A DNA stretch of 64,000 nucleotides, taken from IMG/VR virus record IMGVR_UViG_3300026549_001031; one strand, given 5' to 3'. The stretch is from a virus (taxonomy: Duplodnaviria; Heunggongvirae; Uroviricota; Caudoviricetes). Under the pieces are notes generated by a model. It was given only the letters and a program-made list of their open reading frames with translations. It searched no databases and was not told the origin of the DNA. Made by a program: the position numbers and the translations under genes. Shown here piece by piece: positions 1 to 64,000 of this stretch (its first letter is position 1; every line of letters starts with the position of its first letter).

Positions 1-654
1 GATGACTACAATAAGTCATATATTGATTCATTGCAGTCAGCAACTAACTTAGAGGCAGAGTCAGCTAATGTTTCTAAGGTAAACAGCTATATTCAAAAGA
101 TTGCATCAGTTCTGGTACAGGTAATTTCATATTTTATTATAGCATTCCTTGTAGTTAGAATCTTGCTTGATATTTGTTATATAGTACTTCCATTTACCAG
201 AAAGTTCCTTGCCAATGGATATCAAGGACAGCCTTCTCAGGGTCAACCTGGAATGGGTGGCATGGGCATGAACGGCGGCATGGGCATGGGCGGCTTCGGC
301 GGCGGCATGGGCATGGGAGGTTACGGTAGTAGTTATGGTCGCATGGGTGGCATGGGAATGTCAGGCATGGGCGGCATGGGTGGTATGGGAGGAATGCAGG
401 GACAAGGAATGGCACCTGCAGGACGTGTTCAGCTTGTGTCAGAGGCAGCCTTAAATGCAGCAGCTCCTGGTAATATGGGAGAAGATGGTAGACCTGTGTC
501 AGCATTGAAAGTTTATGCTAAAGACATGATGACAACATTGATCTTGACACCTATTCTATTAGTACTTGCTATATCAGGTGTAATATCTAAGCTTGGTTTC
601 CTTATTGGATACGTTATAGCAAAAGCAGTTTCTTCTTTAGGCAACATGTTTTAG
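1..654 (+). CDS. 5'-truncated membrane protein, DxxYIxxPxxR paralogue family, with Gly/Met-rich loop
   Basis: Frame is open from base 1 (TTG at 31 has no SD); two hydrophobic blocks; motif LLDICYIVLPFTR shared with ORFs 2050 and 2928. Confidence 0.8.
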   Translation, partial: DDYNKSYIDSLQSATNLEAESANVSKVNSYIQKIASVLVQVISYFIIAFLVVRILLDICYIVLPFTRKFLANGYQGQPSQGQPGMGGMGMNGGMGMGGFGGGMGMGGYGSSYGRMGGMGMSGMGGMGGMGGMQGQGMAPAGRVQLVSEAALNAAAPGNMGEDGRPVSALKVYAKDMMTTLILTPILLVLAISGVISKLGFLIGYVIAKAVSSLGNMF

Positions 655-671
655 AATGGAGCTAACAGGAT

Positions 672-995
672 ATGAGTAGAACTAGCGAGGTATTAAAAAA
701 TAAGAACAAGGTAGAAAAAGCTAGAAGAGCTCGTAGAAAGAATGAAATAAACTCATTACGCAGCATCTCAGCTTTTAAAGCTAAGCTTTATGACGAATTG
801 AAACACATTGAGGTAATTTTACAAGATGAAAATATTGAATCAGTAATCATATATGTGCCTGATAGGTACATGGCTCAATTCAGTAATGCAATATATTCAG
901 AAGATTTAGCTAGTTATGAAGTAATTCAGGATACAGAAAGTAGTAAAGAGGGCACAAATAGGTTCTTCATTCAGAAGAGATATGTTGCTTTCTAG
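672..995 (+). CDS. Hypothetical protein, basic N-terminus
   Basis: 107-aa ORF, GGAG SD upstream, operonic spacing. Confidence 0.75.
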   Translation: MSRTSEVLKNKNKVEKARRARRKNEINSLRSISAFKAKLYDELKHIEVILQDENIESVIIYVPDRYMAQFSNAIYSEDLASYEVIQDTESSKEGTNRFFIQKRYVAF

Positions 996-1013
996 TTTAA
1001 GGAGGACAGACAG

Positions 1014-1406
1014 ATGTCAAAAAATATGAGTTTGCATGACAGATATGCAGAGGTTTCAGAATTGTCTGGTATATCAGAAGAGGTAATCAGAAGAGTTTAT
1101 AAGGCTACACGTACAAGTTTAGTCTCATCACTTACAAGAGGGGAGAAGGCAACATTGCCTGGAATTTGTACAATCAATGCTAGTGTAAGAAATAGAATCA
1201 ACATTGGTGGAGAACAGGAGTCTTATATAAAATTGAAAGCAACACCATCAAGTGCTCTGGCTACAGAGCTTGATAAGCTTTCAGGATTTGAGAGTGCAGA
1301 AGAAAAAGAAGCAGAGCAGAGAGAAGAGGAAGAGAGACTTAAGATTTTGAATATTAAGCAACCTGTTATTACAGTAAGGACTAAGCAGATAAATGCACTG
1401 CTTTAG
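1014..1406 (+). CDS. HU/IHF-like DNA-binding protein
   Basis: EVSELSGISEEVIRRVY...LTRGEKATLPGICTI...KATPSSAL follows the HU helix-helix/beta-arm pattern; AAGGAGG SD. Confidence 0.65.
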   Translation: MSKNMSLHDRYAEVSELSGISEEVIRRVYKATRTSLVSSLTRGEKATLPGICTINASVRNRINIGGEQESYIKLKATPSSALATELDKLSGFESAEEKEAEQREEEERLKILNIKQPVITVRTKQINALL

Positions 1407-1422
1407 TAATTAGGTGTAAGAC

Positions 1423-2034
1423 ATGACAGGTCCAACTCATAGACAATATTCAATTTGCTTTGCTTGTTTAGCAGCGATGCTCTTCTTCACAATGGGTATA
1501 TCACATGTAAATTACTATTTAGCACTGCCTATTCTGTTATCTGCATCAAGAGCAGGGGCTTTGTTTCCTGATGTTGATCACAATTGGCAGAATGTTTCTG
1601 ATAAGACAGTGATAAATAAGATTATTAACACCTTAATTCATTTGACAGGTGGAAAACATAGGAGTTGGCAGACACATAGTATTGATATATGTGCTTGGTT
1701 TACAATTATTTCCTACATTATACCGAATAGATTATATCACGCAGGTATTTTGTCAGCAGTAAATAGAGAAGTGGCAACACTCTTACTTTTAGGGTTCAGC
1801 TCTGGTTGGATAAGTCACATATTTGCTGATATGTTGAACGGCGTAGGTGTTAGATTAGTATGCTGGAATAAATTGCATGTGGCATTTGTTCCTAGACAGT
1901 TGTTTGGATTGAGGTTCAACACTGGGCACGAGTGGGAGAACTTTAATTATAAATTAATGAGGATAATTAACGTGATTCTTGGGTGTATTTGTTTAATATA
2001 CCCTCTGATTGTCAAGGGATACATACATTTTTAA
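1423..2034 (+). CDS. Membrane metal-dependent hydrolase (YdjM / LexA-binding family)
   Basis: Motifs MTGPTH, GALFPDVDH, HRSWQTHS, SHIFADML.G.GV plus TM helices. Confidence 0.85.
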   Translation: MTGPTHRQYSICFACLAAMLFFTMGISHVNYYLALPILLSASRAGALFPDVDHNWQNVSDKTVINKIINTLIHLTGGKHRSWQTHSIDICAWFTIISYIIPNRLYHAGILSAVNREVATLLLLGFSSGWISHIFADMLNGVGVRLVCWNKLHVAFVPRQLFGLRFNTGHEWENFNYKLMRIINVILGCICLIYPLIVKGYIHF

Positions 2035-2049
2035 GGAGGTATCATTATT

Positions 2050-2907
2050 ATGAAAAAGAATATGAGACTAAAAGCAGTGCTTATATTGTTAACAGCAATG
2101 CTTATGTGCTTTGGGTCATCAGTAACAGCTTTTGCACATGGTGTAGGCAGAAGTAGTGCAGGAACAAGCAGTAGCGTTGGTACAGACACTACAATTTCTA
2201 GTTATCTTGGTAACATAGACAACTATAATGATATTGACAGGGATTTAAAACAAAAGATTAAGAGAAACTATAGCACAGGTTACAAAGCATATAGTCTAAA
2301 AGATGGTACAACAGTTTATATTGCACCAGGCAATGAAACTAATGTAAGCTCTACAATTAATAACCTTAACAGTAAGGCAGCGGCTGATCAATCTGCAGCA
2401 AATGAGCAGTATGTGCAAAGGCAGGATAGGGCAGCAACAGACCTTGGACAAATATCAGTTACACCTGATATTAAAAAAGCAAATAATATGTTAAGCGGTT
2501 TCATGCCATTGTTAGACATGATTGTATCAGTAGTAATTGTAGGTGTTACATTAGGCATGACACTGTTTACAGCTTTTGATATTTGTTACATTGAATTTCC
2601 TATCTTCAGGAATAAATGTGAGGATGCTAAGGCAAGTGGAAACAAGATGATGACACGTACAGACTCTAAGACAGGCGAGACTAAGCTTAGAATTGTAACT
2701 GATGAAGCACAGTATGCAATTCAGGCAGCAGATACAATTCAATCTGGACAGAATCCATTAGTCATTTACTTTAAGAAGAGATTCGTGGCAATTCTTCTTT
2801 TGGCAATTGTATTGTTCATCCTGCTTACAGGAAATATGTCCGTATTCTCCAAGATTGCACTCAAACTTGTTAGTGGTATCATTAGCATCATTCAGAGTTA
2901 CTCTTAA
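2050..2907 (+). CDS. Exported membrane protein, DxxYIxxPxxR paralogue family (possible pilin-like transfer subunit)
   Basis: Signal peptide ending TAFA; AFDICYIEFPIFR; C-terminal TM hairpin; AAGGAGG SD. Confidence 0.75.
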   Translation: MKKNMRLKAVLILLTAMLMCFGSSVTAFAHGVGRSSAGTSSSVGTDTTISSYLGNIDNYNDIDRDLKQKIKRNYSTGYKAYSLKDGTTVYIAPGNETNVSSTINNLNSKAAADQSAANEQYVQRQDRAATDLGQISVTPDIKKANNMLSGFMPLLDMIVSVVIVGVTLGMTLFTAFDICYIEFPIFRNKCEDAKASGNKMMTRTDSKTGETKLRIVTDEAQYAIQAADTIQSGQNPLVIYFKKRFVAILLLAIVLFILLTGNMSVFSKIALKLVSGIISIIQSYS

Positions 2908-2927
2908 AAGGCAGGTGCAAATAGCTT

Positions 2928-3404
2928 ATGGACGTACAAAGTATAATTGATTCCATTAGTGAGAAGGCACAGTCTGATGGAAGTATTGACAGAATACGTT
3001 TCATTGAGCAAACGGACAATATACAACAGATTGCTAACTTCTTGTATGGGTTTGTAACCACAATAATATTACTAGTTGTGCCTCTAGTAATTGCCTTGGA
3101 GGTCATTTATATTTGCTTTCCTTTTATAAGAGATAAATTTGATAAATTACTTATTAAAGTAGAGAGCAAGGGCACTGCAAAGAAAGTGATTGGCTTAGCA
3201 TTAAGAGATGCCAAAGCAGCAGTGTATAAAGCGAATACAACACAAACTGGAGAGTCTGCATTGTATTTATACTTAATCATTAAGTGTAAATCAATGATGT
3301 TCATAATGTTTATCATCTGCATGGTTCTGAAAGGAACAACACCTATTATAATATGGGTATGGCAGATGATTAAGAACATACTTGCTAACATTTGGACATT
3401 CTAA
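2928..3404 (+). CDS. Membrane protein, DxxYIxxPxxR paralogue family
   Basis: ALEVIYICFPFIR; two hydrophobic segments. Confidence 0.75.
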   Translation: MDVQSIIDSISEKAQSDGSIDRIRFIEQTDNIQQIANFLYGFVTTIILLVVPLVIALEVIYICFPFIRDKFDKLLIKVESKGTAKKVIGLALRDAKAAVYKANTTQTGESALYLYLIIKCKSMMFIMFIICMVLKGTTPIIIWVWQMIKNILANIWTF

Positions 3405-3416
3405 ATAGACTCACAC

Positions 3417-3465
3417 ATAGATGCATCTACTTTACATTAAGTAAGTGGATGCATCTATTTTTTTT
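3417..3465 (+). terminator. Rho-independent terminator
   Basis: ATAGATGCATCTACTT / AAGTGGATGCATCTAT stem followed by T-run. Confidence 0.8.
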
Positions 3466-3478
3466 GCAGGAGGTAGAA

Positions 3479-6139
3479 ATGGGTAAGCTTAAAAAATTGT
3501 TTATAACAGGTTTAATATGTATGGGTGCACTTGGAGTTACAGGATGTACAAATACAGACTTGATGACATCAGCTAAAAATAATTTAAGTACCTCTATTTC
3601 AGATAGGGGTACAGTAAATAAGGAGTATGCTGACCAGTTATACGAGGAGGGTATACTCACAAAAAGTGATAGGGATGCAATAAAAAAGTCTATTAACACT
3701 GTAGTAAAGACATACACAAAAGGTATTGAAAAGTTGGATGAGAAAGATGCATCCGAGAAAGATGCAATGAGCGTATTAAATACCGTGGCTAAGGCAGTAA
3801 GTGATTATACATTGGCTGGTAATGGAAAACCTTCCTATATAGTACAGAGTAATGACAATGGATCATCTACACGGTTAGATTGGCATTCTAATGCTAAGGA
3901 AGAAGGTGGTGGACACTATTGTCCTAAAAATGAGAATGATGAATTTACATGTAGTCCTAAAGTACACCTGATAATGGTAAATAATTATAAGAAAGAACTT
4001 AAAGCAAACTATACAGACTCTTATGTAATGAGTGATTACATTGAGGCATCCTTCTGGGGAGGTAGATGGAAAGGCAATCCTAAGTTAAGTAAACCTAAGA
4101 TTAAAGATGATGGTACATTGAAATATGGAAAAGACAAGAACAATTATGTAGATCCTATCAAGTTTTTAAGTACATCACAGGTAAAACAGCTTAACACAAT
4201 TTCAAAAGTTCAGCTTTGCGTATTAAAATCTAGCATTACAGAAGGTACATTGAATAATGATGATAAAAGCGTACCATCAATTGATGGTGTCTCTGAAATT
4301 ATTAAAAAGACAATAGATAGTTACAAAGATAACAGTATAGATTCAACTAAAGCAGCATCCATTTTGAAAAATTACTTTACAGATGTTAAGGTAGATGATA
4401 AACCTGTATACCTCATAAACAATGAGGAAAAAGGGATGAAGAAGTATAGGCTTGTAGATGTATCAAAGAATAATGATGGTTCACATACTGGCGTAGGGTA
4501 TGATCAGATAGTACCAGATAAAGAATTAACAGATGCATTGCACATATGCTATTTGGAGTTTAATGGGGACTTCCTTGAGAATATGAAGTCATTAGGTTTG
4601 GAGACAACACGTATGTTTCTTCTGAAAGATGGTTCAGCTTGGAAAGCATACCTTATGGAATATCCATTATACACTATTGATGAAATATCAGACACAGGTA
4701 AGAATAATAAGGTCAAAGCTACTTTTAAGAAGTCAGGTTTAGGAGTTAACTTATACACTCAGAAATGGATTAAATACCCTATTAAAAATGGTAGTTATGA
4801 CTATGAGAGTGGTGCAGAGACAAATGTGAAAACTGGATACCTTACATTAGCAGGTGCTAGCAATAATAATGCTACAGGCCAGGCATCAGTTTTACTGAAG
4901 GGTTCAGGTACAAATTATATAGTAGACGGGGCAGGTGTAAAGAGAAGCTTTTTAACAGGAAGATTGATCTTGCAAGATTATTTGGAGGCAACTTATGCAC
5001 CTGGATATACAGATGATGAAAATCTTGTTTGTTTTGGTAGAAAGATGAGAGTTAAGATGACTAACTCTAATTTCTTTAAGGATAAGAATGCACCTAAGAC
5101 ATCTATTAAAGATGATAAGACAGGTGTAACTTCTGAAAAGACAACTGTAAATTACAAGTTTATCAAGGATGAATCTTGTATAACATTTGTAGATCAAAAG
5201 GGCAAGCAAATAGAGAACTCACCTAGTTTGGGTATTACAGACTTGTGTGATGCTAGTGCATTGGACAATTCAGATTATACAAAAGCAACAGTAATAAGCA
5301 TAGTTCCGAATGGAATGAAGCCTGAACATGTAAATGCATCATTTCAACAGGATTCATTACCTAATGAAAATGAGTTGGAATCATATAAAATTGATGATAA
5401 GGGTGCAAAGATAGGTAGTAAGAGCATTACATCAATAAAACCTGCAATAATGTTTCCTGGTAGTTCAATTGATAATGGAGACTATACATCTGATTCCCCT
5501 AAAATACAGAGGTTTTATTGCTTAACTACAACTAAAGGTTTGTTTGACTCAGGTTTGTTTAGTGACTGGATAAATAGTTCTGCATCAACTTGTTCCTTGG
5601 ATTGGTGGAATAAGTTCCTTTCAAAGAATGGATATACATATAAACTTGATCATAATGACATAAATGATTATGTGAGTGGCAATTACAGTTATGAGATAAG
5701 TGAAAATGGTATTGTAGTACTAGACTTAAATGTTGTTGCAGCTATACAGAAGCAGTACAATAAAGAGGCAGATGCTAACAGAGTTATGGCTATAAGGACA
5801 GCATTTAAGGTAATAGGTTATATACTAATAATTTTTAGTATGTTTCTAATGTTGCTTTGGATTGTAGATACAAACATTGATGTTGGTGTTGGTTTCTTAA
5901 ATAAAGTAAGTTTTGGACATTGGCAAGCAGTTAAATACCCTGAAGATATACCTGAAGGCAGCCTGGGAGATGTGGAGTACATGACAGCAGGCAAATTGTT
6001 TATGAGGTGTTTGGTGATTATATCATTGGGTATTTTGCTAATACTTGTAAATGTGTTCGATATAGTTGAAGTACTTCTTAGGTTGTTTGGACCAATAGCA
6101 TTAGCATTAGAAGACTTAATCTCAGGAATGAGAGAATAA
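3479..6139 (+). CDS. Large lipoprotein with C-terminal membrane segments (transfer-region protein)
   Basis: Likely start ATG 3479 after AGGAGG (track start 3392 would span the terminator); lipobox GALGVTG-C; two C-terminal hydrophobic regions. Confidence 0.8.
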   Translation: MGKLKKLFITGLICMGALGVTGCTNTDLMTSAKNNLSTSISDRGTVNKEYADQLYEEGILTKSDRDAIKKSINTVVKTYTKGIEKLDEKDASEKDAMSVLNTVAKAVSDYTLAGNGKPSYIVQSNDNGSSTRLDWHSNAKEEGGGHYCPKNENDEFTCSPKVHLIMVNNYKKELKANYTDSYVMSDYIEASFWGGRWKGNPKLSKPKIKDDGTLKYGKDKNNYVDPIKFLSTSQVKQLNTISKVQLCVLKSSITEGTLNNDDKSVPSIDGVSEIIKKTIDSYKDNSIDSTKAASILKNYFTDVKVDDKPVYLINNEEKGMKKYRLVDVSKNNDGSHTGVGYDQIVPDKELTDALHICYLEFNGDFLENMKSLGLETTRMFLLKDGSAWKAYLMEYPLYTIDEISDTGKNNKVKATFKKSGLGVNLYTQKWIKYPIKNGSYDYESGAETNVKTGYLTLAGASNNNATGQASVLLKGSGTNYIVDGAGVKRSFLTGRLILQDYLEATYAPGYTDDENLVCFGRKMRVKMTNSNFFKDKNAPKTSIKDDKTGVTSEKTTVNYKFIKDESCITFVDQKGKQIENSPSLGITDLCDASALDNSDYTKATVISIVPNGMKPEHVNASFQQDSLPNENELESYKIDDKGAKIGSKSITSIKPAIMFPGSSIDNGDYTSDSPKIQRFYCLTTTKGLFDSGLFSDWINSSASTCSLDWWNKFLSKNGYTYKLDHNDINDYVSGNYSYEISENGIVVLDLNVVAAIQKQYNKEADANRVMAIRTAFKVIGYILIIFSMFLMLLWIVDTNIDVGVGFLNKVSFGHWQAVKYPEDIPEGSLGDVEYMTAGKLFMRCLVIISLGILLILVNVFDIVEVLLRLFGPIALALEDLISGMRE

Positions 6140-6162
6140 TCATTTATGAAAGGATAGGAACA

Positions 6163-9100
6163 ATGAAAAAAGCTAAAGTACTCTTAAAAAGAATAGTGGC
6201 TGTTGCATTGTGTGTATGCTCTATTAGTTCAGCAGTAATTGCATCAATACCAGTTGCTAAAGCAAGTGGAACTTCAATACTAGGCACTAATGAAGCATTG
6301 GGGTCGCCTGTCTTAAATAACAACTTCCTCTTGGAAGATTGGAACAAATGGGAAATGGTTTGTTGGGGCGTGTTTTTAAGTAACTTCTGTCAGCCTTTGA
6401 TTGATGACTATCAGTCAGCATTTCAAACTACAGGTACAGGAAGTAACGGAGCAGGATATAAAGCTTTATGCTTTGGTAGTGGCAGTGATCAGACAAATAA
6501 TGAGACTATTGAAAAGCTTTGCAATTATGCAATAGCACAGTCTCAGGCTGGTAACAACACTGTTTATGTAGCTTATACAAAGTTGAAGAAAACAAAACAG
6601 CCTGATGGAACAGAGGTTGGACAGCTTGGAAAAAAGAAAGATCCTAATAAGGATGATAAGGTAGTGAGACAGGCACACTTCAAGGATTTCTTCTTCCAGA
6701 TGGAAGAGGATGATGGCACTACAGATGATGCTGATGCAAGTACAGATCCTAATTCATCATCTGGTACAAGTGGATCAACAACACAGGATGATTCAACTTG
6801 GGCTAATTCAAATGACACAACATATCCTTCCGGTACATTGAAAGAATATCAATTAGATCAGTATAATAAATTAGCAATGCTAAAAGAGGGAAAAGTACCT
6901 ACCTTTTATATTAAGAATACAGAGGGTAAATATGTTAAGCTTTTAGATTATACAAATCCTTGGGATGTGCAGATGATATCATTGATGATGAATGCTGTAC
7001 GTAATTCAGATTATAAAAAGACATTTGTAAAAAACTTTGAGAGTTATTGGAGTACTAACCCTGTTGTGACAGCAGATCCATTTGCGAATATAATGGTCAG
7101 CAAGAAAATGTTAATTCCTGCATGCGTAAATCAGAATATTACAACTGATAAACAGGTAAATATCATTAACTCTTGGGTAATGAATCATTACACAAATACA
7201 TATACAGATCAGCAAATTCTGCTAGGGCTTAGACAAAATAACAATGCTACACTTGGTACAAGAAATCTGTTGTTTGAGCCTTATCAAGCAGGATATCCTG
7301 CATTGGGAGAGACAAACATAGGTAGCATAGCATTGATGTACTACGATACAGACACTATAGTTGCTCAGTCATACTTAAATAGTAATAAGGTACCCGAGTA
7401 TGGTAATACCTTATTGACATTGTTTGGACAAAATGCAACTAAAAATAAGCACAAGTACACTCCTAAAATTGAGATTGCAGGCAATGGGGCACGTACAAAG
7501 AAATGGTTTCAGTCTACAACAGATACAGATGCAGTCATAACTAATACATTATATGTTTGTAGTTTATTACCTAATGTGCTCAAGTATAAAGATACAAACA
7601 TTATCAACTATATTGAGGACTTTCAGGGTAATAAAGTAAAACTTATGTCAGATAATCCTGTTGCAATTCCGATTCAGATGCTTACATCTACTGTCAACAA
7701 CGAAAATAAAAAAGGTACTAATCAAGGAGCAGTAAGAAATTTCTATAATACATTGTATCAGGCATATGCAGGTAAGTTAAAGTATTCTGCAGACATGGAT
7801 AGTGATGGTAAGATGGATAAAACATCAATCACTGATGAATTAACAGATACAACATTTGAGGACTTTAAGAATAAAGTAGTAGAGGACAGATTGTTTAAGA
7901 AGTTTAAGAAAATTGATACCCGTTATAAAAAAGTGGGTAATCTTGCTGGGATGTGGAGAGAGTTCTTTGACTATGGTAATGATGAGACATTCAATGATGA
8001 TCATAATAGGGTAATTCTAGCATATCCTGTTTCTGATGTAATGAAAAACGTCAGCAATGTGTTGGGTATAGAGGACGGTACGGAATTTAGTGTGTACTCA
8101 ACAATGATTTATATGACCTACTTAAATTGGTATGGAATCACTAGTACTAACACAATGGCAACAGGTACAGAAAAGACAAGTAAGTTTAGTACAGATATAT
8201 ACAGTGATAACCTTGATATTTTGAAATATGATCCTAGTGCTGATATCAATGCTAAATCAGAAGAGGACATGGAAAAAGAGGTATTACAGTATGGATATTT
8301 AATGTTACATCCTGAAGATGGTAGGTCATATAGAAAGACAATGGCACTAAATGGTTTAGCAGACTGGATGTATGAGGAATACAATAGAATTTGTTATGGT
8401 GGTTCTGATAGCACTTACAATGGTACAGCATCAAGAAGTAATTCAGGCTTCTTAGCAGTTCAGTCATACAAGGAGAATTTCTTAACTAAACCTGTATTAA
8501 ATGCTTATGCTAACTTCTCTGTTTGGGCGATTGCAATATGTGCTATACTGATTGTCTTGGTGGGTATACTAAAACATAGAAAAGCAACTTGGTACTTATT
8601 GAGTTTTATGTTTGCATTTAATGCAATATTGTTGGTACCTGCTTCGGGAGATATAGTACCTTATATTACATCGAACTTCGTTCAGAATATGTTTAGCAGC
8701 AAGATGACTTATTGGTCAATCAGTCAGGGAATAACAAATGCAGCGGCTGAAAAAGAAGCAGCATCTGGAACTTTGGATTCTAGTTCAGACCTGACCAGTG
8801 AGGAGGCTCAAGAGGTCGTTAAATTAGTAAAACAGCTCAATAATGTTTATACTGATAGGTCACTAATGGTTAAGCAAGACATATCACAAAAAGTTACTCA
8901 AAAAGTTTCATCTTCATATTCAAGCATTCAGCAGTTGCAATCAGCAAGATGGTTATTACCTATGGTCATGCAACAGTTTACTGGAGACAAGGGTAATGAG
9001 GAGAATTACATTTATAAATCATTATCTAACATATGGGATGATATGTCAAACTTCTATTGGTATTACAAACCTCAAGATGCTACATTTACAAATGCATCAT

Positions 9101-11310
9101 CACCTACTGCAACGTCTGGACAGCAGACAGCAGATCAACAAGCAGCTGATGATAGTGGCACAACAAGTACAACCAGCACAACAAGTACGACAAGTACAGC
9201 CTCAAGTTCAAGTACAGGCAGTACAAGTGATACAGCAACAGGTACAGGAAATGCAACTTACAAGTCAATTTCAGAGAAATACAGTGAGATTGGTGCTATA
9301 TACGCTGATCATAAGAACACTAACAATGCTGAACAAACAGGAGTACACTATAAATGTTACTGTTATGAAGTAAACGGTGGCTCTGACAGTTTAGTTCACA
9401 CAGTTGCATACTATTTACCTAGAGGTACACGTCAGGTAGTTTCAAGAGGTAGCGACTTTACAGCAAACTATAAAAATGTTGACTCATGGCAGAGTTACAT
9501 TGATAAGGCTTCAAAGACAAGTGGGGATCAATGGAGGACAGATGTAGATAATGGAGACATTGCTGGATTTGAGACAACAGCAGATTCTTATGATAGGACA
9601 GACAGAAGTACTATTACAGAGGATATGGAATATCTTATAAGCACTGAATCTCCTATGTATTACATGTACAACACAGTTAAAGACACATTTGATAATTCAA
9701 AGACACTTGGATACTTAATTGGACAGTTGCAAGGTAACATTAAGAGTACAACAGACAGTGATGGAAATACAGAGGACATTAGAGATAACTTCATGTATGC
9801 AACAAGGTCTGATGGAAGCACTACAAACAGTGAAGGACAATTAACAGATGATGAAGCATCTAATAATTATACAGGCTGGGTAAGAGATGTAGTTGACTTG
9901 GAGGAAATGTTTAATAACATGATGCCTTATATGTATCAAGTTCAGCTTGAGACAGGTGGTTTTGATGGAGTCTCTGGAGTTCTGAAAGATAAAGAGATAA
10001 CAGACAAGTTGCCTATGTACGAAGGCACTAAACAGTCTTGGATGTACAGATCTAATTGGGTTACAAAGATCATGGAAAATCCTGAATACAGCAAACCAGA
10101 GACAGCTATGACAGCTGATGGAAAGAGTTTTACAGTGAATAATCCTGTGTTACCTGAAAGTTATACAAACAGAGACATGGTGTTTAGTGAGGCACAGCAA
10201 AAAGCAGCTGGATTGTCGGATGATGATTTAACACTCGTTGAGTTAAAATGTGTAGAGTGCAATAAAAAGATTGCTAAGCAGTGGACATTGCTGATCAACT
10301 ATGCAGGAACTTCTGGTTTGACAAAAGAAGTGGTTTATAGACAGATGGCTACAGACGCAGCATTGATATTCTGCGATGAGTTCAGTACAAGTGGAATTCT
10401 TAACACTAAATATGACTTATATCCTCAGTCACTGGATTTGAGATACATTTCATTTGATAGTGTCATGAAAATGTTAGTAATGAACATTTCAAAAGATACA
10501 AGTTACTCTTATGGAAATACAATGTCAACATTGATTACAAATGAGAGTGCAGTAACAGGAGCGTTCTTGTTGATAGATGCATTTATTTGTTCCTATGTAG
10601 TTTCATTTATAAGAGTAATACTTATGGCTTTGATTTTCTACTTAGGATTTGTAGCAATGTTACAATCAATATTTAGTAGTGGCAAGGCTAAAGCAAAGGT
10701 TGCATGCGGACAGATAACACAGAACATATTATTCTGTGGTTTAACCATTGTATATTATGCACTGTTTGCATTGATGATGAAAATATCATCAAATGATGAG
10801 GTGTTGTCAGTAAATAGTGTACAGACGAGTGCAGGAAACCCCGTATGGATGTTAGTGATAGTACTTGTAATAAGTGTGGTTTATACAGTTCTTATGGTAA
10901 AGATGATTAAGTTCTGTGTACTTACTTACAGAGATATGGGTTTTGCGGCAATGTCAATGGTTGCAAGTGGAATTGTTGGCAGACTTAGAGACACAATTGG
11001 AGGACTTGGAGATAAGATTTCTGACTCTGTCAATGGCATAGCAGAAGCTGATGTAACTTCTAATACAGATAGTATTGAAGGCAGTGGAAATATGGAAGGA
11101 CAGGCACAGAATGTTAATGTCGTTGAAGCTAATAATCAAACAATAAAAATTGAAAACAATACAAAAGATGAGGATCAGCAGAGCCCTGATGTTTATAATG
11201 GAGCATATTCAAGTGGAGATGTAGACAATGTTGATGAGACTGGTGGCATGACCGCTGAGGATATAGATGCTCAGATTAGGGCTGGACAAGAAATAGAAAG
11301 TGATTCTTAA
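6163..11310 (+). CDS. 1715-aa exported polytopic membrane protein, VirB6-like extended channel/adhesin candidate
   Basis: Signal peptide; central TM pair; Thr/Ser-rich linker; 4-5 C-terminal TMs and acidic tail; upstream of VirB4-like ATPase. VirB6 role is inference. Confidence 0.6.
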   Translation: MKKAKVLLKRIVAVALCVCSISSAVIASIPVAKASGTSILGTNEALGSPVLNNNFLLEDWNKWEMVCWGVFLSNFCQPLIDDYQSAFQTTGTGSNGAGYKALCFGSGSDQTNNETIEKLCNYAIAQSQAGNNTVYVAYTKLKKTKQPDGTEVGQLGKKKDPNKDDKVVRQAHFKDFFFQMEEDDGTTDDADASTDPNSSSGTSGSTTQDDSTWANSNDTTYPSGTLKEYQLDQYNKLAMLKEGKVPTFYIKNTEGKYVKLLDYTNPWDVQMISLMMNAVRNSDYKKTFVKNFESYWSTNPVVTADPFANIMVSKKMLIPACVNQNITTDKQVNIINSWVMNHYTNTYTDQQILLGLRQNNNATLGTRNLLFEPYQAGYPALGETNIGSIALMYYDTDTIVAQSYLNSNKVPEYGNTLLTLFGQNATKNKHKYTPKIEIAGNGARTKKWFQSTTDTDAVITNTLYVCSLLPNVLKYKDTNIINYIEDFQGNKVKLMSDNPVAIPIQMLTSTVNNENKKGTNQGAVRNFYNTLYQAYAGKLKYSADMDSDGKMDKTSITDELTDTTFEDFKNKVVEDRLFKKFKKIDTRYKKVGNLAGMWREFFDYGNDETFNDDHNRVILAYPVSDVMKNVSNVLGIEDGTEFSVYSTMIYMTYLNWYGITSTNTMATGTEKTSKFSTDIYSDNLDILKYDPSADINAKSEEDMEKEVLQYGYLMLHPEDGRSYRKTMALNGLADWMYEEYNRICYGGSDSTYNGTASRSNSGFLAVQSYKENFLTKPVLNAYANFSVWAIAICAILIVLVGILKHRKATWYLLSFMFAFNAILLVPASGDIVPYITSNFVQNMFSSKMTYWSISQGITNAAAEKEAASGTLDSSSDLTSEEAQEVVKLVKQLNNVYTDRSLMVKQDISQKVTQKVSSSYSSIQQLQSARWLLPMVMQQFTGDKGNEENYIYKSLSNIWDDMSNFYWYYKPQDATFTNASSPTATSGQQTADQQAADDSGTTSTTSTTSTTSTASSSSTGSTSDTATGTGNATYKSISEKYSEIGAIYADHKNTNNAEQTGVHYKCYCYEVNGGSDSLVHTVAYYLPRGTRQVVSRGSDFTANYKNVDSWQSYIDKASKTSGDQWRTDVDNGDIAGFETTADSYDRTDRSTITEDMEYLISTESPMYYMYNTVKDTFDNSKTLGYLIGQLQGNIKSTTDSDGNTEDIRDNFMYATRSDGSTTNSEGQLTDDEASNNYTGWVRDVVDLEEMFNNMMPYMYQVQLETGGFDGVSGVLKDKEITDKLPMYEGTKQSWMYRSNWVTKIMENPEYSKPETAMTADGKSFTVNNPVLPESYTNRDMVFSEAQQKAAGLSDDDLTLVELKCVECNKKIAKQWTLLINYAGTSGLTKEVVYRQMATDAALIFCDEFSTSGILNTKYDLYPQSLDLRYISFDSVMKMLVMNISKDTSYSYGNTMSTLITNESAVTGAFLLIDAFICSYVVSFIRVILMALIFYLGFVAMLQSIFSSGKAKAKVACGQITQNILFCGLTIVYYALFALMMKISSNDEVLSVNSVQTSAGNPVWMLVIVLVISVVYTVLMVKMIKFCVLTYRDMGFAAMSMVASGIVGRLRDTIGGLGDKISDSVNGIAEADVTSNTDSIEGSGNMEGQAQNVNVVEANNQTIKIENNTKDEDQQSPDVYNGAYSSGDVDNVDETGGMTAEDIDAQIRAGQEIESDS

Positions 11311-11327
11311 ATTTAGTGTTGGTTTTG

Positions 11328-11363
11328 AGGCTAGGTTGAGGAACGACCTAGCCTTTTATTTTT
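11328..11363 (+). terminator. Rho-independent terminator
   Basis: AGGCTAGGTT / GACCTAGCCT stem then TTTTATTTTT. Confidence 0.75.
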
Positions 11364-11383
11364 GGACAAGGAGAAATTGAGAG

Positions 11384-12547
11384 ATGGCAAATGTAACAAG
11401 AAGAAGAAAATATGTAGACAGTGGCGGTGGTATGTTTATACCTATGAATGTAGAGGGAGGTACTTGGAATGAGCATTTCATCACTACTCCTAAACTTGTA
11501 ACCATAGGCTGTATGTTCGCAGCATTGCTATTTTTGTGTTCATACTTAGCAAGTATAAATTCATCAGTAGCAGGCTACATATTGTGGATAGCAGTCTGGT
11601 TTTTCTGTTGCATTCAAATTACTAGGTTTATCATATTTGAGGAAAAGTATTACTATAGAATGTATTTGGAGTTGCAGGAACATGAAATTTCTACACCTTC
11701 ATTATTTTGGAACATTGCATCTATGAATGATACAGAGGATGGAGCAGTTATGACATACTCTGATGGTAAGGTTGGCATTGTAGTTAAAATTGAGCGTGAC
11801 ACAATTACAGGTAAGACAAAGGATTTTGAAGAGACACATTATGATGCGATTTCAGACTTCTATAAAGAGGTCATTAGTAATAGATATTCATTCATGCAAA
11901 TGAATATCATGGAGCAGGCAGGAAAAGATCCTAGACTTGCTGAATTATCAAAGATAGTTTATAAGAGTGACAATGAGAATATTTGCAAGCTTATGGAGAT
12001 GGAGGTCGGTCACATTAAGAATATCACTCATAAGTCATTATATGAAAGCGATTACTTCTTGTTTTATACAAATGACATTACAAAAGTAGATACAATCATA
12101 CAGGACATTACAGAGTGCATATTTAAGTTACTTGATGGAGCATATATAGGTTTTCAGATACTTACAAGTAAAGGTATAGTTGACCTGGTAAAGGAGATAT
12201 ATGGCGTTAACTATTTTAACTCTACAGAAGCTAGTTTGTTGATGTTTAGTGATGAGTATAAGGCAACGGTTCCTCCTTTCAACCTTGTAGGTCTGAAGTG
12301 GACAGATGGAAATGTGCAAGAGTTAACACCTGCAGAAAGAAATAGACTCAGAAACATAACTAGTAGTGTAGTTAATGGTAGCATTGATATGGGAGAGGTA
12401 TCCTTGAAAAAGGCAGTATATAGAAAGGAAGAAAAGAATAATATATTTGATGATATGGGTATTGAAGAGCTCAAGAGCAATATTGAGAATTTCAGTACAG
12501 ATATAGTTAATGAATCATCAGACGATGATGAATACATAGACATATAA
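11384..12547 (+). CDS. Membrane protein with two N-terminal TMs and cytoplasmic domain (PrgI/TcpE-like candidate)
   Basis: Two TMs at aa ~37-85; position in transfer block; AAGGAG SD. Confidence 0.6.
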   Translation: MANVTRRRKYVDSGGGMFIPMNVEGGTWNEHFITTPKLVTIGCMFAALLFLCSYLASINSSVAGYILWIAVWFFCCIQITRFIIFEEKYYYRMYLELQEHEISTPSLFWNIASMNDTEDGAVMTYSDGKVGIVVKIERDTITGKTKDFEETHYDAISDFYKEVISNRYSFMQMNIMEQAGKDPRLAELSKIVYKSDNENICKLMEMEVGHIKNITHKSLYESDYFLFYTNDITKVDTIIQDITECIFKLLDGAYIGFQILTSKGIVDLVKEIYGVNYFNSTEASLLMFSDEYKATVPPFNLVGLKWTDGNVQELTPAERNRLRNITSSVVNGSIDMGEVSLKKAVYRKEEKNNIFDDMGIEELKSNIENFSTDIVNESSDDDEYIDI

Positions 12548-12572
12548 AAATATGGAAGGAGACAATTAAAAG

Positions 12573-15278
12573 ATGAGGATATTGTTATCAGGTGGTCTAA
12601 AGACACAGAATATTATTAGTGGAGTCAGTAAGAAGTTTACTTCTAGCGGTGATGAGTTTATTGTGGAGACATTCCTTGACTCCGTTACTTCAATTTTTGC
12701 TAAGGGAGATTATTTTGATAGAGCACTGATTACAGATCAGAGCATTACTAAAGAGGGAGAGATCACAGACGAAAGTGAAATCAGACAGAGAATAAATAAC
12801 TTTGCATTGGAGATGGCAGCTAAAAATAAGAGATACAGCTTTGTATTTCTTACACAGCATAAACATATGGCAGAGATTATTTATGAAGAGATCCTTCCTA
12901 TTTTAGATGACAGCGTTGTAATTTATAAAAAGCCTAAGTATTCAGTACAGTTCTTTGTTGAGTTGATCATTACCGATGTAAAACAGATGCCTAAGGAATG
13001 GGTTTATTCAGCAGAGGATATTGTGGTTGATACACCTGAAACAGATAACGAGCAACCAGAGGAAGAGGTAGATCCTATGGCAGATATGGATGTGCCTGAG
13101 GATACATTCACAGCAACAGCAATTCCTCATGATATGGACAGTGATTTCTTTGGTAAGGCAGAGGAAATTGATAGTGATAAACTTAATGGTTTATTTGAGG
13201 GCACTGAACTTGACACAGACGAGCTTGGTTTACCTGAAGGAGCAGAGGAAGAAGAGGGAGATGGCTTCACTGGAGGATTTGGAGATGGCTTTGGGGACAG
13301 TTTTGGTAGCTTCAGTGAAAATGAAGACAGCATAGGAGAAAATGAGCAGGGATTTAACAATGGCTTCAGCGATTTTGCAGATACACAGGATAGTGGGTTT
13401 GGAGACACAGGAGAAAATGAGGCTAGTCTTGGAGAAAATGGGTTTGTGCAGGATGATGAGACAATAGATACAGATGATATTCAGCCTATTGTACAGTCTG
13501 GGGATATGGCAGACCTTACTGAAGATGAGAATGACACAGATGAAATTCCTGTAGACATGGGCAACAATGAGTTTAACATGAATAGTAATAACTTTGGACA
13601 CCTTGAGGGATTTGATGATTCATTTGAGGATGAAGACAACAGTGAACAGGAGGCAGAGTCAGAAATAGATCCTTCATTATTTGATGACACAAGTTCATTG
13701 ATGGGTAATAATGAAAACACTGGGTTTGAAAGCAACAGCAGTAATGAATTTGAGGAAAGCAACAATAATTTTGAAAATAACACTGAAACACCTGAGGAAA
13801 GCAATGAGTTTGGTACACAGGGTTTAGGAAATGCAGCTGGATTCATAGCTGGTGCAGCTACAGCAACTGTATTGAACAATGGGTTAAACAGTGGAAATGG
13901 TTTAATTGACAATAATGGGAATCAGCAGAGCAATAATGGTTTACTGGAGGGCTTTGATGATGAGGAGGAAACAGCAGTGACTGAAAACGACAGCTTCAAC
14001 GATAATGCTAGTGGGTTTGGGTTTAATGACTATGGTTATGAAAATAATAACACTAATAATGCGGCAGCACCTCTGGTAGATGGTGGAGATTACAGTGGAG
14101 ATTCAGACATGGAGTTTGGACCTGACGACTATGCTGATGATATGGCAGACAATGACGAGAATGCTCAAGAGCAGTATCAAAATGATATTGCCGAACAGGT
14201 AGCAAGAACTCAAGGTGCCTTTGGTATGGAAGATTATCAGGAGCAGGAAGATGAGAACAGCTTAATGAGTCAGCAAAACGTACAGGCAAATAATCAGAGA
14301 CCTGCTAAGAAAAAGGGTGGACTATTTAGCAAAGTTAAAAAGACAGTGTCTGGTGCAGTGAGTACACAGCATAATGAAGAGGAAGAAACAATTAGACCTG
14401 TTGTAAATAAGAAAGCCACATCTTCATCAAATGCTAACAAGATTAAAGAGGATTTAAGACCTTTTGCAGCTAGAGGAAACTCTATATTAGTAACTGGTTG
14501 CGGTGGATGTGGAACAAGTACAATAGCGTTTAACTTGGCAAACATTATTTGTCAGCTAGGATACACAGTTTTACTTGTGGACATGGATACAGAAGAGAGG
14601 ACACAGAATTATATCTCTAAATTGAACTATGAGAGCATGGAAGCAGAGGGAGCTAACTTGATGGTTGCCGTTAATAGCACTACAGGAATTAGTAAAGACG
14701 TAAGTGTTGTTAAGACAGGTTTTCATTTATTGACAATGGGAATTGCAACAGACACAGCTCCTGTAGAGGATATACTTCACAAAGAAAAGATTGCAAGGTT
14801 TATTAACTTGGCTAAGACATCATATAATTTTGTAATCTATGATGTTCCTTTTAAGGAAACAGTTGGTTTCTTAAGTGACATTACTTATATGTGTGACAAC
14901 TTGGTATTAACAGTAGATGCTAGCAACTGGGGAATTACAAAGACATTGTTATCAATGTGTAACATTGATTCAGATGATATGCAGGATACAATGTTTAGTA
15001 GAGCACAGTTAGTGTTTAACAAACAGAGAAGTTTAAGTAGGGTACTTGGTACAAAAGTAAGAAGCTGTCATGACATTGTAAAGGCAATGGATAAAAAAGT
15101 GAAAGAGCTTATAGGAGAGGATCCTGGCTATCATTTCGAGGATTTACACATTGCTGGAATTATTAACGATGACCCTGTATTTGAGGATGGTTGGTTTGAA
15201 CAGGTTCAGTACTCTGATACAAGAAAGGGTCAGGCAATATTCCTTGAGTTAGCAGATAACATTATACTTAAGAAATAA
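12573..15278 (+). CDS. Acidic low-complexity protein with C-terminal MinD/ParA/CpaE(TadZ)-like ATPase domain
   Basis: ILVTGCGGCGTSTIAFNLA (deviant P-loop), VLLVDMD, YNFVIYDVP; ~450-aa D/E/N/G-rich linker. Confidence 0.75.
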   Translation: MRILLSGGLKTQNIISGVSKKFTSSGDEFIVETFLDSVTSIFAKGDYFDRALITDQSITKEGEITDESEIRQRINNFALEMAAKNKRYSFVFLTQHKHMAEIIYEEILPILDDSVVIYKKPKYSVQFFVELIITDVKQMPKEWVYSAEDIVVDTPETDNEQPEEEVDPMADMDVPEDTFTATAIPHDMDSDFFGKAEEIDSDKLNGLFEGTELDTDELGLPEGAEEEEGDGFTGGFGDGFGDSFGSFSENEDSIGENEQGFNNGFSDFADTQDSGFGDTGENEASLGENGFVQDDETIDTDDIQPIVQSGDMADLTEDENDTDEIPVDMGNNEFNMNSNNFGHLEGFDDSFEDEDNSEQEAESEIDPSLFDDTSSLMGNNENTGFESNSSNEFEESNNNFENNTETPEESNEFGTQGLGNAAGFIAGAATATVLNNGLNSGNGLIDNNGNQQSNNGLLEGFDDEEETAVTENDSFNDNASGFGFNDYGYENNNTNNAAAPLVDGGDYSGDSDMEFGPDDYADDMADNDENAQEQYQNDIAEQVARTQGAFGMEDYQEQEDENSLMSQQNVQANNQRPAKKKGGLFSKVKKTVSGAVSTQHNEEEETIRPVVNKKATSSSNANKIKEDLRPFAARGNSILVTGCGGCGTSTIAFNLANIICQLGYTVLLVDMDTEERTQNYISKLNYESMEAEGANLMVAVNSTTGISKDVSVVKTGFHLLTMGIATDTAPVEDILHKEKIARFINLAKTSYNFVIYDVPFKETVGFLSDITYMCDNLVLTVDASNWGITKTLLSMCNIDSDDMQDTMFSRAQLVFNKQRSLSRVLGTKVRSCHDIVKAMDKKVKELIGEDPGYHFEDLHIAGIINDDPVFEDGWFEQVQYSDTRKGQAIFLELADNIILKK

Positions 15279-15410
15279 AGAAAAGACACAGCTTAGAAAG
15301 AGAGATACATGTGAGAGTTGGGAAAATAAATATAGAAAAGACATAAGAATTGGGAAAGCACATGTAGAGAAAGTCATTTAGGAAATATAAATAGCATGGA
15401 GGAAAGATAA

Positions 15411-16826
15411 ATGGACAAGTATTTAATTAACAGTGACCTTCACGGTTACAACAAACAGGAGATAAATAGTTTTGATGCATCTGATGTAAAAGATAGTTTG
15501 ATCATTACAGTTGTAAATAAAAGCTGTGATGATAAAGTAGGTGCATATTACAAAATGGTTAGAAATGCACTAAGCAACTTCAATAGAGTCATTCTTATTG
15601 GAGTAGATGATGAAAACAGAGTGTTTAAGACACTGGCTTGTTTGATGACTACATACAGAGCATACGATATTTACACAGTGGATTCTGAAGAGTCTCTGTC
15701 AATTAAAGAAGTACTTGCTATGGAGGATAGACATCCTGACTTAACAGAGGTTCAGACATATATAGGTGGAGATGTTACAGCCTATAGTGATATGTCAGCA
15801 ATACTATTTGGTATTGAGAGTTTAGTTTCTGAAGGGAACTCTGATAAATTAAAAGAGTACTTAAATGAGCATATGCTTAGCATTGAAAACTTAACATCAA
15901 CATTGGATAGTATGAAAAAGACATGTGACATTTTCAACAGTGACGAGTTGATTGATAAGATCAACAAGTTAGTTGAGGAAAAGAAAGAATTAAGTGCAGA
16001 GATAGATGTCAAGGATACAAAGTTGAAAGGCTTGGAATATGATAAGACAAAGCTTAAGGTTGATTATGAGACATTACAGAGAGAGAATAGGAAAATAGTT
16101 TCAGAGAAAGAAGCAATGGAGGCATCAGCTAATCTTGGTGGAAATGTGTTGAAAGCATATAAACCTATTAAAACACCATTGATTCATTGCAGGACTAAAA
16201 TAGTTCTGTACTTTAAGGAAATATCTTATGTACAGTATGTAAATAGTTTAGTCACACATCTTTTGTATATGCTTACATCTGTAATGAAGATCAAGGCAAA
16301 GTTATTGATTTATGATACACAAACTAATATGTACTCATCATATGGTAGTTTAAGAATTGTTTCAAGCCAGGCTTATATATCTAGTAAGCATGGACTTATT
16401 AGTAAGAATAAGGCATTTGTAGTTTCAGAGCCTAACAGTTCAATTATTAAGGATGTGCTTGAATCAGATCAATCATTCGACGTTGTAATTGTCTATGACA
16501 GAATGAAAAATCCGATTGACGTAGTTGAAGGAAATAACGTTTATAAGTTCTTTGTCATTAATTCTAGTCAGGAGTTTTCAAAGATGTACAAGGAACTTAA
16601 GATTAAAGATCTTGACTATGTAATTACAAGACCTGGTAGTACAATTGGATTACATGAGAAAGATACCTTTGAGGGCAGCTACATTGATATACCTAGCATT
16701 GATGATTATTCAAAGGCAACAAATTCAGCTAAGCTTTCAAAGTATATAAGGTTAGCGTCAATGAATGATAAACAGAACATTTTGAATAAAATTCAAAAAT
16801 TGGCAAATATTGATAGCATGAGATAA
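15411..16826 (+). CDS. Hypothetical protein with central coiled coil
   Basis: 471-aa ORF, GGAGG SD, heptad-rich segment aa ~175-240. Confidence 0.75.
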   Translation: MDKYLINSDLHGYNKQEINSFDASDVKDSLIITVVNKSCDDKVGAYYKMVRNALSNFNRVILIGVDDENRVFKTLACLMTTYRAYDIYTVDSEESLSIKEVLAMEDRHPDLTEVQTYIGGDVTAYSDMSAILFGIESLVSEGNSDKLKEYLNEHMLSIENLTSTLDSMKKTCDIFNSDELIDKINKLVEEKKELSAEIDVKDTKLKGLEYDKTKLKVDYETLQRENRKIVSEKEAMEASANLGGNVLKAYKPIKTPLIHCRTKIVLYFKEISYVQYVNSLVTHLLYMLTSVMKIKAKLLIYDTQTNMYSSYGSLRIVSSQAYISSKHGLISKNKAFVVSEPNSSIIKDVLESDQSFDVVIVYDRMKNPIDVVEGNNVYKFFVINSSQEFSKMYKELKIKDLDYVITRPGSTIGLHEKDTFEGSYIDIPSIDDYSKATNSAKLSKYIRLASMNDKQNILNKIQKLANIDSMR

Positions 16827-16860
16827 ATAAAGAGATAGGCAAGGATATAAAGAGAGATCA

Positions 16861-16889
16861 ACAGGGTTAAACTTATGGTTTAGCCCTGT
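16861..16889. terminator. Stem-loop, possible terminator or processing site
   Basis: ACAGGGTTAAAC / GTTTAGCCCTGT followed by an A-run rather than a T-run. Confidence 0.45.
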
Positions 16890-16919
16890 AAAAATAAAAA
16901 GGCAATAGAGGGTTGAGAT

Positions 16920-19109
16920 ATGTTTGGGAAGAAAAGTAATCAGAAAAAAGGAAATGACTTAAGTAAAAGAAAAAACAACGCTCAATTAAATAGTGAGGCA
17001 GAGAGAAAACTTAAGGCATTGGGTCAAATGAGTACACGTAGTGATGTGAGAAGATCTAAAAGAAAAGAAAAGTTAGACATGTATGATATGATTGTGGCTA
17101 ACTTGGTTGCAGGTAATTCAATTATCGAGCCTGAGCAGAAGTTGGATAGTAGTCAGCTGGCGATAGGGTTTAGCAATATTTCCTCAGAGACACAGCTTAC
17201 AAAATATTTCATGATCAGTAAGTTTCCTGACTTCCTCAAGCCTAAGTTGATTGATACCATTAGAACAAGGTGTATGATGCCTGGTTTGAAAATAAACTTC
17301 TACTTCAATGCTCAACCTCACCGTATCAATTGGGATTCACAGGAAATGATTAGTAGGATGAACATTTGGAAACAATATGCAGCTAAGCATGATGGACCTG
17401 TAGACGTATTCCAATATAGAAAACAGCATGGTGAGGCAGCAGCACGTAATCGAATGATTATGTCTACTAAATACTTGAATGAGGCAGAGTTGGAATATAA
17501 GAGAAGCTTTATGAAAGTTTACTTCATCATTGAGGTTTCAGCTAAACGAACAGAGGAAAGTTTAGCAAACATGAGTGAGGCAATTTTGAAATTAAAAGAA
17601 ATGTGCAATCACTCTGATATAAAGCTTACAGAATTAAGAGTAAACATGATTGATTGGGTTAAGACCATTGGTCCTTTTAGTCTTAAGTCTATAAAAGAAA
17701 TGAATGGTAAACTTGCTAAAAGAGTTCTGACAGATGATTTGTTAGCTAACTTTAACAGTTATAAGCAAGGACGTGTTGGAATTAAGGGAGTACCTCTTGG
17801 AATTGATATTCTTAACAATGGTCCTGTAATGAGAGTGTTTAAGGAAGATCCTGATGGAGCAGATAATTGGTTGATTGCTGCAGCTACTGGTGGTGGTAAA
17901 TCATATTGGTTAAAAACATTATTAACATATCTGTTAGCTGAGGGCTTCATTACTTGTATAATGGACTATGAGGGTGATGAATATACGCGTTTTGCTAACT
18001 TTGTAAGGGCAGGAAATCCTGAGGATGTTAAGATAGTATCAATGGGTAAGGGCAGCACAGTTTATTTTGATCCTTGTGAAATTCCTGATTTAACAGGTGA
18101 TCCTGAAGTAGATGATACATTGAAAAAGAGTGCAATAAGTTTTATACTGTCTGTCTTTAGAATTATAGTTAATGGACTTGAGGGAGTTTTAACAAAAGAG
18201 GAAGAGCGTGTTATTTCACTAGCAATACAGAGGGTATATGATAGTGTGGGTGTTACAGATGATAAAGAGACATGGCATAGATCAAAAGGACTTAGGTTGA
18301 GTATGATCTATGATGAAATCAAATTCATGGTTGATAACAAAGAGCTTGTAGATGATGCTTCAGACAACTTGAAACATAAAGCTGCAGTATCAATTTTGGA
18401 TTCAGCAAGTGTTTATTTTGAAGAGGGTGAAGCAAAATATGGTACATTCAAGAATCCTATGTCTGCAAATGAATTATATAAAGCTAAACTTGTTGTTTTC
18501 TCGTTTGGTATGCAAGGAGAGGATCAAGAGTCATCAGATCCTACAGAGCTAGCATTGAAGCAGTTGAGTGTAGCATATGTAAATATTAAGATCAGCAACT
18601 ATTGTAAGTATGTTAGACATTGTTTCAATGTTAAGGTTTGGGAAGAGTTTCAGAGATATGGTGAAGCAAAAGGTAGTGCATCTACAATAGCTAACGTAAT
18701 CACTGGTGGTCGTAAGAGGGGTGATGTTAATTTCATCATTACAAATGACTTGGGTGCAATGCTGGATGATGAAAACCTCCTGTCACAAAAGATTATACAG
18801 AACATTCAGAATTATGCAATTGGAAAAATCAAGGATACAAAGATAAGGAGAAAGTTCTGTGAGAAGCTAGACTTACAAGATGTACTTCCTGCACTTGATA
18901 ATATAGCTAAGGCACATACAGCTAGACAGAATGGTTCTAAAAAGGCATCTGGTGCACAGAGTAGATACAAAAATGCTTTCTGCATTGTACTTGAAGAAGG
19001 AAAGAAAGCAGTTGTTAAAGTTAATTTGCCTCCTGCATTAAGAGAGTCAAACTTGTTTAAGACAGGAGTTGACACGAAAGAGGAGGAAGAGAGCAGGGAG
19101 GAAAGTTAA
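16920..19109 (+). CDS. virB4: VirB4-like conjugation ATPase
   Basis: Walker A AATGGGKS, IMDYEGDEY, Walker B-like VWEEFQRY, GRKRG motif typical of the VirB4/TraE family. Confidence 0.75.
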   Translation: MFGKKSNQKKGNDLSKRKNNAQLNSEAERKLKALGQMSTRSDVRRSKRKEKLDMYDMIVANLVAGNSIIEPEQKLDSSQLAIGFSNISSETQLTKYFMISKFPDFLKPKLIDTIRTRCMMPGLKINFYFNAQPHRINWDSQEMISRMNIWKQYAAKHDGPVDVFQYRKQHGEAAARNRMIMSTKYLNEAELEYKRSFMKVYFIIEVSAKRTEESLANMSEAILKLKEMCNHSDIKLTELRVNMIDWVKTIGPFSLKSIKEMNGKLAKRVLTDDLLANFNSYKQGRVGIKGVPLGIDILNNGPVMRVFKEDPDGADNWLIAAATGGGKSYWLKTLLTYLLAEGFITCIMDYEGDEYTRFANFVRAGNPEDVKIVSMGKGSTVYFDPCEIPDLTGDPEVDDTLKKSAISFILSVFRIIVNGLEGVLTKEEERVISLAIQRVYDSVGVTDDKETWHRSKGLRLSMIYDEIKFMVDNKELVDDASDNLKHKAAVSILDSASVYFEEGEAKYGTFKNPMSANELYKAKLVVFSFGMQGEDQESSDPTELALKQLSVAYVNIKISNYCKYVRHCFNVKVWEEFQRYGEAKGSASTIANVITGGRKRGDVNFIITNDLGAMLDDENLLSQKIIQNIQNYAIGKIKDTKIRRKFCEKLDLQDVLPALDNIAKAHTARQNGSKKASGAQSRYKNAFCIVLEEGKKAVVKVNLPPALRESNLFKTGVDTKEEEESREES

Positions 19110-19268
19110 ATGTATGCATTATTGTTTTTGTTACTTGTTGGAATAGTTTATGTATACTCCTTCAAAGAGAACTTTACAAAGGAAAAAGTAGACAAGATAG
19201 CAATGGTAATGTTCGTGGGGGCAATACTTATTATCCTTCTTAGTTTATTAGGGAGTATAGGAAAATAA
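19110..19268 (+). CDS. 52-aa two-TM membrane protein (not in the ORF track)
   Basis: ATG directly after the virB4-like stop; GGAGG upstream; MYALLFLLLVGIVYVYSF...IAMVMFVGAILIILLSLLGSIGK. Confidence 0.65.
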   Translation: MYALLFLLLVGIVYVYSFKENFTKEKVDKIAMVMFVGAILIILLSLLGSIGK

Positions 19269-19288
19269 AGGAACTGGAGGTGTGAACA

Positions 19289-21646
19289 GTGGGAATAAGT
19301 TTGAATAACGTATCAGAAGCTGATAAGCAGAGAGTTTCAGATATGAGGAATCATCCTCAATATGAGTCAGGCTTTGAAGATGAATCTGGTGGTGATGGAA
19401 GTGAGGAGGATTTATTCAACGACATGTTTGGCGACGGTGATGGTTTTGGAGATTTTGGGAACGACAATGATGGGTTTGATAGTTTCACTAGTGGTGGTTC
19501 AGACTCAGGTTCAAGCTCAAGCTTTAGCTCTGGTGGTTTTGGAAATGACACTTTCAATAATGGGAACAACAATGGCTTTGGAAATAATACATTCAGCAGT
19601 AATGGGTTTGGCACTAATACATTTAACAGTAACAATACCTTTGGTAATACTGGTTTTGGTGGGTTTGGAGCACAACCTCAGCAACAACAGCAACAGGCAC
19701 AGCCTGATAGAATGGATGCAGTAGTAGATGCAAGTGTTGACCTTGCTAAAGATTTTGGTTCAGTATTAGGAGAAATGTTTCACAGTATTAAGTTGAGAAA
19801 TGCAGATGATTTTGGATACTTAAGTCGTAACCTAATAATGGCTGGTGCAGGATTTGCAGCTGCTGGCATTGTATTAAGTTTGATAGGTCTTGCAGGTCAA
19901 ATTGGAGTACTTAGGTTCTTTGGTTTCTCACATAATTTGGTATTTTGTGGAGCATTATCATTATGTAGTGGAATCATTGGTATGGGAACTTCAGCGTTGG
20001 TTCTTATGAAAGTTGGCGGAGAGATTGCAGAGAATGACAATGTAGATTCTTTACAGGACATACCTGATAGTGATGATAATCATACACAAGAGTATTCAGA
20101 CAATATAGATGATATATTGAATGACCTGTTTCAGGATGAGGATGATAGTGGTTTTATGGATGATACAAGTGAGTTGCAAGAGGACGAGCCTGAAGAACAG
20201 GGAGAGTCACTTGAGTTAGAAGAGGATGAGGCACCTGAAATGGATCCTGGACCTTTAGATTTGACTGATGCACTTGATAATATTAGAGGCAATCAGGTAA
20301 TTTCAAGAGAGACACTGTTTAATACATTCAAACCTTTGTTTCCGACTAACACAAGAGGTTTCTCAGACGTAACAGAAATCGAACCTGACAGTGATGTGTT
20401 TAATACACTTGAGACTTATTGTATTAAAGCATTAGCAATTTTAGCTAACTGTGAGGAAGAGGAAGTAAACAGTGAATTATGCAGTGCTAAAGAGAATTAT
20501 TTCTCTTATGAATTAAGATTGAAGCGTATCAACAAGGTTAAGAGAACAGATATGCTAGCAACTGAAATCGAGAACTACATGAGGTCAAGTAGTGATGATG
20601 ATTCAGTTAATGCAACTGTTTCAATTGAGGGAGACTTCTACAAGATAATTGTTACAAAGGGTGTTACAGCGGTAGTTACTTTTGGAGATGTATTTCAGCA
20701 GCAATATTGTTGTGACTTCTTCTTAAATGCTAAGAATCAGCTTCCAATGATTGCTGGTATCAATGAGTTAGGTGAGGTAATGCTTGAGGATGCTAAGATA
20801 TTTGACACTATGATGATTGCTGGTAAGCCTAGGTCAGGTAAGTCATGGTACGTATTAGGAGTGTTAGCAAGCTTAATGTTGTTTAATCCTCCTGAATCAG
20901 TTCAGTTCATCATAGTAGATCCTAAGGGGTCTCACTTGTTTAAGACTTTGGCACTTATGCCTCATGTGTGTGGACTTCATGATGATAGTCATATACTTGA
21001 TATATTAGATGACATCATTAACGTTGAAGCTCCTAGACGTAAAGAGTTGTTAGATGCACATGAAGTCGATGATATCTGGGGTCTTAGAAAGAAGGGCGTT
21101 ATGTTACCTGTGCTTTACTTGGTAATTGATGAGTATATGTCAGTACTTGGTAATTTGGGTAAGGATAGAAAAGAAGAGTTTGACACTAAAATCAAAATTC
21201 TTATCAGTCAGTTACCTTCGTTAGGCATTAGACTTATATTCGTACCTCATAGAGCAATGGGTGTCGTTGATAAGACAAACAGAACAATGATTCAATTTGC
21301 AGCAGCAGTAAGGGCTAACGTAGATGATGTAAAAGATACATTGAGTATTCAGAAGTGGTCACGTGCTTTAACAAATCAAGGTGACGTGGCAATTAAGTCA
21401 TCATCAATGAAAAACGCAATGTTTGTAAGAGGCGCAGCGTTAACAACTTCTGATGAGAGCAACTCAACGTTTATTGAGACAGCTGCAAAGGCATTCTATA
21501 AAATGGGTGTTGATTTACCTGACATGAGTACAATGAGGTTTGCAGTAAATAGAGATGAGGATACAATAAGAGAGCAGTTAGTTGGTAATGGAAACAGAAT
21601 TCAATATGATGCAGCAGCTACTATAGCAGAGGCAGACGCGATTTAG
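19289..21646 (+). CDS. FtsK/SpoIIIE-family ATPase, probable coupling protein (TcpA-like)
   Basis: Two TMs; MMIAGKPRSGKS, FIIVDPKG, LYLVIDEY; GTG start after GGAGG. Confidence 0.8.
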   Translation: MGISLNNVSEADKQRVSDMRNHPQYESGFEDESGGDGSEEDLFNDMFGDGDGFGDFGNDNDGFDSFTSGGSDSGSSSSFSSGGFGNDTFNNGNNNGFGNNTFSSNGFGTNTFNSNNTFGNTGFGGFGAQPQQQQQQAQPDRMDAVVDASVDLAKDFGSVLGEMFHSIKLRNADDFGYLSRNLIMAGAGFAAAGIVLSLIGLAGQIGVLRFFGFSHNLVFCGALSLCSGIIGMGTSALVLMKVGGEIAENDNVDSLQDIPDSDDNHTQEYSDNIDDILNDLFQDEDDSGFMDDTSELQEDEPEEQGESLELEEDEAPEMDPGPLDLTDALDNIRGNQVISRETLFNTFKPLFPTNTRGFSDVTEIEPDSDVFNTLETYCIKALAILANCEEEEVNSELCSAKENYFSYELRLKRINKVKRTDMLATEIENYMRSSSDDDSVNATVSIEGDFYKIIVTKGVTAVVTFGDVFQQQYCCDFFLNAKNQLPMIAGINELGEVMLEDAKIFDTMMIAGKPRSGKSWYVLGVLASLMLFNPPESVQFIIVDPKGSHLFKTLALMPHVCGLHDDSHILDILDDIINVEAPRRKELLDAHEVDDIWGLRKKGVMLPVLYLVIDEYMSVLGNLGKDRKEEFDTKIKILISQLPSLGIRLIFVPHRAMGVVDKTNRTMIQFAAAVRANVDDVKDTLSIQKWSRALTNQGDVAIKSSSMKNAMFVRGAALTTSDESNSTFIETAAKAFYKMGVDLPDMSTMRFAVNRDEDTIREQLVGNGNRIQYDAAATIAEADAI

Positions 21647-21662
21647 AAATTGTTTAGCATGT

Positions 21663-21700
21663 ATACTAGCAGTAAATTATATACTGCTAGTATTTTTTTT
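21663..21700 (+). terminator. Rho-independent terminator
   Basis: ATACTAGCAGTA / TACTGCTAGTAT perfect stem then T-run. Confidence 0.8.
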
Positions 21701-21780
21701 ATTTTATTTTTAGCATTGGAAAAGGCATTAAGAATATAGAAAAAGAAAAGGAATTTTAATTTAGATTTGGAGGTGAGCAA

Positions 21781-23391
21781 ATGAATTTTTCAAGTAGCAT
21801 GATGTCTGGAATGGGTATAAGTCTTGGCGGTTTAGAGATTGCAACTGATTATTTATATGCTAACCCTGAGTTTTATGAACCTGACTTGACAGAGGTCAAG
21901 GCTACTATATCAAATAAACCTAATAAGCAGTTAAAACCTAGGGTAAAGCCTGTAAAACCTAAGGTATCTAAAGAGAGTATCATTAGTAAATATAGTATTA
22001 TACAGCCTAAACTGAAAGTGACAGCAGATGAGGTCATTGAGGATGATATGGTTGTGCAGGATGATAAGGATTTTGACTTCTCATTTGATGACTTTGACAT
22101 GGGAGATAGTAAACAGGGACAATTAGAAAACGAAGTAGATAACATTGATGAAACAGAGACAGAGGAACAGGTTGTTTCAGATGCAGACTTAATAAATCAG
22201 ATGTTAATGCAGCAATTAGCAGGAAGGACAAGTGAAGTTTATGAGTCAGGCAGTGGCTCAGAGGATGGGGACGAAGTAGAAAACAAGATGGACATGGATA
22301 AAGATGAATTAGACAATGAAATGGATGAAGATGATGCACTCCTAAATGAAATGTTTGGCAACGAGGAAGAGGATTCAGACAGTGATGATGAGTTACTTGC
22401 AGAGATGTTTGATGACGAGGACAGTGATGAAGAGTCAGAATCATATGAGGAAGAGTCAGATACAGAGGAAATAGAGAAAGCACCAGTGAGTTTTGAGGTT
22501 CAGGCACCTCAGAATCAAGTTGAATCTGCTGATAGTACACAAGAGATTGAAGATACAGACAGTTATAGCGAAGAGTCAGACATAGAAGATGATGACGATT
22601 TATTAAATGAAATGTTTGATGATGAGGATGATAACTATGATGAGGAAGAGACAGACAGTTATGAAGATGGGGATACAGATGAAGATGATTTAGCAGACAC
22701 CACAGAAGACGAAACATACAATGAGGAAAATGAATTAAACAGTGCAGAGTATGAACAAGACAGCAGCGAAGATGATGAGGAAGAGTCAGATGATGATCTA
22801 CTTGCTGAAATGTTTGGCGACGACATGGATGAATCAGAATATGATGAAAATGAGGATGATTCAGACATTGAGGAAAATGAAGAATATCCTGAGTTAGAGG
22901 ATGATGAGCCTGAAGTTGATGTGTCAGACAATGAATCTGAATTGAGTAGTTTACCTACCAGCATTTCAGAAAATCAAAAAAGCATTGAAGAAAAATCGAG
23001 AGAGCAAGTTCAAGGAATCAATGTTTCGAATGAGAGTAAAGTCACCAGTGAGAATAGTGAAGAGAGTCTTCAGAAAAAGTTAGCAGAAGCTATGGCTGAA
23101 ATAGAAAGGCTTAAAAACGGTTCAAGTAAACCTGCTGATAAAGAAGAGGCTACTAAAGATGATGCATCTGATAAAATAGAAAATAAAAAAGATAAATATA
23201 TGATGTATGCTGGCATGTCAACAGAAAAGTTGTATGGTCAGGTTAAAGAGTTTATGATTGCATCTAATGTTTCAAAGAAGCCTGTTGATTTAGCAGTGCT
23301 CTATGATAAGTTTGGAGATGCTAATGTAAAGAAGTTAATACATAAAAGTTATTTAATAAAATTAGGAAAAGGAGTAACAATAGGACGATGA
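21781..23391 (+). CDS. Highly acidic, probably disordered protein with repeated LLxEMF motifs
   Basis: D/E-dominated central ~300 aa; four LL[NA]EMF copies; small folded C-terminal domain. Confidence 0.8.
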   Translation: MNFSSSMMSGMGISLGGLEIATDYLYANPEFYEPDLTEVKATISNKPNKQLKPRVKPVKPKVSKESIISKYSIIQPKLKVTADEVIEDDMVVQDDKDFDFSFDDFDMGDSKQGQLENEVDNIDETETEEQVVSDADLINQMLMQQLAGRTSEVYESGSGSEDGDEVENKMDMDKDELDNEMDEDDALLNEMFGNEEEDSDSDDELLAEMFDDEDSDEESESYEEESDTEEIEKAPVSFEVQAPQNQVESADSTQEIEDTDSYSEESDIEDDDDLLNEMFDDEDDNYDEEETDSYEDGDTDEDDLADTTEDETYNEENELNSAEYEQDSSEDDEEESDDDLLAEMFGDDMDESEYDENEDDSDIEENEEYPELEDDEPEVDVSDNESELSSLPTSISENQKSIEEKSREQVQGINVSNESKVTSENSEESLQKKLAEAMAEIERLKNGSSKPADKEEATKDDASDKIENKKDKYMMYAGMSTEKLYGQVKEFMIASNVSKKPVDLAVLYDKFGDANVKKLIHKSYLIKLGKGVTIGR

Positions 23392-25466
23392 AAAAGAGAG
23401 TTGTAGCAATGATGTTAGTAGTGATAAGCTGTATTTCACTTACAGGATGTGCATCGTTTCTTCATGAGGACGTTGCAAAATATCCTTTAGTAAATCAGCT
23501 GACAAATCAGGAAGTCGTTGATTATTATGCTAAAGCATTAGATTATGATGCTGTCGTTGATAAGAATGTAACTGTACATGAAACTACTTACGAAGTTAAG
23601 GACGTTCAGGGTTCAAAAGAGACAGTACTTAAAGATTTAGTGTCACAGGCAGAGGGAATCCTAAGCGCTGGAGAATATGATAAGACGCCTGAAACAAAGA
23701 AGGTATTGAGTGAGGATACTTATAACTATTTGAAGGCAACATTGGATAATGAGCAGTTATCTGATGGACAGATTCAGAGTATTAAGGGAGCATTAGGTTA
23801 CTACTTTGTAGACGTTAAGTATAATGTGGGTCCTGCAGAGTCAGGAGAGTTTGAGCCTGCAGCTTCAATGTTAGGGCTTGATGGTGTTTGGATTAGCAAG
23901 CATGATGGCTCAGCAGAGGTTGATGCAGCATACTTAAGCAATATAGCTGATAAGCTTAATAAGTATTTTGAGGAAAATGTAATTGATGATGAAGTCACAG
24001 TTACAGATGATGGAGTACTTGAGTTTAAGAGTTTAGCAGGTGATAGCAGCAGTGATAACAGCGATACAGATGATGGTTCAAATGCAGGCGATTATGATGT
24101 TTCAATTCCTGGCGCTGAAGAAGATCAGGGTAACAGTGATGATGTTACAAGTGACACAGCTGTAAATGGAGAGGACATTGACAATGAATCAATCAAGAGT
24201 AATTATACAGATACAATACCTGATGATAGAAAGATCAAGATTGATTTAAGTTTGATCAACAGGGTGGTTGGTTCATCACTTGCAGAGAAAGCGTTTCTTC
24301 CTTCACTTGATACAGTGTACAAGACACCTGAAAACAGTAATGTAGGTGGTTATGGTGTTTATCCTGCAGGTTCTGAAGGACTTAAGCTTTTTGGTTTTAA
24401 CAGAGATGATCTTGCTGGTGATGTTACAATCAGGTATGTGTTTAAGGATGCAGATGATGCTTCTGGAAACATTGTTGGAACAAATGCTTACGTTACAACA
24501 GAAAATATTACAAATGGATTTAATGTTTCAGACCAGAATGTAATTATTCCTGACTTCTTAAATGATCAGCTGGACGAGATTATTGAGAGAGCAGACAGAG
24601 TTCAGTCAAATGTAGACTTATCAGGTATGTTATCAGGTAATGTTTATGCAGACTTAGGACCTGCAGTGTTAGCAGGATTCAAGGACGAGAGCAGTAGAAC
24701 TTTGAAATATATGTCTACTATAAGACAGGTACTTGCAAGAGATACTGCTGACAATGCTTATTTGGTAGAGGTTGAGACAACTTTAACAGATGGTCCTCGT
24801 TCAGTTGATTGCTATGGTACTTACAAAGATAAGTATTATGCAGTAATTCAGCAGAAAGGAAACAGTTTCTTAATTACTGACATGTTAAGAGTTGCACGAG
24901 AAATGACTGGTGAGCCTCCTATTTATCCGAACTCTTCTACAGAAAAGAGATTGGTTGCATTGAATTTAGCAGGTGAGGTTGCAGAGGATGATAAGACAGA
25001 CATTAAGAGTTTAATGGGAGATCTTTATCAGGCTTGTACATACAGGATTTTGAAAGCTAAAGACGATGATGGAAATTATAAGAAGATTAAAGTAAATGGC
25101 AAGACACAGGAAATTAAACGAGGCATGTATGATTGCTTTGATAAAGATAGGACAATGCTTACTAAACAGCAGGGTGAGTACATTACATCTTATTTGAGAG
25201 GCAAGTTAACAAAGTATGGTGCAAATGTTGGATCTCAGTTGAGTGGAACAATTACAGAGTGGATTGGTGGTTATGACAATCAGGCAGAGTTCACTACAGA
25301 GGAATTGATTCAGTACGACGGTAGAGATACAGGATATTACATGACAGTTTATTACCTGGTTTCAAAAATGGGTGATGATTGGGCAATAGATGAAAGAAAA
25401 GTCATGAGTGAAGAAGAAGTGACAGGCAATGATTTGTCTAATGCAGTGGATAGAATTACAAACTAG
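23388..25466 (+). CDS. Large lipoprotein (transfer-region)
   Basis: MKK + hydrophobic stretch + lipobox SLTG-C; start overlaps previous stop (ATGA). Confidence 0.8.
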   Translation: MKKRVVAMMLVVISCISLTGCASFLHEDVAKYPLVNQLTNQEVVDYYAKALDYDAVVDKNVTVHETTYEVKDVQGSKETVLKDLVSQAEGILSAGEYDKTPETKKVLSEDTYNYLKATLDNEQLSDGQIQSIKGALGYYFVDVKYNVGPAESGEFEPAASMLGLDGVWISKHDGSAEVDAAYLSNIADKLNKYFEENVIDDEVTVTDDGVLEFKSLAGDSSSDNSDTDDGSNAGDYDVSIPGAEEDQGNSDDVTSDTAVNGEDIDNESIKSNYTDTIPDDRKIKIDLSLINRVVGSSLAEKAFLPSLDTVYKTPENSNVGGYGVYPAGSEGLKLFGFNRDDLAGDVTIRYVFKDADDASGNIVGTNAYVTTENITNGFNVSDQNVIIPDFLNDQLDEIIERADRVQSNVDLSGMLSGNVYADLGPAVLAGFKDESSRTLKYMSTIRQVLARDTADNAYLVEVETTLTDGPRSVDCYGTYKDKYYAVIQQKGNSFLITDMLRVAREMTGEPPIYPNSSTEKRLVALNLAGEVAEDDKTDIKSLMGDLYQACTYRILKAKDDDGNYKKIKVNGKTQEIKRGMYDCFDKDRTMLTKQQGEYITSYLRGKLTKYGANVGSQLSGTITEWIGGYDNQAEFTTEELIQYDGRDTGYYMTVYYLVSKMGDDWAIDERKVMSEEEVTGNDLSNAVDRITN

Positions 25467-25530
25467 GTAATAAAAGATAGCACTTGGCAGAGAAAAGATA
25501 GTACATACAACTAAAAAGATATAAGCATTG

Positions 25531-25563
25531 AAGGGGTAAAATTGTTGATTTTACCCCTTTTTT
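25531..25563 (+). terminator. Rho-independent terminator ending the transfer block
   Basis: AAGGGGTAAAAT / ATTTTACCCCTT then T-run. Confidence 0.8.
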
Positions 25564-25573
25564 GTTGTATAAT
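25545..25573 (+). promoter_or_regulatory. SigmaA-type promoter for the telA cluster
   Basis: TTGATT-17 bp-TATAAT overlapping the terminator. Confidence 0.65.
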
Positions 25574-25605
25574 GATAATGTAGTAAATAAAGATTGGAGG
25601 ATGAT

Positions 25606-26652
25606 ATGGTGGGAACAGAGGATGTAATCAAAGGTACAGTAGAAGAAAGCGTAGATACATCGAAAGAAATTGCAACCAGTGGCACTGAAGTAGGGCTTGA
25701 GGTTGATGAGAATGAACTTAGTAGAGTTAAGGCTATGTCACTCAAGCAGATTGACGAGTATGGTTCAACAATTCAGGACATGATTGGTTCAAAATCAACA
25801 GCTATTCTGCAGAAGGCAACAGTGAATGATACTGGTGCAACCATGAAGAAAGGCTTAGATGATCTTCAGGAGGTTGTGGACAAGCAGAGAAAAATGCTTC
25901 CTACAAGTAAGTCTCCTATGAGACTCTTTAGAAAGTTTACAGCAAACTATACTAAAGTAGAGAAGCGCATTGATGATATCAGTGATGTACTTAGCGAACA
26001 GAAAGATAAGCTTGAGAAGTATGTGCAGTACATGATGGAACAAAGTCAGAGTCTTGGTGAAGCAGTTAAGACACTGCGTAAATATGAGGGTGCATTAGCA
26101 GAATATGCTAAAGAGCTTGAGTTAGCAGATAATCCTGATCAGATTAGATTACAGGCAGTTGCTAGTAGACTTAAGATCATCACAAGTACACGTGTAAATG
26201 CAGAGCAGGCTCAGGTTGAAAGTTTAATGATCATTAAAGCGAATCAGGAAAGCAAGTATCAGCTTGCTCAGGTAGTACAGAACGTAATGCCTATTCTGAA
26301 AATGCAGGCAGTAAATGCTATTGGCATTAAAGCAAATCAGGAAAGCTTGGAAATTGCAGAGAAAACAAAGAAGATCACAGGAGACCTTATCGAGCGTAAC
26401 GCAGCAGATGTAAAAGCAATGGTGGACAAGCTTCAGAGTAACCGTACCAGTGGTGTTATTGATGAGGACAAGTTACTGAATGCTCAGCGTACATTACAGG
26501 AGGCTATCAAAACTGTTATGGAGGCATCAGAGAAAGAGGCTCAGGCAAACCTGGAAATTTCAAAGAGACTTCGCGAGAACAGTGGTTTTACAGAGCAGCA
26601 TATCAAGGACCTTTCAAGAGCATTGGATATCAATGACTCTAATGCAATCTAA
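25606..26652 (+). CDS. telA: Toxic anion resistance protein (TelA/KlaA family)
   Basis: All-helical ~348 aa; LFRKFTANYTKVEKRIDDISDVL and VMPILKMQ patterns resemble TelA; ATG 25606 after GGAGG. Confidence 0.65.
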   Translation: MVGTEDVIKGTVEESVDTSKEIATSGTEVGLEVDENELSRVKAMSLKQIDEYGSTIQDMIGSKSTAILQKATVNDTGATMKKGLDDLQEVVDKQRKMLPTSKSPMRLFRKFTANYTKVEKRIDDISDVLSEQKDKLEKYVQYMMEQSQSLGEAVKTLRKYEGALAEYAKELELADNPDQIRLQAVASRLKIITSTRVNAEQAQVESLMIIKANQESKYQLAQVVQNVMPILKMQAVNAIGIKANQESLEIAEKTKKITGDLIERNAADVKAMVDKLQSNRTSGVIDEDKLLNAQRTLQEAIKTVMEASEKEAQANLEISKRLRENSGFTEQHIKDLSRALDINDSNAI

Positions 26653-26669
26653 AGAGTAGAGACATAGAT

Positions 26670-27476
26670 ATGGGAGATAGTAAGAGCATAAAGGTGCACG
26701 GAAAAGCATTGAATAGGTTTATGCAAGCAACAAGTTGTGCTGAGATATTCTTGGATAAATATGAAAAGGATCCTGACAATTTGACTAGTAATGACATATT
26801 GATACTGTTCTATGCACTGGAATGTTTAAGACAGCAACTTAGGGATGGTTGCAAGAGCACTATGATAAGAAATGAAGCAGAGGCGCTATATGCTAGACTT
26901 GAGGCTATAGTGAGTCTGCTTCAAGTCATAGATTGGGATAACATTAGATATAGGACAGATACAAAGACATCATGGAAATATGCAGCTAGAGTGTTTGGAA
27001 AATCATTTGAAGAGGCTAAACAATCACGTAATGATGTAAAACATACACTCTTTTGGAAAAGATTTGCTAAGTCATTGGCGGTGGGTGGCATAGGAATGGT
27101 TAGTTTGTTACCTACAGCTAGTATCATAGCAATGGGAATTGGAGCAGCTTGCTTTGGTGGTATTACATATATATTTCTTAGGGCAGACGACGAATCACAT
27201 TTGCACAGGATAGGTTTGATATATCCATACTGTATTTACAATGATAACTTGTTTACAAATATGATGCAGTATGTATATGGTGTTTGTACAGGTATTTACA
27301 ATACTAGTGGCATAGGGTCTTATATGATGCCTGGTTGTCCTCAAGAAAAGCAGCTTAAGGAGGACATGGAGTATATCAGATGCACAGGAGTAAAGGAATT
27401 AAACAGTGAGAATTATAGAGATGTACTTACTGTTTATGCTCGCATACTATATGAAATTTCTGATAACATAAAGTAA
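26670..27476 (+). CDS. Membrane protein, LTxNDI paralogue family
   Basis: LTSNDILILFYALECL; TM pair. Confidence 0.75.
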   Translation: MGDSKSIKVHGKALNRFMQATSCAEIFLDKYEKDPDNLTSNDILILFYALECLRQQLRDGCKSTMIRNEAEALYARLEAIVSLLQVIDWDNIRYRTDTKTSWKYAARVFGKSFEEAKQSRNDVKHTLFWKRFAKSLAVGGIGMVSLLPTASIIAMGIGAACFGGITYIFLRADDESHLHRIGLIYPYCIYNDNLFTNMMQYVYGVCTGIYNTSGIGSYMMPGCPQEKQLKEDMEYIRCTGVKELNSENYRDVLTVYARILYEISDNIK

Positions 27477-27488
27477 AAGGGTAAAGAC

Positions 27489-28349
27489 ATGGAAAAAGAG
27501 AAAGAGACAGAGATCAAGAAAAATGGTGAGAGCATTTCATATCAGGCTAATGCATTGAATGAATATGAAAAGATCGTTGATATTTCTAACAATATACTTG
27601 AGAAGTACAAGGATACAGATAGTTTAGATTTTAATGGCATTTTTGTTTTATTCTATGTAGAGAAAAAATTGGATAACATGTTGAAAGAATACCCTGATGC
27701 AGTGTTTTACAAAAACGCAGACGCTATACATGATAGGCTGTCACTTATTTGTGATGACTACAGAGATTCTGATATAAGAGTCTCACAGTATCCTAGAAAT
27801 ACAGGCAAAAAGGGAGCTAAGGCATTATTTGGTAATAGATATAGACTTAGTATAGTGAAGTATAGACTTAACAAGTTTATGTTTAACTTCTTTAGAATTG
27901 TCAAGTGGTATGCACCTGCTTTAACATTAGGTACATTGCTAATAAATATAGCATGTCCTTTATTTATAAATGGTACACGTGTTGCTAGAATTGGGATTAG
28001 GGCATTTTTTGAAGAGCAGTTAGCAATTTGGGGGCATGTGTTTGGACAATTTGCAACACTTGGAGTAATAGGTTCAATCATTGGAGCAACTCTTCATACA
28101 TTCTATGAGTTGCACTCTAGAGATGAAGATACATCAGAAAGAGAATTCTACGTTCATGGAGACATTAAGAGATATATAAGTTACATATCTAAAAAAGCTG
28201 AGTTTGTATTGGCGATTGATCCAGATCATATTGGTACAGTAGAAGCACTTAAGGGTTTAGTGAGTGAGTTCATATGCATGGAGGAAGTCATTGGCGAAGA
28301 AAAGATACTTACAGGAGACTTTGGTTTAGCAGATCAGGGTTTTAGATAA
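27489..28349 (+). CDS. Membrane protein, LTxNDI paralogue family
   Basis: LDFNGIFVLFYVEKKL; TM pair. Confidence 0.75.
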   Translation: MEKEKETEIKKNGESISYQANALNEYEKIVDISNNILEKYKDTDSLDFNGIFVLFYVEKKLDNMLKEYPDAVFYKNADAIHDRLSLICDDYRDSDIRVSQYPRNTGKKGAKALFGNRYRLSIVKYRLNKFMFNFFRIVKWYAPALTLGTLLINIACPLFINGTRVARIGIRAFFEEQLAIWGHVFGQFATLGVIGSIIGATLHTFYELHSRDEDTSEREFYVHGDIKRYISYISKKAEFVLAIDPDHIGTVEALKGLVSEFICMEEVIGEEKILTGDFGLADQGFR

Positions 28350-28363
28350 AGGGGGATAGGACA

Positions 28364-29092
28364 TTGGCATTATTTTTGGTTGACTTTGAAAACGTAAAAG
28401 GGACAGATGCTTTTAATGGAGCAGACTTATTAACACCTGATGATACAGTTTGTATTTTCTATAGCAAGGAGGCTTTTAGGCTTAAGGCATATGAGTATGA
28501 AGCACTGCAGCGGTCAGGATGTAAGATAGAGTATTATAAACTCATTAAAGGTGGTAAAAATGCACTGGATTTTTACATAGTAGGCAAGGCATCAAGTGAA
28601 TTGCATAAGAAATGTGATGCAATAGGCATTATCAGTAATGATAGTGGCTATGATACATTTGTTGATTACATATCAAATTACGAGGGTATTGACAAGAAAG
28701 TAGTAAAGTGCAGTGGTACAATTAGAAAGGTACTTAGTGTGATGTCTACTGATGCACTGGGTAGGGCTGGAGAGGCAAATAGATCCTTACAGGCTATATC
28801 AATAGATACACTTGCTAATCAGGCTAAGGCATTGAAAGTTAAGGCAGATGAAGTAAGAGAGGTATTGAAAGAGTACCTTGAGGAACAGAATTGTAGCATT
28901 GATGATTATACTGGTTCATTTATTCAGGATATGTGGACAGTACCTTTGAAAGAGGTTTATTCAAAGTCACTTCAGACTTTTGGTAAAGACAATGGTATTG
29001 AAGTACATTACATGGTAAAAGAGTACAAGAGGCTTAAAGAAGAAAAGGGAGACCTTGACTTAAGCAAGCTAAGCAACATTATGCAGAAGTAA
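28364..29092 (+). CDS. PIN-like (NYN-related) domain protein, putative ribonuclease
   Basis: FLVDFENV, GKNALDFYI, IISNDSGYD acidic PIN motifs; TTG start. Confidence 0.8.
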   Translation: MALFLVDFENVKGTDAFNGADLLTPDDTVCIFYSKEAFRLKAYEYEALQRSGCKIEYYKLIKGGKNALDFYIVGKASSELHKKCDAIGIISNDSGYDTFVDYISNYEGIDKKVVKCSGTIRKVLSVMSTDALGRAGEANRSLQAISIDTLANQAKALKVKADEVREVLKEYLEEQNCSIDDYTGSFIQDMWTVPLKEVYSKSLQTFGKDNGIEVHYMVKEYKRLKEEKGDLDLSKLSNIMQK

Positions 29093-29131
29093 TACATGGG
29101 GAGAATCAAGGTTTAGCAGGAGAGATGTAGT

Positions 29132-29806
29132 ATGATTACAGATATGAAATTTCAGACCATTAAGAAAAGAGCAATGGACTTTTCAGATTTAACTACATAC
29201 GTTATTAAAATACTTGATATGTATGAAAGCGACAATGATCATGGTGAACTTACAGTGCTTGGTTACTATGGAGTATTGGTTGCTAACAAAGTGTTAGAAG
29301 AAGCAGACTTTGAGGAATATGAGCCTGAACTTAATAGAATGAGGGCTACAGTAGGAAGTATTGCAACAATCTTGAAAAATAGTGAGGTTAGACCTTATCC
29401 AGATGATTCATTGTACAATATTTTTGCAAGACTAAACATTATTTTGGATTGGAGACTTAACAAGAAAGAGTTAAAGCAGGAAATAGAGAAATTCAACTAT
29501 CTTCATGTTGGAGTACATGATTACAATGCAAGGCATACAGTAAGAGTATTCATAGGCGACGCATTTGGCATTACTACTTGCAAGTACCTTGGGTTTATTG
29601 ATCAGGTTTATTTTGGATCAGACATTGATAACTTAATAATTGACACACTATATAAGAATATAGGCAATCCAGCATCAGAGAGGATCCCTATAGGTGATAA
29701 CAGGGTCATTAGATCAGAAGAAAAGACAATAGAAAATTGGATATGGGCTGATTCGCTTGAGGATGATGAGGAGGATTTAACTAACTATGGAATGCACTTG
29801 GTATAA
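29132..29806 (+). CDS. Hypothetical protein, divergent LTxNDI-family member
   Basis: ILDMYE...ELTVLGYYGVLVANKVL aligns loosely with neighbours. Confidence 0.7.
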   Translation: MITDMKFQTIKKRAMDFSDLTTYVIKILDMYESDNDHGELTVLGYYGVLVANKVLEEADFEEYEPELNRMRATVGSIATILKNSEVRPYPDDSLYNIFARLNIILDWRLNKKELKQEIEKFNYLHVGVHDYNARHTVRVFIGDAFGITTCKYLGFIDQVYFGSDIDNLIIDTLYKNIGNPASERIPIGDNRVIRSEEKTIENWIWADSLEDDEEDLTNYGMHLV

Positions 29807-30644
29807 AGATCATGCTATAAGCGAGCACATGGTGGCATACGAGAATTATCAGGAGATCTATGATTTCTTGGCTTTGGTCATGGCTACAATAGAGAAAAGA
29901 GGATTAAGTAGACTTACTTCAAATGATATATACTATTTGGTTTACTGTAAGTGCATGCTGGAGGATGCTGTAGAGCAGACCAGTGAGGACTATGTCACTA
30001 GTGGTTGTTTAAGCAGAAATTTGGATAATGTGAATAACTTATTGAAGTTGATACCTGACATGTCATTGAAGAAAGCATTACATAAGAAAACAAACTTAAT
30101 AGACACATTCAAGTTGGAGAGGGCATTGTTGCTTGGTACTAGGGAGAAGAAGTCGTTCTCTGATAAAATGGAGACATACAATGTATTTATTCCTGGGGCA
30201 TTTGCTATTGTTTATTTAGTACTTGGATTTCCTATTAGGACAGGAACATATTTTGCTGTGGGTACAATAGTTGTATCATTGACACTTGGTTTACTTTCAG
30301 TATTTGAAGAGAAAAGACCATTGCTATTGTTTAATAACAGGTTAAGAAATTCTGAATACATATTAGCTAATATGTATAAACATTGTTTAAGATGTGTATG
30401 TTGCACCTGTAATAAGGAAGATGGGCCTTATTACCATTGTAGTAGGTTTATGATGTGTGTAGATGGCATAGCACACGATTTAAGGTGTCTGGAAAAGAAG
30501 ACAGAACAACAGTATTATGATTATAGGGACTCTATACGGAAGATAAAGGCAGCTAGTAGATATGTGGACACTACAATAAAAGACGTGGAAAATGTTGTAA
30601 GATATGAACGCAGTATTTTAAGAGGTTGGAACTATAGGGTATAA
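29787..30644 (+). CDS. Membrane protein, LTxNDI paralogue family, Cys-rich C-terminus
   Basis: LTSNDIYYLVYCKCML; TM pair; CLRCVCCTC. Confidence 0.75.
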   Translation: MECTWYKDHAISEHMVAYENYQEIYDFLALVMATIEKRGLSRLTSNDIYYLVYCKCMLEDAVEQTSEDYVTSGCLSRNLDNVNNLLKLIPDMSLKKALHKKTNLIDTFKLERALLLGTREKKSFSDKMETYNVFIPGAFAIVYLVLGFPIRTGTYFAVGTIVVSLTLGLLSVFEEKRPLLLFNNRLRNSEYILANMYKHCLRCVCCTCNKEDGPYYHCSRFMMCVDGIAHDLRCLEKKTEQQYYDYRDSIRKIKAASRYVDTTIKDVENVVRYERSILRGWNYRV

Positions 30645-30648
30645 GGAA

Positions 30649-30695
30649 ATGCATATCATAGTGTAATCAGTTACATTGTGGTATGCATAATTTTA
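30649..30695 (+). terminator. Stem-loop / probable terminator
   Basis: ATGCATATCATAGTGTAA / TTACATTGTGGTATGCAT with G-U pairs. Confidence 0.55.
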
Positions 30696-30742
30696 TTATA
30701 AGAAAAATTTTAATTTTAATTTAGGAAAGGAAAAAGAGCAAT

Positions 30743-31258
30743 ATGCAGGAGACAAGGGTAGTTGAACAGGGTAAGGAGTTGGAGGAATATAATAAGCTAT
30801 GTGAGTACACTAATGCTATATTAAGGGACTTTAATGCAGAGACAGCAACAAGAAATGATATCTATGACTTAGCTTATGCTAAACTTAAGTTAGATGAGTT
30901 TCAGCATAGTGGTTTGCATAACAGCATTATTGATGGTGCAGTTGAGAGAACAAGGGGCAATGTTAGTTTAGTACTTAACATGACTAAAAATAATGCTGAC
31001 ATTTATACTAGAGATATAGATAAGGCAAAATCAAAAAGCATCAATAAGAAAAAGGGTACACAGTTGCAAATGCAAAATACAGGTAGTCCTACAGTGGCAA
31101 GTTGTGACAGTGCAATTAAGAAAGTAATGGTACAAAAGATGATTGGACCTATGGTCTTTGGTGGTATTATGTTATTCGTTGGTAATATAGATAGTATACT
31201 TAAAATGTTTGGGCTTAACATTGCACTACCTAGATTGAAACAAATGCAGTTTAATTAA
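30743..31258 (+). CDS. Membrane-anchored protein, LTxNDI paralogue family
   Basis: ATRNDIYDLAYAKLKL; C-terminal hydrophobic segment. Confidence 0.75.
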   Translation: MQETRVVEQGKELEEYNKLCEYTNAILRDFNAETATRNDIYDLAYAKLKLDEFQHSGLHNSIIDGAVERTRGNVSLVLNMTKNNADIYTRDIDKAKSKSINKKKGTQLQMQNTGSPTVASCDSAIKKVMVQKMIGPMVFGGIMLFVGNIDSILKMFGLNIALPRLKQMQFN

Positions 31259-31301
31259 AGATGGACAATATAAAAGAGCAGATAGAAAGGAAGTTATAAA
31301 C

Positions 31302-32921
31302 ATGGGAGTTACATATCCGACAATGTGGAATGGAATGTATCTTGGTAATATGTCAGAGCAGCAGGCAAGTTTGATTATGCAGACAAGGTCATCAGAAAAG
31401 ATTGAAAATCTTAAGCATATGATTTTTGATTTTCCTCCTGAATTGATTAAAAGAAGCCTTGATGAAGGAATTAGCATTAGAGAAATAGCAAAGACAGATG
31501 AAAGTGTTGACTTAAAGCAGTATGTTTCAGAGTTGCGTGATTATCAGACAGTGGGTACAGCTTTTATGTACCTTAGTCCAAGAAGTATCATCGCTGATGG
31601 TTGTGGTTTAGGCAAGACAGCAGAAGTAAGTGCTCTTATAAATTATTTGAAGAGTACAGGGGTTTTAACAAGATTCCTCATTGCAGTTGAGTCAGGTGCA
31701 TTAGGTCAGACACAGTGTGAACTTGAGAGGTTTACAGGTTTGAATGTGGTAGCTATGCCTTCTGAGGCACCTAAAATTAGGAGAGTCATTAAGAAAACAG
31801 ACTGGAGAAAAGTTGATGGCATTGTAATTAAACACAGTACATTGAGAAGTGATCCTTTCTCACAGTGGTTGGCACTTAATCTTGATGAGAATGGACTTTG
31901 TAAGATTTTCAATACATTCTTCCTTGATGAAAGTTCCCTGATTAAAAATAATAAGACAAAGACTTATGAATATACACGTAACATTTGTAATATTGTTACA
32001 CGAGTTCATTTTATGAATGCAACAGCATTTGAGACAAACATCATGGATGTTTATAATCAGATGGACATGATGGAGGCAGAGCTGTTACCTAAACAGTGGC
32101 GCATTGAGAAAGATTATTGTGTACATAAGAGATCACAATACTGGACAAAGGTAAATGGTAAGTCTCAGTTGAATTTTAGAAGAGAGCGTACAGGATATAA
32201 AGATCAGGCAAAGTTCAAAAAGAGTTTGCAGTTGGTTTATTTTGGTAGGAGTTCAAAAGAAATATTTGGAGAGGTTCCGAATGTATATAAGACATATTAT
32301 GTGACACCTACGAATGATATGGCAGTTGCATTAGAAAAAGGATATAGATACAATGAGTTATTGAATTGTCCTTCATTGATACCTGATGTTGGTATTGGAA
32401 TGACAAGGAAAGAAGTTCCTAAGCTTGATAGATTATGTAGGCTTATTGAAACAGAGTTTTCAGACGTGCCTGTTATGGTTTATTGTTTTCACAGAGAGGC
32501 ACAGGCAGCTATTGAGAGAGAACTTAAGGCAATAGGAAGAAAGCCTGTGGTACTGAATGGTGAGATCACTGACTCAATGGAGAAATACTCAATTCAGCAG
32601 AAGTTTAACAATGGAGAATATGATGTAATCATTACAAATATTAAAAAGTCACTAAACTTAAATGCAGCGCAGGTATGTATCTTCTACAGTATGGAAACAA
32701 ACATTGCTAAAATGGAGCAGACAGCACGAAGAATTGACAGACATGTAGATGATTCAATTAAAACATTTATATTATTGTTGTATGAGCATACAGCAGAATG
32801 TGCATTCTTTATGGATACAGTTGCCCAACGAGCAAAAGACGCAAGAGATTTGACAATCGATGCAAAGACAGCAGTTGATTACTTTGTTGAGGCAATGAGA
32901 AGTGATGAGGTGGGCCAGTAA
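31302..32921 (+). CDS. SNF2-family (SF2) helicase/translocase
   Basis: LRDYQ, IIADGCGLGKT, FLDESSLIKN, LNLNAA, EQTARRIDR. Confidence 0.85.
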   Translation: MGVTYPTMWNGMYLGNMSEQQASLIMQTRSSEKIENLKHMIFDFPPELIKRSLDEGISIREIAKTDESVDLKQYVSELRDYQTVGTAFMYLSPRSIIADGCGLGKTAEVSALINYLKSTGVLTRFLIAVESGALGQTQCELERFTGLNVVAMPSEAPKIRRVIKKTDWRKVDGIVIKHSTLRSDPFSQWLALNLDENGLCKIFNTFFLDESSLIKNNKTKTYEYTRNICNIVTRVHFMNATAFETNIMDVYNQMDMMEAELLPKQWRIEKDYCVHKRSQYWTKVNGKSQLNFRRERTGYKDQAKFKKSLQLVYFGRSSKEIFGEVPNVYKTYYVTPTNDMAVALEKGYRYNELLNCPSLIPDVGIGMTRKEVPKLDRLCRLIETEFSDVPVMVYCFHREAQAAIERELKAIGRKPVVLNGEITDSMEKYSIQQKFNNGEYDVIITNIKKSLNLNAAQVCIFYSMETNIAKMEQTARRIDRHVDDSIKTFILLLYEHTAECAFFMDTVAQRAKDARDLTIDAKTAVDYFVEAMRSDEVGQ

Positions 32922-32978
32922 AAGAGCATTGAATTTAATTAAAATTAAATTTTAATTTTGTTTATAGGAGGTTATAAC

Positions 32979-33770
32979 ATGAAGAAAAAAGTAATTAGTG
33001 CATTGTTAGTTTCTTGTTTGCTTGCAACTCTGATTACTGGCTGCGGTTCAGGTGATGGTTCAGACATTAGTTCAATGTCTAAGTCACAGTTGAGACAGGC
33101 ATATACAGACTTGAGTAATCAATACAATGACTTGGCTAATCAGTACGACGACTTAAATATTAAGTATACTGGTCTTCAAAGCGAGGATGATACAACACCT
33201 GTTATTTCAGCTACAGGAGATGGAAGTGGCTCACGACTTACGTTTAATTCAGTGGACAGCAAGATTATTTTCCCTTCAACATTTGAATATCCTGGTGCAG
33301 TTCAGGCAGCATCAAGTGGAAAGGTTTCAATCATTGATGGTGTTGAGTGTACACCTGGTTCAAATTGGATTTGCAAGTTGAATGGGTCATCACTTGAACT
33401 TGAGAACACGGCTGGAATAAGTGGTACCATTAAAGTTGGAACACAGAGTTACCTGTACACAGCTGATGAACTTAAGTCAGATGTAATTAAGCCTTGGTTT
33501 GATGGATTACCTCAGGGAACCTTAACATATAACAGTGTGTTTGTTGCTCAACAGGCAATGGGAATACAGGCTAGCACACCAACAACAATTGATAGTGAGA
33601 ATGCTTACTTAAGGTGTGGAATGGTTGGCTATGGAGATAAATGTGTGACTTACATATTTGTTTATAGGGGAGATCAAGATGCATCTAAAGATGAGAGTAT
33701 TACAAACTTATTAAATTCAGTTACAATTGATGGTGATCAGATGCAGTGTAATCAGACAGATAGTCAGTAA
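32979..33770 (+). CDS. Lipoprotein
   Basis: ATG 32979 after AGGAGG; MKKK + lipobox LITG-C; short coiled coil. Confidence 0.8.
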   Translation: MKKKVISALLVSCLLATLITGCGSGDGSDISSMSKSQLRQAYTDLSNQYNDLANQYDDLNIKYTGLQSEDDTTPVISATGDGSGSRLTFNSVDSKIIFPSTFEYPGAVQAASSGKVSIIDGVECTPGSNWICKLNGSSLELENTAGISGTIKVGTQSYLYTADELKSDVIKPWFDGLPQGTLTYNSVFVAQQAMGIQASTPTTIDSENAYLRCGMVGYGDKCVTYIFVYRGDQDASKDESITNLLNSVTIDGDQMQCNQTDSQ

Positions 33771-33794
33771 AATAAAGCATACAGAAAATAAAGA

Positions 33795-33864
33795 AAGACC
33801 AATACATGATAGAGATTGACACTAAAGAATGATGGGGTGGTAAAATTTATCATGTATTGGTCTT
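33795..33864. repeat. 17-bp perfect inverted repeat enclosing a promoter-like sequence
   Basis: AAGACCAATACATGATA (33795-33811) / TATCATGTATTGGTCTT (33848-33864); loop has TTGACA (33816) and TGGTAAAAT. Confidence 0.7.
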
Positions 33865-33921
33865 AATTTATGTCATTTAGATATGTTAAAATGTATTTTA
33901 ATTATATTTTAAGGAGATTGT

Positions 33922-34920
33922 ATGGAGAAAGAGATAGACATTGACAAAACTTTTGACAGCGCTTTTGATAGTTTTGGAATGGAAACAGAGAACATTGAGA
34001 GTACAGGAGATAAGCTTAAGGTTGAAGCAAAAGACAATGGAATTGAGACTTTTGGTTTAGAGAATAGATCAAAAGATCGTGGAAAATTGTTTTATGGGCT
34101 TACAGATTATGATAGACAGCAGGCAGTTGATGAGTTTATTGTGCCTATGGCATATAAGAATGCAACATTCGACATTGATGCAATTAAGCAAAACTTGAAG
34201 GCTCAATGGATTAAGCATGGAAAAATTGATACAGTACACAAGTTTAAGCAATATACACAGGTATGTAATGAAATACTTTCATGTGTACGTATGAAAATGT
34301 TACCTCAACGTAGTTACTTGATTGGTGCACCTAATGGCTTTGGTAAGACAAGCTTTGTAAATGAGTGTTTAATCACCTTAAGGAAACAAGGATACAGGGT
34401 TGTGCCTTATATTTCATTATGGGAATTAGCTCAATTACGTGTAGAGAATGAGCAGAGAATAATGAGACCTTACAAGACCTTTACAGTAAGTGACACTGAT
34501 AAGGGAGAAAAGGTCCTGTATCATGAACCTAAAAGACTAGATAAAGACACTAAATTTGATAAGAGACCTGAAATTGTGACAGGACGCTTTAGTTATAGTG
34601 AATATGTCAATGCAGATTGTTTGTTTGTACACTTTTCAGATATTTCTAGCAAGGAGATTGAGTCACATGCACTATATCAGGTGCTTAGCATCAGGGGGTC
34701 TAAAGGGTTACCTACAATAGTGATGTTGTCAACATCACTGAAGGCATATGAGGCAGATGCTAAATTGAAAGAATACATCTGGAATGAGATTGTGGCATGT
34801 GACGAAAGAAAGAACTGCTTTGATAGAGTTTATCATGTTTCATGTTATAAACTTAGAGACATTGAGAGTAAGATGAGTACAAAGAATAAACTTGATAAAG
34901 ACACAGGAATTGTAGACTAG
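33922..34920 (+). CDS. DnaC/IstB-like P-loop ATPase (helicase-loader-like)
   Basis: YKNATFD, GAPNGFGKTS, RGSKGLPTIV; Walker B degenerate. Confidence 0.6.
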   Translation: MEKEIDIDKTFDSAFDSFGMETENIESTGDKLKVEAKDNGIETFGLENRSKDRGKLFYGLTDYDRQQAVDEFIVPMAYKNATFDIDAIKQNLKAQWIKHGKIDTVHKFKQYTQVCNEILSCVRMKMLPQRSYLIGAPNGFGKTSFVNECLITLRKQGYRVVPYISLWELAQLRVENEQRIMRPYKTFTVSDTDKGEKVLYHEPKRLDKDTKFDKRPEIVTGRFSYSEYVNADCLFVHFSDISSKEIESHALYQVLSIRGSKGLPTIVMLSTSLKAYEADAKLKEYIWNEIVACDERKNCFDRVYHVSCYKLRDIESKMSTKNKLDKDTGIVD

Positions 34921-34971
34921 TAGGCATGGGGAAATAAAGAGATATAGAGAAAGGGCACGGGAAATTGAAAA

Positions 34972-35259
34972 ATGATTGATAGGAATGAGCATGTGAGATG
35001 CAGTTGGTGTTATGGAGTATCACCTTTGGGTGACTGGAATGACTTGACATATAGTCAATGTACAAATAGAGAAATGAAGAGAGCATTCACACCTTTGATG
35101 CAGGAAAAGGCGTTTATGCGGAAAAGTGATACATATTATATATGTCCGAAATGCAGTAAATGGAGCAGAGGAAGTCAGTTGAGAATTGTAGATACAGAGG
35201 ATAAAAGACTTCTAAAATTAGGCGGAGATACAGTATTTACAGAGTTGGGCAAGAAATAA
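34972..35259 (+). CDS. Small zinc-finger protein
   Basis: CSWC and CPKC pairs. Confidence 0.7.
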   Translation: MIDRNEHVRCSWCYGVSPLGDWNDLTYSQCTNREMKRAFTPLMQEKAFMRKSDTYYICPKCSKWSRGSQLRIVDTEDKRLLKLGGDTVFTELGKK

Positions 35260-35318
35260 GAGGAATATTACAAGATTAACAATTAAGATACATTGGCAGA
35301 TAAAGGTTTATTCAGTTG

Positions 35319-35354
35319 GACTAGTTGGGTGTTTACTCAACTAGTTTTTATTTT
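35319..35354 (+). terminator. Rho-independent terminator
   Basis: GACTAGTTGGGT / ACTCAACTAGTT then T-rich tail. Confidence 0.6.
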
Positions 35355-35410
35355 GCATTGAACAAGTTTATAGGGTTTAGACTAGTTTTGAACTAGCACG
35401 GACTAGTTTT
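35320..35410. repeat. Phased ACTAGTT repeat cluster
   Basis: ACTAGT at 35320, 35340, 35381, 35402; near-copies ACAAGT 35362 and ACTAGC 35392. Confidence 0.6.
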
Positions 35411-35540
35411 TAGAAATCTGAGTACAATAAAAGGAATCATAAATTACAATTAGTTGACATTTTTACTATGCATGTCACACTGCATTAGGTGTAATTTGAA
35501 AGTACAATTAAAAAATTAAAAATAGAGGAGGTTTGCAATT

Positions 35541-36479
35541 ATGTATAATCCTAATATAATATATAGTGTGACAGGTAGATATATGGACGGACAGAAAATT
35601 GTGGCTTATCATCTTGTGGGTAGCGATGGTAGTCAGGAGGCTGCAACTAAAGATCGTGTATCTTGGTTAATAGGTAGGAACATGATAGACAATATGAAAA
35701 TTCAGGCTGGCAGTAATGGAAATATTATACTTAGAGGTAAGGGCATTAACTTAAGTAAATTACCAGTGTTTGATATGAACAAGCAGGAATTTAGAAATAA
35801 TCAGGCATCAGTAGAGGTTGCTAACAGTAATGTTTCAACTAAAAAGAGCAATGTACCTTATGCAAATGCAATGGGTCAATTTGAGATTGTCAAGAGAATT
35901 ATGTTTAAGAACAAGTGTATTGGTTATGAGTTGCATGATAGAAATGGTAAGCACTATAGAAAAAGACGTCAGGAAGTATTAAAACTTGCAGTTGGAAAAT
36001 TGATATGCAATGCAGGAGTTCAGAAGTATACAGATAAAAATTCTGGAGAGACAGTGCTGATTCTTCGTGGGGCAGGTACAGATTTAAGTAAGTTGCCTAT
36101 CCTGATTGTAAATGACAATGGAATGATTTATGATCCTAGTAAAGCTAGCAATGATTTAACAGTGCGTGGAGCATATATGAAATCTAATGGCATTGTAAGA
36201 GATGGAGAAGGACATAGCTTAAAGTTTAGGGCAGGAGAGTTTATAATCTGCAATGCAGATGGAAAGGTTAGCATTGTAGGTAATGAAGAGGCAAAGAGAA
36301 AGTACACTACAAAGACAGATTGTGCATCAGCAGTATGTGATGATTACTTAAGCAATATTTCTAAATACTCTATTGAGATATTTGGAAATTCTCCAATTTC
36401 ACTTTCTGCAGGAATGGTAAAGAGATGGACAATACTTAAACCTGTATGTCATAGTGATAAAAATATAGCAATGCGATAG
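35541..36479 (+). CDS. Hypothetical protein with two copies of the element-specific ~70-aa module
   Basis: Internal duplication: KIVAYHL...ILRGKGINLSKLP and KCIGYEL...ILRGAGTDLSKLP. Confidence 0.8.
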   Translation: MYNPNIIYSVTGRYMDGQKIVAYHLVGSDGSQEAATKDRVSWLIGRNMIDNMKIQAGSNGNIILRGKGINLSKLPVFDMNKQEFRNNQASVEVANSNVSTKKSNVPYANAMGQFEIVKRIMFKNKCIGYELHDRNGKHYRKRRQEVLKLAVGKLICNAGVQKYTDKNSGETVLILRGAGTDLSKLPILIVNDNGMIYDPSKASNDLTVRGAYMKSNGIVRDGEGHSLKFRAGEFIICNADGKVSIVGNEEAKRKYTTKTDCASAVCDDYLSNISKYSIEIFGNSPISLSAGMVKRWTILKPVCHSDKNIAMR

Positions 36480-36500
36480 TTTATGGGCTTATAAGGAATG

Positions 36501-36546
36501 AGTGGTATGTCATGGGTATTAAAATATGTATGGCATATCACTTTTT
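36501..36546 (+). terminator. Rho-independent terminator
   Basis: AGTGGTATGTCAT / ATGGCATATCACT then TTTT. Confidence 0.6.
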
Positions 36547-37044
36547 CTATGTCTGCATATCTGCTAGAGCATTACTAAAAATCAGCTAAGCAGTAGGGCT
36601 ATTTTCTACAATTTTTAAGAAAGCGAATCCTTTGTGATAAAATTAAGGTGGAGAAAATCAATCACAACAACTAATCAAAAATGGTAAGATCTACATATGG
36701 TTTCAGGTGCTATGCAGTGGGGTCAAAATCGCTATAGGCATTAGGGGTTCCAAAATTTAGTAATTTTCACAAGAAAATTTTGGAATTTTGGAAAATTAGG
36801 GTGTGGAAGTAGGGAAGTTTTACTATTTTAACAACTATAGTACAAGATTGAAAAATTTGCTAGCATAAGAATGAAAATCAGGTCATATGCCTGCTCTTTT
36901 GTAAAATTGATCAGCATTAAATTAAAAATTGTTTATGAGACATACATTTTTTCTCAAGTTTTGGACTTGTTTAACTACATATGATTATAAATAATTGTAA
37001 TTATTTTATTTTTATAAAGTTTAAGATAGGAGGTTGTTAGAGCA

Positions 37045-39108
37045 GTGGCTAAAAAGAAGGGTAGCAGAGGCATGAAGCGTCTGCGTGACGAACAACAGGT
37101 TAGACAGAGACCTGGAGTCATCTTTGGTACAAACGATGAGCAGGGTGCATTAAATGGTATCAATGAGATTGTTGATAACTCCATTGATGAGGCTAGAGAA
37201 GGACATGGAAGTGTCATCAATTATACAGTGGAGCGTGGTGAGGGTGATATCAAGAGTGCAGAGGGTAAACAGGCAGACATCTTCACTATTGAGGATCAGG
37301 GACGTGGATTGCCTATGGATTGGAATGAGGACGAGGAGATGTATGATTGGGAGCTCGCCTTATGTACAATGTATGCATCTGGAAAATACGACAGCGAGCA
37401 GTACACTCAATCATTAGGCTTAAATGGTTTAGGTTTAACATCTATGCAGTACGCTTCATCATTTATGGATGTTTATTCAGCATATGATGATAAACTTCAC
37501 TACATGCACTTTGAGAAAGGTAGACCTGTAGGAGAAATGAAAGTTACACCTTTACCTGAAGAGTACAAAGGAAAGACAGGCACTAGAATTAGATTTCAGC
37601 CTGACGTAGAAGTATTTCCTGCATTGAGACATAAAGATATACTTCCTGAAATTATTCTTATTTCATTAAGAAAACAGGCTATGCAGATCGCAGGTTTAAC
37701 TATCAACTTTACTCATTACAGTTACAATCATACAGTAACCTTATGTTACAATGGTGGTATCATTGAGTACATTGATAGTTTAACAGATAAGCTTATGCTT
37801 AATAAGACTGTTTATTTTGAGGACAGTGCAGTTGGTACAGATGATCCTGTGGCAATGCCAGAGGAATACACTGTAAATATGAAGATGGCATTTAACTTCT
37901 CAAGAGGACTTGGAGAGAATGGAAACTCCATTGGTGTAATTGAGATCTATCATAACTCATCTCATATGTTCGAGGGTGGAACAACAGTGCAGGGTTTTGA
38001 AAAAGGAATCACACAGGCATTTACAGATGTGGCTAAGGCAATGGGTAAAATTGGTAAGTCAGAGAGATTTGTTTACAGTGATATTGCTGATATCATGCTG
38101 TGTGTTTGTATGACAGGTGCTCCTGGTTTTAGGACATCATTTAAGAACCAGACAAAGGGAGCAATTACAAATCCATTTATTGGTAAAGCATTTGCACAAT
38201 TCGTCTACGATAAAATGAGATACTGGCTTGAGCAAAATCAGACAGTTGCAGGTAAGATTGTGAATGAGGTAGTTACTAATAAGAAAGCACGTGAAGAGGG
38301 TGCAGAGGTTAGTAAGAAAGTCATTAACAAGTTATCCAAAGCAGTTTCGTTTGGAAATAAACCTAAGGATTTCAAGGATTGCTCTACTAAAATTATTCGT
38401 GACAGAGAGCTCTACATCGTGGAAGGACGTTCAGCATTGGGTTCAGTTAAGTTAGCATGTAATCCTAAGTTTCAGGCAGTATTGCCTTTACGTGGTAAAC
38501 CTATTAACTGCCTCAAAGAAAAACTTTCACGCGTACTGAATAATGAAGTAATCACTGATTTATACAGAGTATTACAGTGTGGAATTGAAGCAAAGAGTGA
38601 TTATATTGATAACTTACCTAAGTTTGATATTCTCAAGCTTAACTGGGGTAAGATAATCATTTGTACTGATGCAGACGTGGATGGTATGCATATCAGATGT
38701 TTGTTGATACTTATGTTCTTAATTCTGTCACCATCTCTTATTAAGTATGGTAAGGTTTATATTGCAGAGACTCCTTTGTTTGAGATCAGTTGGAAAAAAG
38801 AAAAGAGATCAAGATTTGCATTTAACGACGCTGAAAAAGAAGCAGTGCTCAATGACTTATATGCACTTGGCGCTAACGATAAGGATATTACAGTACAGAG
38901 ATCAAAAGGACTTGGTGAGAATGACCCTGAAATGATGTCTGAATCTACAATGAATCCTTTAACAAGACGTCTGGTTCCTGTGGAGTATCCTGATGGAGGG
39001 GATGAGCAGATGATGCATGATTTATTAAATGCATTACTTGGTGATGACATTGAGTCACGTAGAGAATTGATTGAGCAGTACTTTGAAATGATTGACGAGG
39101 CTGAATAA
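37045..39108 (+). CDS. gyrB: Type IIA DNA topoisomerase subunit B (GyrB/ParE-like)
   Basis: VRQRPG, EIVDNSIDEA, DQGRGLP, SLGLNGLG, TOPRIM EGRSA / PLRGK / DADVDG, KGLGE. Confidence 0.93.
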   Translation: MAKKKGSRGMKRLRDEQQVRQRPGVIFGTNDEQGALNGINEIVDNSIDEAREGHGSVINYTVERGEGDIKSAEGKQADIFTIEDQGRGLPMDWNEDEEMYDWELALCTMYASGKYDSEQYTQSLGLNGLGLTSMQYASSFMDVYSAYDDKLHYMHFEKGRPVGEMKVTPLPEEYKGKTGTRIRFQPDVEVFPALRHKDILPEIILISLRKQAMQIAGLTINFTHYSYNHTVTLCYNGGIIEYIDSLTDKLMLNKTVYFEDSAVGTDDPVAMPEEYTVNMKMAFNFSRGLGENGNSIGVIEIYHNSSHMFEGGTTVQGFEKGITQAFTDVAKAMGKIGKSERFVYSDIADIMLCVCMTGAPGFRTSFKNQTKGAITNPFIGKAFAQFVYDKMRYWLEQNQTVAGKIVNEVVTNKKAREEGAEVSKKVINKLSKAVSFGNKPKDFKDCSTKIIRDRELYIVEGRSALGSVKLACNPKFQAVLPLRGKPINCLKEKLSRVLNNEVITDLYRVLQCGIEAKSDYIDNLPKFDILKLNWGKIIICTDADVDGMHIRCLLILMFLILSPSLIKYGKVYIAETPLFEISWKKEKRSRFAFNDAEKEAVLNDLYALGANDKDITVQRSKGLGENDPEMMSESTMNPLTRRLVPVEYPDGGDEQMMHDLLNALLGDDIESRRELIEQYFEMIDEAE

Positions 39109-39151
39109 AATAAGGCAAGCAGGGATAAAGCATATCATGTAGTAATGAGAG

Positions 39152-39185
39152 AGGGGCTAGTCAGAAATAGACTGGTCCCTTTTTT
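39152..39185 (+). terminator. Rho-independent terminator
   Basis: AGGGGCTAGTC / GACTGGTCCCT then TTTTT. Confidence 0.75.
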
Positions 39186-39240
39186 GGTGCATAAGATACA
39201 AAAGAAAGTAATAAATTGTTTATTTTAGGAGGTTTTTTGA

Positions 39241-40206
39241 ATGAGTTGGCTGATGCAGGGTAATAGTGGAAGACTACAATATAATTGTGATCAGATACCT
39301 GATGGAATGTTTATAGACGCAACATTAGTAAGAGAACTCTGTAAAATAAAGCTAATGACACGTCAGGAGAGAAGGAGCATGGGGGCAGGTTGTCCTGATG
39401 TTCAAGTACAGAGCATATTGGGTGGAAGAAAAAACATTACAAGAGAAGAGTTAAGCAGGGATTATAAATTGTTCAACGGTCAACAAGTGAAAATGAAATT
39501 TCTAAGAACAGACAAGCAGTATAATGTGTTTAGACTCTGTGAGGAAGATTATAAGATACTTAAGGTGCCAGATAACGACATAGTAAGTTTTAGAGGTCAG
39601 CAGAGACAGAGTGGTGGATCATTTGTAATTTGTAAGGCAAACGATAATGGTACACCTGATAAAAGCACACTGCATGTAATTTCAGCAAAGATATTTAGGA
39701 AAGCATTTGTAATTCCAGAAAATGAGCATATAAAAGGAGCAGTTGCACGTAGAAAAGCAGGAATTGCACAGAAAAGGTTTAATCCTTACATGTACAAACC
39801 TATTAGAAAGCATAGCAGTGTGATGGATATACAGCCTGATATACCTGCTTCAGCATTTCAGAATTTTAGTAATAACGCTGGAAATAATGGAGTTGTAGGG
39901 GCAAAATCTATGGGTAGACCAGTAGGAAATAATATGGCTGGCACAGCTGTAATGAGTGACAGCAAGTATAGGTTTACTGTTACACATCAGATAATGAGTG
40001 TGAATGACCCTAATAAACAGATAGGCTTTGTAGTAAAAGAGTTAAGTACAGGTAAAGTTAAGAACTTGCCTATAAGTAGTGTGGTTAAGCTTTGTGAATC
40101 AAAGGTAGTGGACAATGTAATGATTGTTACTAAACAGAGTACAGGCTTAAGGTTCTTAAAGGGAAATGGAATAGTACTTAAAAATTTACCTAAAGTACTT
40201 AATTAA
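39241..40206 (+). CDS. Hypothetical protein with C-terminal copy of the ~70-aa module
   Basis: C-terminus FTVTHQIM...KQIGFVVKE...FLKGNGIVLKNLP. Confidence 0.75.
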   Translation: MSWLMQGNSGRLQYNCDQIPDGMFIDATLVRELCKIKLMTRQERRSMGAGCPDVQVQSILGGRKNITREELSRDYKLFNGQQVKMKFLRTDKQYNVFRLCEEDYKILKVPDNDIVSFRGQQRQSGGSFVICKANDNGTPDKSTLHVISAKIFRKAFVIPENEHIKGAVARRKAGIAQKRFNPYMYKPIRKHSSVMDIQPDIPASAFQNFSNNAGNNGVVGAKSMGRPVGNNMAGTAVMSDSKYRFTVTHQIMSVNDPNKQIGFVVKELSTGKVKNLPISSVVKLCESKVVDNVMIVTKQSTGLRFLKGNGIVLKNLPKVLN

Positions 40207-40217
40207 AACAGAAAGGC

Positions 40218-40853
40218 ATGGGAGGTATTAAAATGGTTACTTTATCAGGGGCGTTTAGTTGCATAGACAATATGCACATGGACGTGGCAGGGTCTTTGAA
40301 AGCACAGGGAATTACAAATGCAACAGTGATGCCTTTGTACAATAAATATGGAATAAAGGTATTAAACTCTTGCTGCATGGGTGCAATCTTTGACAATATG
40401 GAAGAGGCAAGTACAGTTATGAATCTGGCAGTTGGAATTGGTGCAGTGGTAGTACAAGTATTTGCACTAGGAAATCCGAATATGGTCTTTCAGCAAATGT
40501 TACTAACTTATGATCCTAGTAATGGTGCAATGGTATTTAGTGAGGACTGTCCTAACATGGTAGACATGTGTATTGGAAATGGTGGACTTGCAGTTGATTT
40601 GGGTAGGTCATTGGAATTGGTAGATATAGACTTACCTAATATTGATGTAGAGTCAGAGGCAGGAGTTAACTTGATTTGCGGTGCATTTAGGGATGAGTTT
40701 ATCAACGCAGCAGAAGAGGATTTAGGCAGCTGTAATATAGGTTTAAGACCTTGGGAAGATATTGGACAGTATGCAGAGATCATGCATAATTCAGGTGAGT
40801 ACATAAGGATTCAGAGACAGAGAAAATTAAATTATGGTGCAATCATAAATTGA
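40218..40853 (+). CDS. Hypothetical protein
   Basis: 211-aa ORF; alternative start ATG 40233 after GGAGG. Confidence 0.7.
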   Translation: MGGIKMVTLSGAFSCIDNMHMDVAGSLKAQGITNATVMPLYNKYGIKVLNSCCMGAIFDNMEEASTVMNLAVGIGAVVVQVFALGNPNMVFQQMLLTYDPSNGAMVFSEDCPNMVDMCIGNGGLAVDLGRSLELVDIDLPNIDVESEAGVNLICGAFRDEFINAAEEDLGSCNIGLRPWEDIGQYAEIMHNSGEYIRIQRQRKLNYGAIIN

Positions 40854-40947
40854 TTATAATAGATGCACAGGAAAGTAAAAATAAACAGGATATATAAAAG
40901 GAGGACAGATAAAATAAATAGAGACATTTAGTAGGAGGAAACAGACA

Positions 40948-41871
40948 TTGAAAATTTTAGCAAAGGCAGCTGCAACTAAAGAGCAGTTACAGGGTAAGGT
41001 AGATGCTAAGGCATCTGGAATTGAAATTCAACTATTATCAGAGTTGGTGGATGGAAAGGTAGGACAGTATCATTTTGCTGATGAGGTCTTTGACCTTGAT
41101 ATGATAAAGCAATATGATGTATATGTGGTACATGCACCAATCTTGTCAATGTATGGTTTATCTGATGTTAACATTGAGGATATGACTAATACACAGGATT
41201 TTAAGTTGATTGACCAGATATTTTATATTGCAAACACTATAGGGGAGTATCATAACAGAAGGACAATTATTGTTGTGCACTCTGAAATGTCAAGGGATAA
41301 AATGATTGGACTCGGTGATACATGGAAAACATTAATGAATTCTGTAGGTTGCTTATTGATGAAGTATCCTTACACTGAAATGGCAATTGAGAACATTACA
41401 CCTTTGAGAAATGCACATTCAAATCCTTTGTGGCTGTCAAATAATTTCAAGTTTGACAATGTAGTGATGGCACGTGAGTTAAGAAAGCAACTTAGGACAG
41501 ATAGAGTAGGTACAGTGTTGGATTTATGCCATGCACGAATTACAGAAATGTACATGAAAGCAATTTATGATGTACTTGGGGATGAATGTGAGGACTATTC
41601 ACTTGATGCATATTTTAGGGAAAATGCAGATGTGATTAAATTGATACATGCGGCTGATATGAAGGGCGAAGGATTTGGAAAGGGTAAGCATGGAACACCT
41701 TTTGAGGACACACCAGAGAGCATTGCTCAATTAAGAAAGTTCATTGAATTGTATAGGAAATACGATTACAGTTGCTTGGTTACACTTGAGGTAGCAGAGA
41801 CAGACTTTATCAAGAGTGATGGGTACATACAGTCAAATGAATTATTACTTAGGGAACTAAAGAGAAAATAG
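40948..41871 (+). CDS. Xylose-isomerase-like TIM barrel (AP endonuclease 2 / sugar-phosphate isomerase superfamily)
   Basis: VHAP, AIEN, VLDLCHA, IHAAD, H.P, TLEV metal-binding pattern; TTG start after AGGAGG. Confidence 0.75.
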   Translation: MKILAKAAATKEQLQGKVDAKASGIEIQLLSELVDGKVGQYHFADEVFDLDMIKQYDVYVVHAPILSMYGLSDVNIEDMTNTQDFKLIDQIFYIANTIGEYHNRRTIIVVHSEMSRDKMIGLGDTWKTLMNSVGCLLMKYPYTEMAIENITPLRNAHSNPLWLSNNFKFDNVVMARELRKQLRTDRVGTVLDLCHARITEMYMKAIYDVLGDECEDYSLDAYFRENADVIKLIHAADMKGEGFGKGKHGTPFEDTPESIAQLRKFIELYRKYDYSCLVTLEVAETDFIKSDGYIQSNELLLRELKRK

Positions 41872-41910
41872 AGAAGTCTGGTGAGTATAAATTTAATACA
41901 TAGATAATAT

Positions 41911-41949
41911 AAGAATATGCTGTTGGAATTAAACTGACAGCATTTTCTT
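41911..41949 (+). terminator. Stem-loop / probable terminator
   Basis: AAGAATATGCTGTTGG / CTGACAGCATTTTCTT. Confidence 0.5.
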
Positions 41950-42096
41950 ATGCTAATTGCAGTAGGGGTAAATTTTTAGCATATGAGTAATAGGGTTTAA
42001 CAGTTAAAAATATTTGAGTACATATTTACCTGCATTTGTATATAAATAAGAAAATTATTTTTATTATTAAAGAAAGAAAAGGAGATAGAGTAGGAC

Positions 42097-44388
42097 ATGA
42101 ATTTGAATAGGCTTATCTTGGCAGAATATATGCCATACGCTAAGGTAACTCTGATAAGCAGAGCAATTCCGAGAATTGATGGTTTCAAACCTGTACAGAG
42201 GCGTATTGTTTATACGATGAACAATATGGGGTTACTTAAGGGAGGTAGAGCAAAATCTCAACGTATCAATGGTCAGGTAATGGCATATCACCCTCATGGT
42301 GATAGCAGTATTTATGAGGCAGCAGTATTGATGACTACAGGTTATGAAGGATTGAACCTGCCTTATATTGAAAGTAAGGGATCATTTGGTAAGGTTTACT
42401 CACGTGACCTGAAATATTCTGCACCTCGATATACAGAGATGAAACTTGCACCAATCGCAGGAGAATTATTTGATGGCATCAATGAAAATGCAGTTGATAT
42501 GGTTGATAACTTTGACAATACATTGAAAGAGCCTAAAATACTTCCTGTTAAATTTCCTAACATTCTGGTAAACACAAGTGCAGGTGTGGCAGTAGGGTTT
42601 AGCTGTTATATTCCTTCATTCTCACTCAAAGGTGTTTGTGAGTCTACGATTGGAATTATCAACGGCACTATTGATTCACCTGATAAACTTGCAGATGTAA
42701 TTGGTAATCCTGAGTTTACAACTGGTGGGTACTTACACTCAAGTAGAGAAAAGCTTGTAAATTTGTGTAAGACAGGTAAAGGCACTTTCATGATCAGTGG
42801 AGATGTAGAAATCTACTCTGATAGAATTGTAATTACAGAGATTCCTTATTGTACTACAGCAGAAGCAATCATGGAGGATCTTGAGGCAGCAGTTAAGGAA
42901 AAGAGGATCAATGGAATTAAAGACATTCGTGATGAAATTGGTCTTGCCGGTTTAAGATTAGTTGTCGAGGTAAAGAGTGGGTATAACTCTAGAGAGGTTC
43001 TGCAGGAGGTTTGTAGACTGACTAAACTGCGTACAACAATTTCATTTAGAACTCGTGTGGTTGTAGATGAGCGTTGTAAAGAGATGGGAATTTATGACCT
43101 GTTGCAGTATTGGATTGAGAACAGACAGGAGCAGATTAGGAGAGTCAGAGAGTTTAGAGCTAACAAGCAGAAAACAGAGGCTCACTTACTTGAGGCTTGG
43201 GAGAAAATCTTTAATAACCTGCCTGAAGTAGTTCATATGATCAGTAGTAATACAGAGGATAATGCGCGTGCAATTCTGATGAGCAAATATGGTTTAGATG
43301 AGTTGCAGACAGATTATCTGATGGACATGAGAATTAGACTTATCACAAAAGATAGAGCACAGAAGTCAATTAACAAGCTTAATGATTTGAGAGCTAGCAT
43401 TGCTGAATTAGAGAGCATCTGCAGTGATAAAAATAAGAGATACAAGATTATTATTGAAGAGCAGGAAGAAATTTTAAGAAAGTACTCTAAAGAAAGCAAG
43501 ACAAAGATGGCAGTTGAGTTAAGCGAGGAAGTTTTGAAAGCTAAGAAGACTGAAATTAGTGACGAGCAGACAGTAGTAATTGTAACTGATACAGGTTATA
43601 TTAGAAGATTAACCTCTCTGAAAGACCTTACTGGTACATATGAATCAAAGAATGGAGACAAGGAGGTTATGAGGTTTAACATTAAGAATAACCAGCATAT
43701 CCTTATCTTCGATAGGTTTGGTACAGTTCATAAGGTGCTTGTGGATGATATTGATGCAAGTTCAAGAGCAAATATGACAGATAAGATTAACGAGATTGCA
43801 GGTATTGAAAAGATTTCAGACATTATCTGGATTGATGGTTGTGGTGATTACAAAGGATACTTCAATTTGGTTTATCCGAATGGACGTGGAACAAGAGTAA
43901 TGTACAGTAGTGCATCTGGTAATAGATCACAATACAAGAGCTTATATAAAGAGGTTAAACCTGGTCAGTATTGGGCAACTACAGAGAATAAGTTCTTTAT
44001 GATCACTCATAGAAACAAGGCATCATATTGCGACTTAACTAATCTAGGTCTTTTCAATAATAGATGTGCATTTAAGGTCGCTAGGGTGTCTAGTGGGGAT
44101 TACTTCGTTAAGCTTCATCCTGAAAAAGATGTGCCTAATATTAAAGCCATTGACCTTGACAAATACAAGAAAGATTACACAGTAGCTATTGGTGATGATC
44201 CTTTAGTGTTTGATCCTGAACTTGAGGAAAGAGTTAATGAGGCAATGAGGCAGGAGATTGAGCGTCTGAATAAAAAGCCACCTGAGAAGGGAAGTTTAGA
44301 GGACGTGCAGACAGTTGATGAGGCACTTGGACTTGAGGAAGGTACAGCTGCAGCTCAACAGGCAGAAATTGATAGCATGCAGGAGTAA
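42097..44388 (+). CDS. gyrA: Type IIA DNA topoisomerase subunit A (GyrA/ParC-like, no GyrA box seen)
   Basis: RAIPRIDGFKPVQRR, YHPHGDSSIY, catalytic APRYTE, GVAVG, ITEIPY. Confidence 0.93.
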   Translation: MNLNRLILAEYMPYAKVTLISRAIPRIDGFKPVQRRIVYTMNNMGLLKGGRAKSQRINGQVMAYHPHGDSSIYEAAVLMTTGYEGLNLPYIESKGSFGKVYSRDLKYSAPRYTEMKLAPIAGELFDGINENAVDMVDNFDNTLKEPKILPVKFPNILVNTSAGVAVGFSCYIPSFSLKGVCESTIGIINGTIDSPDKLADVIGNPEFTTGGYLHSSREKLVNLCKTGKGTFMISGDVEIYSDRIVITEIPYCTTAEAIMEDLEAAVKEKRINGIKDIRDEIGLAGLRLVVEVKSGYNSREVLQEVCRLTKLRTTISFRTRVVVDERCKEMGIYDLLQYWIENRQEQIRRVREFRANKQKTEAHLLEAWEKIFNNLPEVVHMISSNTEDNARAILMSKYGLDELQTDYLMDMRIRLITKDRAQKSINKLNDLRASIAELESICSDKNKRYKIIIEEQEEILRKYSKESKTKMAVELSEEVLKAKKTEISDEQTVVIVTDTGYIRRLTSLKDLTGTYESKNGDKEVMRFNIKNNQHILIFDRFGTVHKVLVDDIDASSRANMTDKINEIAGIEKISDIIWIDGCGDYKGYFNLVYPNGRGTRVMYSSASGNRSQYKSLYKEVKPGQYWATTENKFFMITHRNKASYCDLTNLGLFNNRCAFKVARVSSGDYFVKLHPEKDVPNIKAIDLDKYKKDYTVAIGDDPLVFDPELEERVNEAMRQEIERLNKKPPEKGSLEDVQTVDEALGLEEGTAAAQQAEIDSMQE

Positions 44389-44419
44389 TTGAGAGATATA
44401 CATCTTGGAGGAATATTAA

Positions 44420-46000
44420 ATGTGGGATAGAGCAGTAGTACCTCTTGGTATAGAGGAATCTTTAAGAACAATGTTTTCTGCACTACTGACCGGAGGAATT
44501 GACAGAAGTGATCCTGGTAATGCATCGCTTCTGTCAAATAAGTCAAAGACAGCAAGGATTTGTTACTCTAGGTTTGTAGGGAAGTTTACATACAATATCT
44601 TTTATAATAATTATGCTATCTTCTATGAGTTGTTTGTTACATTGGGTTTGCATACTTTCTCTGTTGAACAGGTGAGAGCATTGATGGATACAAATAGAGA
44701 CCTTATTCTTGATAGCCCTTACATTGATAAGAGTAAATATGCTCAGACAATCAATGGAAACATTGCAGATGCTGATGATATACTTGAGGCAATTACAGAG
44801 GACTTAATTGATTGTTTGGTTGAACTTTCACAGATTGAGGTTACAGAGGATGAATTTGGTTCAGCTTGTGAAGTCTACACAGTATGGTATAAGACAGCAT
44901 ATGCTGAATCAATTGCACTTGATATGTCAGCTATTATGTCAGATGCAGGGTTTGATGATAAGCAACCTGGAAAAAGAACAGTGCATTTGCATGGTTTAGA
45001 TGACATGGTTAAGTATTATAATAACAATATGAGAATAATCAAGTCATTGTCAGAAGAGGGAGCAGTAACAAGCACTGTGGTTGACTCTAAATGGTTTGAG
45101 AATGAAATGAAGAATGAAAACCAGAAAGACAATAAGGCACTGTTTCCGATTGGATTACCTGAAATTGATGCAACTGTTGGAGACCTTAGACGTGGCAATA
45201 TGTTAGGTATCATGGGACCTCCTAAGGGTGGCAAGACAAGGTTTGCTAACTTCCTTGTAGAAAAAGCTCTCAAGCTTGGATATAATGTTTGTGTCTGGCC
45301 TCTGGAAGGTACAGAGGAAGAATGGTTGTCGATGCAGACATCTTGTTATATGGCAGAGACATCATATAATGAACTTAAATCAGGTAAGAGAGAGGGAATG
45401 ATACGTATATCAAGTGGAGATATACTTGATAAGAAATACTTGAGTTCTAATGAAATGAGAAAGCAGGTAGCAGCGGCTAAAAAGGTGATTGCAACTAGTG
45501 AAAAACAGGGGCGTCTATCATTTATGCATGGTACAGCATATGTGGAGGATATGTTTGATCAGTTGCAGGCTCATTATGATAATGAGAATCCTTTTGATGT
45601 ATTAGTGATTGATCAGTTAGTAAACGTAATGTCACGTACAGGAAAAGGTAAGGTTGAGAGAATTTCTGAAGCATACATGCAGACGAAAAACTTTATTGCA
45701 AATGTGTTACCTAAAGCAGCATTGGGAATTATGCCTTGTCAGTTAAAACAGGAAGTTGTAGACTTCTTAAGGAGAAATCCTGACGAAACAATTGATGTTA
45801 CCGCAGGTGGTGAGACAGCAGAGACAGTTCGAACGCCTGATCAGGTCATTGGTTTATTCTCTTCAAAAGAGGAAAGAGCCAATAACATTATGAAAATTTA
45901 CAGCGTTGCATCTCGACATAATGAGGACTTTCCTGATTTTCAGGCTAAATGCTATTTGGAATGTTGTTTCTTCTTACCTCAAGATGATTCAGCAGCATAG
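44420..46000 (+). CDS. DnaB-like (SF4) replicative helicase
   Basis: IDATVGDLRRGNML, GPPKGGKT, PLEG, VLVIDQL, PCQL. Confidence 0.75.
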   Translation: MWDRAVVPLGIEESLRTMFSALLTGGIDRSDPGNASLLSNKSKTARICYSRFVGKFTYNIFYNNYAIFYELFVTLGLHTFSVEQVRALMDTNRDLILDSPYIDKSKYAQTINGNIADADDILEAITEDLIDCLVELSQIEVTEDEFGSACEVYTVWYKTAYAESIALDMSAIMSDAGFDDKQPGKRTVHLHGLDDMVKYYNNNMRIIKSLSEEGAVTSTVVDSKWFENEMKNENQKDNKALFPIGLPEIDATVGDLRRGNMLGIMGPPKGGKTRFANFLVEKALKLGYNVCVWPLEGTEEEWLSMQTSCYMAETSYNELKSGKREGMIRISSGDILDKKYLSSNEMRKQVAAAKKVIATSEKQGRLSFMHGTAYVEDMFDQLQAHYDNENPFDVLVIDQLVNVMSRTGKGKVERISEAYMQTKNFIANVLPKAALGIMPCQLKQEVVDFLRRNPDETIDVTAGGETAETVRTPDQVIGLFSSKEERANNIMKIYSVASRHNEDFPDFQAKCYLECCFFLPQDDSAA

Positions 46001-46056
46001 AAAAAGAGATAGCAGATTAGAAAAGAATTAGTAGTTAAAATAAAGAGATGGTACAG

Positions 46057-46140
46057 CTTAAATATGAATGGATCAGTGTGGAACTCATATCACACTGATT
46101 CGTTGATGTTTAAGAGTATATGAGGACAATGAGTTCTACA
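46057..46140 (+). other. Long intergenic hairpin with loop complementary to downstream sequence
   Basis: 24-bp stem 46057-46080 / 46091-46114 (one mismatch, G-U pairs); 46077-46088 complementary to 46129-46140. Confidence 0.5.
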
Positions 46141-46202
46141 TAGTATTCAATATAAAAATAAATTAAATTTTATTTATAGTTTTTGAAAGGGAGATACTGG
46201 AC

Positions 46203-46880
46203 ATGGCAAATGTTTCAAATGAGCTATTGGAAATGTTGACTAACTTTACAGTGTGTGAGATAGGTGCTGGTGCTTTACAGGGTATTACATATGCATTATT
46301 GCTAAAGGACAATCCGAAAGATGTTGAGGCATATAAAAGATATCTTAATATTGTGCAGGAGAGTCAAAAGTGTGGATTTAGGAGCAATGAGCTGTTTAGA
46401 GTGTACGAGATAGGAAATGGATATATCATGGACATGGATATCAGTACAGTCAAAACAATTACAGCAATCATGGCAAAAAAGATTTCTGATGAGAAAGCAG
46501 GTAAGAAAATTCCTACAAACCTGATTGGAGATAGACCAGAGGAAAGAAGAAAGAAGGACATTGCAGCTTTAGCTAGATACCTTAAGTCAGAGTATGATAA
46601 GGGTAACACACAATTGGAGTTAGCATTGTTTAGTAGGAACACTACACATAAGATTAGAATAAATGGAAAAGGACCTCGTGGAGAGGCATTGGTAATTGAG
46701 TACAATGCATATGCAATTAGACATTGGGATATCGAGTTACTTAATGAAAAATTGTTAATACCTTGTGGGTTTAGAGTATGCAGGATTCAACCTTGTGAGG
46801 TACTTCCTTCTAAAACAGGGGTATCATTTATGTTTACTCTTGAGGACGTAAGAGATAAAATTGATATGCATAGGTTCTAA
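46203..46880 (+). CDS. Hypothetical protein
   Basis: 225-aa ORF with GGGAG SD. Confidence 0.75.
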   Translation: MANVSNELLEMLTNFTVCEIGAGALQGITYALLLKDNPKDVEAYKRYLNIVQESQKCGFRSNELFRVYEIGNGYIMDMDISTVKTITAIMAKKISDEKAGKKIPTNLIGDRPEERRKKDIAALARYLKSEYDKGNTQLELALFSRNTTHKIRINGKGPRGEALVIEYNAYAIRHWDIELLNEKLLIPCGFRVCRIQPCEVLPSKTGVSFMFTLEDVRDKIDMHRF

Positions 46881-46908
46881 GATGATTTGAATAAGGTAGG
46901 ACAGATAA

Positions 46909-47256
46909 ATGGCAATTGTAATTGGTATAGTACTTATATTTTTATTGTGTCTAGCAATAAAAGCTTTTTTGAATCTTAGAGAAATAAAGAGAGAGTTCAC
47001 TTGTAGTAATTGTGGACATATGTCAGATATATTGGAGTCTGGGTTAAAATGTGATAAATGTCATAGGACTTATGCTAAGACATATAAGAAATGGATATTT
47101 TATTTCACAGCTACAGTGGTGACTTTAGATACCAGACATAATTGGTTTAAGTATAGATACAAAGAAGTAAGAAAATATTTCTTAAGGGAAATAGTAATAA
47201 TCAGTTTATGTATGATAATGCTTGGGGCATTTTTAGTAATACAGTTAGCTAAATGA
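46909..47256 (+). CDS. Small membrane protein with zinc ribbon
   Basis: N- and C-terminal TMs; CSNC and CDKC. Confidence 0.7.
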   Translation: MAIVIGIVLIFLLCLAIKAFLNLREIKREFTCSNCGHMSDILESGLKCDKCHRTYAKTYKKWIFYFTATVVTLDTRHNWFKYRYKEVRKYFLREIVIISLCMIMLGAFLVIQLAK

Positions 47257-47271
47257 AAGGACAGTTAAAGA

Positions 47272-48210
47272 ATGAAATTAACAGTTAGGCAACCAATAGC
47301 AAAAAATGATGGAACATGTGAATTAAGAAATGTATCAGTAACAGACATTGTAGTTAATGGATATGCACTTATGGCTATTGATGGTTCTACATCTAATTCA
47401 GGTGTGGCTATTATGAGACAGCATGATTGTGCAATATTATACATTATTTCAGCTGAAAGAGACAAAAAGAATGAGTCACCTGTCAGGTACAAAATTGAGT
47501 TGAAACGTGCAATTAAGGATATACTTGCACGAAATAGATTTATTGATCAGATATACTATGAGGAACCTGTCATTGCTAATTTGAGTGCAGTATCTAATTT
47601 GTTTATGTTAAGGGCTTTCATTGAGGAAATGATCATTGAAAATGAGCCTGACTTTGACTACTTACAGCACTATGAAGTTCCTAATATGCGTTGGAAAAAA
47701 TTATTCCTGGAGCCTGAAAAAGTACCTCAGTTCACAGATAATCAGAAAGAAGCAGTTAGAAATAAATTGATTACAGGGCTTCCTTTCTTAAGTGTCATCA
47801 CACAAGATGAGGTTGATGCATTATGTATGGGATTTGTATGTTGTCAGACACTAGCAAAGGGTGGTTCTGGTGAGGACATTCAGGCAAAGAAGAAAGCACA
47901 TAGGTTTAAGTATAATATCAAGTTTATTGGTGCCGACGACAATGACTCAATGTTAGTTGAGCTTTGGGACATTTATGATGGACCTGAAAGCATTTTACAG
48001 AATGGCATTAGATTGACAGAGATTGACAGTAAGACAAAGTTTGAACAGCACATATTTGAGACAATGGGCGACGATGATGCTTTGATAATCGTCAAATTTT
48101 CATCTAAACATCACTCAAATCTTGTGCTTGAACATAGAATTGGTAACTTGTCTGCTATGTATGATTATATATACGCAGTTGTTTGGAGAGTTGCAAGGAA
48201 AAGAAATTAG
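47272..48210 (+). CDS. RuvC-like Holliday junction resolvase with C-terminal extension
   Basis: MAIDGSTSNSG, YYEEP, RWKK, QDEVDALCM carry the RuvC D/E/D acidic residues. Confidence 0.75.
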   Translation: MKLTVRQPIAKNDGTCELRNVSVTDIVVNGYALMAIDGSTSNSGVAIMRQHDCAILYIISAERDKKNESPVRYKIELKRAIKDILARNRFIDQIYYEEPVIANLSAVSNLFMLRAFIEEMIIENEPDFDYLQHYEVPNMRWKKLFLEPEKVPQFTDNQKEAVRNKLITGLPFLSVITQDEVDALCMGFVCCQTLAKGGSGEDIQAKKKAHRFKYNIKFIGADDNDSMLVELWDIYDGPESILQNGIRLTEIDSKTKFEQHIFETMGDDDALIIVKFSSKHHSNLVLEHRIGNLSAMYDYIYAVVWRVARKRN

Positions 48211-48248
48211 CTATACACTATATTAAATTGAAAGGCGGTAGCAAGAAA

Positions 48249-48827
48249 ATGAGTAAGTGTGAATGGTGTGGTAATGAGCAAGGAATATTAAATCAGTACA
48301 CAGATGCAATTGGTGAGACACATAGTATTTGTAAGGATTGCCTTAGTAAAGTAAATGATTGCATTTGTAGAAAGTGTGGTACACCTACAGATTCTGAAAT
48401 GATGATCAATGGACTTTGTACAAATTGTGTTCAGGCAGACATGATGGAGAAGAGCAAGAAAAGAGAAGAAATCAGCATGGGGCTTCTTGACATTGATGGT
48501 GAGTGCTCAGCAGACACAGAAATGTCAGAGGCAGATTATGATGCTTGGGTTACATCAAGACCTATTTATGGACCTAAGGATTTGGCAAAGAGTTTAATTG
48601 CTAGAAAGATGTGGATCATGGTCAAATTAAATGCATCAGGTATTTATGATGAAAAGACCATTGGAGATTATTATAAAGACATCGAAACACTTCTCGACAG
48701 ATGCTTGAGTAAGTTGATTGGAAATAAGTGTCAGCTGGTAATTGGAAATAACGCTGAAAGAAGACGGCAGATCAGAGAAGGAAATGTAATTGACTTCGAG
48801 AATGAAGTTTATATTTTAGCAAAGTAG
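48249..48827 (+). CDS. Zinc-finger protein
   Basis: CEWC, CKDC, CRKC, CTNC; start refined to ATG 48249. Confidence 0.7.
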   Translation: MSKCEWCGNEQGILNQYTDAIGETHSICKDCLSKVNDCICRKCGTPTDSEMMINGLCTNCVQADMMEKSKKREEISMGLLDIDGECSADTEMSEADYDAWVTSRPIYGPKDLAKSLIARKMWIMVKLNASGIYDEKTIGDYYKDIETLLDRCLSKLIGNKCQLVIGNNAERRRQIREGNVIDFENEVYILAK

Positions 48828-48840
48828 GGGATAATACAGG

Positions 48841-50007
48841 ATGATTAATGAGAATACATTGAAGAGTTTGAATAAATATGCATTTGGAGCAGATGTGGAC
48901 TCGCTTGAGTCTTTTATAATTGATTGTAAACAGGCTTCAGTACTTGCAGACTACAGAAAGTATGGTGACTCATACATGAGATTGAGTAAGTTGTTTAAGG
49001 AAATCAAGTCTGAATCAAAGGCTTTTAGTGATTCTACATCTATTGTTGATGAGATACCTATGGGGGATTTTGATTTCATATTTGATGAGCATAGGAACAA
49101 GAGGCTTCATAGGGTGTATGGTAATCATTTAGAGAACACAGTGGACTTCAAGAATAGTATCAATAATCATCCTGAAAAAGTAGTAGACCTGGTTGGAATG
49201 GTAAATGTACTTGGTGTTGATATAATTTGCACATATGTTTATGGGAACTTATACAAGATATATGCAGTTGGAGCAGATAGTTTGTATTTGGATCTCACAG
49301 AAGAATTAAGTGGTGCAGCCCCTAAAAGATTAGAGGGCATTAAGAAATATATGCTAGCACAGTTAAGTGGTGTGGCAATATCAAGTTTAAGAAATAACAA
49401 ACATGGAAATTGTATTACAGATACAATTAGGTGTTTAAGATGTCATAGGAATTACGATTCTATTTCTTTGGTATTTAAGAATATGTACCTTGAGGCTGAC
49501 GATGATGACACTGAGTTACCTTATGATAATCAATGGGATAAATTGGAGTACATGAGAGGAATGGGGTTAACAGTTCCTAATCATGGTTTAGTCAGAGGGG
49601 TGGACAGTGAGACAGTAGGAAGTGCATTTAATGCATTAGATGACTTCTTTGTAAAGAGTAAAAGTGCTGATTCATTAGAAGCAGGGCTTGATAAAGATGG
49701 CTATATCATCAAAGTAAATGATTTGACCAGTGATGAAATTTTAGAGGAATCAGTAATATACATATCCGATTGCATAGATTCACAGGAAGTTTTTAAGGCT
49801 AAAGTTAAGGGCATAAAGTTGTGTAATGGAGAATATGGAATTGAGCAGGTAGCAAGTATAGTTGAGCATAGATGTAATGTAAGATGCACAGTTGATACAG
49901 TTTTTATAAATGATATATACAGAGTAGAAGAACAAGGGATAACAGTTGGAAAACCAATAAGCTTTAGAGTAATTGATAATGTGGCAGAGATATTCATAGG
50001 AAATTAA
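48841..50007 (+). CDS. Degenerate NAD+-dependent DNA ligase N-half (adenylation + OB domains), catalytic Lys absent
   Basis: NVLGVDIICTYVYGNL resembles KIDGLSISLTYENGKL; QWDKLEYMRGMGL; DGYIIKVND (motif IV); OB-like C-terminus. Confidence 0.6.
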   Translation: MINENTLKSLNKYAFGADVDSLESFIIDCKQASVLADYRKYGDSYMRLSKLFKEIKSESKAFSDSTSIVDEIPMGDFDFIFDEHRNKRLHRVYGNHLENTVDFKNSINNHPEKVVDLVGMVNVLGVDIICTYVYGNLYKIYAVGADSLYLDLTEELSGAAPKRLEGIKKYMLAQLSGVAISSLRNNKHGNCITDTIRCLRCHRNYDSISLVFKNMYLEADDDDTELPYDNQWDKLEYMRGMGLTVPNHGLVRGVDSETVGSAFNALDDFFVKSKSADSLEAGLDKDGYIIKVNDLTSDEILEESVIYISDCIDSQEVFKAKVKGIKLCNGEYGIEQVASIVEHRCNVRCTVDTVFINDIYRVEEQGITVGKPISFRVIDNVAEIFIGN

Positions 50008-50114
50008 GTAAAAGACATGCAGAACGTCCTGTCAATTATATAAAAATAAAATTAGTTTAATTTTTGTCTTGAAATTGGACTAGTTTTGAAAGGATTCATG
50101 CGGAGGAAAGTGTA

Positions 50115-51695
50115 ATGGACAAAACAAATATGTTTGATGATGCTCTTCTAGATGATATGGACTTAGCAGATGAATTTGAGGACATGGATTTAGAGGAGGA
50201 AAGTGAAGATGATGCAGGGACAAATGAGGAGGAGTTACTAGACGACTTTGATATTGAGGATGATGAGCCACTGGCAAAGGCACTTGAGAACAGTGATGAA
50301 AGTGATACAGTATCTGAAATTGAGGAAAATGCACAGGATTATTCAGATGGTACACCTGTAGAAGATGACTTACATGAAGAAGATGAGGAAGAGACACTTC
50401 ATGAGGAATCTAGTTTTATAAGTGACACAGGTAATATTGTGGTGCAGGACACTGATGATAATGGTAATGGCTTCTCATTGGTGTATATACCTATTGAGAA
50501 TATTGCCATTACACAGAGAATTAGAAAGATTGGCTCTGTAGAGGGTTTAGTTAAGTCAATTAAAAGTACTGGACTTCTGAAACCTATTGTTGTAGCACCT
50601 ACTTTGACAGATAACCTTTATGTATTATTGGATGGCTATCAGAGAATACAGGCTTGTGCACGAGCAGGAAAAACGGTCATGCCTTGTATTGTAAACAACA
50701 GAGTAAATACACCTGAAATACCTATTTTGGAGGCTATGTACAATCACTCAAAGAAGTACTCAATTAAAGAGCAGGTTGACTACATTGATTACTTGGAGAA
50801 TCAGAAGGGTATTATGAATCCTTCAATGATTGAGTATTTGTTACAGATGAATAGTGGTGATTACACTAAGTTAAAAGATATACTTGATGATAATGACGAC
50901 GACATTGTAACTAAAATGTTTGATGGCGTATATGATATTGCAACTGCATTCAAGAAATTGGAGCAGAGGCGTAAGAAAGAATCACAGGAAGAGAAAGAAA
51001 ATAAGAAGGCAGCTAAGGTTTATGAGAATGAAGAGACCTCTGGAGCAGCTCAAATTGAGGGTTCAGGCGAGGAGGCTGAAGGAGAGGCACTCAGTGAGGA
51101 ACAGATTAAGTCATTGGCAGTAAACCTTGACAACCTGGATGATGAGGTTGAGAATGAATCCTTAAATGACATGGTTGAAAAAGACAATAACATTGAAGGA
51201 TTTGAACCTCATAAGCAAAAAACAGGTGAACGTGAGTTTATTGATCCTGCTATTAAGAAATCAGCAATGGCACGTGATAATTTCACTTGTAGATGCTGCA
51301 ATAGGGGTGGTGAGCAGTATGTAGATATTCTTGATGCACACCATGTAGTTCCTGTATTTCTTGGTGGTGTAGACAGTTTGGATAATACAGTAATGCTTTG
51401 TGTAGCTTGTCATAGACTTGTACACTTGTATTCTACAGGAGATTTGAACATTGACCCTGCTTTGAGTAAAGACAACTATGGTGAATTGACAGAGGATCAA
51501 CAGAAAAGATATGAGAACAAAGAGATTTTTGAGGATGAAAAGAGAAGATTCAAGAAGATCATTGTTTTTGGAAGTAGAATTAGACATGGCATTGCTGATA
51601 AAGGAATGAACAGAGAGAAATATAAGAAAGAGCATCCTAATACAGGAATTGGTCGTAGAAAACCTGGAGCTAAGACACCTCAAGATTATGCATAA
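50115..51695 (+). CDS. ParB/Srx-like domain fused to HNH endonuclease, acidic N-terminus
   Basis: LVKSIKSTGLLKPIVV...LLDGYQRIQA; RDNFTCRCC...AHHVVP...GG...DNTVMLCVACHRLVH. Confidence 0.85.
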   Translation: MDKTNMFDDALLDDMDLADEFEDMDLEEESEDDAGTNEEELLDDFDIEDDEPLAKALENSDESDTVSEIEENAQDYSDGTPVEDDLHEEDEEETLHEESSFISDTGNIVVQDTDDNGNGFSLVYIPIENIAITQRIRKIGSVEGLVKSIKSTGLLKPIVVAPTLTDNLYVLLDGYQRIQACARAGKTVMPCIVNNRVNTPEIPILEAMYNHSKKYSIKEQVDYIDYLENQKGIMNPSMIEYLLQMNSGDYTKLKDILDDNDDDIVTKMFDGVYDIATAFKKLEQRRKKESQEEKENKKAAKVYENEETSGAAQIEGSGEEAEGEALSEEQIKSLAVNLDNLDDEVENESLNDMVEKDNNIEGFEPHKQKTGEREFIDPAIKKSAMARDNFTCRCCNRGGEQYVDILDAHHVVPVFLGGVDSLDNTVMLCVACHRLVHLYSTGDLNIDPALSKDNYGELTEDQQKRYENKEIFEDEKRRFKKIIVFGSRIRHGIADKGMNREKYKKEHPNTGIGRRKPGAKTPQDYA

Positions 51696-51722
51696 CATAG
51701 AGAAAATAGGAGGACATAGAAC

Positions 51723-51950
51723 ATGTTTAGGAAAAACAATGAAAACGAAGAAAATGAAGTAAGTGGCGGACAAGTATTTGGTTACATACTTATTGGTTTA
51801 GCAGTTGTAATTATAATTGCATTTGTTATCTTTGTAGGAATAAAGATGGCAACAGGTGGTGGTAAGAAAGATGCAAAGCCACAACAGGTTGCCAGCGTAG
51901 AGGTTTCAACATTGGCATTGGAAGATGAGGAAAAGCCTGTGGTTGAATAA
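51723..51950 (+). CDS. Small single-pass membrane protein
   Basis: One long hydrophobic helix; AGGAGG SD. Confidence 0.7.
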   Translation: MFRKNNENEENEVSGGQVFGYILIGLAVVIIIAFVIFVGIKMATGGGKKDAKPQQVASVEVSTLALEDEEKPVVE

Positions 51951-52004
51951 GGAACAGACATAACTAAGTAAGGAAGAGTAAAGAAAGAGCAGGAGCATAG
52001 ATAG

Positions 52005-52991
52005 ATGGGAGTATCATTTAGTGAGGCAGTAAAAAATGAATTAGTGTCAGAGGAAACACTAAAGGTAATACCTAAAAGATGTTTATGTGGCAGTGAGTTA
52101 GAGTTTTCAGACTCACTAAAGGAATTGAAATGTACAGATAAGAATTGTAAGCAGACAGTAATTGCTAGAGTTTGTACATTTTGTAAAAAATTGGGCATAC
52201 CTTTAAGTTATGAGGATGTAAGTTATATTGTAAATAACATTGGAATTGTAACACCTTATCAAATTATGATGCTTGATGAATTAAATAAAGAGAACAGTTC
52301 TTTATTGGGAATGGTCTACAACATTGATGAGGTGCTGCAAGTTATTGAAAATATAAAACAGAATGAATATCTTTTGAACTATGTAGTTGAATTATGTGGC
52401 ATTGAAGATATTGCTAATATAGCAGAGAAAATGTTTTATGGTTTTAAAAGTTTAGATGAGGCATACAACGAAATTGAGATTGGACAGGTAACATTTGTAA
52501 ATGAACGTTTAGGAATTAAGAAGCCTGACAGTAGTATTATTTCAGTAAGGATTTATAATGAATTGTTAGACAGTAAGGAAGAGCTTTTGTTTGGAGAGAC
52601 ACAGTTCAAAATAAAAGAGTATGACTCCCCTAGATTGAATATAGCATTTTGTGATAATACAATACCATTTATAAATAAATCTGAACTTATAGAGGAATGG
52701 AATTACAAGTATGGTTGCATATTTAATCAAGTGACAATCATTGGAGAGAATACAGATATACTTGTGAAAAATGTAGATGGAGCAAGTAGTAAGGTTAGGG
52801 CAGCTAGGACAATAAATGATGAGTACACAGCTGAATTGATGAATAATACTGGTATGGAGTTAAGAGACATAGGAAAATATGAAGAGGGCAAGCTAAAACC
52901 TATTGGTAGCAAGTTGTTTGTTGAGTCATTAGCAAACATAGAGAGTAGGTTGCAGTATATGATAGATAAGGGATACACAATAAAGAGTTGA
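52005..52991 (+). CDS. NAD+-dependent DNA ligase C-half-like protein (Zn finger, HhH-like, BRCT-like)
   Basis: PKRCLCGSEL...CTDKNC; CGIEDIANIAEKM; ENTDILV...ASSKVRAA resembles BRCT KKTDYLV...GSKLAKA. Confidence 0.6.
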   Translation: MGVSFSEAVKNELVSEETLKVIPKRCLCGSELEFSDSLKELKCTDKNCKQTVIARVCTFCKKLGIPLSYEDVSYIVNNIGIVTPYQIMMLDELNKENSSLLGMVYNIDEVLQVIENIKQNEYLLNYVVELCGIEDIANIAEKMFYGFKSLDEAYNEIEIGQVTFVNERLGIKKPDSSIISVRIYNELLDSKEELLFGETQFKIKEYDSPRLNIAFCDNTIPFINKSELIEEWNYKYGCIFNQVTIIGENTDILVKNVDGASSKVRAARTINDEYTAELMNNTGMELRDIGKYEEGKLKPIGSKLFVESLANIESRLQYMIDKGYTIKS

Positions 52992-53021
52992 GAGGGCAAG
53001 GAAAATTGGAGTGATTAGACA

Positions 53022-53468
53022 GTGTACAATTTAATTGGTAAGTGCTATAAAGATTTAGACATATATGAGTTTAAGGTTGAACATGAAGGAAACATAGAGT
53101 ATTTAAGTAGAGACAGGGTAATTGAATTGGCATCAGCAGGAGAAATTGAGGGTGTGCATACAGTTACTGATATAGATGGCAAGATAAAATTGTTAGTGGA
53201 CAAAGGGTTAAGTAGTTTAGACACTTGTGTTAATGAAGATAGACATAAAATGAAAATAATAGGCAGGATGGTAAATTCAGACGAGAGATGTATAGGCTAT
53301 GTGGTAGTTGGAGACAACAAGAAAGAATACAGACTTAGCATTGGTAAGGTTTGGGAAATGACCATTAATCATAATATAGATGGTGTGAAAGCAGTTATTA
53401 AAAATGATAGAAAGTATTTATTGAGTATTGACCCAGGGTTTTTAAGTAACCTGCCTAAAATAAAATAA
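53022..53468 (+). CDS. Protein made only of two copies of the ~70-aa module
   Basis: MYNLIGK...LSSLD and MKIIGRMV...RCIGYVV...FLSNLP; GTG start. Confidence 0.75.
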   Translation: MYNLIGKCYKDLDIYEFKVEHEGNIEYLSRDRVIELASAGEIEGVHTVTDIDGKIKLLVDKGLSSLDTCVNEDRHKMKIIGRMVNSDERCIGYVVVGDNKKEYRLSIGKVWEMTINHNIDGVKAVIKNDRKYLLSIDPGFLSNLPKIK

Positions 53469-53482
53469 GGTAAGACATCAAT

Positions 53483-53511
53483 TTGACAAATAACTAGTTG
53501 TGTGTTATAAT
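53483..53511 (+). promoter_or_regulatory. Consensus sigmaA promoter with extended -10
   Basis: TTGACA-17 bp-TATAAT with TG at the extended position. Confidence 0.85.
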
Positions 53512-53564
53512 ATAAGAGTAATAAGGAGATAGTTTGAACAATGATGTACACAGTTGAACGAAAG

Positions 53565-53618
53565 AATAGACCCAATAGACTAGTTAATCTTTAGGCTATT
53601 GGGTTTATTGCTTTATTT
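53565..53618 (+). terminator. Hairpin/terminator in the infC leader
   Basis: AATAGACCCAATAG / CTATTGGGTTTATT followed by GCTTTATTT. Confidence 0.55.
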
Positions 53619-53636
53619 GGAACATTGTGGTATAAT
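53608..53636 (+). promoter_or_regulatory. Second sigmaA-type promoter upstream of infC
   Basis: TTGCTT-17 bp-TATAAT with TG extended -10. Confidence 0.7.
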
Positions 53637-53679
53637 AAAGAAAAAATAAAAAATAAAAATAAAAAGGAGAGCAATTTAA

Positions 53680-54189
53680 TTGAAAACAAAAGACAGACCT
53701 GTAGAAATTAAGTCATCAGTAGTGAATGTAATCATGGAGGATGGAAAGATCAATCAGATGGTTACAAAAGAGGCACAGAAGTTAGCAGAAGAGCAGGGTT
53801 TAGATTTGATTCTGCTTAACAATTCAGGGGATGTGCCTGTAGTTAAAATTGGAGATTACAACAAATATATCTATGAGAAAAACAAGAAAGCAAAAGAGAG
53901 TAAAAAGAGACAGAAAGCAAGTTCTCAGACACTGAAAGAGATTCAGATCAGTGACTCAATTGCAGAGCATGACTTGGAAATCAAGGCTAAATCAGTGGAC
54001 AGGTTATTATCAGAAGGACATAAGGTTCAGCTGTCAATCAGGTACAAAGGAAGAGCGATCGCCTTTATTAAAGGTGGTATTGAAAAGCTTGAGCACTTGG
54101 AATCAAGAGTGACAGTGAATCATAAGATAGATAAAGCAGCTAAAATTAGTGGTAATCAGGTTACAATGATGATATCACCCACTAAGTAA
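53680..54189 (+). CDS. infC: Translation initiation factor IF-3 homologue
   Basis: EAQKLAEEQGLDLIL, PVVKIGDYNKYIYE, KEIQISDSIAEHDLEIK, GHKVQLSIRYKGR, M.ISP. Confidence 0.9.
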   Translation: MKTKDRPVEIKSSVVNVIMEDGKINQMVTKEAQKLAEEQGLDLILLNNSGDVPVVKIGDYNKYIYEKNKKAKESKKRQKASSQTLKEIQISDSIAEHDLEIKAKSVDRLLSEGHKVQLSIRYKGRAIAFIKGGIEKLEHLESRVTVNHKIDKAAKISGNQVTMMISPTK

Positions 54190-54213
54190 GCATGGACATG
54201 GAGGTGTTTAACT

Positions 54214-54858
54214 TTGACACAGAAACAAAAAGACATTTCACTTGTAGTTGGTGTGATAATTGCACTGATTATAATTGGATTGACAGGTAGGTACATAACT
54301 AATCATAGTGGAGGAACAACTGCAGACAATGTAGTTGAGAATACACAGTCTGGGAAAGATGATAGCATTACAATCAATGGAAGAGACAGTGATGCAAGTT
54401 CAGTAGATCCTAAGATTAAGGCTAAATTGGACACTGATAAAAATATGAGTGCTCAGGGAATTGAACAGCAGAGCATTTCGGAAGAGACAGAGGATGATGC
54501 AGATGTACAGACAGTTGAAAATGATGTGTACATAGTTAAACAGTCGGGTGATGCATTAGCAAGTTTAGTTGGTACTTGGGCAACTAACAATGGAGACATT
54601 GTTAAAATTGTTGAGAGTAATGGAACTTGGAGCTACACAGCATACAAAATTGATAGCAACAAGACTTATAGCAATAAGTTGGTTTGTACTAGCAAAAAAT
54701 TAAAGTTTAAGACAAACAAGAATAATAAGAAGTACAAGGAATATAGAATTGTAACATTACCTAGATCAGTTGAGAACAAGGTAACTGGGAAGAAATCAAC
54801 AGTGTTTACGATTGAGAGTACTAAAGGAAAAGCAATAATGCTTACTAAAGGTGAATAG
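54214..54858 (+). CDS. Membrane-anchored extracellular protein
   Basis: N-terminal TM, polar linker, beta-rich C-terminal domain (LVGTWA); TTG start after GGAGG. Confidence 0.75.
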   Translation: MTQKQKDISLVVGVIIALIIIGLTGRYITNHSGGTTADNVVENTQSGKDDSITINGRDSDASSVDPKIKAKLDTDKNMSAQGIEQQSISEETEDDADVQTVENDVYIVKQSGDALASLVGTWATNNGDIVKIVESNGTWSYTAYKIDSNKTYSNKLVCTSKKLKFKTNKNNKKYKEYRIVTLPRSVENKVTGKKSTVFTIESTKGKAIMLTKGE

Positions 54859-54867
54859 GTACTTTTG

Positions 54868-54909
54868 TATAAGGTGATCAAGCAGTGAGTTTGATTACCT
54901 TATATTTTT
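54868..54909 (+). terminator. Rho-independent terminator
   Basis: TATAAGGTGATCAA / TTGATTACCTTATA then TTTTT. Confidence 0.7.
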
Positions 54910-55045
54910 GATCTTTTTGAGATCAGATAGTTTAAGCATTGGGTGGTGCATAATTAAAATTAAGTATTTTGGTATGTCTCAAAGATGAGCACTTACATGA
55001 TATAATAATGAAATTATTATTTTATTTGATTGGAGGATTTTGATT

Positions 55046-55942
55046 ATGCAGTTGGTACTCATAGCAATCATTAAAGGTGGTAGGCAGTATAAACAAATTA
55101 GTGGGTTTAGAATAATTGACAGTGATACACGAGAAGTACAGGATATTGCATATAATAATGTAATTAGTACATTAAGAAATGGAAATGCAACAGTTGATGG
55201 AATTGATGTATCAGGGTCTGAACCTAAGGGCAGCAATGGTAGTTTTGATAGATATGCACAGATTGCTGATGGAGTACCTGTTGGTAAATGCCCTGCAGTG
55301 ATATTAAAAGAGTATGCAAATAAGGTTTATGATGTGTCAGACCCTTTTGGTAGAGTGGTTCAGATGACAGAGCAATCAATAATTGATTATGCATCTGTAG
55401 AGGGTTTAGCCAACGGTAAGGTAGTAAATGAGCATATTAGCAGTATAAATGGATCATATAATGCTGATAAGTCATTACTTAGGGCAAAATCAGGAGACAA
55501 GCTGAAACAGAAAATGCGTATACTTGGAGAGACTAATACAGTACTGAATGATGATAATTACTTAGAAAGTATAAAGTCAGACGAAGAAGCAGTATCAGTT
55601 GGCGTAGGTTGTTTAGGTATATGCAGTGAGGCGTTTAGGGAGTGTCCTAATGTAAAAGAGATACACTTACCTTCAACTTGTGTAAACTTTGATGAAAAAG
55701 CCTTTGCAGGTTTGAAATACTTGGAGAAGATAAATATACCTGATGGTACAGTGGAGATTTCTAGAATGTGTTTTTTGAATTGTAGGGCACTTAAGGAAAT
55801 TGAGTTACCTAACTCTATAAGGAAAGTTGGAGACAGTGCTTTTAGAGGAACAGCACTCAAGAAAGTAAGTGTAGGACCTGTAAGGTTTAGTCAGGGTAGG
55901 ACTTGCTTCCCTGCATCAGCTAGGTTACAAATAAGACATTAG
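55046..55942 (+). CDS. Shared N-terminal domain fused to BspA-type leucine-rich repeats (LRR_5)
   Basis: AFRECPNVKEIHLP, LEKINIPDGT, CRALKEIELPNSIRKVGDSAF; ATG 55046 after GGAGG; no signal peptide. Confidence 0.8.
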   Translation: MQLVLIAIIKGGRQYKQISGFRIIDSDTREVQDIAYNNVISTLRNGNATVDGIDVSGSEPKGSNGSFDRYAQIADGVPVGKCPAVILKEYANKVYDVSDPFGRVVQMTEQSIIDYASVEGLANGKVVNEHISSINGSYNADKSLLRAKSGDKLKQKMRILGETNTVLNDDNYLESIKSDEEAVSVGVGCLGICSEAFRECPNVKEIHLPSTCVNFDEKAFAGLKYLEKINIPDGTVEISRMCFLNCRALKEIELPNSIRKVGDSAFRGTALKKVSVGPVRFSQGRTCFPASARLQIRH

Positions 55943-55959
55943 GAGGAGGAAAGATAGAC

Positions 55960-58671
55960 ATGAAGATTTTTATTATTGCACAGATAGTAAATGGAAATGA
56001 CATAGTAGGTTATAGGATGTTGGACGTAGATGATAAGAATAAGGTACTTGATATTCCTTTGAATAACCTAGTGCAAACACTTGGATCTCCTCAGGGAGAG
56101 GGACTTATTAAAAATGCTAAACTTGTGAATGGAAAAGTGACAGGCACTAATGGTAGTTTATCACGTTATGCAAAAGTGGATGCAAACACTGGTAGATTAG
56201 TTGATGCAAGTCCTTTAGTTGTAATCAACAAGATTGAAGATGTAGGATACACAGTGGCTGACTTCAATGGCAGGGTAGTAAAAATGAAAAACTCTGATGT
56301 AGTTGACTATGCAAAGAAAAATGGCATTGCTAATGGTAAGGTAGTCATTCAGGATGGAGTGGAGTTTATAAGTAGTATTTCAGATACATATGAGGTAAAA
56401 AAGATTAGTCCTAGCAAAGTTGGTAAGACAAGGACAATGGGGATGCCTATACATATAAGTAATAATAACAGCAGTATTGCTAAACACACCAGAGAAGATG
56501 TAGACACGGAGATTCAATACACAGACGTATTTGCAGCGATGACTGCAGAGCAGAGAAACACACTTAAGCAGTACTATTCATGGTATACAGTAGATGAATT
56601 TGAGAAGCTTGCACATAGTGTTAGACTTTCATTAGCACCTGGTAAGGCAGAGAAATTGGCTGCACTACGTGGAGTTGATGATTGGGTGTTTGCAGGAATA
56701 AATGATAGTTACCTTGAAAAGAGGTTTGATGCAAAGTGTGAATTAGGTCATAACTTAAGATATGAGTATTTTGCAATACCTGATGATAGTGCAACAGATA
56801 AGGATAGACAAAGACATAGGGGTGAAAATTGGAAAGAAAGACTTAGTTCTTTTGATGCATTAAGAGAAAATGGTGCAATAGTGTTTGGTGAGAAATGCTC
56901 TGCTGATTTCTTCAATATCTCTACAGATGATATGAAAAAGCTTGTTAAAACACGTAAGAACATGACAGAAGAGATTGAACTTACATCTAATGTGATAACT
57001 AATCATTTGGAAAAAGAATACATGGAAAAATGTAAGTTATTATATAGCATTATTCAGGAACTTGGGTCAGCTAGTGAAGTGGTAAGAATCTTTGGAGATA
57101 AGGTGGGATATACACTTCTAATGTTTATTAAGACAAATATACCTTTTGTAAAGAGTCTTGTGCTTTTAGCAGGGGAGAAGGCAAGAGAGAACAAGAAAGA
57201 ATTATTCAAAGCATTGTATAAAAAGAATGCAGACCTGATTGATATAATATACAGTGGCGGTTTATCTAATGGGGCACGTCAGGAGAGTGCAGTGCTTGAT
57301 CATATTGTAACATATTCTATTGAGGGTAAATATCAGTATGATCCTTTACACGACGAGGAAAGAACAAGAAGAGACATAGGTAAATATAATGAAGAGACAC
57401 GTAATGAAAGGAGAACAGAGAATGCATTCTTCTTTAGTAGATCATTGATTAGGGATGATGAGTCATTAGAGGAAATTCAGGGATACTTAGCAACATTGGA
57501 TATGATGTACACTATATTTGGTGCAAGTGATCATTATATTAGAAGTAGGGCAGAGGATGTTGAATGTAAGTATCCTGCTAGTAATACTAGCAGAAGAGGA
57601 AGTAGGTACTTACCTTTGCAATATTTCTTAAATGATATGTATACATGGGTAATCTATAATACAGACAGGACAGATGTGAATAGTCTTACAGATTATTCAG
57701 CAGTCATTAGTAGTTTATCTGTTACAAATAGGTATTCACGCAGACCTGACTATAAAAACTTAATACCTGAAAGTAGAATGGGTAGAGACTATAATACTGT
57801 ATTGGAACTTAAGGAAGTAGTTGAGACAGCACTAGGTAATAGCAGTGACATTAACACACTTGTAGTAAATACAGTAGGAAAATATATAGATGCAATTTCA
57901 GCAGATGAAAGGGCAAAGAGAGAAGAAAGACTTAACAAGATAAGTTATTGTGTAGCACTGCTAAATGATGATACAGGCAATAGAGTATTATTTGAGGCAG
58001 ACAAGGATACAAAGTTAGCATTGCAGAATAATCAGAGTCATATGGTGAATACAATTGGACATGAAGAAATGAATGTGCAAGACTTTAAGAGTGTAGAATT
58101 CATCAGTACTTTTGAATATAATGCATATAAAATAAGAATGTCTGGTTTAATGAATGAGCCTGTTGTAAAAGAGAGTAGGACAACAGCTAAACGGGCTGAT
58201 GCATATTTAAGTGAGAATGGTACAGATGGGGATAAAGCAGATGCAGGTACTAAAGATAAGGTTCAGCTTGTAAAAGAGTTATTAGATCAATACAAAGGAG
58301 ATATGGACTATGGTTTAATGACTGCACAGAACATTGCAAGTAGAGGAATTGCATATGATAAATTATCTGACAAGCAGAGATGGAGAATAGATAAAACATA
58401 TGAAATATTAACTGATACAAGTTCGAATGGGCAGAGTACACAGGTAAATGAAGAGAGTAGCAATAAGAATTTGTTGAAAGATCATCATGATGTTTCAGAG
58501 AAGATTGAAAAATTGTTAGAGATCAGGGTTAATGGAGATATGGATGCACTGGCTAAAATCAATACAGCATCAAGAATTGTTTATAATATCATTCAAACTG
58601 TTGAAAGAACAGGTGAATATTCAGATAAACAGTTGAAACATATTGAAAAAGCATATGAGGTAATTAAATAA
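55960..58671 (+). CDS. 903-aa protein: shared N-terminal domain + putative Zn-binding motif + helical region
   Basis: N-terminus aligns with 55046 and 58702; CELGHNLRY...FGEKC. Confidence 0.8.
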   Translation: MKIFIIAQIVNGNDIVGYRMLDVDDKNKVLDIPLNNLVQTLGSPQGEGLIKNAKLVNGKVTGTNGSLSRYAKVDANTGRLVDASPLVVINKIEDVGYTVADFNGRVVKMKNSDVVDYAKKNGIANGKVVIQDGVEFISSISDTYEVKKISPSKVGKTRTMGMPIHISNNNSSIAKHTREDVDTEIQYTDVFAAMTAEQRNTLKQYYSWYTVDEFEKLAHSVRLSLAPGKAEKLAALRGVDDWVFAGINDSYLEKRFDAKCELGHNLRYEYFAIPDDSATDKDRQRHRGENWKERLSSFDALRENGAIVFGEKCSADFFNISTDDMKKLVKTRKNMTEEIELTSNVITNHLEKEYMEKCKLLYSIIQELGSASEVVRIFGDKVGYTLLMFIKTNIPFVKSLVLLAGEKARENKKELFKALYKKNADLIDIIYSGGLSNGARQESAVLDHIVTYSIEGKYQYDPLHDEERTRRDIGKYNEETRNERRTENAFFFSRSLIRDDESLEEIQGYLATLDMMYTIFGASDHYIRSRAEDVECKYPASNTSRRGSRYLPLQYFLNDMYTWVIYNTDRTDVNSLTDYSAVISSLSVTNRYSRRPDYKNLIPESRMGRDYNTVLELKEVVETALGNSSDINTLVVNTVGKYIDAISADERAKREERLNKISYCVALLNDDTGNRVLFEADKDTKLALQNNQSHMVNTIGHEEMNVQDFKSVEFISTFEYNAYKIRMSGLMNEPVVKESRTTAKRADAYLSENGTDGDKADAGTKDKVQLVKELLDQYKGDMDYGLMTAQNIASRGIAYDKLSDKQRWRIDKTYEILTDTSSNGQSTQVNEESSNKNLLKDHHDVSEKIEKLLEIRVNGDMDALAKINTASRIVYNIIQTVERTGEYSDKQLKHIEKAYEVIK

Positions 58672-58701
58672 CATATATAAAGGAAAGGAGGTGCATCTAA
58701 A

Positions 58702-64000: not shown

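Follow-up and report, generated by a model that had tools for sequence, protein, structure and literature searches.

A split paralogue of NAD+-dependent DNA ligase, apparently without catalytic function, beside a ParB-HNH nuclease gene in a tailed virus

Split and silent ligase folds

To our knowledge, pseudoenzymes derived from DNA ligases are rare, and the poxvirus processivity factor A20/A22 is the clearest case. There a ligase fold without ligase chemistry also sits in a viral replication apparatus (8Q3R, 8HG1), but that fold comes from the ATP ligases, forms one domain of a larger protein and has neither a Zn/HhH/BRCT partner nor a link to a nuclease. Closer relatives of the genes described here are found among the NAD+-dependent ligases. 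Bacterial LigA (EC 6.5.1.2; 2OWO, 5TT5) shares with them the six-domain order, the fold and the Cys4 zinc finger, and in T5-like phages (Demerecviridae subunits A and B; PR1 ligase, PDB 9HU3 and 9I5I) LigA is an active heterodimer in which chain A holds the Ia, nucleotidyltransferase (NTase) and OB domains and chain B the Zn finger, HhH and BRCT domains. The Pfam domains on the subunits of Escherichia phage GreteKellenberger show this partition.

How does the present locus compare? The window, a stretch of 64,000 nucleotides from a Caudoviricetes virus (IMG/VR record IMGVR_UViG_3300026549_001031) that is a giant mobile element carried by bacteria of the human gut, contains two ORFs on either side of a ParB-HNH nuclease gene (Table 1), and their products divide the LigA domains exactly as the T5-like subunits do. 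The genes of the T5-like ligases are mostly adjacent (in Vibrio phage Athena two small ORFs separate them), whereas here the ParB-HNH gene and a gene for a transmembrane protein lie between the halves. T5-like subunit A retains K115, D117, R136, E173, Y225 and K314 and is an enzyme, whereas the LigN-like chain is without all six; and, unlike the T5-like case, a second, full-length LigA apparently coexists with the split copy. Unlike bacterial LigA, the present protein comes in two chains, lacks both the nucleophile and the AMP pocket, does not keep the arginines with which the NTase and OB domains contact DNA and falls below the Pfam and TIGRFAM thresholds. The splitting of LigA is therefore not new, but a dead, selected paralogue is, and among the papers searched none describes a LigA-derived pseudoenzyme or an inactive LigA-like protein. 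We consider it somewhat better than an even chance (roughly 0.55) that the two ORFs encode the chains of a non-catalytic LigA paralogue exapted as an accessory to the nuclease and the replication machinery. An earlier note on this DNA had proposed an exapted two-chain pseudo-ligase; its derivation from LigA and the loss of residues stood, and selection and linkage to ParB-HNH support it, while the split itself proved to be already known from the T5-like phages.

Table 1. Features of the ligase cassette and its borders (positions in the window).
Feature	Position	Strand	Basis and remarks
RuvC-like resolvase, conserved upstream neighbour	47272..48210	+	phrog_159 E 6e-6; synteny
214-aa zinc-ribbon-like ORF	48183..48827	+	weak DZR_2; immediately upstream of LigN-like gene, syntenic in all relatives
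LigN-like chain, P0001, 388 aa	48841..50007	+	fold, profile homology, residue mapping, dN/dS
ParB_N-HNH nuclease, 526 aa	50115..51695	+	PF01844 E 2.7e-8, PF02195 E 7.7e-7
Small single-pass membrane protein, 75 aa	51723..51950	+	same position in L001, L007, L008 and L009
LigC-like chain, P0002, 328 aa	52005..52991	+	PHROG, hhalign, AF2 model, dN/dS
148-aa ORF, weak DUF3892 similarity	53022..53468	+	PF13031 E 3.6e-5; synteny
Putative sigma-70 promoter, perfect TTGACA-17-TATAAT with TG	53483..53511	+	consensus match only; precedes IF3

Fold and kinship of the two chains

As a single sequence the LigN-like chain (P0001) gave no match in direct searches of Pfam, PHROG, NCBIfam, PADLOC or the PDB, and none at the curated thresholds of PF01653 and TIGR00575; its kinship with LigA came to light solely through family profiles and structure. 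The ESM Atlas gave no usable match. The profile of its 59-member family matched LigA adenylation domains (E 4e-14), and hhalign aligned the chain with canonical LigA over 330 columns (probability 98.7%, E 2.7e-16). The AF2 model (pLDDT 93.6) matched LigA in Foldseek (E 1e-17) and in VIA (Z 18, rmsd 3.0 Å, ~215 residues), and the match continues through the OB domain, with model residues 70-387 set against 70-390 of 2OWO. The chain thus comprises the Ia-like, nucleotidyltransferase and OB domains of LigA, with the nucleophile and the AMP-contact residues gone. Its affinity is to the NAD ligases (Z 18) rather than the ATP ligases (Z 11-12). The same model also matches the vaccinia and MPXV holoenzyme chains 8Q3R_A and 8HG1_C (E ~2e-7) and, in BFVD, processivity factors of poxviruses (E ~1e-8). 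Could the chain then be a replisome scaffold that acts independently of the nuclease, a dead ligase fold that connects replication proteins, much as A20/A22 does in the polymerase holoenzyme through its ligase-like middle domain? The ligase genes do adjoin helicase, topoisomerase and RuvC genes, and the most conserved part of the LigN family is its non-catalytic N-terminal helical region. However, P0001 matches LigA far more strongly than the poxvirus proteins; the weaker matches reflect the common ligase fold, the only level at which P0001 and A20/A22 are alike, and the cassette has no DNA polymerase gene, its constant neighbour being ParB-HNH. We regard such a scaffold as rather unlikely.

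The LigC-like chain (P0002) supplies the rest of LigA, namely the Cys4 Zn finger, the HhH region and the BRCT domain. It matches PHROG 3869, 'NAD-dependent DNA ligase', at profile positions 381-640 of 656 (E 1.4e-7), and its hhalign match to LigA spans all three regions (E 1.9e-5, probability 78%). The AF2 model (pLDDT 87.5) resembles residues 359-586 of E. coli LigA (2OWO; Z 11.5), and residues 208-328 resemble BRCT domains (Z 6-7). The Zn-finger cysteines C26, C28, C43 and C48 align with the Zn finger of LigA and are invariant across 21 homologues, while the glycines of the HhH hairpins and the TG motif of the BRCT domain are degenerate. With 18.5 bits on TIGR00575, where the cut-off is 444, P0002 stays below the family threshold, and tblastn found no match to it among 50,697 isolated phage genomes. 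The order Ia, NTase, OB, Zn finger, HhH, BRCT is complete across the two polypeptides. The earlier note, made from the letters alone, had read the first three of these domains in the first ORF and had assigned the remainder to the second, and the profile and structural matches of both chains bear it out. Both halves also match the subunits of the PR1 phage ligase (Z 15 for the N half, Z 9.9 for the C half, the latter against subunit B), and in a rough tree the LigN family adjoins the T5-like A subunits. There is a practical hazard here: annotation transferred from PHROG would call the C half alone an NAD-dependent DNA ligase, with the real ligase elsewhere.

Residue loss, selection and the second ligase

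Residues were mapped onto E. coli LigA by sequence and profile alignments at ~15% identity. The six residues that T5-like subunit A retains (in E. coli numbering) are all substituted in P0001. The KxDG of motif I reads N122-V-L-G125, concordantly in HMM, hhalign and MAFFT alignments, the EVRGE of motif III reads Q174-L-S-G-V178 (E173 to V178), and the lysine of motif V (K314) is I308; motif IV is retained as D286-G-x-x-x-K291. This is the motif pattern that had been read from the sequence before. Two further losses are added to it: R136, now V143, and Y225, which stacks on the adenine and is K213 here. Nor is P0001 an isolated case, as K115, R136, E173, Y225 and K314 are likewise replaced in 56 of the 59 family representatives; the lysine of motif I is missing in 54 of the 56 dead-family members, and the family consensus at the other four positions is I, K, N/D and N. 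The same five residues are intact in E. coli LigA, in T5-like subunit A, in the full-length LigA of the clade and in the basal members P0083, P0094, P0096 and L012N. Judged from these alignments, the split LigA copy has lost all residues needed for DNA sealing. Structural glycines (G118, G128, G172, G286) are common to the LigN-like chain and bacterial LigA. Overall charge and pI did not separate dead from active ligases.

Is P0001 still an active ligase or nucleotidyltransferase, with a relocated nucleophile or another cofactor? Motif IV is present, 93-95% of the LigN family share K56 and a K or R stands at the K290 position in ~64%. But the five pocket residues are lost jointly and with varied replacements across the family, K56 sits in the Ia/NTase linker, aligned with the ordinary 'LExxxP' segment of LigA, and a canonical LigA coexists, all of which makes retained activity hardly credible. 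The losses extend beyond the pocket. The DNA-touching arginines of LigA (R200, R218, R277, R308, R333, R379) are not retained in the LigN family and are often acidic, so a LigA-like clamp round a nick may not form, which weakens for the N half the 'nick-sensing clamp' suggested earlier. In domain Ia, where the alignment of the helical region is uncertain, the equivalent of Y35 is present in 42 of 59 members, D32 and D36 are unconserved and Y22/H23 align with gaps. Conservation in the family is highest over the first ~60 residues, in the non-catalytic N-terminal helical region.

Both ligase genes are under purifying selection, with no decay. A 464-kb contig from the human gut, 92% identical, served for comparison: dN/dS is 0.083 for the N half and 0.136 for the C half, resembling the values of the neighbour genes against that contig (RuvC-like 0.105, ParB-HNH 0.089, IF3 0.128). 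Full-length LigN sequences represent 59 clusters, with identities of 17-41%. The low ratios and full-length homologues agree with the earlier description of both ORFs as intact and unlike decaying pseudogenes, and neutral decay was not seen. Over longer distances the ligase halves diverge faster (28-32% and 40-47% identity, against 54-67% for neighbours), as would be expected on release from catalytic constraint. It is common for an HNH gene to interrupt a phage gene, and here an HNH ORF lies exactly between the ligase halves; is the pair simply the decaying relic of a ligase gene broken by a mobile homing endonuclease? The dN/dS values, the full-length ORFs in 59 and 21 diverged homologues and the confident models all speak against it, and the ParB-HNH gene is better conserved than any other in the block (63-67%) and keeps its synteny at every depth, contrary to what one would expect of a selfish mobile insert. 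Together dN/dS and synteny rule out both the homing-endonuclease relic and neutral decay. The divergence also bears on the idea, raised in the earlier note, of a decoy or sponge against host defences aimed at ligase or NAD+, as the N half has, over long distances, roughly double the evolutionary rate of its neighbours. Yet the short-range dN/dS, at 0.08, is low and gives no hint of positive selection, the dismantled nucleotide pocket and Ia residues D32/D36 would preclude NAD binding in the manner of LigA, PADLOC gave no matches and the surrounding operon is one of replication genes rather than a counter-defence island. A decoy is thus very unlikely.

A further part of the argument concerns the ligase that would do the sealing. 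A related 268-kb element (G001) encodes a canonical 751-aa LigA with KLDG (PF01653 E 7.7e-52), and the ATP-ligase domain PF01068 was not found in that element. A search of the 64-kb window by tblastn with the canonical LigA of the clade found no second ligase, but a word match to the LigA of G001 lies ~77 kb downstream of the window, in the window's own genome. One LigA cluster equals the LigN and LigC clusters in contig count (4) and in longest contig (451,431 bp). No canonical LigA was seen in G002, an 88-kb fragment, 39% complete, that is too partial to inform. The earlier note had advised a search for an active ligase elsewhere; an intact full-length LigA is present on the related element, and by the word match the window's own genome apparently carries a full-length LigA as well. 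The basal lineage L012 may offer a view of the state before the loss: its LigN has intact catalytic motifs (PF01653 64.8 bits, TIGR00575 E 3e-28) and ParB-HNH is next in order, so the pairing of ligase and ParB-HNH predates catalytic loss.

The ParB-HNH neighbour and a proposed role

The product of the nuclease gene has an acidic N-terminal tail, a DGYQR box of the ParB/Srx type and a basic C-terminal tail, with an intact HNH (C392/C395/C429/C432, H409-H410, N424, H433, H437), and no other gene of the cassette is as well conserved (52-67% identity in six relatives). LigN is followed by ParB-HNH in seven of seven loci, and the full order LigN, ParB-HNH, small TM protein, LigC is found in five. 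The 148-aa ORF downstream is co-conserved and is the final gene ahead of the consensus promoter, which likely marks the 3' end of the cassette transcription unit; the interval 48912-54867 showed no strong terminator. The surroundings form a replication and recombination module, with a GyrB/GyrA-like topoisomerase, a DnaB-like helicase and a RuvC-like resolvase. Megablast gave no match to the locus among 50,697 isolated phage genomes. From gene order we infer a functional partnership with ParB-HNH, and homology and gene order suggest binding between the chains, to DNA or to the nuclease.

Fold, residue loss, selection, linkage and a second LigA, taken together, fit an exapted pseudo-ligase and not decay. 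What would a ligase that does not seal be doing beside a nuclease? The ancestor would have been a split ligase that was active and already had ParB-HNH as its partner, much as L012 appears today; the full-length LigA would then have taken over sealing, and the split copy, its catalysis lost, would have been kept as an accessory to the nuclease and the replication machinery. The C chain, which has a Zn finger, an HhH region and a large number of conserved basic residues, has most likely kept the ability to bind DNA, duplex or nicked, whereas the N chain, given the lost DNA-contact arginines and its strongly conserved first ~60 residues, is most likely a protein-docking module. The pair would hold or recognise DNA cut or nicked by the HNH enzyme without sealing it, and the nuclease might thereby be positioned or restrained, or the DNA handed to replication or recombination. 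A bolder proposal, and in our judgement an unlikely one, makes the dead split ligase the dedicated partner of ParB-HNH, binding its site-specific nicks or cuts and shielding them from the LigA of the element and of the host. If so, programmed breaks would persist as starting points for the replication or recombination of an element of half a megabase, and a ligase would have become an anti-ligase. The dead LigN/LigC family is widespread in gut elements of 0.3-0.6 Mb. Its members and relatives form an apparent evolutionary series, from an active-looking split form to a dead split form beside a full-length LigA, and this series, together with the fixed nuclease partner, makes the family a tractable system for learning what a non-ligating ligase fold does.

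Two chains derived from LigA

Both halves of the split ligase derive from the NAD-dependent ligase LigA. The N half (P0001, the LigN-like chain) gave no match as a lone query in Pfam, PHROG, NCBIfam and PDB searches, nor did it match PF01653 or TIGR00575. How can it be recognised as a ligase? An exhaustive phmmer search collected 69 relatives, almost all of 360–400 aa, and a profile built from 59 of these recovers LigA adenylation domains (E 4e-14); hhalign aligns the family to canonical LigA over 330 columns that span domain Ia through the OB fold (probability 98.7%). The AlphaFold model (pLDDT 93.6, pTM 0.91) matches NAD-dependent ligases with a Foldseek E of ~1e-17 and a VIA Z of 17–18, against just 11–12 for ATP-dependent ligases; the NTase superposes at an rmsd of 3.0 Å over ~215 residues, and the alignments run through the OB domain to residue 387.

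The C half (P0002, LigC-like) covers positions 381–640 of 656 in PHROG 3869 (NAD ligase), and its family of 21 members aligns to the Zn finger, HhH and BRCT of LigA, with all four zinc-finger cysteines invariant. Its model (pLDDT 87.5) matches E. coli LigA residues 359–586 (Z 11.5) and, in the heterodimeric ligase of phage PR1, the B subunit (Z 9.9); residues 208–328 resemble the BRCT domains of RFC1, TopBP1 and Rad4 (Z 6–7). Numerous basic positions are conserved, and this half has strongly kept motifs of its own (NERLGIK, LKPIGS, TPYQ). The earlier note had assigned domains Ia, NTase and OB to the first ORF and the remainder of LigA to the second; the profiles and structural comparisons bear out both assignments.

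The split as such is not new, because T5-like phages, in which separate genes for subunits A and B are standard, and the PR1 ligase, seen on nicked DNA in PDB 9HU3 and 9I5I, already show it. The Pfam partition of the T5-like enzyme is the same as here, with NTase and OB in A and HhH and BRCT in B.

Lost catalytic residues and continued selection

Three independent alignments (HMM, hhalign and MAFFT L-INS-i) concordantly map the LigA residues onto P0001 and onto the dead family, its relatives without the catalytic residues. The motif I, III and V residues said to be missing are indeed lost, and motif IV is kept.

LigA residues (E. coli numbering) in P0001 and in the dead family
LigA	P0001	Dead family
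K115	N122	N
D117	L124	not conserved
G118	G125	kept
R136	V143	I/V
E173	V178	K
Y225	K213	N/D/T
D285-G286	D286-G287	N/D, then G
K290	K291	K/R
K314	I308	N/I/D

E. coli LigA, two T5-like A subunits and the full-length LigA of the clade, aligned alongside, retain every residue in this list apart from K290. Might the pair nevertheless seal nicks by some hidden activity? This is very improbable, given that five pocket residues are lost in concert, and a relocated nucleophile in P0001 appears unlikely for the same reason. The dead family does not conserve the arginines with which LigA contacts DNA phosphates (R200, R218, R277, R308, R333, R379), and it mostly has Asp or Glu at positions 218 and 379. 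Conservation is highest over the first ~60 residues (G16 100%, E23 96%, K56 93%, S59 95%), which suggests a new interaction surface there.

As the earlier note had held, neither ORF is decaying. Nei–Gojobori dN/dS against L008, a 464,735-bp human-gut contig with DNA ~92% identical over 43854–54959, comes to 0.083 (LigN) and 0.136 (LigC), beside 0.018 for the DnaB-like, 0.105 for the RuvC-like, 0.089 for the ParB-HNH and 0.128 for the IF3 gene. These low values argue against a relic, a reading that can practically be dismissed, as does the standing of ParB-HNH as a core gene and not a recent homing insert. Over longer range LigN (28–32% identity) and LigC (40–47%) diverge faster than the helicase and ParB-HNH (63–67%) or the RuvC-like protein (54–64%), which fits a loss of catalytic constraint with the fold retained. 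That the pair is non-catalytic and under selection is highly probable. One LigN homologue is read as two overlapping ORFs (L011, 956–2135, a 2.4-kb contig at 1.5x coverage), which more likely reflects a frameshift from sequencing than a pseudogene.

A basal group (P0083, P0094, P0096 and a metagenomic copy at locus L012) keeps the mapped catalytic residues, save for a motif I of the form K-x-N-G and an Ala at K290. The L012 copy (30–1235; PF01653 64.8 bits, TIGR00575 E 3e-28) is a stand-alone N half retaining K-x-N-G, R136, E173, Y225 and K314, followed by ParB-HNH. Because this pairs an active-looking LigN with the nuclease, the adjacency is older than the inactivation. A quick FastTree tree with long branches tentatively puts the L012 group basal and the whole family beside T5-like A subunits. 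Within an otherwise active-looking basal subclade, P0084 and P0086 have K115 replaced by D and S, and E173 is also gone; on this tree they suggest a second, independent loss of catalysis.

Genomic setting and the ParB-HNH nuclease

The window has 35% G+C, a strong GC skew and all credible genes on the plus strand.

Gene neighbourhood of the split ligase
Feature	Coordinates	Strand
GyrB-like	37045-39108	+
AP-endonuclease-2-like (Endo IV-like TIM barrel)	40948-41871	+
GyrA/topoisomerase II-like	42097-44388	+
DnaB-like helicase	44420-46000	+
RuvC-like resolvase	47272-48210	+
Zinc-ribbon ORF	48183-48827	+
LigN-like ORF	48841-50007	+
ParB_N-HNH	50115-51695	+
Membrane protein, 75 aa	51723-51950	+
LigC-like ORF	52005-52991	+
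DUF3892-like ORF, 148 aa	53022-53468	+
IF3	53680-54189	+

The AP-endonuclease-2-like gene is lodged between the two gyrase-like genes in one module (37045–44388). ParA-like, HerA/VirB4-like and FtsK-like ATPases and TelA lie farther upstream, and homologues sit on contigs of 268–547 kb, of which several come from human-gut metagenomes. The element is accordingly a giant replicon, phage-like or plasmid-like. Gaps in the cassette are 27–107 nt, a consensus scan over 48912–54867 found no strong terminator, and a perfect sigma-70 consensus with extended -10 (TTGACA, 17 nt, TG, TATAAT; 53483–53511) directly precedes IF3. These scans suggest that LigN through the 148-aa ORF may form a single transcription unit.

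In every one of the seven loci examined (the window, L001, L007–L010 and L012) the gene after LigN is ParB-HNH, and in five of them the order runs in full as LigN, ParB-HNH, small TM protein, LigC. L007 has an additional 152-aa ORF ahead of LigC. In L010, a relative of 400 kb, an ORF of 692 aa that looks secreted or lipoprotein-like (8163–10241) takes the place after ParB-HNH that the TM protein and LigC have elsewhere; in L012, a 94-aa TM protein comes after ParB-HNH, along with a lipoprotein-like ORF. LigC is absent from the L010 stretch examined and from the 5.8 kb of L012. None of the HNH metal and catalytic residues is missing from ParB-HNH, whose near-identical core lies between a long acidic tail at the N terminus and a basic one at the C terminus; no other gene of the block is as well conserved, and both ligase-like neighbours are far behind. 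It is a core gene, apparently for an enzyme central to these elements, and not a homing endonuclease that lately split a ligase.

A full-length LigA and the likely role of the pair

Which enzyme would seal nicks? The window holds no second ligase. The 268-kb IMG/VR contig carrying L001 has no ATP-dependent ligase and encodes a 751-aa LigA (L002, 1018–3273; PF01653 E 7.7e-52) with KLDG, TRGNG, LRGE, Zn finger, HhH and BRCT, plus a ~100-aa N-terminal extension absent from E. coli LigA. This intact LigA lies on a related element. Homologues are plentiful on 350–630-kb contigs; one LigA cluster (P0188) agrees with LigN/LigC clusters P0007 and P0016 both in the number of contigs (4) and in the length of the longest (451,431 bp). 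In the window's own genome, 27 of 110 short words of the 751-aa LigA (P0098) recur ~76.6 kb past the window end.

Among dead ligase folds that serve in replication, the closest parallel in concept is the poxvirus A20/A22 processivity factor, to which the P0001 model matches only weakly; a replisome scaffold is an improbable alternative here, and a decoy a distinctly unlikely one. A specific nick-holding or nuclease-partner role is a tentative proposal. What appears novel is the combination of loss of catalysis throughout a large family under selection, a nuclease gene fixed between the halves and a coexisting full-length LigA; in the literature searched, of limited coverage, no pseudoenzyme of this kind derived from LigA was described. 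We favour, at a probability of about 0.55, a non-catalytic accessory factor: an active split ligase would have worked alongside the ParB-HNH nuclease, and its descendants may now bind DNA through the C chain and dock proteins through the N chain, with nick sealing left to the full-length LigA.
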